A stretch of 63,243 nucleotides of DNA, filler included, from Hausera hauseri (taxonomy: Eukaryota), in the NCBI GenBank assembly GCA_046269625.1. It is 12 parts of 12 records of this genome, joined end to end, with 100 filler letters (N's around TTAATTAATTAA, not from the genome) between each part and the next. Parts side by side here need not be neighbours in the genome. Positions count along the whole stretch, not along the records: positions 18,804 to 23,933 come from JBJURY010325939.1; 11 more parts are not named here. One strand, given 5' to 3'. The notes below the pieces were generated by a model that was not told where the DNA came from, searched no databases, and was given only the letters and a program-made list of their open reading frames with translations. The position numbers were made by a program, and so were the translations under genes. Positions 1 to 63,243 of the stretch are shown in pieces. Numbering within the stretch: the first letter of the stretch is position 1; each line of letters opens with the position of its first letter.

Positions 1-13921: not shown

Positions 13922-14462
13922 TCAGTTGGTATCGCTCTCAACTTTACATATCTTTTTTACTGACCAAACCGTCAGTTTTCCATCGATGTCAATTTCTACG
14001 ACTCTTATAATACCATCCTTTCCTGGGAATAATTGTCTGATGGTTCCGATTTGCCATTGGTTCCTTTTTGAGTCATTTTTTAATAACCAAACTTTGTCTC
14101 CAATATTGAATTCTATTGCTTTCATATTTTTTGTTTAGCCGATTCCGGTATATTATTATTATTTCTTCCCTCCATCTCGTCCAGTAATCGTTAGACAATT
14201 TCTGCATATATCTCCAACGTGCGACTGATGAACTTTGACTAGTACCATTAACTTCGGTATTAATCTTCCCATCATAACCGGGTATGATGAAATGATTTGA
14301 CGACAATATGATATCATCCTTGGTGTTCGTTACAGTTCTAGTAATGGGTCTGGAATTAACAATCCCTTCTACTATAATTACCACCGTCCACAATTCCTCT
14401 TCCGTTGTATTAGCATTTCCTAATATCTTATATATAGCTCTCTTAGTGGCTTTTACCATGAT
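13922..14462 (-). mobile_element. BEL/Pao LTR retrotransposon integrase C-terminus (DUF5641-type)
   Basis: EEELWTVVIIVEGIVNSRPIT, RWRYMQKLSNDYWTRWREE and LFPGKDGIIRVVEI. One frameshift. Confidence 0.9.
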
Positions 14463-14570
14463 NNNNNNNNNNNNNNNNNNNNNNNNNNNNNNNNNNNNNN
14501 NNNNNNTTAATTAATTAANNNNNNNNNNNNNNNNNNNNNNNNNNNNNNNNNNNNNNNNNNNNTGACATGT

Positions 14571-15808
14571 AATGACATGTAATCTACAGAAAGAAAGTTC
14601 TGTCTTTCTCCTGTCTTTTGTATGAAAAGAGTTTTTAAAACAAGTGGAATTACCTTTTTCTGATAGAATACATGTAAGGCACGAAAGATGATTTCATGGA
14701 AGGCTGCACATTTGCAGATACAAAGCTGCATCCGTATTCTAGGGGATACCATTGATATGTCTGAAATAATCAGTGATTCATTCATTTAATTGGGATACAC
14801 AACGCATGACTTTTTGCATTTTTTTCTCAGGAACCATGTTTTGTGGCCTCAAGCTGTTTTTGTATGTGCTTATTCAGTGTAAATGATTCGCTTCCATAAA
14901 ACAGGTCATGTGTTGTATAACTCTGTGGGGCCGTCCTCTTAGTGTCCAGTGTCAAAGGGTTCTTACAATGGATATCTTTAATTATTTTTTTGACACGTTG
15001 TCTTAGCTTGGGCTATCCTGCTTGTCTCCTCAGTAATGCCATCCGTCTGATTTATAATTGTTCAAAATAATTAAATTTATTTGCTTCCTTAAGTTTTGTT
15101 CCTTCTAGTTTTATTGTGGAGTTTATCTGGCTGCCGTGCACTGCAATCAAAAGGACATATATTGGAAAACTGTACCAACTACAGACGAACGCACTGACCA
15201 TATGAATTAATGCGACAAAATTACTCGTTAGATTATATGAACAGCAACTAGCAGCAAAGTTTATACAAGAGACAGTTTTACTGACATAAGGTGTATCAAG
15301 CGAACGAAGTAAACAAGGCAACAAATAGAATAAGAAAAAATAGGAAGCGAAAGAAATTAAAGTATCTATGACTGTCATACAATTTGAAGTGATGGTGGTT
15401 CGTCGTCAACTTATCCCAGTGACTTTGTGCCTGCAGTCATAACAACCACCTGAGTAGACACCCCTAGCATCTTTCTCGAACTTGGCCACACAGTTAAGGT
15501 CACCAGTAAGATTTTCACGTTTCAAAATGGTCCCTAGAATACGGATGCAACTTTGTATCTGCAAATGTGCAGGCTTTCATGAAATGCTTTCGTGCTTTAC
15601 ATGTATTCTATCAGAAAAAGGTAATTCCACTTGTTTTAAAAACTCTTTTCATACAAAAGACCGGATAAAGAAAGAACTTCCCTTTTGTAGATTATATGTC
15701 ATTGGCCATTTCATGTTCTCAGACAGTATCAAAAACAAAGAAGGAGTGATGACCAACGTTGGATGTTTGAGTTTCTGTCATTACCGAGACTTTCAATCCG
15801 TTCTTTAA
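14571..15808. mobile_element. Non-autonomous DNA transposon with long inverted repeats, possibly Kolobok-like
   Basis: ~180-bp inverted arms at 14571-14753 and 15526-15703. The right side runs on to ...CT|TTAA at 15805-15808. The left end is cut by the contig edge. Confidence 0.55.
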
Positions 15809-15852
15809 GGGTTTTCACGTTCGACTGACTTGGCATTGTCAGGGTTGAACTC

Positions 15853-16036
15853 TCCTGATCTGCTGCGCGACCCACGCAGACGCCCAAGAGAAAATGAACA
15901 GACTCCAAACTTATTCTAGTCAACTAGGCCTACAGGTCAACGCAGAGAAGACGAAAATTATCAATCTAACGGATATGCCTAACGACATCTTACTACACAA
16001 CACTGCCCTTGAAAAAGTAAACACTTTTACTTATTT
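15853..16036 (+). mobile_element. Non-LTR retrotransposon (RTE/L2-like) reverse transcriptase fragment
   Basis: HADAQEKMNRLQTYSSQLGLQVNAEKTKII...LEKVNTFTY matches the GLxxNxxKTK...LExVxxFxY motifs. Confidence 0.75.
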
Positions 16037-16506
16037 TTAATGATCATAGAAACTATGTTGCATCATTATTCCACTCCATTTGATGACTCAAGTTTAATGT
16101 TATGACAGTGATAAGTGTATGTATACTTCTGACCAGCACTGTGTTTCAAACCTTTAAGCTTTAAATAAAGGCGAAACCAACACAAGAAATTGGAAAATGT
16201 CTTACCTAACAACCATAACATGTTGGCAGAAAAAGTACATAAAAAACTTTTCTGTATGTGATTAAAGTCAAAAAACACAGCTATGTTTTGTGTAATTACT
16301 AAGTATATTTAGATTTTCTTTTTATCAGAGATAAATATGCCAGCAGGATTGTTAGAGTCTGTTGCTAAGAGTGAAAAACAATCTTCTGCCCTTTGTCAAC
16401 AAGAGTGGGTCTGTGCCTGTTAATTAAACAAATCCCAGAGTTATTCCCTGCATTCTCACTGCAGCTGTTTAACACAAACGCCATCTAATCATTTCTGTCT
16501 CTTCAG

Positions 16507-16966
16507 GCACAACTCGTTCAAAAGACACCTCCCCAGGCAGATGCAGGTGGGCAGCTTAGATCTGGGAAACGACTATGTGGTGGACAGGGAAGAAAAGCCA
16601 ACCAGCCTGGGTCGCATCCAGCCAGAGCTCTACCAGCAGAAGACCTCGGAGTCAGAGGAATCGTCCAAGAATGGCGGCGAAAAAAACTGCGGCAGGATTA
16701 ACTTCTCGCTCAAATACGACTACGAAAATGAGGCGTTGCTTGTCAATATTCTCAGGGCCATTGACCTACCTGCCAAGGACTTGTGTGGCACCTCTGACCC
16801 TTATGTGAAGGTCTACCTGCTGCCTGACCGCAAGAAGTTCCAGACGCGCGTCCACCGGAAGACGCTCAATCCCACGTTCAGCGAAAGCTTCCAGTTTCCT
16901 GTGCCTTACGACGAGCTGCCCGTCAGGAAGCTACACATGAGCGTCTTTGACTTTGACAGATTTTCC
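16507..16966 (+). CDS. SYT6: Vertebrate (teleost-like) synaptotagmin-6 exon (linker + C2A), truncated at the 3' end
   Basis: Acceptor ttctgtctcttcag, then [12 protein letters not shown]...[12 protein letters not shown]...[12 protein letters not shown]...[24 protein letters not shown]...VFDFDRFS. This closely matches vertebrate SYT6. Codons are GC3-rich and there are no stops. Confidence 0.85.
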
Positions 16967-18703
16967 AATTCATTGATCACTATGTCTTATTAAATCAAAT
17001 ATTCAGTACTAATCAATCACCCATAAGGGGAACTACAACAATGAACCGTTTGTGATTTATGAGCATGTCAATGTCGTTCAAGTAATCGATATAACAATTC
17101 ATATCCAGAACAAGAAATAAGGGTCTGGTTTCTAATGCAACAAATCTTTGAGCTATCTCATGATCAAGTAACGATTGGCGACACATTTCGTACCGCCTAT
17201 TTTTCTCTTCTTTAATTTTTATGTTTGCTCGCTGTATCTTCACTTGAGCAATACTTTTCTTGTGGTCTCTTTCTTCGTCTTTAGCTTGCTCCGTGATGTC
17301 GGCCCAAGATGCTTGTTCATTTAGTGAATCACCAATACCACAATGAGTTGTATTTGTCTCCAGAATATGCATCTTCAATTGTAAAGCGAGATCTTCGAAA
17401 TTTCGAACATCATCCAAATCCCCTTCATCGTTACCCTTTGTGAAATCATCTTGTAGTCTTTCAGATCCCTCTTTAACAACAGTTGAAATATGAGTTCATG
17501 TTTTAATATCGTAATCCAGAAGAGATGGAGTAATTCCACAGAGAAAATCCCCGAGAAGCGAAATTTTCTCCAAATGTATCCTGATAACAATTCCCTCTTC
17601 TGACCATTAGTTAAATAACTCTATAGCCCATTGACACGATAAAGCAAAGAAATCAAGAGTCATACGCGAGGCATTGTCCTAATGAAATGATCTGAGAGCA
17701 TAATTGTTGATAGAAGACAATTGTTGGCTGACACGGTCCATAATGTACATATTTATAATAAGCATGTGACAAAGTCGGTAGGAATTCAAAAGATAAGGTT
17801 GATGGCAAAGCAATGCCCAAAATTCTTGAGGCATTGTTGAGCATGTTTCTGGGAAATTTTCCATATCTATATTCCTAAACAATTTGTCCTGGCTATGGAG
17901 AAAAGATTTGTTCAGTTCTATTAATGGCATACCAAAATGGTCTTCCGTAATCTGTTTTTCACACCTTAATCTTCCATCTTCCGTACCATCAAATGTTGCC
18001 AATATATCAGTATCATCATCGTCCGTAACTTTCTTCTCTTTGGATTCATCATCTGGATGGATCCACGTTTCAACGCAACCCTTTTTTCAATTTTCATTGG
18101 CAATATTTTGTTTCTTTTTCTTTCTCTTCAGGAATTCCTTGTTTCTTTAAAATTTCGTCTACTTTCCGACGAGCTTCCTCAAAAGGAAAGGAAAAACTTT
18201 GAGATGCTGTAGGAAATGGGTTACTGGCATCTAGTGTTCTCGTATAGTAGTATAAGGCATCTAAATGCCGATTAGAGTAAACAGAAATCACAGCAAGTTG
18301 GTTATAAGGACGTCCGTCTTTTGGAACAAATAATTAAGCTTTCAAATACCATATTCGAGCTTTAGAATGATCATTTGTGTTGTTAATAATCTCAGAATAC
18401 CGAGCAAGATCTCCGAGAAATAAAAGCAATTTTTGAGCACTCAAATAAACTAGTTTTCGCGTCCGAGAAAGTGTTTCAGGGGGTGCACGACGACTATCGA
18501 AAATAGCCTGCAAATCAACGTTGAAAATCTTTGACATTTCTTTGTACAAATGGATAAAATATTCTTCACCATTTCGAATGATACTCTGACCGTGACTGAC
18601 AATGTCCTGTTTAATTTTCACCAAATCATCTTTTTTATTTTGTGCCAGACTAGAACAACAGAAAAAACGGGAAACGTCAATAACATAGCAAGTGTAATTA
18701 CGC
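16951..18703 (-). pseudogene. SMG6: SMG6/EST1A fragment (EST1 domain to PIN-domain start) with stops, frameshifts and a 41-nt intron
   Basis: LFLGDLARYSE, WYLKA*LFVPKDGRPYNQLAV and ALYYYTRTL...NPFPTA. PIN start RPLFLVLDMNCYIDYL...VVPLM^[10 protein letters not shown], with a GT-AG intron at 17020-16980. Confidence 0.88.
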
Positions 18704-18849
18704 NNNNNNNNNNNNNNNNNNNNNNNNNNNNNNNNNNNNNNNNNNNNTTAATTAATTAANNNNNNNNNNNNNNNNNNNNNNNNNNNNNNNNNNNNNNNNN
18801 NNNTGCGCCTTGATGTGCTCTATCGATTAGCACTTTGTCCCGATCGATT

Positions 18850-18974
18850 CGATCAATAGTGCACTGTGCAGCGATCGATATGTGAAAAGTGCGAAAGTGC
18901 CCCTAGAAACGGTGCCTAGCGACACCGTTTCTAGGCACTTTTTGGATCGATTGTACAGTGCGCACTATCGATCG
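18850..18974. repeat. Long imperfect palindrome with a perfect 13-bp inner stem
   Basis: cctagaaacggtg (18902-18914) pairs with caccgtttctagg (18923-18935). Outer arms lie at 18850-18870 and 18952-18974. Confidence 0.8.
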
Positions 18975-21030
18975 GCACATGTGCAAAATCGATTTATTGA
19001 TTACCCTGGGGGGGGTTAAGGCAAAACCTCCATTTTCACACTACTACGATTTCCTGCAGCAGCATGTGACAGTTCTAAAACCCCCGTTTAAAAGCTTATA
19101 TCGCCAAATCCGAGAAAGCCTAAAAAACAAAACTTATGTAGAAAACGATAAAAAATGCAAAATACAAAATGGATTGAAATGGGGCTTAGAGAAAAATCGA
19201 CTAGTCCGATTATACGCAGTGCGAAGCTCAAAGGATGCACGAGCATACGTGTTGAGAGATATGATCCCATAGGAACCGACACATCAGCAAATGTACATAC
19301 ATGTCGCTGGTGAAGAAATACAATACAGGATCGTAGGACAATCCTAGAGTACTCAAAGGGGTCAACAATGGAAATTTAGTACAAATGAGCTATGTTGCTC
19401 TAGCCTCATGGATTACGCTTTTGAGTTTAGGATCGCAGAACTCGCGACTAAGCTTATATTTAAACTAACCTTACGAACAGAAGCGATGAGACCACTACCA
19501 TCTATACTATGTATACAGAAGCCCTGGAAAGACGAGATAGTACAGAATGGAGAATCATTCAGGCTAGTCCCAGATGGCAGGAATATTCGAATTTTAGCCG
19601 TAAACTATGGAGAAAAGGATGAAGGATGGTACACCCCGATCGAAGTCTCTATCCGAATTATAAATGGAGAAGAAATTAAATAAAATAATTGTATTTAGAA
19701 CTAAGATGAAATATACATTCCTTGACTTTACCGAAATCACAAAACTACAAAATTCAAAAAGACATAAGCCATTGCTTGTACGGATTTGTTATAGCCGGAT
19801 TTAGAGTACACGAAATGCCAGAAAGACTAGGAATTCGATAGGAATATATAGTCGGAATTCGTGAATTGAGACGCAATCCGACAGATATAAGCCGAATGGA
19901 AAGCACTCTAATGAGAAAAAGAGGATGACTACTTTCTTCAGCGTCACGATAATCGCAACTTAAGATGATGTTAGAAGCTATGAATGGCAAATAATTCAGA
20001 TTTCCCAAGTTGATGTTAGCGAGTCAGAAAACGAGACTTATAAGAGATATTTACATCTGGCTACGATGGGAACACGAGTGGAAACCCAGAAACCCTACAC
20101 AGAATGTCATGTCCGATAGCAACCCAAAAATTTTGATACAGAAATTCCGAAAAGGATTTAGTGAATACCCCACATGTAGACAAATTGAACCCCAAGGACA
20201 TAATAGTTTCCAAATAACCGTTCAAAACAGCCCGATCAAATTGTTCAAACAGAAAGGATTGAATAAAAATAATCAACAAACCTCATCGACCAGCCAGAAT
20301 CCAACTGAATGCGAGCCAATCTCCTAAAAAGCAACGGAAAGAATGAAATTGAACACCGGAGAACCTCAAAAAGGATAAAAAACAAAACTCTCCCTCCTCG
20401 AATATATCAGTAAAAAAAGTAAGACCAGTAATAACCATGCCGAAGAAATGAAATCGTCTACTAATAGCCTCACACCAATTAGTAAAGGAGAAATGACAAA
20501 CCCCAAGGATAAACCGAAAAGGCAGGAAGCCGAAAAATCCAATGAACAAAGAACGAAAACCTTCAGTTATGGACCACCCAGGACAGAAAAAAATGTTATT
20601 CGAAGAAACTGGGAAGAACCAGCCCCTATCATAGCAACAGAATTCGGTCAGGTTAAAGAATACACCATAATGCTTGTCATGGCCGAATATTATAGTAAAG
20701 GTAAAATTAAGGAAGCCATATTTTGTCTGCACTGTCCCCAGGAGAATTGTAAGTGGGAATGGATATGCCCGAGAAGACACAACAATTGGCAAATATTTAG
20801 CCTCGATATTTCAATCAAGAAAGGGAACCAAACGACCAAATACTCCAGTCGACACCCAAGTCAGAGTGCAGTTAAAGACACAATACAAGAAGACAGGGAT
20901 ACCCGATTTATACAAACAAAAAATCGTTGAAAGGACATTGGTAACCGTATCGGACGACCTCAAGAAAAGCTCCATAGACCCTAAACAAAAACGGTTATAC
21001 GGTTATTTATATTAAGACAGAAAGGGACTC

Positions 21031-21295
21031 GTGTTCGAACGAATTGAAGTAGACGAAAATCTTGTAGATATAGATGGAGGTGAAAAGGAAAAAAGCCCGG
21101 TTTGTGACGAAGACCTATACCAAGGAGTTGTAATGTTAGATAATAAGGATTTCACCCATAAATACTGTCGGTATTGCTTAGGAACGTGGACTATGAAAAT
21201 GGGAAGACGACTTGTCCAGTATGTAGGGCTGAAGCTACAAGACTAAGATACTTCTCTAATGGAGAAAGTAAGAAAATAGTGGAGATATTTCCTCC
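21031..21295 (+). pseudogene. RING finger protein, frameshifted
   Basis: SPVCDEDL...HKYCRYCLGTW, then after a frameshift TCPVCRAE. Confidence 0.7.
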
Positions 21296-21312
21296 AAAAC
21301 CTAATCTGGCAT

Positions 21313-21430
21313 TGTGGTGCCCACAACGGCTGGCGTTCTATGGCCCATTCGGTTGGGTATAGCCGGGCTTCCGCTGCCGGCACGTCGGGCACATAGACAG
21401 GCCCCGATTTTCTGCCTCGAAAACGGCACA
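21313..21430 (+). repeat. 118-bp GC-rich structured module, copy 1 (TGT...ACA)
   Basis: Ungapped alignment to 36800-36917 (94/118 identical by hand count), and alignment to 52759-52868. Confidence 0.85.
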
Positions 21431-21487
21431 ATACGATCGCACCAAGTTCAAAGCAAAAACTTACATATTATTTAAATATTCTTTGAA

Positions 21488-22015
21488 TTTCATGTTGCCA
21501 AAAATTTAGATGAAAGAAATGTTGTCGAATACCAGGTTCTAGCTGGTGGTCATTATGATGTCGATATTGTTATTAAAGATCCGGAAAACAATATTTTATA
21601 CAATCGAGAACGTAAACAGTACGAATCACATTCGTTTGTTCCATTGATAAATGGCATTCACCAAATCTGCTTCAGCAATGAATTTTCATCATTAACTCAC
21701 AAAACGGTTTATCTTGAATGGCAAACAGGTGACAGACAGAATTTGGGACTTGAGAAATCAAAATCTACAGCATTGACTTTCATGGAAACTAGTGCCATCA
21801 ATCTCCATGAAGCTCTAAATAGCGTCGAAGAAGAACAGACTCATATCCGCTTAAGGGAATCTTTCGGACGTTATTATGCCAAAGAATTAAATTCTCTAGT
21901 GACATACTGGTCTGTGGGACAGGCAATATTGACATTAGCTGTGGGTATTGGACAAGTGTTCATCTTGAAAAGCCTTTTCCATGACAAAAGACCAATTGCT
22001 TCTAGTTTTAAATGA
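21488..22015 (+). CDS. TMED7: 5'-truncated p24-gamma family protein (TMED7/TMED3-like), followed by a 3'UTR-like region
   Basis: EYQVLAGGHYDVDIVIKDP, CFSNEFSSLTHKTVY, ALTFMETSAINLHEAL, RLRESFGR and VTYWSVGQ...GQVFILKSLF. ATTAAA near 22312. Confidence 0.75.
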   Translation, partial: FHVAKNLDERNVVEYQVLAGGHYDVDIVIKDPENNILYNRERKQYESHSFVPLINGIHQICFSNEFSSLTHKTVYLEWQTGDRQNLGLEKSKSTALTFMETSAINLHEALNSVEEEQTHIRLRESFGRYYAKELNSLVTYWSVGQAILTLAVGIGQVFILKSLFHDKRPIASSFK

Positions 22016-22499
22016 CAGTCTATTCAAATGTCTATTAATCCAATATGTTACATCAGCAGTCCATATATATTTCCATTGTTTCGTGTTGAGCTGATTGATG
22101 GTTCTTCTTTTATTCTGTAAAATTTGCTGATTTCTCAAATTTATTTTTAATAATTTTGACACCGTCTATAGACTGTAAATTTCCACTCGTTGCATATGTG
22201 ATGTTTCGGTAAACGATGTAATAGTCATGGATTTTTTGAAATGGTCTTTGTTAATTTTTTATATAATGTATTGTTTTTGGCGACTCACGCAATATTTTAT
22301 GTGAAAATTTGATTAAATAATGTAAAGATAGTAGTTTAAAGTTGAAATTTTTTTATTTAAAAAATATAATTGATTTTGTCAACCATTTTATTTTTCAGAT
22401 TTCGAGTCTAATCTTTTAGAATTATGTTATATATATATATATATTCGGATATTTTTCGGCCAGATTAATAATAAAGATAACAGTACTTATGCAGTTTTT

Positions 22500-23933
22500 A
22501 CACTAAAGGCTTCTTTAACTTCCGAATCCAATCAATCAATCAATTTCCTCATTGACTCTGGAGCAGCAGTTTCTTTATTATCACCACTCATCAAAACACT
22601 ATCCACCTCTACATCTAACGCCAAATTGTGCACAGTTAATGGCCAAGTTTTACACATTTTCGACACGTCCAATGTTTCATTTACTTTATCACCATTCTCC
22701 GACATTTTCAATTGGACATTCATCGTTGCCGACACACAATCTCCAATACTTGGATCTAATTTCTTATCTTTCTACAACCTCTTTGTAGATTGTAGACAAC
22801 GTCGGATCATTAAAAGCTGTTCATCGAAGCCGACCCCTAAAATTAACCAACCAATGATGCAATCTATCTTGCCTAGAAAATCGATATTAAAAGAACCATC
22901 TGCAGACGCAAATAAGAAGATCATTAATACCAATATAAATAATCCAACGTTCTTGTTGCAGTCCGGTAATAGAGGAACAAAAAGCGTTGACAAGGACGAT
23001 TTAGGCGACTCGATTTCTACCGTTTCTCGCACTAAGTCAAATCAAATTACTGTCGTGACAACAACAACCTTTACTATGCTTAGCCAAGAAATGAGACAAT
23101 ATTTAGTCAAGTCTTTTTTCCATACAATTAAAAAACAGCCAGCATTTTGATCAACTAACACGATGTTTCATTATATCATCACAGAAAGCCTTAGGCCGTT
23201 AGGCAAAAACTCCGCCCACTTTCACCACGCCGTCGACAGGCAGTTTAAGCGGAATTCTCTGCACTCGAACAGGCTGGCATAATAAAACGTTCCAAAGTGC
23301 TTTTGGCATCACCACTTTACGTCGTCCTAAAAAATGGCACATTTTGTCCATGATGCGATTATCGCCAACTTAATAATGTCACTACCATGAACACTTATCC
23401 TCTACCTTTGATTAAGAACATATTATATTTCTTACACAAGTCTACGATTTATTCAACCACAGTTCTCGAAAAAGCCTATTACCAAATACCGGTAGCACCA
23501 GAAGACATCCCAAAAACAGCTATTATAACACCTTTAGGTCTTTTTGAATACGCATTCATGCCGTCCTGTTTAACGAACGCAGCACAAACTTTTCAACTGC
23601 ACATCGATTTAGTTCTTTCAGGCTTGCCATTTGTATATCCATACATTGATCACATACTAGTCGCATCGGCATCGCCCAAACAACACTAGGAAGATCGCAG
23701 ACTAGTTTTCCAACGCTTGCACAACTGCAATTTGCAAGTGAAGTTTTCTAAATGTCCCTTCGTTCAGAAAAAGGTAAATTTCCTTGGTTACGTCATCACA
23801 CCTGACGGTCACATTGCACAACCTGATAGAATTCATCAATTACAAAACATTGAGCTACCAAAAACTACTACTGATATGCGCAGGTTCCTTGGGACTTTAT
23901 ATTTTGTGCATAAATACGTCTCACACTGTAGCC
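22500..23933 (+). mobile_element. Decayed Ty3/Gypsy pol (protease + reverse transcriptase)
   Basis: FLIDSGAAVSLL, CDYRQLN, KAYYQIPVAPEDIPKTAIITPLGLFEY and YIDHILVAS (degenerate YxDD). Stops and frameshifts. Confidence 0.92.
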
Positions 23934-24033
23934 NNNNNNNNNNNNNNNNNNNNNNNNNNNNNNNNNNNNNNNNNNNNTTAATTAATTAANNNNNNNNNNN
24001 NNNNNNNNNNNNNNNNNNNNNNNNNNNNNNNNN

Positions 24034-27000
24034 GGTCACGTGATGTCAAGTGATTTGTCAGGTTATGTCAAATGATTTTTCACGTGACGTCAAGTGATTT
24101 GTCACGTTGTCATATGATTGGTCACGTGATATCAAGTGATTTGTCACGTTATGTCATATGATTGTTCAAGGGATGTCAAGTGATTGGTCTCGTTATGTCA
24201 TATGATTTGTCGCGTGATTTCAAGTTATTTGTCACGTTATACCATATTATTGGTCACGTGATGTCAAGAGATTTGTCACGTTTTTTGTTATGATTGGTCA
24301 CGTTATGCCAAGTGATTTGTCACCTTATGTCATATGATTCGTCATGTAATGTGAATTAATTTGTAATATTATATGCTATGATTGGGGAAGTGATGGCAAT
24401 TAATTTGTAGCGTTATATCATATGATTGTTCACGTAATATCATGTGATTTTTCACGTTGTATTACATGATTGGTTACGTGATGTTAAGTGATTTGTTACG
24501 TTATGTCATATGATTGGTCACGTGATACCAAGAGCTTTGCAACGTCATGTTACATGATTGGTCTCGTGATTTCAAATGATTTGTCACGTTATGTCATATG
24601 ATTGGTCACGAGATGTAAAATGATTTGTCACGTTATGTCATATGATTGGTCACGTGATATCTAGTGATTTGTCACTTTGTATCATATGATTGGTCACGGA
24701 TTATCAAGTGACATATCGCGGTATATCAAATATTTTTCACGTGACATCAAGTGATTTGTCACGTTGTCATATGATTGGTCACGCGATGTCAAATGTTTTG
24801 TCACTTTGTGTCATATGACTGCTCACATGATGTCAAATACTTCGTCGCTTTATGCCTGTGATTGGACACGTGATATAAAGCGATTGGTCAAGTTCTCTCA
24901 TATAATTGGTCACGTGATGTAAAGTAATTTTTTACGATATATCATATGATTAGTCACGTAAAGTCAATTCATATACCATGTTATATCAAATAATTAGTCA
25001 CGCGGTGCAAGTGATTTGTCACGTTATATATATGATTGGTCACGTGATGTCAAGTGATTTGTCACGTTATAACTCGTCATTGGTCAAGTGATATCAAGTG
25101 TTTTGTCACGCTATGTCGTATGATTGGTCACCTGATGTCAAGTGATTTGTCTCTTTATGTCTTATGATTGGTCACGTGATATCAAATGATTTGTCACGTT
25201 ACATCATTTGATAGGTAAATTGATGTCAATTAATTTTCACGTTTTGAATATGATTGGGCACGTGATGTCAAGTGATTTGTCACGTTATGCCGTATGATTG
25301 GTCACGTGATGGGAAATGATTTGGCAACTTATGTCGTGTGATTGGTCTCGTGATGCCAAGTGATTTGTCAAGTTATACCATATGATTGGTAACGTGATAT
25401 CAAATAATTTGTCACGTCATGTCACATTATTGGTAGCGTGATGTCAAGTGATTTGTCACGTTGTACCATATGATTGGTGATGTGATATGAAATAATTTGT
25501 CGCTTTATATCATTTGATTAGTCTTGTGATGTCAAATGATTTTTTCACTTTATATTATATGATTGGTCACGTCATGTCAAATGATTTGTCACGTTCTGTC
25601 ATATGACTGTTCACGTGATGTCAAATGATTTGTCCCGATACATAATATGATTAGGCACGTGATGTCAAGTGATATGTCATATTATATCATATGATTGATC
25701 ACGTGACGTCAAATGATTTGTCACGATATATATATGATTGGTCACGTGATGTCAAGTGATTTGTCACGTTACGTCATATGACTGGTCACGTGATATCAAG
25801 TGATTTGTCACGGGTACTGTATGATTGGTTACGTGATGCCAAGCAATTTATCACGTAATATCATATGAGTAGTCACGTGATGTCAAGTGATTTATCACGT
25901 TATATCACATGATTAGTCACGTGATGTCAAGTGATTTGTCACGTTATATCACATTATTGGTCACGTGATATCAAGTGATTTGCAACGTTATGTCGTATGA
26001 TTGGTCACGTGATGGCAAGTGATTTGTCACGTTATACCATATGATTGGTCACCTGATGTCAAGTGATTTGTCACTTTATGTCTTGTGATTGGTCTCGTGA
26101 TATCAAGTCATTTGTCACGTTATACCATATGATCGGTAGCGTGATATCAAGTAATTTGTCCCGACATATCATATTATTAGTCACGTGATGTCAAATGATT
26201 TTTCACCTTATGTCATATGACTGTTCACGTGATGTCAAATGATTTGTCACTTTATGCATATGATTGGTCACGTGATATCAAGTAATTTTACACGTTATTT
26301 CACATCAATTATCACGTGATGTCAAGTAATTTGTCGCGATATATAATATGACTAGGCACGTGATATCAAGTGATATTTCATGTTATATCATATGATTGGT
26401 CACGTGATGTCAAGTGATTTGTCGCATTATACCATATGATTGGTGACGCGATATCAAGTGATTTGTCCCGCTATGTCTAATTATTGGTCACGTGATATCT
26501 AGTCATTTGTCATGTTATGTATATGATTAAGCACGTGATGTCAAGTGATTTGTCACGTTATGTCATAAGACTGGTCACGTGATAACAAGTGATTTGTAAC
26601 TGTATACTGTATGATTGGTTACGTGATGTCAAGAAATTTATCACGTTATATCATATGATTTGTCACGTAATTTCAAGTGACTTGTCACGTTATGTCACAT
26701 GATTGGTCACGTGATGTCAAGTGATTTGTCACATTATAGCATATGATTGGTCACGTGATATCAGGTGAATTGTCACGTTATATCATATGATTGGTCACGC
26801 GATATCAAGTGATTTGTCACGTTACATCATATGATACACTCACGTGATGTTAAGTGATTTGTCACGTTATATCATATGATTAGAATCGTGATGTTTTCTG
26901 ATTGGAAACATTATATTATATGATTGGCCACGTGATGTCAAGTGATTTGTCTCGTTATATCATATGATTAGTCTCGTCATGTCAAATGATTTTCACACTT

Positions 27001-30000
27001 TTTATCATATGATTGGTCACGTGATGTCAAATGATTTGTCACCTTATGTCATATGACTGTTCACGTGATGTCAAATGATTTGTCACTTTATGCATATGAT
27101 TGCTCACGTGATATCAAGTGATTTTTCACCTTATGTCATATAACTGGACACGTGATGTCAAATAATTTGTCACGATATACAATATGATTAGGCACGTGAT
27201 GTCAAGTGATATGTCATGTTATACCATATGATTGGTCATTTGATGTCAAGTAATTTGTCACGTTATATATATGATTGGTCACGTGATGTCAAGTGATTTG
27301 TCACGATATGTCAGATAATTGGTCACGTGATGTCAAGTGATTTCTCACGTTATAGCATATGATTGGTCACGTGATATCAGGTGATTTGTCACGTTACGTC
27401 ATATGATATGTCAAGTGATGTCAAGTGATTTGTCACCTTACGCATATGATTGGCCGCGTGATTTCAAGTGATTTGTCACGTTATATCATATGTTTGGCGA
27501 CGTGATGTCAAATAATTTGCCGCGTTATATCATATGATTATAATCGTGATGTCATCTGATTTGACACGTTATATCATATGATTGGTCACGTAATGTCAAA
27601 TGATTTGTCACGTTATGTCATATGAAAGGTCACGTGATGTCAAGTGATTTGTCACGTTATATCACATTAATGGTCACGTGATATCAAGTGATTTGCCATG
27701 TTGTGTCGTGTGATTGGTCACGTGACGTCAAGTGATTTGTCACGTCATGCCGTATGATTGGTCACTTGATAGCAAGAGATTTGTCACGTTATATCGTATG
27801 ATTGGTCACGTGATGTCAAGTGATTTGTCACGTTATGTTTATGATTGGTCACGTGATATCAAATGATTTGTCACGTTATATCACATTAATGGTCACGTGA
27901 TATCAAGTGATTTGTCACGTTATATATATGATTGGTCACGTGATGGCAAATGATTTGTCACGTTATGCCGTATGATTCGTCACTTGATATCAAGTGAATT
28001 GTCAGGTTATATTGCATGATAGGTCACGAGATATTAAGTGATTTGTCACGTTATACCACATGATTGGAGATGTGATATTAAGTAATTTGTAACGTCATGT
28101 CATATTATTGGTCACGTGATATCAAGTGATTTGCCACGTTATGTCGTGTGATTGCTCACGTGATGTCAAGTGATTTGTATCGATATACCTTATGATTGGT
28201 CACGTGATATAAAGCCATTTGTTACGTTATGTCATATGATTGGTTACGTGATATCAAGTGGTTTGTCACGTTATGTCTTATGATTGGTCACGTGATACCA
28301 AATTATTTGTCACGTTATGTCGTGTGATTGGTCACGTGATGTCAAGTGATTTGTATCAATATACATTATGATTGGTCACGTGATATAAAGCCATTTGTCA
28401 CGTTATGTCATATGATTGGTCACGTGATATCAAGTGGTTTGTCACGTTATGTCGTATGATTGGTCACGTAATGTCAAGTGATTTCTCACGTTATACCATA
28501 TGATTGGTCACGTGATATGAAGCCATTTGTCCCGTTATGTCATATGATTGGTCACGTGATATCAAGTAATTTGTCACGTTATGTCGTGTGATTGGTTACG
28601 TGATGTCAAGTGATTTGTATCGTTATAACTTATGATTGGTCATGTGATGTCAATTGATTTGTCAGGTTATACCATGTGAATGGTGACGTGATGTCAAGTA
28701 ATTTTTCACATTATAACATATGATTAGCCACGTGATGTCAAGAGATTTGTAACGTTATATCATATGATTGGTCACGTGATGTCAAGTGATTTTTCACGTT
28801 AAACCATTTAATTGGTGACGTGAAACCAAGTGATTTGTCACGTTATACCATATGATTGGTGATGTGATATCAAGTATTTTGTCCCGTTATATCTTGTGAT
28901 TGGTCACGCGATATCAAGTGATTTGTCACGTTATGGCATTTGATTGGTCACGTGATGCCATGTGATTTGTCGCCTTACACCATATGATTGGTCACGTGAT
29001 TTCACGTAATTTGTCCCGTTATATCTTACGATTGGTCACCTGATATCAAGTGATTAGTGATGTTATGTCGTGTGATTGATCACGTGATGTCAACTGATTT
29101 GTACCGTTATACCATATGATTGGTCACGTGATATGATACGATTTGTCACGTTATGTCATACGATTGGTCACGTGATATCAAGTGATTTGTCACGTTATGT
29201 CATATGATTGGTCACGTGATGTCAAGTGATTTGTCACGTTATACCTTATGATTGGTGACGTGATATCAAGTGATTTGTCCCGTTATGTCCTATAATTGGT
29301 CACGTGATATGAAGTGATTTGTCACGCTATGTCATATGATTGGTCAGTTCATATCAAGTGATTTGTCACGTTAAATCATATATTGGTCAAGTGATGATTA
29401 GTGATTTCTCACGTTATACCATATTATTCGTGACGTGATATCAAGTAATTTGTCCAGTTATGCCTTATGATTGGTCACGTGATACCAAGTGATATGTCAC
29501 GTTATGTCGTGTGATTGCTCACGTGATGTCAAGTGATTTGTCTCGTTATACCTTATGAGTTGTCACGTGATGTCAAGTAATTTGTGACGTTATATCATAT
29601 CTTTGGTTACCTGATGTCAAGTGATTTGTCACGTTATAGAATATGATTGGTGACGCGATGTCAAATAATTTTTTACAGTATTTTATATGATTAGTAACGT
29701 GATGTCAAGTGATTTGTCACGTTATATCATATGATTCGTCACGAGATGTCAAGCGATTTGTCAAGTTATACCATATCATTTGTGACGTGATATCAAATGA
29801 TTTGTCCCCTTATGTTATATGATTTGTCACGTGATACAAATTGATTTATCACGTTACGTCATGTGATTGGTCACGTGACATCAAGTGATTTTTCACGTTA
29901 TATTATATGATTTGTAACGTGATATCAAGTGATTTGTCCCGTTGAATACTGTGATTGATCGCGTGATATCAAGTGATTTGTCACTTTATGTCATATTATT

Positions 30001-31446
30001 GGCCACCTGAGATCAAGTAATTCTTCGCCTTATATTATATGTCTGGTAACGTGATGTCAAGAGATTTGTCACGTTATACCATATGATTGCCCACTTGATG
30101 TTAAGTGGTTTGTCACCTTAAGCCATATAATTGGTGACATGATAGTAGTGATTTTTCCCGTTATGTTCTGTGATTCGTCACGTGATATCAAGTGATTTGT
30201 CACAATACGTCATGTAATTTGTCACGTGATGTCAAGTGATTTGTCACGTTATGTCACATGATTGGTCACGTAATTTCAAGTCATCTGTCACGTTATATCT
30301 TATGATTGGGGACGTGATGTCAAGTAATTTTTCAACTTATATCATATGATTGGTCTTGTGATGTCAAGTGATTTGTGGCTTTATACCTTATGATTGGTGA
30401 CGTGTTATCAAGTGATTTGTCCCGTTAAGTCATATGATTGGTCACTTGATGTCAAGTAATTTTTCAGGTTATGCCATATGATTAATGACGTGATGTCAAG
30501 TAATTTTTCACTTTACATCATATAATTAGTCACGTGATGTGAAGTAATTTTTCACGTTATATCATATGATTGGTCACGTGATATGAAGTGATTTGTCACG
30601 TTATGTCATAGGATTGGTCAGGTTATGTCAAGTAATTTGTTACGTTACGTCATATATTGGTCACGCGATGATAAGTGATTTGTCATGTTATACCATATGA
30701 GTGGTTACGTGATATCAAGTAATTTTTCACGTCATGTCATATTATTGGTCACGTGATATCAAGTGATTTGTCATGTTATATTATATTATTGGTCACGTGA
30801 TGTCAAGTGATTTGTCACGTTATACCATGTAATTGGTGACGTGATATAAAAAGATTTGTACCGTTATGTCTTATGATTGGTCACGTGATATCAAGTGATT
30901 TGCCACGTTATGTCATGTGAATTGTCACGTGATATCAAGCGATTTATCACGTTATACCATATGATTTGTGACGTGATATCAATTGATTTTTCCCGTTGAA
31001 TATTATGATTGCTCGCGTGATATCAAGTGATATGTCACTTTATATCATATTATTGGTCACCTGAGATCAAGTAATTTTTCGCCTTATATTATATATCTGT
31101 TAACGTGATGTCAAGATATTTGTCACGTTATACCGTATTATTGTTCATGTGATGTCAAGTAATTTGTCACAATAAACCATATAATTGGTGGCATGATAGC
31201 AAGTGATTTTTCCCGTTATGTTTGTAATTCGTCACGTGATATGAAGTGATTTGTCACATTACGTCATATGATTTGTCACGTTTTGTCACGTGATTGCTCG
31301 CGTGATATCAAGTGATTTGTCACGTTACGTCATATATTGGTCACGTGATTATTAGTGATTTATCAAGTTATACCATATGATTAGTGACGTGATATAAGTA
31401 ATTTGTCACGTCATGATGTGAAGTAATTTTTCATGTCATATCTTAT
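24034..31446. repeat. 44-bp tandem satellite, roughly 170 diverged units
   Basis: Consensus ggtcacgtgatgtcaagtgatttgtcacgttatgtcatatgatt fills the whole contig. Confidence 0.97.
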
Positions 31447-31548
31447 NNNNNNNNNNNNNNNNNNNNNNNNNNNNNNNNNNNNNNNNNNNNTTAATTAATT
31501 AANNNNNNNNNNNNNNNNNNNNNNNNNNNNNNNNNNNNNNNNNNNNGA

Positions 31549-34500
31549 TGCTACAACGCCGTCAAAGCGAGGCTTTTCAAAACTTATGACGACTTTGTTG
31601 ATAATGCGACTACAAAAAGGGAAACATCTAGCAATATCAGCTCGCACGAGAGGAAACCAAGGGCGTGCAGGAGTAATTTAAAAGTGCCGGGAAATAATTG
31701 TGATCAACGGTGTCTACAGGACAACCCTTCGGATTCTAAGCCACAGCTCCACCAGAGTGTAGGCTGTCGAAAATCAAAGAGTTCAAGTGACCTCGATTCA
31801 AAGTCTAATTTCAAAGACAACAATAGCTATCAAATAAAAAGTCAGGAAGGCACCATCGTTTGCGAAGGTAGTCCTCTGGATATACTGGACACTCTAGTTG
31901 ATGACAAAATCAAAATGCTTCTTGATAAAGTAATTGAGAAATGGTCCCCGAACAAGCATAAAAGTTCTCGACTACCAGAAACCAAAACCAACAACGAAAG
32001 TGCGGACAGAAATGACATGTCGAGGCACTACGGCTCGTCCTTGTCCTCGGAAGAACACCACAGCATGTCAAGTCAGTCAGTTAGTTCCGAAGCTATGACT
32101 GAAAAATCACTGACTGAAGAGAGCGTTGTTATCTTATCTGTACCGACCGGTTCCGGCTGCGCGCGCAAGAAAAAGATATCTGTTGAACTGACAAAACAAC
32201 AAAATGAAAAACTGATGGATTGGATCAGCAGGTCGGTGCCTGAAATGTCTAGATTAAAGCCGGATCCTAGTCAACATAAAAATAAATATATTGTGTCGAT
32301 TAAGAGGAAGAGAGTGGTCTCTGAAACCAGAGGTCGCTGCAAGAATAAACGGAGATTCAGAGAAGAGGCGAAGTCGTCCGACAGTGCTAATATTACGAAC
32401 AGTGCCAATAACTGCTGTGAAAAGGGGGCATCGAGAAACAGCAATGACGCGAAGACTTCCATGTCTGGGTGTCGCTGGCCACTCATTTCTTTCACTTCGA
32501 AGCTGCAAAACTCTCCGAGCCGAAATACGTGTCAATCACCAGTCTTAAGAAATGCTTCTAGAACTTCCAGGTCACGTCGTCAATGTCCGACACGAAAACC
32601 TAGTTCAGAAAACAGGAGGAGGTCATCAAATAAACATGTCTCCACTCCGCAACAAAAACGTAGTAAGAAACGCGCTAGTTCTACTCCAGGAAGGAGAACA
32701 GCCAAGCGCAGGGTAAATCAAAATACATCTCCTTTGAAATCCCCAAAGTCGAGAAGTGGCGAGACGGAATCGACCTTGAACAATAAATATGAAGACAAAG
32801 AAATATCTGATAAATGCGCCATGAAAACTGTTAATTCGTTTGCAAGCAGCGGGATCTCCAGAATCGCAAGAGCCCTGAACAACTTTCATAAGCCCGAGTG
32901 CAATCAAATCCGCGTGCACCACGATGCACCATGTAGTGCAACTCCACTTGGACACTGTGACTCGGTTATGAGTGAAGCGAAACTCCGTTGTAGTGTGGGT
33001 AATACCGAACACCTTAAATGGCATGCTGCACCAACGGAAAATGAGGAAGATAGCCTTGCTGGATGTGACGATTTCGAAACCTCTTTTCTGACGCCAATAA
33101 AAGAGGAATCTCACTCCTGTGGAAACAACAGCTCTGACAAGTCCAGGTCAGATTTCGAAGACTTCGTTAAGAAATGTAGAAGAAAACTGTTGGGAATAAG
33201 GGAAGAAGAGTCAATCTGGCACAAGGACAGCCGTTGTGTATCCAATACTGCAAACAGCCACTCATGTTCTCATCACCGAGCGACATCGACTTCAGAGGAT
33301 CGTGACACGCTGGAGGACTCCGATTTAGCCGTTAATAGGGCAGGCTGCTACGTAAGAAGGCATCAGGACAACTGCTGCGTCCATCATGAAGAGAATGCTG
33401 AAAACGTTACGCTGGAGCCCAGGTTAATGAATAACAAGCACCACCAACATGTCTTGTTATATTTGCAGCACGTCGGCCCCTACAAGTCGGCATTTCTTCG
33501 TAGTGAGATGAATGATTCAGCCCGGCCCGTAAAAATATCGTCGCGCAAGAATGAACATGACCTTTTAAGGCTGTATGCCACAGGAGGCAACATAAATAAC
33601 TACCTCTGTAGCTCAAGAGGTAGCCTAACACCTGGGTGGCCATCCAGAAAAAACATCTTGGACTTTAACTGGAGGAAAAGCAACCAGGACCGAGTGTTGG
33701 CACCACCAGACACGTCAGTCTACACCAGATCTGGCGACAGCTACCTCCAGCCCAGACATTTAAGTGCGCCGGAGAGCCAGACCAAACTATTTTCCTCTGT
33801 TTATTCACCGTTCCGGTCTAATTACGGGGATGCGTATCGAAAATGCGTGTCACCACAATTCACTGATTACTCTGAAGTGACCAACAAAGTGAATATCTAC
33901 AAGAACCTTCCTAGGGACGACAGCAAATGCTTGAAATTTACAACAAGCAGGTGGTATTCGGCTGATGCAATCGATATGGGGGTAGGTCAGCATCATGACC
34001 TAATTAGGAGAAATTGGAATGAAAGTGCCAACAACGGAAGCGATGGATCTTCACCGGGTGAGTCCAGCGGAAATGATGAAGCTGAGATAAGAGATGGCGC
34101 CGAAAGAAGTGAGTACCATAGGATGGGCCAACTAAAGGCCAAGCTTCAGGCCGGGGACACGCCATCTGCCTCAAATGACCACTCTGAGAAGGATAAGCCG
34201 CACAGGGCAGCCCGTCTTGGTCATATGACTCAGGACCAGTATTTTAAACAGGTCCAGTACGTTCCCGTGGATGATCCCCACTGTCTGTGTCGCGAGCACG
34301 CTTGCATGTCATACGATTATGGACATCAGAATTACCACATGGCTAGAGTATCGAACTTTGCCGCCAGAAATATAAACGCTAGCGGGAATATGTTTGGCCG
34401 CGGACTGCAGATCAGCGAAGAGCGCATGTCTGTCATGCCGGAACACGACGGCGACAGCGATGAAGAATTTACTTCTGCCACTGAAGAGCTCCCACGATAC

Positions 34501-35811
34501 TCATCTGGTTGTAAAAAAAGGGCGAGGTATAACAGAAACAGCAGCCAGGAAATTGATGATACCTGCAACCACCCTGACTCTATGAGTTATTACATGGGCG
34601 ATGGGCCTTCTGGGCAATTTGATAACTTCGAGGGCATACCTAAAGAGGACATGTTGATTAGCTTATCGCCCGTTGATGGCGATCAAATGATGTACTGTTC
34701 CCATCGTCAGAAGAATAACGCATGTCATAGATCGTCATCAGAGGCGGCTGGGCAGGCAGCATCTACTGGTATGAACAAGCAGTGCAGAAGCGAAGCCGGC
34801 ATTGTCCACCAGCTTGACAAGAACCACATCCTACCCGGGCGCTCGTGTTTCGGCCAGGGAGATATTCTCAACAAGAGAGCCTTTACTCAGTGGTACGTGG
34901 AAGAAGGTGAGAAGTCCCAGCACGGTCAGCGGCGGTCATCGATCAACCCGGCGCCTGGTGAAAAGTGCTCACACAGAGAGCTTTGGGTCACCCCATCAGA
35001 ACACTGCGAAAGCTCCCCAGACGAAGGGGAGCAGGATGACGAGGAGGAGGATAATGATTGTGAAGACGATGAAGATGAAAACGACGACGAGGAAGAGGAT
35101 GGGGAGGAGGTGGATGACGACGACGAGGAGGGAGAGGACGACGAAGAAAACGAAGATGAGGAAGATGAGGAGGAGGAAGTCAATCGTGACATGGCGGTTT
35201 TTGATAGTGGCGAAGATCAGCGTCTTCTTCAGAAGAAACCAATTTGCCTCGATCACCTCAAGGAGAAGAACGCTCAAAACAACTACCAACACGAGAAACC
35301 GCAGGACATGAACGAATCTAAAATTATGGGCAAACGAATCGCGGATATGGATTCCGTAGGCAAGAGACCCACGCGGGTGAGGCCAGTTACCCAAACGAAA
35401 CGATATTCAACGGCAAATAAGCAAGGCTACCACCAAAGCACCGGAGACCACCTGAATAAGCAAAAACTTACCGCGGCCCACGATAAGAATATGCACATCA
35501 AGGCCACAGGAGGTCACCAGCATAAATTCTCTTTGGAGCAAATAAAAGTTCCGGCCATTGAGAAAGAACGCGTTCGTTTCGCCTGCGATGAAAACGGCGA
35601 CTGGGCTGAAATCGGTCGCGGGAGCTACGGTTGCGTCTATCTGGGTCTCTTGGATGGTGTCATCGAAGTGGCCATTAAGGATTTCTACGAGTCCAGCTCG
35701 TGGGATTTAGTCATTCACGAAGCACGGATGCTCATGTTCCTACAAGACACTGGGATCACGCCCAAGTTTTATGGTCTCAGGAGGCGGTTTGACATTAGCA
35801 AACAGCCTAGA
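31549..35811 (+). CDS. Large protein open at both ends: long disordered Ser/Arg-rich region, acidic tract, then a protein kinase N-lobe
   Basis: More than 1400 stop-free codons. Asp/Glu tract at about 35020-35180. IGRGSYGCVY (Gly-rich loop), VAIK, and alphaC Glu in LVIHEARML at the contig end. Confidence 0.85.
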
Positions 35812-36799
35812 NNNNNNNNNNNNNNNNNNNNNNNNNNNNNNNNNNNNNNNNNNNNTTAATTAATTAANNNNNNNNNNNNNNNNNNNNNNNNNNNNNNNNN
35901 NNNNNNNNNNNTTTTTCCAGCATTGTGAACAGACGAACGACGTTTAGTTCAGTGGAGCTCGGCTGTTGGAATTGTATTTACAGGATGTACTTAATAGTCG
36001 CACGGCCAATCAGGAACAGAGTATCACAGTTATTTGCAAAAACCCAGTAGCTATGCACACATGCCCGACGGATTAACAAAGAGCCCCATTGTTGACATCG
36101 GTTTATACACATCAGAAATAACCCATAACAAAACGTCACTTACTATCCATGTGGCCCGCAGTAGAAATGCTAACAATGTGATCGTTATTGCTTTCATCAA
36201 AGTATTTACCCGATTTAAGGCACCATTACCTTGGCCGGCTGACAAACAAACGCTACTCAGAGGCAAGGAGTTATTCACCCCGCGTAAACAACAACCAAGG
36301 AAGCCCCCGCCCGATCTGAGAAACGGTTCTAATATGGGCAATATGGCAAAATACGCACAAAATAAAAATACTGATGAAGTAACATTGCATGCGGGGAATT
36401 AGGTCACCCCAAAGTTTAGGATTCGCCGCGGCGAGGCGGAAGTCCCGGCCGCACATCCTGTGCCATTGGGTCAGATGGCACCGTTCGCTGCCGCCCCGCA
36501 ATACACCCCTGGCTTCACGACCCCTCCTTATTCCCTCTTCTTTTTTCAATTAATACACACATCCATACAACCGCATTAACACACTTAAACACTGCAACCA
36601 TCTACAACATCATCTCCACTTTTCGTCGCTCAACTGACTTTCACCTCACACACCACGGCTCCACGGTACCTCTCGTTGGAACCGTACAATCTTCTTCATC
36701 CTATATCTACCTTCACATACACTTCCGCATACATGGTGGCATGGATCCATCATCCACTATTAATACCACGGACAAACCCACCAAACCACCGTTCTGCAT

Positions 36800-36917
36800 T
36801 GTGGTGCCCACATCGACCGCCGCCCTCTGGCCCATTCGGTTGGCCACGGCCGGGCTTGCGCTGCCGACGCGTCGGGCACATAGGCGGGCCCCGATCTTCC
36901 GCCTTGAAGGTTGTACA
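36800..36917 (+). repeat. 118-bp GC-rich structured module, copy 2 (TGT...ACA)
   Basis: Same length and ends as copy 1. The MSH4 fragment starts within 5 nt of its right end. Confidence 0.85.
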
Positions 36918-36921
36918 ATTT

Positions 36922-37323
36922 CGACCGGAGTTAACCGATACATTGGGTTTGAAGTCATCGAGAAATCCTTTACATAATTGTTTGTCTAAACAGAAAATTG
37001 TGACTAATCATGTTTTTGCTTCTCCTCAATCGAACTTCATCATTGTATCAGGTGCTAAAATGAGCGAAAAATCTATCCATTTGCAGAAAATTCCACTCAT
37101 TTAGATCATCGTCCAAATTGGTCGTTTCGTTCCAGCGAAATATGCATTTTTGAAATTAACCGATCATATATTTACTAGAATCGGTGTCGACGATGACATT
37201 CAATCGAATTTCTCGAGTTTTACCATCGAAATGCGAGAAATTAATTACATAATAAACGCTGCTACAGATCATTGTCTTGCAATAATTAATGAATTAGGAA
37301 GATGAATAAGTATCAATGATTAG
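36922..37323 (+). pseudogene. MSH4: MutS homolog 4 ATPase-domain fragment
   Basis: RPELTDTLGLK...NFIIVSGAKMSEKS (decayed P-loop)...QIGRFVPA...DHIFTRIGVDDDIQSNFSSFTIEMREINYII...IINELGR*. Confidence 0.82.
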
Positions 37324-37430
37324 AATGTTTTTGTGTCGATTACATTGACCTCATTCGATTATTTTCATTCATGTGTCAGTATAATCTCATCCAGAGGGAA
37401 TGTAATATTAAACCGAATAACTGTTTTTCA

Positions 37431-37891
37431 GTCCCATCTCCTCCGTTGAACGTTCGACTAAATCAATTACGGCAAAACAGGAGCAGGGTAAAACGGTTTT
37501 TTTGGCGGATTTGGCTTGAGATGCACCGGAAAACGTTCATTGAACTATAATTACTTATCGTGTAGGACATCGATTGGTTGTACCGTCGAATCTCATCGAG
37601 GGTCCTAGACAACGGTATATTGCTCCGAAAGAGTATGTCACAAATGTGACGGTAACAAATTACTGTTCGACAATAAATGATGCTCTTGACTTTGGAAAAC
37701 TTTACGAATTTTCCATTTCCGCCATCAAAAACAATAATGATGTTGGAATTGACGCAAAGTACAATATACCGACTCGTGAAAGTGCTCCCGAAAACTATCC
37801 AGTATTTATTCAATTTACTGGTATCAACAGCAAATCTGTAAATGTTACCTGGCAGCCTTCTCTACCAGAATTTCACAATGGTGTTGTGTAG
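37431..37891 (+). pseudogene. Fibronectin type III domain fragment of a cell-surface receptor or adhesion protein
   Basis: PSPPLNVR; LDFGKLYEFSISAIKNN...TRESAPENYP...SKSVNVTWQP...HNGVV. Confidence 0.7.
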
Positions 37892-38450
37892 CATTATGAC
37901 CAAATTAATTCAATGGGATTAACAACGTTTTCCGTCTCCAGGAAATATTGAAACTTTGTACTCGTATTTTTACTCAATTAACTGCAATAACCAAACAATA
38001 CATACATTTATATAAACACAAAATGGGAACGTTCTCCAATAACTTTGAAAAGTTGGTTCGATACACGGGTACAACATTTTCGGATCATTTATCCAGATTT
38101 ATAGTGACCGTTCAAAAACTTGAAAGTATAACAATGTCCACCTCTCCGGAAATTAAATCCGGTGATTCGTCAAAAAAAAATTAACTCAAACCGAATTAAC
38201 TACCAAGAAAAAGAAGATGCAAACGAAAAGTCTTGACAATCAAATGGGGAAAACGAAAAAGGAATTAAAGTTAATTGCGGCATTAGTTTATGAAACGGAA
38301 CAATTTCAACGGTACCTAATTGAACAGCAGAAAATTTCTAAAGTCGACTTAATGTCACACGTAAAGAAATTTATCAGCCGAGATTTCCGAATCAATATGT
38401 CAGCATTGAAAGAAAGCCTTGAACAAAACATTCCTGTCAGTTTTATTTAG
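37892..38450 (+). pseudogene. FANCI: Fanconi anemia group I protein C-terminal fragment
   Basis: LCTRIFTQLTAITKQY, NNFEKLVRYTGT and LVYETEQFQRYLIEQQKISKVDLMSHVKKFISRDFRI parallel the FANCI C-terminus. Frameshifted. AATAAA near 38755. Confidence 0.75.
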
Positions 38451-39418
38451 AATATTTCGAGTTTCAGAGAAATTTCATGTTATCCGGCTATATTATTTAA
38501 TAATCGACGATTTTCAAAATAAAAACAATTCGCGCTAAGTAAATATTCAATAGAATCGCTAAAATCCTTTCAGTCATGAGTCGACCCAGATATAGTTAAT
38601 TCAAATCCCAGTGTCTTAAACGGCTGAAGTCAATTATTTTCAAATCGAGATACTACATATATTTGTACATTACTTTGCGTGTATAAAGCTTTTTTGAGAA
38701 AAACAAAATTTGTTTAAATAATGTAAAGTTATTTTCTTGAAGTTGTAAACTTTGAATAAAAATTGATTTTTGTCATTTTGATTTATTAACTGTTCAGTTG
38801 AAAATTTTACGTATTGAATCTACCATTTCAGTTCGATCTTCCTTCTACAAATTTTTCTGAACTTTAATTACTTTTCTTACTGAATCTTGGATCGGTCGTT
38901 CTACAAGCTCATTTTTGTGCATTCGCCTGCTATGTGATAATAAACTATATAATTTAGTGTCAGAAATAAATCATTGTTTATACAATCTTCCATTTCGTAC
39001 TCGTATAATGATGACTGTAAATATGGACAATAACAAAATAATCAGTTCTGCAATTATATTAAACAATAAATTCAGTAATATTCATAATATGAAACCGATG
39101 AATGCAAAATCTTTATCGAAATAAATTGCAATTCGTGTAATATTCCATCGTACGCGGATTTACAGTCGTTACAAGGGTTACAACAAGGTACTATCCCCAA
39201 TATTACCCCGTTGGATAAGGCAGAAGAATTCGTTTCGGGACAGGACGCTATTACGTCGTTAACAACGTCACCAGTGACAGTTGATGTCGTACCGGATACT
39301 CTAATGGATGACGGTGCGTGGCAGAATTTAACAATTGCGGATATTTTTTGGAATACACAATTAGTGCCAGATAACATTTTTTTCAACTGTCATTACAAAA
39401 CCATTGCCTTATAATTGC

Positions 39419-40431
39419 ATGCCGTCTGAAGTCGCTTTTATACATATCGGTCAGTTTGGTGTGAAGTGTGCCAGTGCACAGTGGGAATTATTATGTCTTG
39501 AACACACTATTAATCCAGATGGACTAAAACATTAACAGATAATGATTTAGCTGACGAACCTGATCGAACGGCAGTATTATTCCAACCAGTAAACCACTGT
39601 AAGTTGAATCCAAGAACGATACTTGTCTATTCAGAGTCCACATGCATAAACGATATTAAAACTGGTGCATATCGAAATATTTTTAGTGGAGAATCAATGA
39701 TTACTAATTGTAAAGATTTCGGTAACAATTTTGCGCCAGGAAGTCTCAATTCTAGTGTACGACTAATAAGATTGTTTCCACTGCGGCTATTTAAACTAGC
39801 TAAAATGACGCATAATTTGGATGCATTTATCGTCATTAACACTATGAGTGGTGGTACGGGATCTGGAGTTGGTGCGTTGATAATGCTGAAATTATCCTTT
39901 GATTACCCCGAAACAAACCAAATACAATTGGCATTATTTCTCAGCCCGATAATGTCTACGGCGATTGTTGAACCATATAATAGCGTATTCCGTAGTCATA
40001 CAACACTAGATACGTGTGATTTGTGTATACTTTTTGATAACGAAGCTCTTTATGATGTTTGTAAATATCTATTGTTCATGAATTCACCTAATTATCCTAA
40101 TCTCAATCGAATAATATCTCTAATGATTAGCTTATCTACAGCATCAGCGCGATTTGAAACAACGATGAATTCTGGTTTGAAAAAAATGCATACAAATTTA
40201 ATACCGTATCGAGGGATGCACCACGCAATAATGAGACATTCTCCAATTCTGCACGCAACACGAATTAAGTATGCCAGTCCATCGATCGAACAAATTGCAA
40301 AACGTGTCTCCTTGAAAGATCACCAAATGACTAAAACTGACTTAAATAAAGGGAAATTCATATTGATTGCTATGAACTATCGCGGTGCAGTTAAGCCTAG
40401 AGATGTCACGATGGCAATTCAGAAATGCTGA
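39419..40431 (+). pseudogene. Highly divergent alpha-tubulin
   Basis: [14 protein letters not shown]...[48 protein letters not shown] and YRGAVKPRDV. Frameshift near 39535 and an early stop. Confidence 0.85.
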
Positions 40432-42661
40432 GTAGCAANNNNNNNNNNNNNNNNNNNNNNNNNNNNNNNNNNNNNNNNNNNNTTAATTAATTAANNNNNN
40501 NNNNNNNNNNNNNNNNNNNNNNNNNNNNNNNNNNNNNNCAGGTCACCAAACAATACGGTATGCGGCAAACATTTCTCCCTCATATAACAAAATAACACCG
40601 CACAAAATTCTATTCACGACAGCAAAACCCAGTAGAAAATAACTAAGAACAATGTACCTTACGTGTACAAATTTCAGATTGAAACTATAAATAAACGCCC
40701 AAGATTATTATTAACTGATTCAAATCACATTTACGTCGTTTGAAATAATCAACGTATGACTCATAAATATGCTGAATTAATGTTCATTGCACCAACTTAG
40801 TTACCATACATAATTAAATACATGACAATCAAAAGAAACTGGTGACATGATATTAATCCTACGTTGGATTACATAATCTAACCTTACAAACATTATATAT
40901 TATTGGAGATAAGAATACTTTATTTGCAAGTCAACATATGAAATAGCCGGAAATCATAATAAATGTTTAATTCCAACTTAATTACGAGATGGATAAATTT
41001 ACATGTAAAATAAATGTGGATTTATTTGTCAATTAAAGGAAACTGTGCACTTTTTATCAACTTAACAAGTGATAAATTATTATCACAACAAAATGTACAT
41101 TAAAGTTTTGACTAAAATAAATGCAAATAGATATCAATGAAATTTCAGATTCTGATTATTGGCTTATTAACGTACGAAATAATTATTCAAATAATGGCCA
41201 TATATGAAAGGTTAAGTAATAGTAAAATCAGTATTGTACTGTAGACGAACAAACACCTAAGTAACAACAGTGTTTTCCAACACTAAAATGAAGTTTTCGT
41301 GTACAAACAATCACAAACTGCAAATTCATAATTTTATGTATGTCAGCGAAATAAAGCCAGAAAAATTGTATGACTCAGCCATTTATAAGGCAGAAAATTT
41401 GCAGAATGTATTTAATCTACGGTACTAAGGCTCTCAATGTACCTGAAAGTACATTATTTGTATCTAATTGCTGCCAACTAATTTTATACCAAATTAACGA
41501 CAACACGAATCTTACCAATTCTCTGTTAAATTTGTTTACCACAACTTTCAGTTATCGATAGCATCAATTTAACAGCATTCTTTTAAATCAAAAGTCGAAT
41601 TAAACTTCCGGTAAGTCGCATATGAATGGAGTATATTAGAAGTTCTGTTCAAATAACGTTTCAATAAGTGTTAATCTACCGAGACCAGCTTTACATGAGA
41701 GCGTATTAAAGTACATAAAATAATGCATTGCTTACCAACATAAAATATTAAACGGAAATCCTTGATAAGTAATACGGAAGAGTATGAAAATTAACAAAGC
41801 CATTAACTTTCAATGTTTTCATCTATAATTTACGAAAAGTGTAAATAAAAATTATATAAAAATTATAAAAAAGGCCAAATCATTTTAAGAAAAAAAGTGA
41901 AAATAATTACCACAAAAAATTCAAAATCGTTACTAAGTACACAAAAAATCAGTACATAAAATTATTGAATATTTAAACAAATTTTAATGTTTTCCGTTTG
42001 AAAAGAACCAATTTTTTTGTAATTTCATACTCATTTCACAATAACATTAAGTATAAATATATTTTAATTTCTTTTATGTTGGAATTGTGGGAAATTTAAT
42101 ATCGTAAAGGAGGTTCAAAAACTCCACGTGTAATTTACTCATCAACGTCCGATAAATTTTCAATGGACAAATATAAATACGCCGGCAATTCCGTTAAAAC
42201 TGAAATACAACATCTTAATATTCATACCAAAAAATCTTTACGAACAATTTTACCGATTCGCAAATATCTATTTTGTTTTCATTTCTATCCTCAATCAGTG
42301 TGTTATATGTTGACGTGCACAAATTATTTTTACAACAAAAGTTGCAAATCCTTTTACGTTGTTTTCAAATGCATAACAGTAATTCATATATAATGTTTTT
42401 ATTTTAGGTGGCTTTATAAAAAAGTTTTCCATATAATATTAACTTAGTGGTATTTCTAAATTCGAAACTTTCACATTATAGAATGTTAATCAGTATTGTA
42501 CAATCTTTTCCAACGTTGCAATTCAAAGTTCTTTTTGGAAATAGGATAACTTTCGAAATTGAATAATCAACTGCTAAACTTCAAATTAACTATGAACTAG
42601 CTAATACTATAAAACCAATCAATCGCTATGAACACCACACATCAAAAGAACGGGGGAGTAT

Positions 42662-43632
42662 TGTAAAGCTTTGCTTTACAAACAAAAAATAATAAGTGCA
42701 AAAAATAAACAAGTCGCGAATTCGCCCAAAAATATAGGTAACAAAATCTGGATTAAAACCTATTTGTTTAAATCTGCAGATGAGTAGAAGAGTTGAACTT
42801 TTCGAAATAGGGGAAATCCACAACTTCACCAATCCTTGTCGTTGACATCGTCATCGTTAGCCACAGACGCCACTGCAACATAGTCATCATTACCCATAAC
42901 AAATTGAATAAACGATCTACCGACATTACCCGATCTACTAGATGATTCAGCAATACTGATCATTGACGATGGCAATTACTGACATTACGACGAACCCATC
43001 ATTTATCAATTCGTTATGGAACTTGTCCATCGGCTCGACTACGTCACGTGATCTCCTCACAACTGACGAAAGCTCATCAGCACACGATTGCTGTCGGTCA
43101 TACCGTCATAAATACCTCTTCGTTTTCACATGGACAAACCTGTCAACAGTAATTTCCATCTTCGCTATCAGATATCAAATACAAATTCAATCGAATGGAT
43201 GCAGATATAAACGCAGATAATTTCCTGATCAATTTCTTTAATATTCATGTCATATTCATTTAGCTTTTCTGCAGATGGCCACACGCGACGCAAAAACGAA
43301 ACAACCAAACAGCGACAGCAGCAATCGTGAAGATGACAACGACAAATGAAATAAGGTTCACGCAAATGTTGTTTCAAAACAGACAAAACAACCTTAACCA
43401 AATACCACGTGGCGTCGAGGACGTCTCCGCCAACTTCTTACACGGTGTCGAGTTCAACTCCACCTAAACACGACGTCGAGATCACTTCGTCAACCTATAT
43501 TTTTTAAAATAAAACTTCTAATCGGAAGTTGTTGTTTCCCCACGTTTTCAATAGTTGTTTTATCGACTGCATTTTAGTAATTGTATTGTGCGACCTATAC
43601 AAGGCTTTTACCAAATACAAAAACCTCTAAAA
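42662..43632 (+). mobile_element. Putative LTR, preceded by a PPT and followed by a PBS
   Basis: aaaagaacgggggag (42644-42658) then TGT at 42662; TGGTGGCAGCG at 43633. No second LTR copy to confirm it. Confidence 0.4.
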
Positions 43633-43643
43633 TGGTGGCAGCG
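43633..43643 (+). promoter_or_regulatory. Primer-binding site complementary to the tRNA-Leu 3' end
   Basis: TGGTGGCAGCG directly upstream of a Gypsy gag. Confidence 0.65.
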
Positions 43644-43649
43644 AATACC

Positions 43650-44465
43650 GCACACACGTTCCTTTTGGACAGAACCATGGATATTCATCCGATTTCCATA
43701 TTATACACAGCCGTTGATAGCAATCCGGCTCAATACGGTTGAAATTAAACCGGTTAATACATGCATTAGTGCCATCGAAAACAATCCGGCCACACATGAT
43801 ACATAACTAAATGTGATCACATAACTACCGCTGACGACATTGTCAGCAAATTCAAATTTAATTAGATAATGACAACGCGTAATATCGAACAAGTGCCAAT
43901 ATATTCTAGTCCTAACACGCGTCAACACCGTCAAATCGGAATACAAACTTGATTATATAATCCGTTCCACAATAGCACACACACCAAGCAACAGACGGGG
44001 AATATGAAACCGTCTGCTCTGCTTCACAAGTTACGCTCAGACTTGAGCAATGCTGAGTTGGACCTCCACACCAACCAGCACATACTACGGCGCTACTTCC
44101 TAAGTAGTTTGCCCAATCAAATTCAAGCGGCATTGGTGCTATTACCGCCCGATACCACTTTGGACGATATGGCATCAAAAGCCGACAAAATATACGAGTG
44201 CACTAAAGGCACCGTAGAATCCGCACTGACGGAAAGTATCCATTCCGTCACAACGACCCAGAAAAATCGGCTGGTCACCATTATCGCCGCAATGCAGGCA
44301 CTTATAACGCACGAAAATCCGCCTGCCAGAAACAAACCGTAATCTCGGCGCCAATCCCCCAATAGAAAGAAAGGCAAATTTTCCAACATTTGTCATTTCC
44401 ACACACAATTTGGCGAATCCGCCTATAAATGCTACCACGGTTGTCAATTTGATAAGCCATCTAAA
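43650..44465 (+). mobile_element. Decayed Ty3/Gypsy gag (DUF7041-type), with no pol following
   Basis: GNMKPSALLHKLR...FLSSLPNQIQAAL...LDDMASKADKIYE; zinc knuckle ICHFHTQFGESAYKCYHGCQF. Confidence 0.85.
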
Positions 44466-44954
44466 AACAAAAATGCAAGACACTTGCATTTATCACAACC
44501 ACTTTGGTCCAGATGCAAAAGTCTGTCGACCCGGCTGCAAATTTCACAAGCCGTGAAAAAACTAAATGGGCCCAGATGACCAACGACACGTCGACTGGAA
44601 ACCAAATCACCACAACTGGAGTATACAAATAGCGAACGCATTGCGTACGCTATTTTCTCCCTCGAGGCGAAGTTACTACACTGCTACATCTCTAAACAAA
44701 ACTATGAGAAAAGTGATTCATTCCATATGGACACTTACGTAGCACATGACCCAACCCCGGTCCAAACTGAAACAAATATTGCCCCAACGCCCATACTTCA
44801 GGAAACGGAACGTACAAATATACGCAACCAAACCCCTGCGGCACCGGTATCGAGTCGCACCAGGAGTGCATCAAAGATACCTAGACTTCATTAAAACTCG
44901 ACAGGCCCGACAGAAAGAGTACCCGATTATATGCAGCATGCACGTCGCATCAAA

Positions 44955-45026
44955 GCATGTGGGGATCAAACCCACAGTGTCGAATTGACACTCGCTCATT
45001 CCGCTTTTAATAAGCGACGAACACGC
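44955..45026 (-). ncRNA. tRNA-like structured element, copy A
   Basis: Stems cgcttatt/aatgagcg and gtgtc/gacac, T-arm-like gtggg-tttgatc-cccac, closed by gcgtg/catgc. Confidence 0.4.
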
Positions 45027-45247
45027 CACAGACAACCAGGCGAAGCATTAGCAGCTCACTGAGAAGTCGAACAATTTTCGATTTTACACGGTTAAAACCG
45101 TTGTCCCACTACGAATTTGCATTGTGCACAACCCCTTTTTAATGCCATTTCGTCGCCAAGCGCTCAACACAAAACCCATCGACACGGTCTACCTCGATAC
45201 CATTTACTAAAATACCTGGTTGCACGCAGCGCAAACGCTGCACCAAA

Positions 45248-45327
45248 ACATGTGGGTATCGAACCCACAGTGCCGATAACGGCACTCACTCATGCCGTTT
45301 TTCATGGGCTGCGATTGCGCTCCATGC
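45248..45327 (-). ncRNA. tRNA-like structured element, copy B
   Basis: Closing stem gcatg/catgt, a D-like mini-stem, catg-aaaaacgg-catg, gtgccg/cggcac, and T-arm gtggg-TTCGAta-cccac. Confidence 0.45.
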
Positions 45328-46003
45328 AACCAAGCAACGTACAGATTAACTTGACTCAAGTGCCAAATCGACAAACACTATAGCACTACCAAAAAACGTG
45401 TCTTCCATGCATAGTCAAGAGCACAAAATGACATCTACCATGACGCATCAAACAAAGTCGCCGTATAATCTACCATACAAAGGTTCGAATCTGACACGGT
45501 TAGCAAGTTATTCCATAACCGTTGTCTCACTACGGAACTCACATGTGCCACAATACGATTGTGTTCGCATTTCGTTGTCAGATTTGACACAAAAACTCTA
45601 CCGAGAAGGCGAAACATTCAATCTCGATCTGAACACACGCGGAATTTCGCTTCCCAGATCGCCAAAACCAACCAAATCCATAATAAGAAAAATGAAGCGA
45701 ACAGGTGCCGGTATCAGGCCCTTGGAACTAATATGTGGTGCTTTAAGTAAAAAGGAATTCTCTGCCTGTCAGTCAGTCAACATTTTGAAAGAGAAAATGA
45801 GCGAAGCTATAGAAATGAATGCTCAGCATATTACTCAGATATCACAAATACTAGAATTCCTTAAATGTTATTATACAAAACTTAGTCAAGAAAATTAGAA
45901 GTATACATATGTAATAATCAATGATACCAGCTAATGTGCATATTAATTATGCAAAAAACTATTGGTACCACAATTTCTGCTCTCATCATGGACAAATTCT
46001 CAC

Positions 46004-46079
46004 CTTTTTCCATAGTTGGACACTAGTTTTTAGTGTTCTCAAATAGTGGTGATGAACTGCTCTGACGGCATTTACAGCT
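46004..46079 (-). CDS. Isolated 76-nt exon, possibly an SFI1-like centrin-binding repeat
   Basis: Flanked by tttctcttcag and gtgaga. It encodes AVNAVRAVHHHYLRTLKTSVQLWKK, close to the Ax7LLx3F/Lx2WK consensus. Confidence 0.3.
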
Positions 46080-47342
46080 CTGAAGAGAAATCAAAACAGC
46101 AGACATGTTAAGAGCAATGTATTTGTATATGTGAAATTTCTATTGTAATGAAGTCTTTCGTTTAGATCGTTTTCACATCATCAAGATCAATTTCACTTAC
46201 AAATATGGCAGTCTTTCTCTGTCACCATATACAACAGTAACTGTACAATTGCTAACCAAATACAAGGTCATGGATTTAATTCCCAGCAGTGGAGGGTTGA
46301 ATATCTTCAACCAAAATGGCTCAGAGACCTCACCTTACCTCAAAAACTGGGCACCAGTGAGAGCCTTTAGAAAAATAAGGTGGCCTCACTTGTTGTTGGT
46401 CAAGGAAAAAAATGGACACCAACTCTGCATTTCCCTATAAACATTTAGGCAAGACAGGGTAAGTTTAGTTTTATATAATTTCTTTGTAGTTAGGTTTGGG
46501 TTAAGTATATTTAGTTAGTCAGATCATCATCATTGCACACAGGGCAAGTCCAGAGGTGCTCTGAATATATCCATAACACACAACGGTAGACAATTCTGGT
46601 TTGCTGTTAGTTAGGGTTGAGTATATCCTTTGCTTCACCGATTCATGAAATTGACATTTCTGGAGAACTGACTATGTGTGCTCAATTTTCATTTTGTGGA
46701 ACAGTTGGTGCCTCAGCCTGCAGTGTACTGTTCTTAATAAGAGTCTTACAATTTAGTTGTTTGTCTAACTTGNNNNNNNNNNNNNNNNNNNNNNNNNNNN
46801 NNNNNNNNNNNNNNNNTTAATTAATTAANNNNNNNNNNNNNNNNNNNNNNNNNNNNNNNNNNNNNNNNNNNNAAGGTGTAAAAGTCCAATACACCATTAA
46901 ATCAATATATAGTGCACAAGTACGTGTGAACAATACATAGTGTTGAAAACTAACCCACTATTAAAAATGTGTTTTGTTTTAATGCATCAATTATTAAATA
47001 TACATAAATGTAGACAACACGTGTTGATATGGTTATATCTTTTATTATTTCAAAATGCCTATTCAAAATTGTGCTGTCAAATTGACAAATGCATAGAAAC
47101 AAAATGTTGTAGAATATTTAAAAATGATATATATTGCCGGAATTACCCTACTATATATTTCCTTACATGTATGTTTTTTTCTGCATCAATATCATATATT
47201 AGACATATATATTATGTATATATAGTAGAAATTCAAATCCAGAAAATCTATCAAAATGATCAATGGAAAAGTCTTAAAAGAAGCAAATGCTTTACAAAGT
47301 GGATAAGCCAATTCAGAAGAAGGAGAATCGAGATCTGATGCT

Positions 47343-50300
47343 GTGCAAGGAAATAGTGCACAAGTATTTAATGCGCAATTCCATGCAGCGTACGGATATA
47401 ATGCGCAATCCATTGATATCAAGTACTACAGTTATACTTTTAATAGAACTGTATACTATGTATGCTCCAGATGTGAAACGATAAGCAAAACGCATGAAGA
47501 ATTTCAATATCATGCCTACCATCTGGAATATTTTGCAGCAAAATCCAAGAAGCATATATTCCGTTCAAATATGCTATCTTTGCATAATGCTGAAAAATCG
47601 AATAGTCAAAGGTATCCAACATACACCTACTGCACATCAGCAGCACATAATCCGGAGGATTGCCACAGAGTGATGCGGCAATATTATGGGCAGAAATACT
47701 ATGGACTGGACTATTACATATGTCCAGTATGCGAGACTGTGACCGGCGCTGAATAGTCACAGTTCTACACAAACCATAGAGTCAACCTTGCCCACTTCCG
47801 GAGCAAATCGAAGAGGTCTATATTCAGTGCAGTACGTCATGTTGTAGAAGATGTTCCCGCAGATGTTCCAGCAGATGTTCCGCAGATGTTCCAGCAGATG
47901 TCCCCGCAGATGTTCCCGCAGATGTTCCCGCAGATGTTCCCGCAGATGTTCCAGCAGATGTTCCAGCAGATGTTCCCGCAGATGTTCCAGCAGATGTTCT
48001 AGCAGATGTTCCAACAGATATTCCCGCAGATCTTCCAGCAGATGTTCACACAGATGTTCCCGCAGATGTTCCAGTAAATGTTCCAGCAGCCGTTTCCGCA
48101 TCAACAACATCAGCGCAGTGCAGTGGATCTCAGGCGCAGCATATGGATCCATCTGCAAAGCGCAAGAAACAAGGTGCTGCGTCAGCCACTAATGCCCCAC
48201 CTTAAAGTCCGAGGCAGCGGCTTGTTGATTCCTCTGCACTCGGAGGTAAGGTCCGCAAATATATAATTGACGCAACAGGTCAACCAACCCTCAATGAGTT
48301 CCTGGACTATGAAGCAATTTGGCGGAACTCAAGGCCCTTCAAGTCAACCTTAAGTTAAAGGCAGCATACAGTAATGTCGATGGCGAAATATCAAATCGGG
48401 CCTTCAGGACGAAGAATAGGCCGATAATGCAGTCTACCAACATTCAGGAATGGATCAATCAGTAATATACAAAACTTCTCCATGAAGCTGAGGAGAGCCA
48501 CGATAAGGGCAGCGGCTGGGCTCTCATCAGTCAAGCTATTGCTGATTCATGTACACAAGTACAGCCCGATGAAAGGTAGCTCCTATATAGAGCTCCCAGA
48601 GTAGATCCGCAAGAAGAAAGCATGTGTAAATGTGCACAATCAGGACAACATGTGCTTTAAATATGCCATCTTGTCGAAACTCATAGCCGATGAACATAAT
48701 GTCTCGCGGATTTGGTTGCACAATGACCTACGGCATAGCTAAGATTTTGATTGCACCACGTTTCCACCAACTCTGGAGGAAATCAAGAAATTTGCACGAG
48801 TGAACTATATGTCCATTAATATATTTGCAGTGGACGAAATAAATAGTTTCTATCCCTTAAACGTGTGTGAGGTGGAACGTGATGAACATAGGGATCATCT
48901 CATGATAGACGATGGTGATAAGAGCCACAACGTATGGATAAACAATTTCGAACGCCTCGTCAGATTACAAAAAATCATAGAGAAATTACAGTATGCAAAC
49001 GCTGTTTGCCACATTTTAGCGGCGAGGGTGCTGAGGAGAAGCTCAAGAAACATAGGATGTACTGCAATAAAAACTATTGCATCCGGACTGAATTTCCTGA
49101 GGAAGATTATATCGAGTTCCAGGAGTACGAAAAAATACTCAAAGTGCCAGTAGTTATATACTGCGACTTTGAAGCGATCCTCAGACCAGTGCACAGTTGT
49201 AGTCCAAATCCTCAATGGAGTAGCACAACGGCATACCAGCAGCATGAGTTATCATCATACTGTATGTATGCCAAAGGACTCGATGCGGAGCCATTCTTAT
49301 TCAGGGGTCCAAATGCAGCAGCACACTTCATAAAGCGATTGGAGGATGTGGTCCACAAAATTGAAGAGATTCGACAGAAGCATAAAGAAACAAATGTGAT
49401 GTCGTCATCAGAGAAGCGCAATTTGCATATGGCAACATCATGCTACCTATGCAAAGGCCCATTTACAATGGAGAACAGGAAGGTAAGGGTTCATTGCCAT
49501 GTAACCGGCAAATACAGAGGTGCAGCTTGCAACAATTGCAACCTGCGCTGTAAAACCTGTTCACAAGTCCCCGTCATGTTCCACAATCTCAGTGGATATG
49601 ACTCACATTTCATTATTCGTAAATTGGGCAACATGAAGGGTGACATTCAGGTGATCATGAATAGTGAAGAGAAATATATCTCATTTACTAAATATGTGGG
49701 CCACACCAGACTTAATTTATCGACAGTTATCGTTTTATAGCATCGTCACTGGACAGCCTGGTCAAAAATCTACCAGAAAACGAGTTGAAGGAAACGAAGA
49801 AGTTCTTCCCAACAACTTTCGATTTAGGCAAACGGAAGGGTGTTTTCCCCTATGATTATATAACTTCAGCTTCCGGAATGGGCAACACTTCCAGCTAAGA
49901 AAGACTTCTACAGCCAGCTGTCAGACACAGATATCAGTGATACTGATTATGAACACGCACAGAGAGTCTGGCAGACATTCAAATGCAGGACAATTGGAGA
50001 TTATACCGATGTATATCGCCAAACAGACGTGCTGCTGCTCACAGACGTCTTCGAGAGGTTCAGAGACGTTACAGTTGCGAGTCACAAGCTGGATCAGTCT
50101 CATTTCTTTACTGTCCCTGGAATGAGTTGGGCAGCAATGCTCAGATATACGGGTGTCCGGTTGCAAATTCTAAAGGACTATAACATGGTCCTCATGATCG
50201 AGCGAGGAATCAGGGGAGGAATCTGCCAGGCCATTCACAGGTATAGTGAGGCCAACAATACTTATATGGCAGATTATGATGCATTGAAACTATCACAATA

Positions 50301-51507
50301 CGTCACATACCTAGATGCCAACAACCTATATGGCTGGGCAATGAGCAACCCATTACCATACTGCAATTTTCAATGGGATGAGCAGCCGGAGGAGATCAAG
50401 ATCCAGGACCTGTACCCAAATGGAGATGTTGGATACCAATTGGAGGTAGATGTGGAATACCCCAATGATATCCACAAAAGGCATGAACAGCTGCCTTTCC
50501 TCCCAGACAGCAAACAGCCGCCAAACGGAAAATTTAAAAATTGCTCTGTCATATGGAGAACAAAGAGAGATATGTTGCACATTACATTAATCTCCAGCAG
50601 GCGATAAAGAATGGACTCCGCATCACGAAGATCCATCGAAACCTCCGATTCAGTCAATCCAGGTGGCTGCAACCGTATATCGGTTTTAACACAAAGCTGA
50701 GGACAGAAGCGAAAAATGACTTCGAAAAGGACCAGTACAAGTTGAACAACAATAGTATGTTCGGAAAAACAATGGAGAACAATCAGGAACCGAATAAATA
50801 TAGAGCTGGTCTGTGATTGGAAGAAAACGAAAAAACTAATTGCGAAGCCCAACTTTTACAGAAGTATTATATAGGGAGAAAACCTCGTCAGTATCCATAT
50901 GTTCAAGACGAGCATGGAATTCAGTAAGCCCATATATGTTGGCATGTCCATACTGGAAATATCGAAGATACTAATGTATAATTTCCATTATGACATAATA
51001 GTGTCAACATTCAACAAAGGGCTGCAGCTAATATACATGGATACGGACTCTTTCGTGTATCGGATTTAAACGGAGGACATGTATGATGACTTTGCAAGAT
51101 TAGCTGCCCATATGAATACATCAGATTACTCTAAAGAACACAGAAATTATTCTGTGATGAATAAGAAGGTCCTGGGCAAGTTCAAGGACGAAGTCAATGT
51201 AATTATAATATCGAGGTTTGTGGCTTTTCGGTCAAAAATGTACGCCATCGATGTGTGCGGACAAATCAAGAAACGGGCAAAGGGGGAACAAAAATCAACA
51301 CTGGCCAGGAACATAACATTTGATGATTATGTGCGGGTGCTGCGGGATCAATGCAATATAAAGTCCGAAATGAAAAGGATACAGTCCAGAGAACATAAGA
51401 TCAAAACAGTTAAGTTGGTGAAGAAAAGCTTGGACTGGTACGACGACAAGCGACGGATAATTGAGGATGGCATTAGAACACTGCCTCATGGCTACGTGCA
51501 GCTGTAA
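47343..51507 (+). mobile_element. Polinton/Maverick (adintovirus-like) protein-primed DNA polymerase B, decayed, with an N-terminal zinc-finger/repeat region and an endonuclease-VII-like insert
   Basis: GSGW...GSSYIELP; IYCDFEA (ExoI); HCHVTGKYRGAACNNCN; FHNLSGYDSHFII (ExoII); YLDANNLYGWAM (motif A); [14 protein letters not shown] (motif B); YMDTDS (motif C); LGKFKDE. Many frameshifts. Confidence 0.9.
47849..48088 (+). repeat. 12-bp minisatellite (agatgttccmgc), about 20 units, encoding (DVPA)n in one frame
   Basis: Tandem units are directly visible; one 11-bp unit shifts the frame. Confidence 0.92.
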
Positions 51508-51880
51508 ATAGGTTATTATGTAAATGAACATTATTGTTGTTGTTTTAAATGTTATGTTGCTTGAAAACAGTATATTGTTATGTTAATAAAAGTTTGTTTT
51601 AATATATACCTTTATTGTTTTTTTATTAAGTAATGTGGGGTAAGGCAAAAAACGAATGAGTAAGACTAGGTTAAGGCTACATAAAGGTTAGTAGTAATCG
51701 GACTATATAGAATAATGATAATAATACTACATAAAATAGTACTAAATAAACTAAAGGATACTAAGTAAATATTTAAGCAATTAACAATGTACAATTCAAA
51801 TTAGTAATCAATATCTTCACTCATTACACAGTTATATGCATTGATACTTTATTAATTCAAATTTCAAAAATTCAATTATT

Positions 51881-52120
51881 GAAAACGAATGCTTAACATG
51901 CTTCAAGACGATGCGTGGTGCAAAGGTGAAACTCGCCACATGTGATGATCACCTATTCTATTGGAGTTGTCTACGAGAGTGGCTGAGGCGCAGCATGACG
52001 TGCCCCGTGTGCAGGGCAGAGTGCGAATACGCCGTTGTGCAGGATTCAGAGGGCCAATGTATATATGTGATTTGGGTCAAGATCATGCTAACAGATGATC
52101 CCCCGATTATCGGACTATAA
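51881..52120 (+). CDS. RING finger protein downstream of the pPolB
   Basis: ECLTCFK...CDDHLFYWSCLREWLRRSMTCPVCRAE. Confidence 0.75.
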   Translation, partial: ENECLTCFKTMRGAKVKLATCDDHLFYWSCLREWLRRSMTCPVCRAECEYAVVQDSEGQCIYVIWVKIMLTDDPPIIGL

Positions 52121-52758
52121 GATGATAGTGATGAAACTATCGTTGATTCTGACAGTACGACTGATACACAAAGGTAGTAGTGTTGTTTTAATACATATGT
52201 TTTGCTTTTATTCATTATTTTTGGTCTTTAAAAAATAAAAATATCTTCAGCAACATTTATTTAGTAACAATGTAACTTTGACATAACGCTAAACACTTTT
52301 TGTAAGCACAATGTGAACCATGTTTACGAAAAATACATGTAATGTTCTTTGTTATAGCTACAAATTTGTTACATTCATATGCACATATTCGCAATTCTGG
52401 AAATATTCTATTAAGTATCTTCTTTTGCCCATCAGCATGATCGTTGACAGAACATGGATTCATTTATATCACACATATTCCCAATATCTTGCATAAGGCN
52501 NNNNNNNNNNNNNNNNNNNNNNNNNNNNNNNNNNNNNNNNNNNTTAATTAATTAANNNNNNNNNNNNNNNNNNNNNNNNNNNNNNNNNNNNNNNNNNNNC
52601 GCTATCAGTTGATTGTATTGATTCACGAAGAGTTATGCCATTTGGGCTACAAAAAGTTGTGGGAATATATGAAGGACGCTTGCTTTTGACCAAGAATGGG
52701 AGAGACTATAAAACGAATGGTTCAAGAGTGAGGAATTTGCAGAAAAAGGAAGGCAGAC

Positions 52759-52868
52759 TGTGGTTCCCGCGTCCATCGTCGCCCTCCGGCCCATTCGGTT
52801 GGGCACGGCCGGGCGTCCGCTACCGGGCACATAGGCAGGCCCCAATTTTCTGCCTTGGAAACTAAAAT
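52759..52868 (+). repeat. GC-rich structured module, copy 3 (8-nt internal deletion, degenerate right end)
   Basis: Aligns to copies 1 and 2. Preceded by the purine tract agaaaaaggaagg. Confidence 0.85.
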
Positions 52869-53099
52869 AAATCAATAGAAAGGATGCCTCTATATTATAT
52901 TCTTAATTGTTTAACATCTCTCCAAGCAAATCCAAATATCGTTCATATTTAATAAAGAATACTGTTCCATATATGACTTTAATGCTATTGTAGAATATCT
53001 TCGATCATTTGAACGACGAAAATTTGACAAAGATATGACTATTAAGTCGGTGTATGATTCTCAAATGAACTGGGATGGGTTTATTAGCCTTGTCAATGA

Positions 53100-53300
53100 A
53101 ACAATATTTATCGGTTTGTCGGTCGCGTCGTTGGAATTACGTTGTTAATAAACGAAAACATTCCTTTGAAGTTGTCTAGACACGTTTTGAAGTTCATTCT
53201 GGAATTGTCGATTGGCTGGCATGATTTTGCATTTTTCAGTTCACAGTTGTACGAAAGTCTTAAACAGTTAATGCAAGTAGCTCTCGAAGCCCAAAAATGA
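53100..53300 (+). pseudogene. UBR5: UBR5/EDD/hyd HECT-domain fragment
   Basis: YRFVGRVVGITLLINENIPLKLSRHVLKFIL...IGWHDFAFFSSQLYESLKQL matches the UBR5 WHDFAFF..YESLRQL region. Confidence 0.8.
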
Positions 53301-53304
53301 GGGA

Positions 53305-54200
53305 TTGTCGGTACTCAATATCTTTCTGAATGTTTTGTCACTTTCAATGTTTCTCATCATCTGTAAATCTCACTATCTGAAACAGATTCATATATATCCC
53401 TCAATTTTGTCATACTTAGAAATTCTAAATCAATACTTCAACATGTATAATCAGGTCAAGAGGTACCGGAGTTTTGGTACTGATTTACTAATTTTTTCCG
53501 CGATATTTAGTGCAGAGGGTTTACGTTGTTGTTGATTGTATGCATGTCATACTTCAGCACTCTATTTTCAGCACGAGAAATTGGTGGTTTTCCGTTATTT
53601 CTACTTGTCGTTGCGGTATGATGTGTAAATGGTACATCACCCAACAAGAAACCCATCAGACGTTTGTTAATGCTTTGCGTCGTCCAATTATTTTACTGTG
53701 ACTCATTCTATTTTGCAGTATTGTCATTAACTATTTGGCCTTTGTTATGAGCGGTGCAAATAAAGTTTTGATGTGTGTAAGTTCTGATGGCAGTTCCAGT
53801 GTTATACCATTTCTTAACATGTCGGAAATGACACGAGAACAAGACAGGGCAAAATCAATATTCACCGTGACAATTTCTGGACTTCAGTACTGGTTACCTT
53901 TGATAACGTTATCCATGTCAACAATACTTACTTGGTCGATGTTATTTGAACGATCCAAATTGCAACGAAATAGATATATAAAAAAACAACTCCGATTTTG
54001 TAGCCAGCATTTACCGATTTGTAATGGATTATAAATCACAGAATGCAAATAATGTTTTTGAAGCTTACAAGTATTACGAATTATCACAATTGGTTTCGGT
54101 GGTTGCTGAGATGATTAACAATTGTGGATCACTGATTAATACCTTCATTTTTCTCTGCTGATCCGACACATCGAAACATACCCAAAATGTTTTTGAGGAA
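53305..54200 (+). pseudogene. Decayed multi-pass membrane protein, GPCR-like
   Basis: Successive hydrophobic segments, YWLPLITL (TM5-like) and NNCGSLINTFIF (TM7-like). Stops and frameshifts. Confidence 0.4.
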
Positions 54201-54444
54201 AAGTGCATATGTAATTCGGGCAGTTAATCATACTAGAAGTAGATTGTAACAATGTTGAACCAATGTATTTTATTTAAATGTATAGATTGACTTACAATTT
54301 GTAATTAGTTTGAAAATAGATTGATTTTATCCATATTGAATTTTAGCCATTGTGACCTTTCCATTTTAAATCTTATTTTGGTATTTGCAGTATTTGTTCT
54401 TTTAGACTTTTATATTCTCGGATAATTTCATTACTAACAATAAA

Positions 54445-56720
54445 ATGGTGTCAGAAAAGTCTGAAACTTCCACATCGAATGCATCCAGAAATCCCAGATT
54501 ATGAAGTTCATTTTCGAGGATTTTCTGCTCTGAAGCTAATATTTAATCTCGACCCAAGTCCACACATACTTCTTTTAGTTTGTGAAATAATAAAAATGCT
54601 CGTTTTGATAATCGATCGGATTGATTTACGCTTCATGCCAAATGATTACTCGTCAATGAGAAGTACCATGCTTAAACATATTATGAAAATGGAATCGTCT
54701 GTTATTCATAAACCTGTAAAGGGTGACAGATTGTCAGTGCCGTCACTTTCACAGAAAAATACGATGTCAATCAAAAATCTCAGATCCCAACGGCCGATAT
54801 CATTACATGATATGTCTAAATATAGTTTAGTGGATTAGGTTTGGCTTTGTTGTAAAGTAGAACTCAGCAATCAAGCTTCAACTTATGATCCAGATGTGTT
54901 ATTGAACTATTTGTCGGAAGTTATTTCAGAACCATTCGTTGATATGATCCAGTTTTTAATGAAATTGCTTTGTTATGATAATTCAACTATTAAAATATCT
55001 GGAGTTACCAATCTTTTAAACCTGATATAACAATGCATGGACGCTGACAACCAATTGATGTGGAAGGATACACTGGATGCTATAGTGTTCATTTATCATG
55101 ATCAGAAAATTTTAACTAAAATATTTTCAATTGGCCAACATCCGGAAGTGACACGAATTGCCGAACCAATTCTGAAGTATTTTAATTTTTTCGAAAATAG
55201 AGCCCTTCAAAATCTGTCTTCAATCGCTCAATCCTATAAATTAATTTGTGGTAACCAAGATGCGAACAAAACCGATGTACATTATAATCAGACAGCTGCC
55301 GAAACGTCATGCAAATCCATGATTGGCGTAGAATATTATAAACATTTTATAATGCAATGTGGACTTCACGCGATGATTGCGTTCAACATGGAAGTGTTAA
55401 ATAAATTTCCTACCGAAGAAATAACGGACGAGACGTTGTATGTCAGTCAATTTTTAAGCAAACAAGTACGGTTATTTCATTTAAAGTCCGAATTGATGGT
55501 ACAAAAACGAAAGGAAATTGACTCTACTAGCAGTACCGAACAAAAAGATTCGCCATTCATGGGTGATATGTCTTGTCAACTCATAATGCCCCATGATGAT
55601 TATAACTCTGATTATCAGTCAAACCATCATCCAATGGTCCAAGTATTCGAGAGGCCGGCATCATTCGAAGCATCATGGGGAAGTAAGAAGAATATGTCGA
55701 TTGACGATGAGACACTTTCTGACGCATTACTAAATTCACTGTCTATTTGTCAATCCGATCTTATTCAGCACTTTAATGACATTCCCGCTGATGATGATTT
55801 TTGTACGTTGGTAGAAAATAAATCACCCATAATCAATACATCGAAATAAATTAACGATTCGTCAAATTATTTCAGAGAATTTGACAGTGACATTGATGCA
55901 GAAGAAACGTTATATCGTAATAAATGTAATTGGTCAAAATGGCCTACGGCGATTCCAGAAAATGCAATTTTCGATGAAAAAGCAGCTAGAAAACGCAAAC
56001 GTGATTGTGATAAAGAATATGTTTTATGTGTAAAAACACTGATTCAAAGTCGAAAGTTATGAAAAAAGGAGACAACAACAATGAATTTCCTGATGTCCAG
56101 TTACCGAAAAGTCCGCTAACAGTCGACAACTGAAACGGTCAAATTCTGTTCCAAATTTAACGTCCAGTGGTGAAAACAATAACGGTGCTGCTGTCACAGC
56201 TGAAAAATCCAAATTTATCAGTAATTACGAATCCAAGAATCGTGAAGTAATCAATAATGATTTCCTTCAGCGAATTCATGAATATAATCCGAGTCTTTTC
56301 CAAATAGTGGTTCAAAGTCAATCTAACAACAGTCAAAAGGATACAAACTTGTTTCCAAACATTGATTCAAGTTTATATATTTGTGACGAGACAAAAGGAG
56401 TGGTCCAAATACTCCCGAAAGAATTATTCGATTCCAAAGCATCAATTCACGAAAAAATAAAATCCTTTGAAAAAGATTCCTCATCAGACAGAAGTTTCTC
56501 TGAGATCGTTGACGAAAATGGAGCTGGCGAATGGAAAAATGATGAATTTTTAAATTCATTCGATTCTGACGAATTCAAAGAGACAGATCTTCATATGCTC
56601 AAAGGCAGTAACAATCCAACGAGTACTGTGAATTTATTTAAAAATACAAAACAGAGTGCTGATATGAATGGTAACACGTTTGTGCCAATAACTGAAATGC
56701 AATCGATATGGACTGCGTCA
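54445..56720 (+). pseudogene. Long interrupted reading frame of unknown identity
   Basis: ORF pieces 54479-54838, 55037-55849 and 56307-56720 are separated by isolated stops or frameshifts. No motif recognised. Confidence 0.45.
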
Positions 56721-57392
56721 ATAGATGATTATGAGTACAAAGAATATCCTCTACTATTTCTTGTTAAAACTGTTGATTGACAGTTCAGAGAACACAAACA
56801 ATACAGAAATTCAAATAGACGTCATCCGTCAGACATACTAATATTAATAATGCTGCTATTGTTCCACACTCTGGTATACTAGAACCACAGCATCCATCAT
56901 ATGATCCTCCTATGCCTAAATACGGACTTGAACCATCTAATTTTGCGCTAACCGCTCTCGATTCAGTTTTGTCCAACTGGTCCGCTATAGAAATATTATT
57001 TCTCGCTGGTGATAAATCATATTGGTTGAGCGGTATTATTAATAATGCGAATATGGTTAACACCAACAGAATAAACACACTTTCCGACGATGAGGTATTT
57101 TTGAACTATCAAACGTTTTCGGAACAGTTGGATTAGTTTTCTTTTACCTTGATTGCGAAAACGCCATCATCATCTGTTGATATCCTTTTGAATACAATTA
57201 ATAAACAACTACAAGATAAAAAATGCAAATATCAAATAAATCATCTAAAGTAAAACGAGTTGCATCGAGACTAATACGTTCTGTTGCAAGAGTCTTTGTA
57301 GCTCTTCAGCTACAGATGGCTTGAGATTTTAACCGTAAACGTCATCAAAGTTGATTGAGCAGTAATGTTTACGTTTATTCAGCACAACCAAG
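56720..57392 (+). pseudogene. UBR5: UBR5 central-region fragment
   Basis: LLFLVKTVD*QFREHKQYR, LEPSNFALTALDSVLSNWSAI, EVFLNYQ...LD*FSFTLI and RLIRSVARVFVAL. Confidence 0.82.
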
Positions 57393-57492
57393 NNNNNNNN
57401 NNNNNNNNNNNNNNNNNNNNNNNNNNNNNNNNNNNNTTAATTAATTAANNNNNNNNNNNNNNNNNNNNNNNNNNNNNNNNNNNNNNNNNNNN

Positions 57493-59960
57493 TTCTTATG
57501 TTTTCTTCAATGACATGTGTCCTGTCAAATATAAATCATATTTGGACATCAAAACTTCAGTTGTAAGTTTTTTGGAATAACTATCAGCTTTCTTCCTTTT
57601 CGCTCATAATATAGAAGGTTTTCAAGGACCTTGTTGTTCAGAACGCAATATGTGTCCATGTCTACGTATATGTTTCTTTAATTGTCGTCCTTTTGGTATT
57701 ATGTCCTTTTCAGCAAATTCTATAATCTGATGGATAATTCTATCCTTTCTTTGTTCGGTTGAGATTTTAATCGCTTTATCCATTATTAGGGCGCGATGGT
57801 TATCTATTATTTCTTCAAGCCGAGGTTTCTTTATTACAGTGATTGCACTTGTTTTGGTCTTTAATCTTGATAGTGCATCGACATGTACATGTTTATTTAC
57901 TGGCTTATACTGGAATAAGATATTGTATCTAGAGATTTCTTCAATCCAACTGTTTAGTCTGCAAGACGGATTATTTTCTCGGCCTTTTAAAGTCGTGACG
58001 GTTTTGTGGTCAGTGACAATTATAATTTTCTGCCCGTACACGTAAACGTTAAAATGTCGAAGCGCTTTTTACGGCTAGTGTTTCTAATTCAGTAACGGAA
58101 TAATATTTCTCGGCCTTCTTCAAGGAACGTCCTCCATAAGCAATTGGGTGTTCTAATTCTTCATCTTCTCTTTTCTGAGCCAATTCATATCCAATTCCTT
58201 CCATGCTGTAATCTGTCTTGATTAAAAATGATAAGTTAAAATATGGGTATCGTAAAACTGATTCGCTTGTTAGTATCTACTTCATTTCGTCAAAAGCTTT
58301 TTGTTCGATATCTACCCATTTCCATTTAATTCCTTTCTTAAGTAGACGATATAAGGGTGCATTTATTTTTGAGTTGTCCGGCACGTAAGTGGCATAATAT
58401 TCGCAAAGACCTAGCCAATGTCTAACTCTTTCTCGTTTTGTGGTTCTATACAATTAGATATTTTGTTCAATAATGATTTATCTGGATTGATCCTCCTTCT
58501 CCAACTATATGGCCAAGGTAGGATATAGCTTTCTGAGCCCATTTACATTTCTTCGGACTTAATTTCAATCTAGCCTGTTCCAGTCGCATCAGTGTATGTT
58601 CGATATCCTTTTGGTGTTCCTCTTCTGTCCTTGACGCTATCATTACATCATACAAGTATGCAAAAGCATAATCTAACCCAAATAACATTTTGTTCATCAT
58701 CCTCGTAAATATGGCCGGTCCGGTAGTAATACCAAGCGGCACGACGTTGAATTCATAAATACCAGTGTGTTTTGAATGCGGTTTTATATCAATCATCGTC
58801 CTCAATTTCTACTTGCCAATGTCCGGATTGTAAATCCAGTGGTAAACCATTTTGCTCCTGAGAGTCTGTCTAGAGCTTCTTTTACTGATGGCAATGGGAA
58901 AGAATCTTTCATCATAAGCTTATTTAATGCTCTGTAGTCAATACAGAATCGATGTTTTGTAATATCCTTCATTTTAACCATGAGAATTGGTGAATATCAA
59001 GATCTATAACTGGGCCTGATTATGTGAGCTTTGAGCATCCGTTCAACTTCCTTTGTTATCTCGGGCCTTAATGAATGAAGTGGAAGGTATCATTTCGGCA
59101 TCTTTTGTTCTTCAAAGTCTATCTCTTCATGTAAACCAGGCTTTTTCTTAAGCGGGATAGTCAATTTTAATGCTTTTGCTAAGCCAATATCTTCGTCGTC
59201 CTTAGCAATAATTGATTTATAGCGAAACAATAGTTCATAAATTCGGCAGTAAGACTCAGGTGAAAATTTCGTTTCGACATGAGGTGGGAATTCGGCATAC
59301 TTATAAGGCTTTTCCTCAATAGTTATAGACGACACTGTATTTCCTAGTAGTATAAGCATAAAACTTGACTAGGGTCGGTGCATTATTTGATATTCTGACT
59401 GGTACACGACCGGAGTGTACTCTTGTCAGTATGTTACTGAGTATTATATTCGGATCTAATGTTTCTTTTGGTTCAAAATATACCGGTTGATCATCTTGTT
59501 GAATTTGCGCATATTTTATCATCTCTGTTCTTGGTGGAATATTTTCATCTACTGGTATCCACACTTCTCCAAATTTTCTATCCTTAGGGTGTTTTACGCC
59601 TTTATTCAATCGGATTTCTATTAATTTTCGTTTGTAAGACAATCGCTATATTTGGTAGTCTTTCCAGTAGATCACATCCTAAAACTACGTCGTCAGTTAA
59701 TTGTTCCATAATTGCAAATTCATGATGGAAAAATTGTCCAACTATTTGAACCTCTGAGTTTCATTTAAACATCGGTTTAGACAATTGGCCAAAGGTTCCT
59801 GTACTTCCTGGATCTTTTGAAGACGGTGGGTGTAATTGTCCTCTTAGCGTTTGGGGTATTGAATCGTTTTTAATGTAAGACATCTCAGAACCTGTATCGA
59901 TAAACGCATAAACTTCGCAGTCTTCAATAATAATTTTGGTAAAGGGTCTTCCCTCTATTA
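57493..59960 (-). mobile_element. Decayed Ty3/Gypsy pol (protease, RT, RNase H, start of the integrase region)
   Basis: AFIDTGSEMS, RFCIDYRALN, GIYEFNVVPLGIT, AYLYDVMIAS, IVTDHK and HVDALSRL. Confidence 0.92.
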
Positions 59961-60362
59961 CTGTTGCAAAACAGTTTGATGCAACTTTTGGGCTTTTAGC
60001 TGCCGATATTGTGTCCGTTGATTCGGATTTCCGAGGAGGATATTACATTTTCTGATAATTATCTTATTTCGCCGTTTGGATATAATCCATTGTTTTAGAT
60101 TATCAATTCTCCCGTTTCATGAGTACTAATTAATGGTTCTCGATTGTTAGTATGTGGTTCATATTCCTTGAATTTTCCCATACCGGTGATCTGATCTCTA
60201 TATTACGAGGTTATATCGAGAAATACAATATTCTGGAGTCATCCACGGGCTGTCGGCAACTCATTTTCCGTAAGGCTCCATAACGTTTCGTACCTTCGTA
60301 GCAGTCTTCTAAACTAATTGTCCTCTTAGATTTCTGTCTGGCATGAGCTCATTGATCGCTTG

Positions 60363-62388
60363 TCAGTCTTCATAGACTGGAGCAGTAGGGGGCAGCATAG
60401 TTAATGGTGGTTTAATGACGGAATACATATTGTGTCTATCTATTCTTGGAAGTACTTCTCCCTTAGGCTCGTCACTTGAATTATTTCTTCGCGTAGTAAG
60501 TTTTGTAATTTTCCGCTTATACAGGAACATAGGTCTTCCTTTTCCTTTGCGATTATAGTAACCGACATGCCGTTCTACGTCCAATTTTCATCTATTCTCC
60601 TCAGTATTTTACATAAAAATCCAGTCAATTTAAATATTTCATATCCATTTATTACTGCTTGGATGACTGCCTTAATCGTTTGTATTGGGAAATATATTGC
60701 TAAAAATCCAGATGCAGCTTGTCCAAAAATTAAGAACTTTCCAAAATTTTGTAGAGTATTTCTGTAGTTACTCGTTGGTAATGGTTTACTCCGAGCAAGG
60801 ATTCCCATTTAGCTTGATAGCGAGTATCATCTACTACAGAGGTCATGGCTCGGTTCAACTCGTGAGTCCGTTGTCGCGGGAAAGCGAGAAATTGTCTGAA
60901 AGCTTCAATTACCTTAGGCCTATATATGCCTTTAGATGAAGTGTCTTGAAATTTGTCGTCTGTAATTCCTTTTGCAAGGTTTGTTCCTGTTAATTTATTT
61001 GAAGGAACAGTGATACCTCCATTTGGCAAGCTAACCCAATCCGTTTCACTACGCCTAAACATGGGTTCTTCTAAGCCTGCTTTACAATTTTTAAGGATTG
61101 TCGGTTCAGTTGCATTGTCTAATAACACTCTAGTAAGCGGCGTGACTAACCTTGGAGTATTCTGGTAAATAACGGGACGTTCCTGTATGCAACGTTTTAC
61201 TTCAACGTTGATTGGTACATCTCTCTTCTAACATTCGTAAGTCAATAGGACTTTAACAGTAACTCGATCAAACTTTCCTTCTCTTATAGGAATTATTGGG
61301 GATGCCAACTCAGGATTAGCATAAATAAGAGCCAATTTCGTCCTCATGATTTTCATATCCAATTTACAATCACTCGTTATCATTTTATGATATAATTCGG
61401 TGATTCCGACTTGTCCTTTGTAATAAAAATAATCATCTCTGTTTTTTAGGTAGTCCTTAATTCGAATATCCTGAGTTTCTAGTTTGTAAGTTTTCGCATT
61501 TATTTCTGTTTCTGCGACGAAGAACGCTTTATAGTTTGTAGCGAACATCACTACTTCACAAGGAGAGATCATTTCCTTTTTAATAAATTTTATTCCATGC
61601 TGGTCAAAGATTAATATAGTAGATGTAGGATGTTCTGATACGTCTTCGCGTGTCCTTGAATTGGTATCAGATATATCTATATATCGTTCTCCGGTAGTTT
61701 CATTAAATTTTAATTCCTTAATTTTTATAAAATTACAGATTCTTCCAGAGGGAGGTTCCCAAATTATAACAGAACTTCTAAAGGCACAGGTTCCGCCTTG
61801 TAAATGACATTTTGGATTCTCGGTATATAGTTTGGTGACGCTATGGAACATTACTTTCTGTACTCGCGTCCCTGATTCATAAAAATCTACGACCACTACG
61901 TTTGATTCTAATTCTTTTCCGGTGTTGTATTCTGCTCCGCTACAATGTCCGTTATGCATGTCTAGCCTTCAAACCACTACGTTATATGCCCTAATTATCT
62001 TCCCTGGTTGTATCTCTAGTTCCATACTATCCCATTTTAATCTTCCTGTTTCCTTGGCCTGTTTACAATAGTGGCGTTCTAAGTTCATCGGAATCGGAGG
62101 GGTTGTTGGTTTGATTACTGAAGAACGTCCGTGCATTAGTCCGCAGTGAAAAATGCTACGAGATCGTCTCAGCATAAATTCCATTCCATCAAATTATATA
62201 AACTCTTGTTGCTGGTACAGAAAATAACTTTTCTCTCTCGTTTCTAACTTGTGCGGCCTGGCAACTTCGCATACTTCTAAATCCATTAGAGAATATTTCT
62301 GCTCTAGTTTAAACGTATCGCAATCGTAGAGAGCAACAGCACCTATTTGCTTTAATAGCATCATCAAGGTAAGTAAGCTGATTAACCA
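60363..62388 (-). pseudogene. Envelope-like class III fusion glycoprotein (chuvirus/Monjiviricetes G-like)
   Basis: Hydrophobic signal WLISLLTLMMLLKQIGAVA then LYDC; IFHCG; GHCSG; CHLQGGTC...IIWEPP...C; C...FATNY; RCIQERPV...VTPLTRVL. C-terminal TM FLIFGQAASGFLAIY. Confidence 0.78.
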
Positions 62389-63243
62389 TTATGATTTGTT
62401 CCTCCGGCCACTACCATCCGTCATTGTCAAATTACGTAACATATCTTCGAGTTTATTATTATTACCGGCCTTTTTATCTCCTTCCTTATCGAATAACCTT
62501 GACCAATTTACTTCACAGGGTAGCTTCCTAGCCGCTCTTCGTGAAAAGCTTGTAGCTCTATTAATTTCGTTTTCTTGACTAGGATTTGTCTTGATGGCCA
62601 AGTATAGCAATACTTTTCTTAGCTCTTCTATTGTATTTTCCACCATGATTTTCTCGGCTACTGCTTCATCGATTAAGTTACTTTTTGATAGCTTAAAACG
62701 TAAACTTCTCGTCATTCTGACTGCACTAAATATCTCTTTCTCTTTATCGTCCAACGAGTCGCCTCGGAGGCTGGAATAATTTACGATTCGTATTAAATTC
62801 TTAATTAATTAACTCAGTTCTTCATTGTTTGTGCTAAAGGGAGGGATCGACATCTATCTCCATTCTTTAACAATTCTTCGTTATAGTCCACGTATTCTTG
62901 AATTTCCCTAGGCCTACCTCCGGGACGTCTCTGTTTCCGAACGGTTGTTGAACTGATACTCAGTGGCACTAAACTTTTGTCGAATTGTTCCTTATCTTCA
63001 TCTGTTTGTAAATACTCAAAATATATAGCAGCGTCTCGGACTCCGATGATTTGTCCTAAGCATTATTCTGTTTTAGCCTTCCGTGTGGCTTCTTTTTTAG
63101 TCTGCTCATCAGCTATTACTACTACTATTCGGTTTGTATCGTGGGATATAATCTCGACATCTATTAGTTGTTCTAATTCGTCTAGTATTCTCCCTCTAAA
63201 ATATAATCTATAGTTTAGCTCGTTTATTTATTAACCATTCTCT
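62389..63243 (-). pseudogene. Unknown decayed ORF whose 3' part is in frame with the env-like gene
   Basis: ORF 62754-62389 is separated from the env signal peptide by one TAA. Further interrupted coding sequence runs to the window end. Confidence 0.5.

Follow-up and report, generated by a model that had tools for sequence, protein, structure and literature searches.

The contig C738099 of the Hausera hauseri assembly (G000) spans positions 14563-18703 of the window, the whole stretch of 63,243 nucleotides that was analyzed, and comprises 4,141 bases. At least four pieces make it up, namely non-fish DNA rich in LINEs, part of SYT6, another fish locus and a pseudogene of SMG6. The joints between these pieces are very probably artefacts rather than real features of a genome, and this mosaic of fish DNA, flatworm DNA and LINE-rich sequence was probably produced by an assembler that misjoined reads at short shared words. 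The three joint zones, of 21, 21 and 15-22 bases, lie inside 951 bases, and one of them joins fish to fish. The assembly itself (868.6 Mb in 909,086 contigs, with a mean of 956 bases) is fragmented and thin, and joints recur in it: three in C738099, one measured at a further locus (L089), and a cut RAG1 on another (L111).

Results

Sequencing runs were compared as contigs, the alignments covering X1-X4. Of the 24 listed runs just one, probably the source of C738099 (X1), contained half of its words, and six of the eight pieces listed there showed no difference from C738099. Three other runs, coded X2, X3 and X4, hold the SYT6 exon at about 97%, and we infer that they are of fish type. The fish part of C738099 amounts to 951 bases (16016-16966), most of it SYT6, instead of 2.4 kb. 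A poeciliid-type SYT6 exon, covering the linker and most of C2A, lies on the plus strand at 16507-16966, undamaged and cut mid-exon, and follows a true intron end with splice acceptor on the same strand (16124-16506). Its frame is open, it gives a C2/C2A domain match with a named SYT6 as best match, and it is 98% identical over 154 amino acids to SYT6 of Xiphophorus maculatus (P0001), the other listed fishes reaching at most 92%. This agrees with a preliminary description, which had reported an undamaged, GC3-rich fish SYT6 exon with an acceptor (ending at 16506) and a break at FDRFS. In each fish-type run one contig spans 16124-16966, with 20-24 differences and three gaps relative to the window, and all three runs cease to match at 16966. 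Directly after FDRFS, X2 and X3 continue with sequence coding RHDMIGEVVL, as in P0001, while the X4 piece ends at that same base. The fish piece shows no decay, its identity to relatives being about 97% with the intron included, and no drift toward the composition of a recipient (GC3 of 0.73 versus 0.30-0.35 in SMG6). Such an undecayed piece is compatible with a very recent transfer event.

The intron does not extend upstream through the intron-like DNA of the preliminary description, since 14563-16015 is no intron of SYT6. The fish contigs that bear SYT6 depart from the window at 16124, and the 129 bases at 16016-16144, hereafter locus B, belong to another fish contig in every fish-type run (record 12 of X2, record 17 of X3 and record 25 of X4), with 3-4 differences. 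The locus B contigs have loose ends at 16144 in 3/3 runs, and that of X4 starts at 16025. X2 and X4 also contain fragments of the non-fish repeats of C738099, few in number and at low depth.

LINEs and other non-SYT6 DNA make up the left flank. A long inverted repeat pairs 14571-14744 (plus strand) with 15532-15703 (minus strand), over 117 and 54 nucleotides that are 93-94% complementary, and has one relative in G000 at 84-86%. On the minus strand, 14805-15134 is a decayed, multi-copy LINE fragment (22 of 43 matches, 73-76% identity) whose G000 copies translate to C-terminal peptides of a reverse transcriptase; from our reading of these peptides the element appears RTE-like. Next, on the plus strand, comes a different LINE family, represented by a decayed 3' end (15193-15340). 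For the frame of one copy of this family, L068, the nearest Atlas clusters, those at ranks 1 and 18, occur most often in Mollusca, with Arthropoda at rank 3, a weak hint that this LINE might be snail-derived and that the left flank might come from a third animal. Finally, 15865-16020 (plus strand) is a reverse-transcriptase fragment of a LINE, 5'-truncated and cut on its 3' side by the fish DNA. It had 16 of 43 G000 matches at 85-97%, four of its copies (L005-L008) translate through the reverse-transcriptase region, and it differs from three copies by 9-12 per 156 bases. Observed/expected CpG was 0.60 in the left flank versus 0.90 on the SMG6 side. The fish DNA is thus bordered by no single native locus, but by a cut LINE on the left and a cut SMG6 on the right.

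The right flank (16952-18703, minus strand) is a flatworm SMG6 copy that comprises EST1, EST1_DNA_bind and the start of the PIN region. The assignment of this strand to SMG6, already proposed in the preliminary description, was upheld by matches to the EST1 and EST1_DNA_bind domains and by 43-50% amino acid identity to flatworm SMG6 (P0280, P0281, P0283 and P0285) in the EST1 part. An intact-looking copy elsewhere in G000 (L026) had SMG6 of a monogenean, a tapeworm and a fluke as its named best matches. Within its aligned parts, the window copy carries four in-frame stops (18336-18334, 17681-17679, 17609-17607 and 17498-17496), together with a frameshift near 18090-18140 lacking a GT donor and an internal deletion near 17580; a 41-base GT-AG intron (17020-16980) precedes the last piece. 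Pfam gave no PIN match on 17013-17495, and alignment with flatworm SMG6 holds to 17022, the remainder being lost to the joint. A changed genetic code was considered for the stops and is ruled out by the mixture of TAA, TAG and TGA, by the frameshift, and by the sense codons that L026 and a second G000 copy (L002) have at two of these positions. Judged by these lesions, the window copy is a pseudogene that was already dead. L002 is a paralog, 85-91% alike, which runs through the joint and onward with SMG6 coding sequence; a pattern search of G000 for the native continuation of the window copy retrieved only C738099 itself.

The joints differ in exactness. At joint 1 (16016-16036), between the LINE and locus B, only 5 bases are shared exactly, and 17/21 are alike for two of three LINE copies and 15/21 for the third (4, 4 and 6 differences); the X2 and X3 contigs match the window from 16016 onward and have other letters ahead of it, and G000 held no other copy within 2 mismatches of the joint's 30-mer. 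At joint 2 (16124-16144), between locus B and the SYT6 intron, two separate fish contigs have in common an exact 21-base word, one contig stopping at 16144 and another beginning at 16124 in 3/3 fish-type runs. At joint 3 (16945-16966), between SYT6 and SMG6, the overlap was measured against the paralog L002, in which 15 bases are exact (16952-16966) and 20/22 are alike across a 2-base gap in L002. The shared overlap of the preliminary description is therefore real, since L002 continues through it, but its size of about 16 nucleotides gives way to 15-22 bases. Wherever letters differ in the joint zones, C738099 keeps the fish letter. Past the joint, the frame of the SYT6 exon stays open for 9 codons of SMG6 antisense sequence and then meets a stop. 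As read from the sequence, the SYT6/SMG6 joint is without function, because the exon is cut, the stop follows after 9 codons and SMG6 was already dead.

Two independent loci bear on these joints. On L089, the match of the fish-type runs spans precisely positions 429-804, a livebearer GART piece of 376 bases that is flanked on both sides by non-fish DNA. A multi-copy element matches from 786, which gives an overlap of 19 bases with the GART piece, and the five element copies aligned from 786 show 0-2 differences in it. Long overlaps are thereby confirmed to recur in G000. On L111, the match to RAG1 starts at profile position 546, directly after an in-frame stop, and a multi-copy repeat lies upstream, its matches ending about 75 bases short of RAG1. 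Teleost RAG1 is not known to have an intron in this part.

Depth and coverage in X1 do not tell the readings apart. Depth was 2.5-3.2 for the SYT6 pieces, 2.8-6.6 on the SMG6 side and 3.7-4.6 in the left flank, so that the ranges overlap. The depth of a contig does not give its copy number, and an insertion on one allele would likewise show half depth. The X1 contigs leave holes at 16092-16369 and 16926-17064 and leave the GART piece uncovered, but a hole at 15536-15674, where no joint is known, indicates that holes also occur away from known joints, so they were not counted as evidence. None of the 24 listed runs was an RNA run holding C738099, and Rfam gave no match in the window.

The sample contains DNA of several animals. 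A COX1 search of G000 yielded 15 matches from 19 candidates and seven animal types, namely six full-length types that are 68-76% alike and one flatworm-code type, besides some bacterial or unplaced fragments. The flatworm-code COX1 lies on a contig of 13,994 bases and has copies at 89-95%, some with stops. Its best named matches are Vorticeros, Bdellocephala and Bipalium (67-70%), with which it groups in a quick tree whose reference set held no snail, spider, fish or neodermatan. It is thus nearest to triclads and a prolecithophoran. Triclads and prolecithophorans are mostly free-living, and a status of the fish as host, as assumed in the preliminary description, is therefore unsupported, prey or cross-sample DNA fitting equally well. 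The vertebrate-code COX1 is carried by a separate mitogenome contig of 16,908 bases and has a mammalian COX1 as best match. One of the other types groups with an isopod and one among insects, mostly hemipterans; the remaining ones we take, by the look of their peptides, to be two snails and an arachnid. In a TMED-based taxon comparison the best matches were near 50% and spread over many phyla.

Fish nuclear scraps were found elsewhere in G000, RAG1 on two contigs (194/653 profile positions) and MHC II beta on two. The search for RAG2 gave no match among four candidates; it is insensitive to this family and was not taken as absence. Separate contigs carry an exon that is peptide-identical to the next SYT6 exon, and two further exons that presumably belong to SYT9-like and SYT3-like paralogs. 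Both donors are thus free in the sample, the fish as mitogenome, RAG1, MHC II beta and SYT exons, the flatworm as COX1 and SMG6 copies. The extract is that of a flatworm, in which the fish DNA probably stems from prey or from another sample; the gut contents of a predator or scavenger, or carry-over between samples, explain the mixed DNA.

Discussion

Between two ends of 1 kb, the longest match expected by chance is about 10 bases, the probability of an exact match of at least 15 bases being 0.002 and that of at least 19 bases 9e-6. When 100 positions are compared with a pool of 1.2 Gb, the expected longest chance match rises to 19.6 bases. These figures indicate that overlaps of 19-21 bases point to an all-against-all comparison and not to local DNA repair. 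Assembly by short words is such a comparison. In a mixed and thinly sequenced sample, unrelated sequences would share words of about 19-22 bases by chance or through repeats; low-depth fish reads may end just beyond such a word, while those of the other genome may start just ahead of it. Once the two dead-end branches are clipped, a single false path would presumably stay. In a toy graph model with tip clipping and scaled word sizes, run on three random genomes at depths of 5, 1.5 and 4, joins formed at 0.6-7.9% of the low-depth island ends, with overlaps at the word size in 221/307 cases; built from random sequence, with no repeats, errors or real assembler, the model indicates possibility and not rate. 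Three successive joins were rare in the model at a word size of 21 and with no repeats; outside the model, long contigs are enriched for such joins. Assemblers were indeed reported to work with short words and to yield chimeric contigs across species in simulated mixes (PMC4585024). The words used there were 19-23 for CLC and from 21 for SPAdes and MEGAHIT. That study resembles our case in its mixed DNA, short words and multi-species contigs, but in the parts of it considered here it concerned simulated viral metagenomes and gave no overlap lengths, whereas our case has animal donors and an imperfect joint among its three. Chimeric sequences also form a recognised class in the FCS-GX account, as far as that source was drawn upon (PMC10898089).

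Several observations weigh against a misjoin. At joint 1, with 5 exact bases and 4-6 mismatches per 21, an exact-word join is not shown. The exact overlap of joint 3 depends on a paralog that is 85-91% alike. A single word size of 21 is incompatible with the 19 bases at L089, provided that this copy agrees with those compared. A fixed word size of 21, which fits joint 2, fails at L089 and is unsupported at joint 1, was accordingly widened to a short shared word. Fish letters are kept at the mismatches, as a polymerase-extended, mis-annealed fish strand would have them, and non-fish DNA lies on both sides of the fish DNA, in an insertion-like arrangement.

Fish strands may instead have been joined in the tube, their broken 3' ends annealing to other templates during amplification and being extended, with the assembler copying the resulting molecules. 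We regard this as an unlikely origin, albeit the strongest competitor of the misjoin. The fish letters kept throughout the joint zones, perfect pairing at the would-be fish 3' end, and the imperfect joint 1 (17/21), which sits on a high-copy repeat, all speak for it. Chimeras formed by phi29 in multiple displacement amplification (MDA) are indeed joined at complementary 3' ends, at priming sites of up to 21 bases that tolerate mismatches (PMC1855051, PMC4595205). However, in what these sources report, their overlaps peak at 6 bases and are mostly 5-8, their parts neighbour each other on one chromosome and are mostly inverted (PMC4595205), and of those between distant segments only 28-35% have at least 2 paired bases, with one joint per 10-22 kb (PMC1855051). 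Here, three joints occur in 951 bases, most overlaps are of at least 19 bases and they cross loci or species: the overlaps measure 15-22, 21 and 19 bases, joint 1 alone having a 5-base exact core, and joints 1 and 3 and that at L089 combine DNA of different organisms, while joint 2 unites two fish contigs. A reverse transfer, in which a fish contig received invertebrate repeats and flatworm SMG6, appears very improbable to us, as does a joining of contig ends by tolerant overlap late in the assembly, during scaffolding or merging. Tolerant end-merging would account for the imperfect joint 1, but it too would be an artefact, indistinguishable here from an assembler misjoin. As for the reverse transfer, a SYT6 gene broken off mid-exon beside three unrelated pieces is hardly to be expected in a living fish, and the 97% relatives continue normally at 16016, 16124, 16144 and 16966.

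A real capture, in which the flatworm genome took up eaten fish DNA through strand invasion at long microhomologies, is very improbable. Non-fish DNA does flank the fish DNA on both sides, in C738099 as at L089, and the overlaps are well beyond chance for local ends. Yet the flanks do not form one unit, being a cut LINE with CpG of 0.60 on one side and a cut SMG6 with CpG of 0.90 on the other, whose paralog continues as coding sequence. The insert itself consists of two fish loci that meet in a shared word of 21 bases. Moreover, the sample contains free fish DNA, and the fish piece is undecayed. A similar claim of transfer from a salmonid to a schistosome was withdrawn as contamination (PMC13155389). 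As described in that source, near-identical fish DNA in flatworm data was there read as transfer first and then as contamination; it came from an EST library and resembled a transposon, whereas a single-copy exon in one genomic contig is concerned here. Little credence can likewise be given to a predatory flatworm that repeatedly inserts eaten fish DNA (SYT6, GART) at look-alike sites of 19-22 bases anywhere in its genome, by which prey genes, introns included, would enter an animal genome with no transposon carrier. The preliminary description had offered both host-to-parasite capture and a chimera as readings of its fish-to-invertebrate joint and had held that both leave the same signature. 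The joint and the chimera stand, the capture recedes before the free fish DNA and the three joints, and the signatures are not quite alike, overlap length and recurrence favouring an artefact.

If real, C738099 would document that single-copy DNA had passed directly and recently from a vertebrate to an invertebrate, its joining signature still intact; claims of this class have failed repeatedly. Taken as an artefact, produced most probably by misassembly, it means that contigs of G000 can be multi-species mosaics. Pieces of this assembly that appear captured or fused, chiefly those of fish and those with joints at overlaps of 19-22 bases, thus require read support first.

Further probable mosaic contigs and fish-type pieces

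Fish sequence also occurred elsewhere in the Hausera hauseri assembly: a GART piece was located at L089:429-804 (contig C223410), with other DNA on its left (L089:1-428) and, at its right border, a 19-base overlap with a multi-copy element. Scraps of RAG1 were found at two further loci, L111 and L112 (contigs C75289 and C116201), and both contigs look like mosaics; L112 passes from AT-rich DNA, CpG-rich at the start, to GC-rich DNA at the end.

Other parts of the window may be composite as well. Window 4621-10294 is probably another mosaic: it holds a 327-codon frame with a weak match to a phage head-closure protein (PHROG 578, E 0.0065), after which the DNA is first poor in CpG and then very rich in AT. 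Within the single stretches 40539-46772 and 35912-40438, GC jumps from 0.26 to 0.46 and from 0.48 to 0.35 and CpG also steps abruptly, from 1.3 to 0.17, a pattern such as further joints would give; a divergent tubulin lies at 39514-40431.

Mixed animal origins

At least seven animal COX1 types were present in the assembly (loci L034-L047), several of them on contigs of 10-17 kb. The COX1 fragment at L047, the second of vertebrate type, is 87% identical to the first and so may come from another fish or be a nuclear copy. Non-fish repeats were in turn found, as low-depth pieces, in X2 and X4, two runs taken to be fish-type that contain the SYT6 exon at about 97%; the regions matched were window 14980-16036 and 17611-17667 and L089:895-1186, and X4 additionally contained an SMG6-like piece. 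Samples may have contaminated each other in both directions, or the fish samples of these runs may have included a related worm.

Other genes and elements in the window

The CFAP74 fragments and the TMED3/7-like frame at 10395-14462 and 21476-22015 are ordinary invertebrate genes. A long, degenerate satellite of 4-base period, with open frames on several strands, occupies 1-4520. The stop-free frame of 1,421 codons at 31547-35811 had no Pfam match, and we read its end as a putative kinase-like start. A broken element at 48743-51507 matched endonuclease VII and a protein-primed DNA polymerase B. The retroelement at 57493-63243 carries an RT RNase H; it also encodes a fusion glycoprotein of Monjiviricetes type, whose frame is interrupted by a stop near 61229.

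SMG6 copies

At least 10 SMG6 fragments were scattered through the assembly (L002, L025-L033), several lacking the short introns and one bearing a large internal deletion, beside a single intact-looking copy, L026. A second and different SMG6-like PIN exon, L021 (contig C421515), is surrounded by strongly CpG-poor DNA (0.27) and probably derives from another animal in the mixed sample. The scattered fragments could be cargo of gene-capturing retroelements.

What the first reader, a model, noticed from the sequence alone, without database searches (positions are those of the whole stretch)
21313..21430. Recurrent 118-bp GC-rich, covarying structured module with TGT...ACA ends that borders gene fragments (copies 21313-21430, 36800-36917, 52759-52868)
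Seen: three copies on three unrelated contigs. Copies 1 and 2 are both exactly 118 bp, ungapped and 94/118 identical. There is an invariant core GGCCCATTCGGTTGG, a long-range stem GTGCCC/GGGCAC, and an inner hairpin CGGTTG-N4-YRGCCG whose G-U pairs favour the plus strand. The 3' hairpin AGGCAG/CTGCCT becomes AGGCGG/CCGCCT in copy 2, a compensatory change. Right of each copy lies gene-like host sequence: TMED7-like after ~57 nt, MSH4 within 5 nt, and unknown coding then UBR5. The left flanks differ: RING cluster, C-rich noncoding DNA, and a possible integrase tail plus purine tract. No target-site duplications are visible. Inference: an undescribed very short LTR or terminal cis-element (structured RNA or ssDNA signal) of a mobile family, possibly associated with capture or shuffling of host gene pieces. 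This is the best candidate for a new system in the window.
Basis: partly seen in the sequence, partly recalled or inferred. Interest (0 to 1): 0.8.

Follow-up and report, generated by a model that had tools for sequence, protein, structure and literature searches.

The report
Abundant short GC-rich interspersed repeat
The 118-base GC-rich block is one copy of a short repeat scattered through this animal-like genome, probably a leftover of a small mobile element, and nothing visible here shows that it is a functional folded RNA or that it captures host genes.

Summary
The block at 21313-21430 is real. It is the GC peak of the piece (62% against 38%), begins TGT and ends ACA. It holds the core GGCCCATTCGGTTGG, the GTGCCC/GGGCAC stem and the CGGTTG/TAGCCG hairpin.

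In the one public run that holds the locus, contig depth reaches about 9,500 inside the block. It is 160-460 just to the left and 4-15 over the TMED-like ORF to the right. The bins fit a unit of about 118-128 bp. No high-depth head-to-tail joint was listed. So it is a discrete, dispersed, high-copy repeat.

Rfam gives no match even at E<=10, and ARAGORN finds no tRNA. The whole-module fold is ordinary (z -0.9). Only the 76-nt hairpin is mildly better than shuffles on the + strand (z -2.2). There is no second copy in the piece, no target-site duplication, no tail and no long inverted ends.

No other copy could be fetched, so covariation, LTR pairing and gene-fragment enrichment could not be tested.

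Best reading: a remnant of a non-autonomous element, with a solo miniature LTR favoured. The neighbouring genes look incidental. Interest is low to moderate.

The parts
21313..21430 (+). The repeat unit (module). GC is 62% and the ends read TGTG...CACA. The depth bins allow the right edge to lie anywhere up to about 21440.
   Evidence: Sequence. GC maximum of the piece. Depth about 9,546 at 21420 against 160-460 to the left and 4-15 to the right, with bin means fitting edges near 21313 and 21430-21440.
21317..21392 (+). 76-nt irregular hairpin of 26 bp. It is closed by GTGCCC/GGGCAC and holds 5 G-U pairs, so it is 7 kcal/mol better on the + strand than on the - strand.
   Evidence: -37.7 kcal/mol and z -2.19 on +, -30.3 kcal/mol and z -1.32 on -. 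G-U pairs are listed.
21342..21356 (+). Core motif GGCCCATTCGGTTGG, which overlaps the 5' arm of the apical hairpin.
   Evidence: Its invariance among copies could not be checked.
21350..21365 (+). Apical hairpin CGGTTG-GGTA-TAGCCG: 6 bp, of which 2 are G-U.
   Evidence: Taken alone it is not better than shuffles (z -0.86).
21404..21426 (+). Weak 3' hairpin CCGAUUUUC/GAAAACGG. The A4 run at 21417-21420 is one A shorter in about 65% of the family by depth.
   Evidence: z -0.43. One letter left out at 21420 in 11 contigs, depth 6,195 of 9,546.
21091..21312 (+). Context, left flank. A frameshifted RING-like cysteine/histidine pattern at the end of an A-rich moderately repeated region (19100-21312). 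Its frame runs into the module without a stop.
   Evidence: Three-frame translation. No Pfam family above threshold. Depth 75-2,700 and other copies about 85% alike.
21431..21475 (+). Context. A 45-nt AT-rich low-copy spacer that ends in an in-frame TAA at 21473-21475.
   Evidence: Depth 22.9 from 3 contigs at 21470.
21476..22015 (+). Context, right flank. An intronless TMED3/7-like (emp24/GOLD) ORF that lacks the signal peptide and the first conserved Cys. Depth is single-copy.
   Evidence: PF01105 at 1.2e-37, profile positions 23-181. Best relatives 50% identical. Homology starts at 21479-21488. Depth 4-15.

Best explanation
The block is one copy of a discrete, dispersed repeat of about 120 bp. 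The family is present at roughly hundreds to thousands of copies in the source genome, so this copy is the remnant of a short non-autonomous mobile element.

Within that, the most likely class is a solo LTR of a miniature (TRIM-like) LTR retrotransposon. Such an element is inserted by a retroviral-type integrase, which requires the TG...CA ends. It is later reduced to a single LTR by LTR-LTR recombination.

The RING-like sequence on the left and the TMED-like ORF on the right are simply what the copy landed next to, or what later rearranged around it. They were not captured by it. The hairpins are a property of a GC-rich sequence. At most they are a remnant of the element's own RNA biology, not an independent functional RNA.

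Shown: existence, boundaries, abundance, dispersed (non-tandem) nature, and no match to any Rfam family. Inferred: the LTR class, the mechanism, and that the neighbours are incidental.
For: Depth is about 9,546 inside the block, 160-460 immediately to the left and 4-15 to the right. Bin means fit a unit of 118-128 bp. No high-depth head-to-tail joint appears among the best-supported joints.

The termini are TGT...ACA with a 4-nt inverted TGTG/CACA. LTRs of 120 bp exist in TRIMs, and many such families survive mainly as solo LTRs (PMC10886601). TRIM solo LTRs near genes are known in animals (PMC4558846).

There is no tRNA and no Rfam family even at E<=10 on 158 nt. There is no A-rich or simple-repeat tail and no long terminal inverted repeat, which argues against a SINE or MITE.

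The TMED ORF is at single-copy depth with no poly(A) or direct repeats, which argues against capture. The same contig holds other abundant retroelement debris, including LTR-type protease and RT from 22461 on.
Against: No TSD of 4 nt or more. No second copy within the 5.1-kb piece. No polypurine tract before the block and no primer-binding site after it. No TATA plus poly(A)-signal layout is obvious in 118 bp.

The summed contig depth is explicitly not a copy number. The single run may be the sample of origin, so it is not independent support.

The class assignment rests mainly on four terminal bases and on the size. No repeat library (Dfam or Repbase) could be consulted.
Confidence: 0.4

Rival explanations
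1. The block is a retro-copy of an abundant, lineage-specific small RNA of about 118-125 nt. Some copies would be chimeras. In these a LINE reverse transcriptase, while copying an mRNA, switches template onto the small RNA. The product is small RNA followed by a 5'-truncated intronless mRNA copy, the U6/mRNA or WEIRD/MGL type of chimeric retrogene.
For: The unit is discrete and GC-rich in an AT-rich genome. The + strand hairpin is mildly better than chance and better than the - strand.

Downstream, in the same orientation, lies an intronless TMED-like ORF. It is cut off abruptly at its 5' end, with homology starting at 21479-21488, no splice acceptor there, and the N-terminal 35 or so residues absent from the piece.

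Chimeras with an otherwise unknown small RNA are documented (PMC2104539; U6 in PMC4476161).
Against: About 45 nt of unrelated AT-rich sequence with a stop lies between the block and the TMED homology, whereas such chimeras are fused directly. There is no poly(A) tail after the TMED 3' region and no flanking direct repeat beyond chance: an 8-mer, matched by 82 of 500 shuffles.

No Rfam family matches. A T4 run sits inside the unit on both strands. No RNA run was available. Only one locus could be examined.
Confidence: 0.15
2. The block is a foldback or MITE-like non-autonomous DNA transposon, or the terminal repeat of a Pack-type DNA element that carries host fragments between its ends.
For: The first 81 nt form an imperfect palindrome: arms of about 20 nt, roughly 70% complementary, ending TGTG.../...CACA. 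The size and copy number are typical of MITEs. The unit lies at the border between a repeated flank and a single-copy gene-like flank.
Against: The true terminal inverted repeat of the whole 118-bp unit is only 4 nt. No TSD of any length from 4 to 9 was found. The single-strand DNA fold is no better than shuffles (z -0.04). No inverted partner copy lies within the 2.5 kb downstream. MITEs are usually AT-rich.
Confidence: 0.12
3. The block is the conserved 3' terminal region of the moderately repeated RING-like element on its left. It would be over-represented because most copies are 5'-truncated, or because a shorter parasite shares the tail.
For: The block sits exactly where the left repeat ends and unique sequence begins. 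The left region is A-rich on the + strand like the sense strand of retroelements. Its last ORF runs into the block without a stop.
Against: The depth step at 21313 is abrupt, 20-40 fold, not a gradient. No reverse transcriptase, endonuclease or any other domain is found in the 2.2 kb upstream. The 160-aa ORF there has no relative among 1.84 billion representatives and nothing in the Atlas.
Confidence: 0.1
4. The block is a functional structured RNA gene or self-cleaving ribozyme module, maintained by selection on its fold.
For: The + strand hairpin has five G-U pairs, and 6 of 200 shuffles fold as well. High GC and CpG content are retained in an AT-rich genome.
Against: No Rfam family matches, and no ribozyme family was among the results at E<=10. 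The whole-unit z-score is -0.9. CpG observed/expected is 1.0 across the whole piece, so CpG retention is not special. About a thousand dispersed copies are not how functional RNA genes usually look.
Confidence: 0.04

Closest known systems
[quoted passage not shown]
   Same: The ends are TG...CA. The size is within the known range (the Helenus-1_SMo LTR is 120 bp, PMC10886601). The family is high-copy and dispersed, mostly as isolated repeats that may sit next to genes (PMC4558846).
   Different: No paired copy, PBS, PPT or 4-5 bp TSD is seen here. No tRNA- or 5S-like pol III boxes are present, so it is not a Helenus/Cassandra/Ajax-type TRIMp3.
Chimeric retrogenes made by LINE template switching (U6-mRNA/L1 chimeras in mammals; WEIRD-MGL chimeras in Magnaporthe)
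   Same: A small discrete RNA-sized unit lies upstream of, and in the same orientation as, a 5'-truncated intronless gene copy. The 5' partner may be an RNA of unknown function (PMC2104539).
   Different: The fusion is not direct (a gap of about 45 nt). There is no poly(A) tail and no flanking direct repeats. The small RNA is not identified and its expression is untested.
MITEs / foldback elements
   Same: Short, abundant and non-coding, with an internally palindromic 81-nt portion.
   Different: Terminal inverted repeats of only 4 nt, no TSD, and GC-rich.
SINEs
   Same: Short interspersed high-copy unit.
   Different: No tRNA, 5S or 7SL-related head. No A-rich or microsatellite tail and no TSD.

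Membership tests
LTR retrotransposon LTR (solo LTR / TRIM) | 5'-TG...CA-3' termini with a short terminal inverted repeat | tested here: met
   The ends read TGTG...CACA at 21313-21316 and 21427-21430. The boundaries are supported only to about +-10 nt by the depth bins.
LTR retrotransposon LTR (solo LTR / TRIM) | 4-6 bp target-site duplication flanking the LTR or element | tested here: not met
   No identical flanks of 4-9 nt with boundary slack of -5/+5 on the left and -4/+15 on the right. An old copy or inter-element recombination could erase it.
LTR retrotransposon LTR (solo LTR / TRIM) | Two direct copies enclosing a PBS (after the 5' LTR) and a PPT (before the 3' LTR) in at least some family members | not testable with these tools
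   The piece holds only one copy. There is no PPT upstream and no TGG-type PBS downstream of this copy. TGGTGCCC at 21315-21322 lies inside the unit and is only an 8-nt resemblance to a tRNA 3' end. Other copies could not be fetched.
SINE | Head derived from a pol III small RNA (tRNA, 5S, 7SL) with internal promoter boxes | tested here: not met
   ARAGORN finds none. Rfam gives no match at E<=10 on 158 nt.
SINE | A-rich or simple-repeat 3' tail and a TSD | tested here: not met
   The sequence after 21430 is ATACGATCGCACC.... No TSD.
MITE | Terminal inverted repeats of about 10 nt or more plus a TSD of fixed length | tested here: not met
   Only 4 nt (6 nt if the flanking AT is added) are complementary at the ends of the 118-bp unit. 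No TSD.
Known structured RNA / ribozyme family (Rfam 15) | Match to a covariance model | tested here: not met
   No matches at E<=1 on the piece and none at E<=10 on 21293-21450.
Conserved structured RNA (any) | Statistically supported covariation among copies | not testable with these tools
   Only one copy is visible.
Template-switch chimeric retrogene | Small RNA copy fused directly to a 5'-truncated transcript copy, ending in poly(A), the whole flanked by a TSD | tested here: not met
   The TMED copy is 5'-truncated and intronless. However, there is a 45-nt unrelated spacer, only an A6 run 344 nt after the stop, and no significant flanking repeat.

The most novel reading that the evidence does not exclude
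The unit is the DNA copy of an undescribed, lineage-specific small structured RNA. Alternatively, it is the terminal module of an undescribed element. Either way it would repeatedly become joined, in one orientation, to 5'-truncated pieces of host genes. In that case it would be a marker of template switching or gene-fragment capture in this lineage.

The truncated TMED-like ORF 49 nt downstream is compatible with this.
Probability: 0.12. Interest if true: 0.6.

Novelty: new member of a known kind. Interest (0 to 1): 0.2.

Why it matters
If it is a solo miniature LTR or a similar remnant, it matters only for repeat annotation of a poorly sampled animal-like genome. It would be a family to add to that genome's repeat library, and a warning that GC-rich repeats imitate structured RNAs.

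It would matter more if genome-wide data showed a consistent, oriented junction with truncated host genes. That would expose an active route of gene-fragment shuffling, and possibly a new abundant small RNA, in a lineage with no close sequenced relatives. The best TMED match is only 50% identical.

Tried and rejected
- **Rfam:** searched on the whole piece and on the module alone, with no match. The tRNA scan found nothing.
- **Second copy in the piece:** The repeat finder and sensitive blastn found none.
- **Public DNA collections:** pattern scans for other copies gave 2 hits in metagenome contigs. Both were chance matches in GC-rich contigs that align only over the 15-nt core. Viral contigs gave 0 and prokaryote genomes gave 0 twice. 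A scan for the hyper-abundant neighbouring repeat, used as an organism tag in viral contigs, gave 0.
- **Protein route to other copies:** neither of the two open frames across the module shares words with any protein.
- **Sequencing runs:** only one run holds the locus, none is on record as RNA, and it is kept as contigs. Expression, RNA ends and per-copy alignments were therefore out of reach.
- **Literature:** a full-text search for the core motif found no paper.
- **Left-flank element:** Pfam, the Atlas and the exhaustive HMMER search all came back empty.
- **TMED N-terminus upstream:** the hit at 19779-19829 (E 0.04 for one of 38 queries) was rejected. It lies inside a stretch that another contig spans as a repeat.
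- **PBS reading of TGGTGCCC at the 5' end:** rejected as weak. Beyond the 8 nt it does not fit the conserved T-arm positions of a tRNA (my own reading of the sequence).
- **H/ACA snoRNA reading (3' ACA):** rejected. There is no ANANNA hinge box and the second hairpin is too short (my own reading of the sequence).

Full report
**Scope.** Two tools that could have fetched related genomic DNA or earlier notes were closed (look-up of encoding contigs; the search of earlier findings). This limited the work to one copy plus one read-laying run.

**What the piece is.** It is eukaryotic and animal-like, with 38% GC and CpG observed/expected of 1.0 throughout. From left to right it holds the following.
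- 18804-19010: a palindromic, ATCGAT-rich repeat of extreme abundance, with summed contig depth 7.6e5.
- 19100-21312: an A-rich stretch of broken ORFs. It ends in a frameshifted cysteine/histidine pattern of RING type. Its depth is 75-2,700 and other copies are about 85% alike. It has no Pfam domain, nothing in the Atlas and no relative among 1.84 billion representative proteins.
- 21313-21430: the module.
- 21431-21475: 45 nt of AT-rich low-copy sequence ending in a stop.
- 21476-22015: an intronless TMED3/7-like ORF (PF01105, 1.2e-37, profile positions 23-181). Its best relatives are 50% identical. Its depth is single-copy, 4-15.
- 22016-22460: an AT-rich tract.
- From 22461 to the end of the piece: a degraded but very abundant LTR-type pol with no gag upstream. 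It carries an aspartic protease with DSG and an RVT_1 domain.

**Checking the observation.** The block is there and reads TGT...ACA. It is the GC maximum of the piece, 0.62 against a next best of 0.52. The core motif, the GTGCCC/GGGCAC stem and the CGGTTG-N4-TAGCCG hairpin are at the stated places. AGGCAG is the complement of CTGCCT on the other strand, not a second arm on the same strand. Only AGGC/GCCT (4 bp) can pair. The minimum-energy fold uses CCGAUUUUC/GAAAACGG instead. The claimed compensatory change therefore cannot be taken at face value.

**Is it recurrent?** No second copy exists in the piece. One public run (X1, kept as contigs, possibly the sample of origin) holds the locus. Laying its contigs at 80% or more likeness gave summed depths as follows.
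- 459 for 21027-21197, and 261 and 160 at 21190 and 21194.
- 3,076 for 21198-21368 and 4,001 for 21369-21539.
- 9,546 at 21420 and 22.9 at 21470.
- 4-15 across 21540-22394.

With a plateau of about 9,000-11,000, the two mixed bins fit a left edge near 21313 and a right edge at 21430-21440. The unit is thus about 118-128 bp, sharply bounded on both sides. It has roughly a thousand times the depth of the adjoining unique sequence. The tool warns that summed depth is not a copy number, so "hundreds to thousands of copies" is an inference.

The best-supported joints all have depths of 10-26, and none links the end of the unit back to its start. This argues against a tandem satellite. About 65% of the family by depth has one A fewer in the run at 21417-21420.

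**Is it a structured RNA?** Rfam 15 gives nothing at E<=1 on the piece, and nothing at E<=10 on 158 nt around the module. ARAGORN finds no tRNA.

| Region folded | z-score |
|---|---|
| Whole unit, RNA, + strand | -0.9 |
| Whole unit, RNA, - strand | -1.1 |
| Whole unit, single-stranded DNA | -0.04 |
| 76-nt hairpin 21317-21392, + strand (-37.7 kcal/mol) | -2.19 (6 of 200 shuffles as good) |
| 76-nt hairpin 21317-21392, - strand (-30.3 kcal/mol) | -1.32 |
| Apical hairpin alone | -0.86 |
| 3' hairpin alone | -0.43 |

The 76-nt hairpin has five G-U pairs on the + strand. This gives a mild + strand preference, but the region was chosen after seeing the fold.

**Attempts to get more copies.** All failed.
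- Pattern scans of metagenome contigs gave two chance hits that align only over the 15-nt core.
- Viral contigs and prokaryote genomes gave nothing.
- Word searches with both open frames across the module gave nothing.
- A literature search for the core motif found no paper.

**What class of repeat?**
- **Against a SINE:** there is no pol III small-RNA head, no tail and no TSD.
- **Against a MITE:** only 4 nt are inverted at the ends, there is no TSD, and the unit is GC-rich. The first 81 nt are, however, an imperfect palindrome.
- **For an LTR:** the TG...CA ends with a short inverted repeat. The length is also within the documented range for miniature LTR elements (a 120-bp LTR in Helenus-1_SMo). 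Many such families persist mainly as solo LTRs (PMC10886601; an animal example near genes is PMC4558846).
- **Against an LTR:** no TSD, no PPT or PBS next to this copy, and no partner in the piece.

I put the generic statement, a dispersed non-autonomous mobile-element remnant, at about 0.85. The solo-LTR sub-class stands at about 0.35-0.4.

**The neighbouring genes.** TMED homology begins abruptly at 21479-21488 at the motif that normally follows the first conserved Cys. An in-frame TAA sits at 21473-21475. There is no AG acceptor between 21455 and 21479. The N-terminal 35 or so residues are nowhere in the piece. So the gene copy is 5'-truncated and intronless.

That arrangement, a small discrete unit followed by a truncated intronless gene copy in the same orientation, resembles LINE template-switch chimeras (PMC2104539; PMC4476161). 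But several features do not fit.
- The junction is not direct; there are 45 nt of unrelated sequence.
- There is no poly(A) tail, only ATTAAA at 22312 and an A6 run at 22359.
- The best direct repeat between the left flank and the region after the ORF is an 8-mer that 82 of 500 shuffles match.

The ORF is at single-copy depth with no second copy of 80% or more likeness in X1. For this one locus the capture or chimera reading is possible but unsupported. I keep it as the novel case at about 0.12.

**Verdict.** The block is a real, sharply bounded, abundant short repeat. Its class is unresolved, with a solo miniature LTR favoured. The claims of covarying structure and of gene-fragment capture are not supported by anything visible here, and one stem was mis-stated. 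Uncatalogued repeat families are expected in a genome with no close sequenced relative, so this is a new member of a known kind and of low to moderate interest.

Noticed in passing
window 18804-19010: A palindromic, ATCGAT-rich MITE-like repeat. It has a perfect 13-nt hairpin (CCTAGAAACGGTG / CACCGTTTCTAGG) and several other inverted pairs. Summed contig depth is 7.6e5, about 80 times that of the module. It is probably the most abundant repeat of this genome. No match in viral contigs.
   Followed up: partly
window 21476-22015: A TMED3/7-like (emp24/GOLD) ORF of 179 intact codons, intronless and at single-copy depth. It lacks the signal peptide and the first Cys of the GOLD disulfide, with a stop just upstream and no acceptor site at the homology boundary. 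It is either a recently truncated gene copy or a gene with an unusual 5' structure. Its best relatives are only 50% identical, so the organism has no close relative in the protein collection.
   Followed up: partly
window 19100-21312: An A-rich, moderately repeated region of broken ORFs. It carries a CCCH-like pattern (C-x7-C-x5-C-x3-H at about 20712-20770) and a frameshifted RING-like pattern (21091-21240). There is no Pfam family, no Atlas lead, and no relative among 1.84 billion representative proteins. It is an orphan multi-copy element or gene family.
   Followed up: partly
window 22461-23933: A degraded LTR-retrotransposon pol with no gag upstream in the piece. It has an aspartic protease with LIDSGA, and an RVT_1 domain interrupted by stops and frameshifts. 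It is very abundant (depth 4,500-65,000) and runs off the end of the piece.
   Followed up: partly
window 21470 and 21645: At unique positions every contig of run X1 differs from the window (A>G at 21470, T>C at 21645), and only 66% of the sampled words are held. The run is probably a different individual or strain from the assembly, or the assembly has errors here.
   Followed up: no
window 18804-23933: CpG observed/expected is 1.0 over the whole piece, and differences among repeat copies show balanced transitions. This points to no CpG depletion by methylation in this genome.
   Followed up: no

Follow-up and report, generated by a model that had tools for sequence, protein, structure and literature searches.

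A decayed Burro-like Gypsy retroelement copy with a predicted gB-type fusogen between gag and protease in the Hausera hauseri assembly

Introduction

Planarian Burro elements carry an env gene in frame between gag and pol, a layout described in 2019 and read as proviral by the reviewers of these elements (PMC6431247). Elements with a gB-type env and the order GAG-ENV-POL are known from Nematoda, Bryozoa, and Platyhelminthes; the accessible portion of that report tabulates nine flatworm elements, six of them from Schmidtea, with a span of 14.5–18 kb for the Schmidtea elements (PMC13524379). Non-canonical endogenous retroviruses (ERVs) of nematodes (Sacco et al. 2022, PMID 35550022) are described in citing papers as having env and pol flipped on a metavirus backbone, with an env derived from an RNA-virus glycoprotein.

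We analyzed the window, i.e. the whole stretch of 63,243 nucleotides from assembly GCA_046269625.1, in which positions 57493..63243 are one entire contig of 5,751 bp, truncated at both ends. The initial annotation of this contig proposed a distinct, possibly once infectious Gypsy lineage with an ORF1-env-pol order, taking it that env genes of this sort are found 3′ of pol. As far as the accessible text of the two reports goes, the premise is outdated, and the layout claimed for a new lineage has been published for Burro and for the GAG-ENV-POL elements (PMC6431247, PMC13524379). The gene order is real but already known, and the element is Burro-like, with a GAG-ENV-POL architecture.

Results

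The minus strand of the contig, to which all coordinates below refer, contains a coding stretch, a TAA, a signal sequence, a glycoprotein with its anchor, a protease, RT, RNase H, and the start of an integrase. Matches to PF24664, PF00077, PF00078, and PF17917 bore out the order that the initial annotation had read as far as RNase H. The locus is one contig-cut, decayed member of a Gypsy family present in many copies, and the damage goes well beyond the single in-frame TAA first noted: the glycoprotein is interrupted by further in-frame stops at 62196, 61971, and 61230, its frame slips near 60745, and at least ten changes of reading frame occur along the stretch. The TAA itself (62389..62391), taken initially as a real boundary, is damage private to this copy, a stop being present at that codon in 0 of the 34 other copies covering it.

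The C-terminal part of a putative ubiquitin-like domain from the gag-to-env insert (63108..63227; dN/dS 0.08) lies next to the contig end, which is just upstream. This window piece gave no match when scanned for ubiquitin; homologous segments of other copies matched Pfam Rad60-SLD_2 (E 0.007) and ubiquitin (E 0.056) weakly, below cut-off, and their PDB list was headed, again weakly, by ubiquitin/ISG15 chains. A basic motif at 62904..62930, read from the translation, is one that we take to be AT-hook-like, and AT-hook-like motifs also precede env in relatives P0004, P0007, P0012, P0152, P0387, and P0389. Immediately before env is a conserved domain (62392..62808; dN/dS 0.09 in 26 copies), which occupies the place of the BCL2-like domain of Burro, the likeness being one of position. 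Compared with a profile of Bcl-2-like segments from four relatives, it gave an E of 0.046 at a probability of 1%; when a profile from these relatives was run against 2,050 ORFs, the domain did not rise above background (best E 0.2–0.7), and no Bcl-2 match to it was found in PDB. The segments of the four relatives did match Bcl-xL as a profile (E 6e-4). Neither the insert nor the pre-env domain had a usable match in ESM Atlas.

The env region opens with an internal hydrophobic signal sequence (62338..62388), presumably cleaved, and a hydrophobic signal precedes env at the matching position in relatives. The ectodomain follows (60745..62337, with the three private stops and a terminal frame slip), and then a membrane-proximal and transmembrane segment (60632..60736), read from the sequence and corresponding in copy L035 to PF24664 positions 551–605; signal and transmembrane segment are thus both present. 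A TAA at 60732 was considered as a genuine stop and rejected, because it occurs in 36 of 39 copies but only as an out-of-frame triplet. The interval of about 400 bp between env and protease, in which the initial annotation had recognised no gag or LTR, proved to be a coding tail or linker (59950..60631). It is broken in the window copy, but in L035 the env anchor shares one stop-free frame of 513 aa with the protease; no linker codon has a stop in more than three of 29 copies, and its dN/dS over 32 copies is 0.19.

The aspartic protease (59650..59950) has its DTG at 59898–59890, within 59904–59887, and matches PF00077 (E 0.003 in the window, 4.6e-6 in copy L053). A spacer (59150..59627), conserved and coding, separates it from a frameshifted RT (58470..59146; PF00078, E 9.9e-20), and the connection and RNase H (57865..58460; PF17917, E 3.4e-8) lead to the start of the integrase zinc-binding domain (57493..57590), which was located by tblastn to a PF17921-positive ORF of copy L044 and is truncated by the contig end. 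The spacer stands, by position, where Burro has a dUTPase-like domain, and no dUTPase match was found for it in Pfam or PDB; nor did the element pieces scanned match MATH, BIR, or ankyrin. HHpred had been needed for some of the MATH, BIR, ankyrin, and dUTPase-like domains in the consulted part of the Burro review (PMC6431247).

When env was compared with PF24664 (Monjiviricetes_fusion), the window copy gave E 2.8e-33 over profile positions 8–539 of 653, its three stops being read as X, and copy L018 gave E 6e-56. In an alignment of 117 rows, 12 of the 13 ectodomain cysteines reach a conservation of 90% or more. A profile of the env alignment searched against PDB returned herpesvirus gB in 41 of 46 rows, with a best E of 9e-5 and only about 75 positions aligned. 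We predict the class III fold, with five domains in the ectodomain, from these profile matches, since a single-sequence structure prediction (pLDDT 33) was unusable. As the initial annotation had proposed, env is, as judged by sequence profiles, a class III-type fusogen of the Monjiviricetes/gB kind.

Constraint within the element is strongest in env (dN/dS 0.04 in the family, 0.05 for the window copy), which was once under strong purifying selection. Values for the insert, linker, gag, RT, and integrase were 0.08–0.19, that for the RING finger was 0.15, and that for a second membrane protein was 0.38, showing that purifying selection acted on every region of the element.

A first look at the genome gave 3,142 candidate copies. 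Forty were scored (76–85% identity), and all 20 examined copies were collinear with the window stretch. Since no examined contig contained the whole element or the two ends of a single insertion, the layout and size were assembled from overlapping copies. The element runs from LTR, PBS, gag, zinc knuckle, an insert of about 1,280 aa with the ubiquitin-like and AT-hook-like parts, and env to protease, RT, RNase H, integrase, a second, FN3-like membrane protein, a stop, a RING-finger ORF, and LTR. Its length of about 16.8 kb was obtained by adding one LTR to the summed landmark distances across combined copies (16.1 kb). The examined copies included none that was intact or recent. The LTR repeat is about 750 bp with the terminus ATATAACA; a purine run precedes its start, and of its eight ends four lead into a TGG-type PBS and then gag, the other four into unrelated flank. 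We presume the primer tRNA to be Arg. One pattern match came up as a candidate primer tRNA and was rejected as a tRNA by ARAGORN and Rfam. The initial annotation was correct that the contig shows no gag or LTR; these are missing only because the contig is cut at both ends, and other copies have them, with gag (PF03732, E 0.002; CCHC knuckle, E 1e-5) in the same frame as env, 3.8 kb upstream and past the contig end.

In this family a single frame, about 4,100 aa long, extends from gag to the second membrane protein. Copy L018 carries gag, knuckle, insert, and env with its tail in one frame of 2,332 codons, interrupted by four stops but by no frameshift. The frame was kept at the knuckle-insert junction in 7 of 8 copies, at insert-env in 22 of 28, at env-protease in 16 of 29, and at integrase-second protein in 12 of 16, and none of these junctions has a shared stop, so that the proposal of an env within a polyprotein stood. 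After the second anchor, a stop occupies one and the same codon in 15 of 16 copies; 3′ of it lies the ORF that terminates in the RING finger, the N-terminal part of which had no Pfam match.

Adjacent landmark pairs were in order in 157 of 158 cases, the exception being an internal duplication, and internal deletions were seen in copies L016, L052, and L054. Env lies upstream of pol in all 24 copies spanning the anchor-to-protease junction, at a spacing of 793–868 bp, and integrase is followed by the second membrane protein in 15 of 15. The pol order is that of Gypsy (PR-RT-RNase H-integrase), its pieces matching PF00077, PF17917, PF17919, and PF17921. Thus the part of the ORF1-env-pol order that places env before pol held, whereas the separate ORF1 gave way to gag-insert-env-pol in one frame; the other copies showed neither a pol-env order nor nesting.

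The second membrane protein lies 3′ of the integrase in the gag-to-pol frame, is FN3-like, and has a signal and an anchor of its own. It matched nothing in Pfam or among PDB sequences, and its matches in a viral fold library were generic beta-sandwich proteins. Phmmer gave no significant match in the relatives, and a profile search of seven sequences gave weak ones (E 0.001 and 0.006). Among relatives that run beyond the integrase, seven of eight have a second signal and anchor.

The env piece found no match in a word-index search among longer proteins; the relatives were recovered by a full HMMER search. In 10 of the 14 top env relatives scanned, env precedes protease in one ORF, and pol precedes env in none. 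A 44-row RT tree, built without named clade references and without Burro or BEL sequences, placed the family on a long branch, on a side shared with env-upstream relatives (support 93/95, not starred). A broad RT search was dominated by multi-RT gene models and was used for tree outgroups only.

Discussion

The window very probably holds a decayed, contig-cut copy of a Burro-like Gypsy LTR retroelement of about 16.8 kb, likely from a triclad, whose gB-type fusogen lies between gag and protease in the same frame; the element probably gave rise to enveloped particles in the past. As described in the accessible part of the report, Burro/GYPSM1 likewise has a single huge ORF with a gag bearing a CCHC knuckle, a ubiquitin-like domain (putative in our family), a pre-env domain, and an in-frame mononegavirus-like env, followed by PR, spacer, RT, RNase H, and integrase; copies in the thousands, ubiquitination-related cargo, and a likely triclad host are further likenesses (PMC6431247). 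The same text gives Burro more than 30 kb, with an internal region of up to 25 kb, and an ORF of 4,873–5,140 aa, against about 16.8 kb with LTRs of about 750 bp and about 4,100 aa here, and we file the family as Burro-like rather than Burro because of this difference in size. Our family also differs in having one knuckle and a RING in a separate downstream ORF, and in its post-integrase membrane protein, which that text does not mention for Burro (PMC6431247). The errantiviruses of PMC13524379, compared by description in the accessible text, share Gypsy pol and a gB-type env between gag and pol, but they are a set of intact elements, whereas the examined copies of our family are all decayed. 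The non-canonical ERVs differ in having nematode hosts as opposed to a likely triclad.

We compared these readings with others in the light of the copies. A separate ORF1, ending at the TAA or read through, with gag absent or unrecognizable and the whole a distinct new lineage, would suit a window copy in which the TAA directly precedes the signal sequence and gag is lacking; it is very improbable, being refuted by the lack of a stop at that codon in all 34 other copies and by the gag in the same frame 3.8 kb upstream, and its layout is already in print. That two elements are nested or deleted here, or that a chuvirus-derived endogenous viral gene landed beside Gypsy pol, is hardly credible. 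Fragmentary associations of this kind are common in arthropods, according to the accessible part of PMC10084718, and three copies are internally deleted, but the identical junction and spacing in 24 of 24 copies, the frame open across it in natural copies, the constant order of integrase and second membrane protein, and the same order in divergent relatives refute it. BEL/Pao elements such as Anakin have the same PR-RT-RH-IN order and capture chuvirus-like glycoproteins of the gB fold (PMC7642597), but they form another superfamily with env after integrase. Membership there is scarcely tenable: pol and gag give the Gypsy-side matches listed above, including PF03732, none of the scanned pieces matched a Pao-type family, and DUF5641 was seen in a BEL-type relative, P0044.

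It is also possible, though we consider it unlikely, that the same element with the same order kept its env for a non-infectious role, whether to hold particle assembly and Pol at internal membranes or to join adjacent host cells by fusion. Particles and transmission are predictions from the genes, and a single frame without stop or frameshift would yield equal amounts of Gag, Env, and Pol, which is unusual for a virus. On the other side, the whole ectodomain and its cysteines are the most constrained part (dN/dS 0.04), which fits a working fusogen, and the Burro reviewers, in the accessible text, took the same layout as proviral (PMC6431247). We favour an enveloped Burro-like element, which may once have been infectious.

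In such an element, the internal signal would direct env into the ER, where signal peptidase would release it; past the env anchor the chain would be back in the cytosol, leaving Pol tied to the membrane until the element's protease cut it off. Downstream of integrase, the second signal would place the FN3-like protein in the membrane. Gag would assemble at membranes bearing the two glycoproteins, and fusion of the particle with a further cell or compartment would be the task of env. By analogy with the proposal for Burro, the ubiquitin-like, RING, and possible Bcl-2-like cargo may tune host ubiquitination and cell death.

The nematode ERVs of Sacco et al. 2022 reportedly have a continuous gag-env-pro-pol ORF, and their accessory genes are said to differ from those of our family. 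The layout is already published except for the second, FN3-like membrane protein. A post-integrase protein of this kind was absent from the literature searched, and Sacco 2022, Grohme 2018, and the figure supplements of PMC13524379 may mention it; in the main text of PMC13524379, ‘Bcl’, ‘fibronectin’, ‘polyprotein’, and ‘Burro’ do not occur. Literature searches for Bcl-2 capture and for FN3 in planarian retroelements returned nothing, and these blanks are weak because Bcl-2 in Burro has been published. Tentatively, and with considerable doubt, these may be two-glycoprotein enveloped invertebrate retroviruses whose polyprotein crosses the ER membrane four times and supplies, ahead of Pol, a class III fusogen and, past integrase, an attachment or decoy-receptor protein with FN3 repeats; the two would share tasks much as herpesvirus gB does with its partners, an arrangement that would be conserved over a broad lineage. 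If the FN3-like protein is the attachment partner of the fusogen, the entry system would be one undescribed for LTR retroelements in the literature searched.

The family adds one compact (17 kb) member, probably from another planarian, to a kind already in print, and its dN/dS values indicate strong past constraint on the embedded fusogen. By comparison, it separates the core cargo of giant env-before-pol elements (ubiquitin-like domain, pre-env domain, second membrane protein) from the optional cargo. We infer the host, likely a triclad flatworm, because the assembly is mixed and also contains COX1 of several other animals. A triclad-like COX1 occurs in it twice (best match 78%, a planarian), one of the two having stops, like a nuclear copy.

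Decay of the window copy

The minus-strand copy at 57493-63243 is one entire contig of 5,751 bp (G000:C195303), so both of its ends are assembly cuts. It carries, in order, the end of the insert (the coding stretch between gag and env), a TAA at 62391, a hydrophobic signal, a glycoprotein, an anchor, a linker, protease, RT, RNase H and the start of integrase. With X placed at three internal stops, the glycoprotein matched Pfam PF24664 (Monjiviricetes_fusion) with an E value of 2.8e-33, and two of its stop-free pieces exceeded the curated Pfam cut-off alone. The initial annotation noted one in-frame TAA between an unknown ORF and the signal peptide. Decay is far greater: four stops interrupt the copy (62391, 62196, 61971 and 61230), the frame slips near 60745, and in total it changes at least ten times. 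The stops were present in 0/34, 0/35, 0/36 and 0/35 other copies, respectively, which speaks against TAA 62391 as an ORF end.

Layout of the whole element

Of 3,142 first-look candidates from a genome-wide DNA search, 40 were scored and proved 76-85% identical; the first 20 fetched stretches were all collinear with the window copy. Landmark mapping on about 70 fetched stretches gave the order gag capsid, CCHC knuckle, 3.8-kb insert, env, protease, RT and integrase, followed by a 3' part with a second signal, a second anchor, a region lacking assignment, a RING finger and the LTR. This layout was pieced together across copies, the whole element lying on no contig. Adjacent landmark pairs stood in the expected order in 157 of 158 cases, the sole exception being an internal duplication. 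Thus, the env-upstream-of-pol order proposed initially is real and correct, and the recovery of other copies, suggested as a check, confirmed gag-insert-env-pol and located both gag and the LTRs. The median landmark distances, one LTR included, summed to 16.1 kb, which implies an element of about 16.8 kb.

A purine run precedes the LTR, which measures about 750 bp and has the terminus ATATAACA. Of eight LTR ends, four led into a TGG-type primer site with gag behind it, and four into unrelated DNA. Two fetched stretches (L018, 1-2300; L037, 1-2900) contain head-to-tail tandem copies with one LTR in common, in the order RING ORF, purine tract, LTR, primer site, gag. At least two subfamilies, represented by L038/L039 on one side and L042/L043 on the other, are strongly divergent in the downstream ORF (about 65-70% DNA identity) and have the remainder of the element in common.

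A single reading frame under selection

In the copy L018, gag to the env tail forms one frame of 2,332 codons that contains four stops and is free of frameshifts; it matches PF03732, PF00098 and PF24664 in that order. In another copy, L035, 1,340 aa reaching from the insert into env are open without a stop, and the env anchor and protease lie inside one stop-free 513-aa frame. The frame was kept across the knuckle-insert (7/8 copies), insert-env (22/28), env-protease (16/29) and integrase-second protein (12/16) junctions, where any one codon had a stop in at most 4 copies. A stop common to 15 of 16 copies, 58 codons past the start of the second anchor, is the true ORF end. Since the frame is kept at the junctions and the stops of the window copy are private, ORF1 is about 4,100 aa long, as estimated from landmark distances. 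In L039 the downstream region up to the RING finger lies in one frame with four stops; RING matches reached E 7e-9.

Pairwise dN/dS was calculated for each copy against one natural copy, and medians were taken per region. The env ectodomain gave 0.04 (33 copies; window copy 0.05), the ubiquitin-like domain 0.08, the pre-env domain 0.09, the insert 0.11, RT 0.12, gag 0.14, the RING region 0.15, integrase 0.17, the env tail/linker 0.19, the unassigned region between second anchor and RING 0.30 and the second membrane protein 0.38; all are well below 1, and between-region values are not strictly comparable because dS is close to saturation with L035 as reference.

Env and its relatives

A profile of 117 aligned env relatives matched mainly herpesvirus gB (41 of 46 PDB rows); the best match, with E 9e-5, covered about 75 positions. 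A HMMER search of 1.84 billion representatives with env gave 553 matches, the best being long polyproteins with about 30% identity. Among 14 scanned from the top 17, ten had env before protease in one ORF and none had pol before env; of four weaker matches, one had integrase before env and one was BEL-like. An RT search added three further env-before-pol polyproteins. In a 44-row RT tree the element shared its side with every one of the nine env-upstream relatives and with one N-terminally cut protein (support 93/95, not starred), its long branch making the position unsure. Directly upstream of env, four relatives carry a Bcl-2-like segment, and the profile of these segments matched Bcl-xL with E 6e-4; the pre-env segment of the present element aligned with them in register, at E 0.046 only.

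Six relatives (P0152, P0387, P0389, P0390, P0007, P0003) have several, up to seven, aspartic-protease-like domains per polyprotein, some also with ankyrin repeats or C2H2 fingers. A full env-pol polyprotein of this kind, P0002, bears the label of a Flavobacteriaceae MAG protein; its DNA is likely of animal origin and was binned with bacteria.

The env-before-pol layout is already known in kind. A 2019 review (PMC6431247) describes ORF1 of Burro, the giant planarian Gypsy elements, as gag, knuckles, Ubi2/SUMO-like and BCL2-like domains and a mononegavirus-glycoprotein-related env, followed by PR, dUTPase-like, RT, RH and IN, and calls it the first case of env lying in frame between gag and pol. 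GAG-ENV-POL elements with gB-type env are reported from Nematoda, Bryozoa and Platyhelminthes, as a group that is not monophyletic, by Chary and Hayashi (PMC13524379), who cite Sacco 2022. The present element fits this group and appears to work like Burro, but at about 16.8 kb it falls outside the Burro size criterion and was therefore filed as Burro-like.

The second membrane protein

The potentially more novel point of this element is the protein after integrase: behind its signal lie about 330 modelled lumenal residues, which lead to an anchor and a brief tail. Built from 15 copies, a model (mean pLDDT 57) predicted two to three beta-sandwich domains, the middle one with pLDDT 70-84. The best Foldseek matches in the PDB were tandem FN3 proteins (contactin, gp130, fibronectin; best E 1.5e-5), and a wide structure search found cytokine-receptor FN3 domains (best Z 8.3, near the level that the search tool calls common; rmsd 2.7 over 88 residues). 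The modelled protein is thus likely FN3-like. A signal and anchor pair followed integrase in seven of the eight relatives reaching that far, with low sequence similarity. A loose tyrosine pattern, presumably a YxxPhi sorting motif, stood just ahead of the stop in 20 of 26 aligned rows. A divergent (39%) FN3-like membrane protein of a second, related family was seen in L057 (46-903, plus strand), on the same contig and the opposite strand.

Layout, reading frame and selection were established on the element itself; for its working we infer the following steps. One chain would be translated, the first signal directing env into the ER, where signal peptidase would release it. The env anchor would bring the chain back to the cytosol, so that protease and Pol stay membrane-tied until self-cleavage, and the second signal would insert the FN3-like protein into the membrane. 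Gag would then bud at membranes carrying both proteins, and env would fuse the particle with a target membrane.

Host and other features of the window

The assembly contains at least seven kinds of COX1 gene; the matches (L077-L086) are mixed mitochondrial genomes of several animals plus bacterial COX1 pieces. The only COX1 compared with named proteins was nearest to triclad planarians (78%), and occurs in a 14-kb contig and in a second copy with stops. This nuclear-looking second copy suggests that the triclad-like animal is the deeply sequenced one, and the element probably belongs to it.

Elsewhere in the window, 48922-50607 (plus strand) holds endonuclease VII-like and type B DNA polymerase fragments, which we take to be as in Polinton/Maverick elements. 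An intronless 326-aa frame at 4626-5606 (plus strand), prokaryotic or phage-like by eye, had no Pfam match, nor did a single low-complexity frame of 1,420 aa at 31549-35810 (plus strand), whose end looks like the first part of a protein kinase domain. We also observed a divergent tubulin at 39514-40431 (plus strand), a CFAP74 exon at 11501-12145 (minus strand) and, at 1-4520, a long degenerate four-base simple repeat with open frames in several phases.
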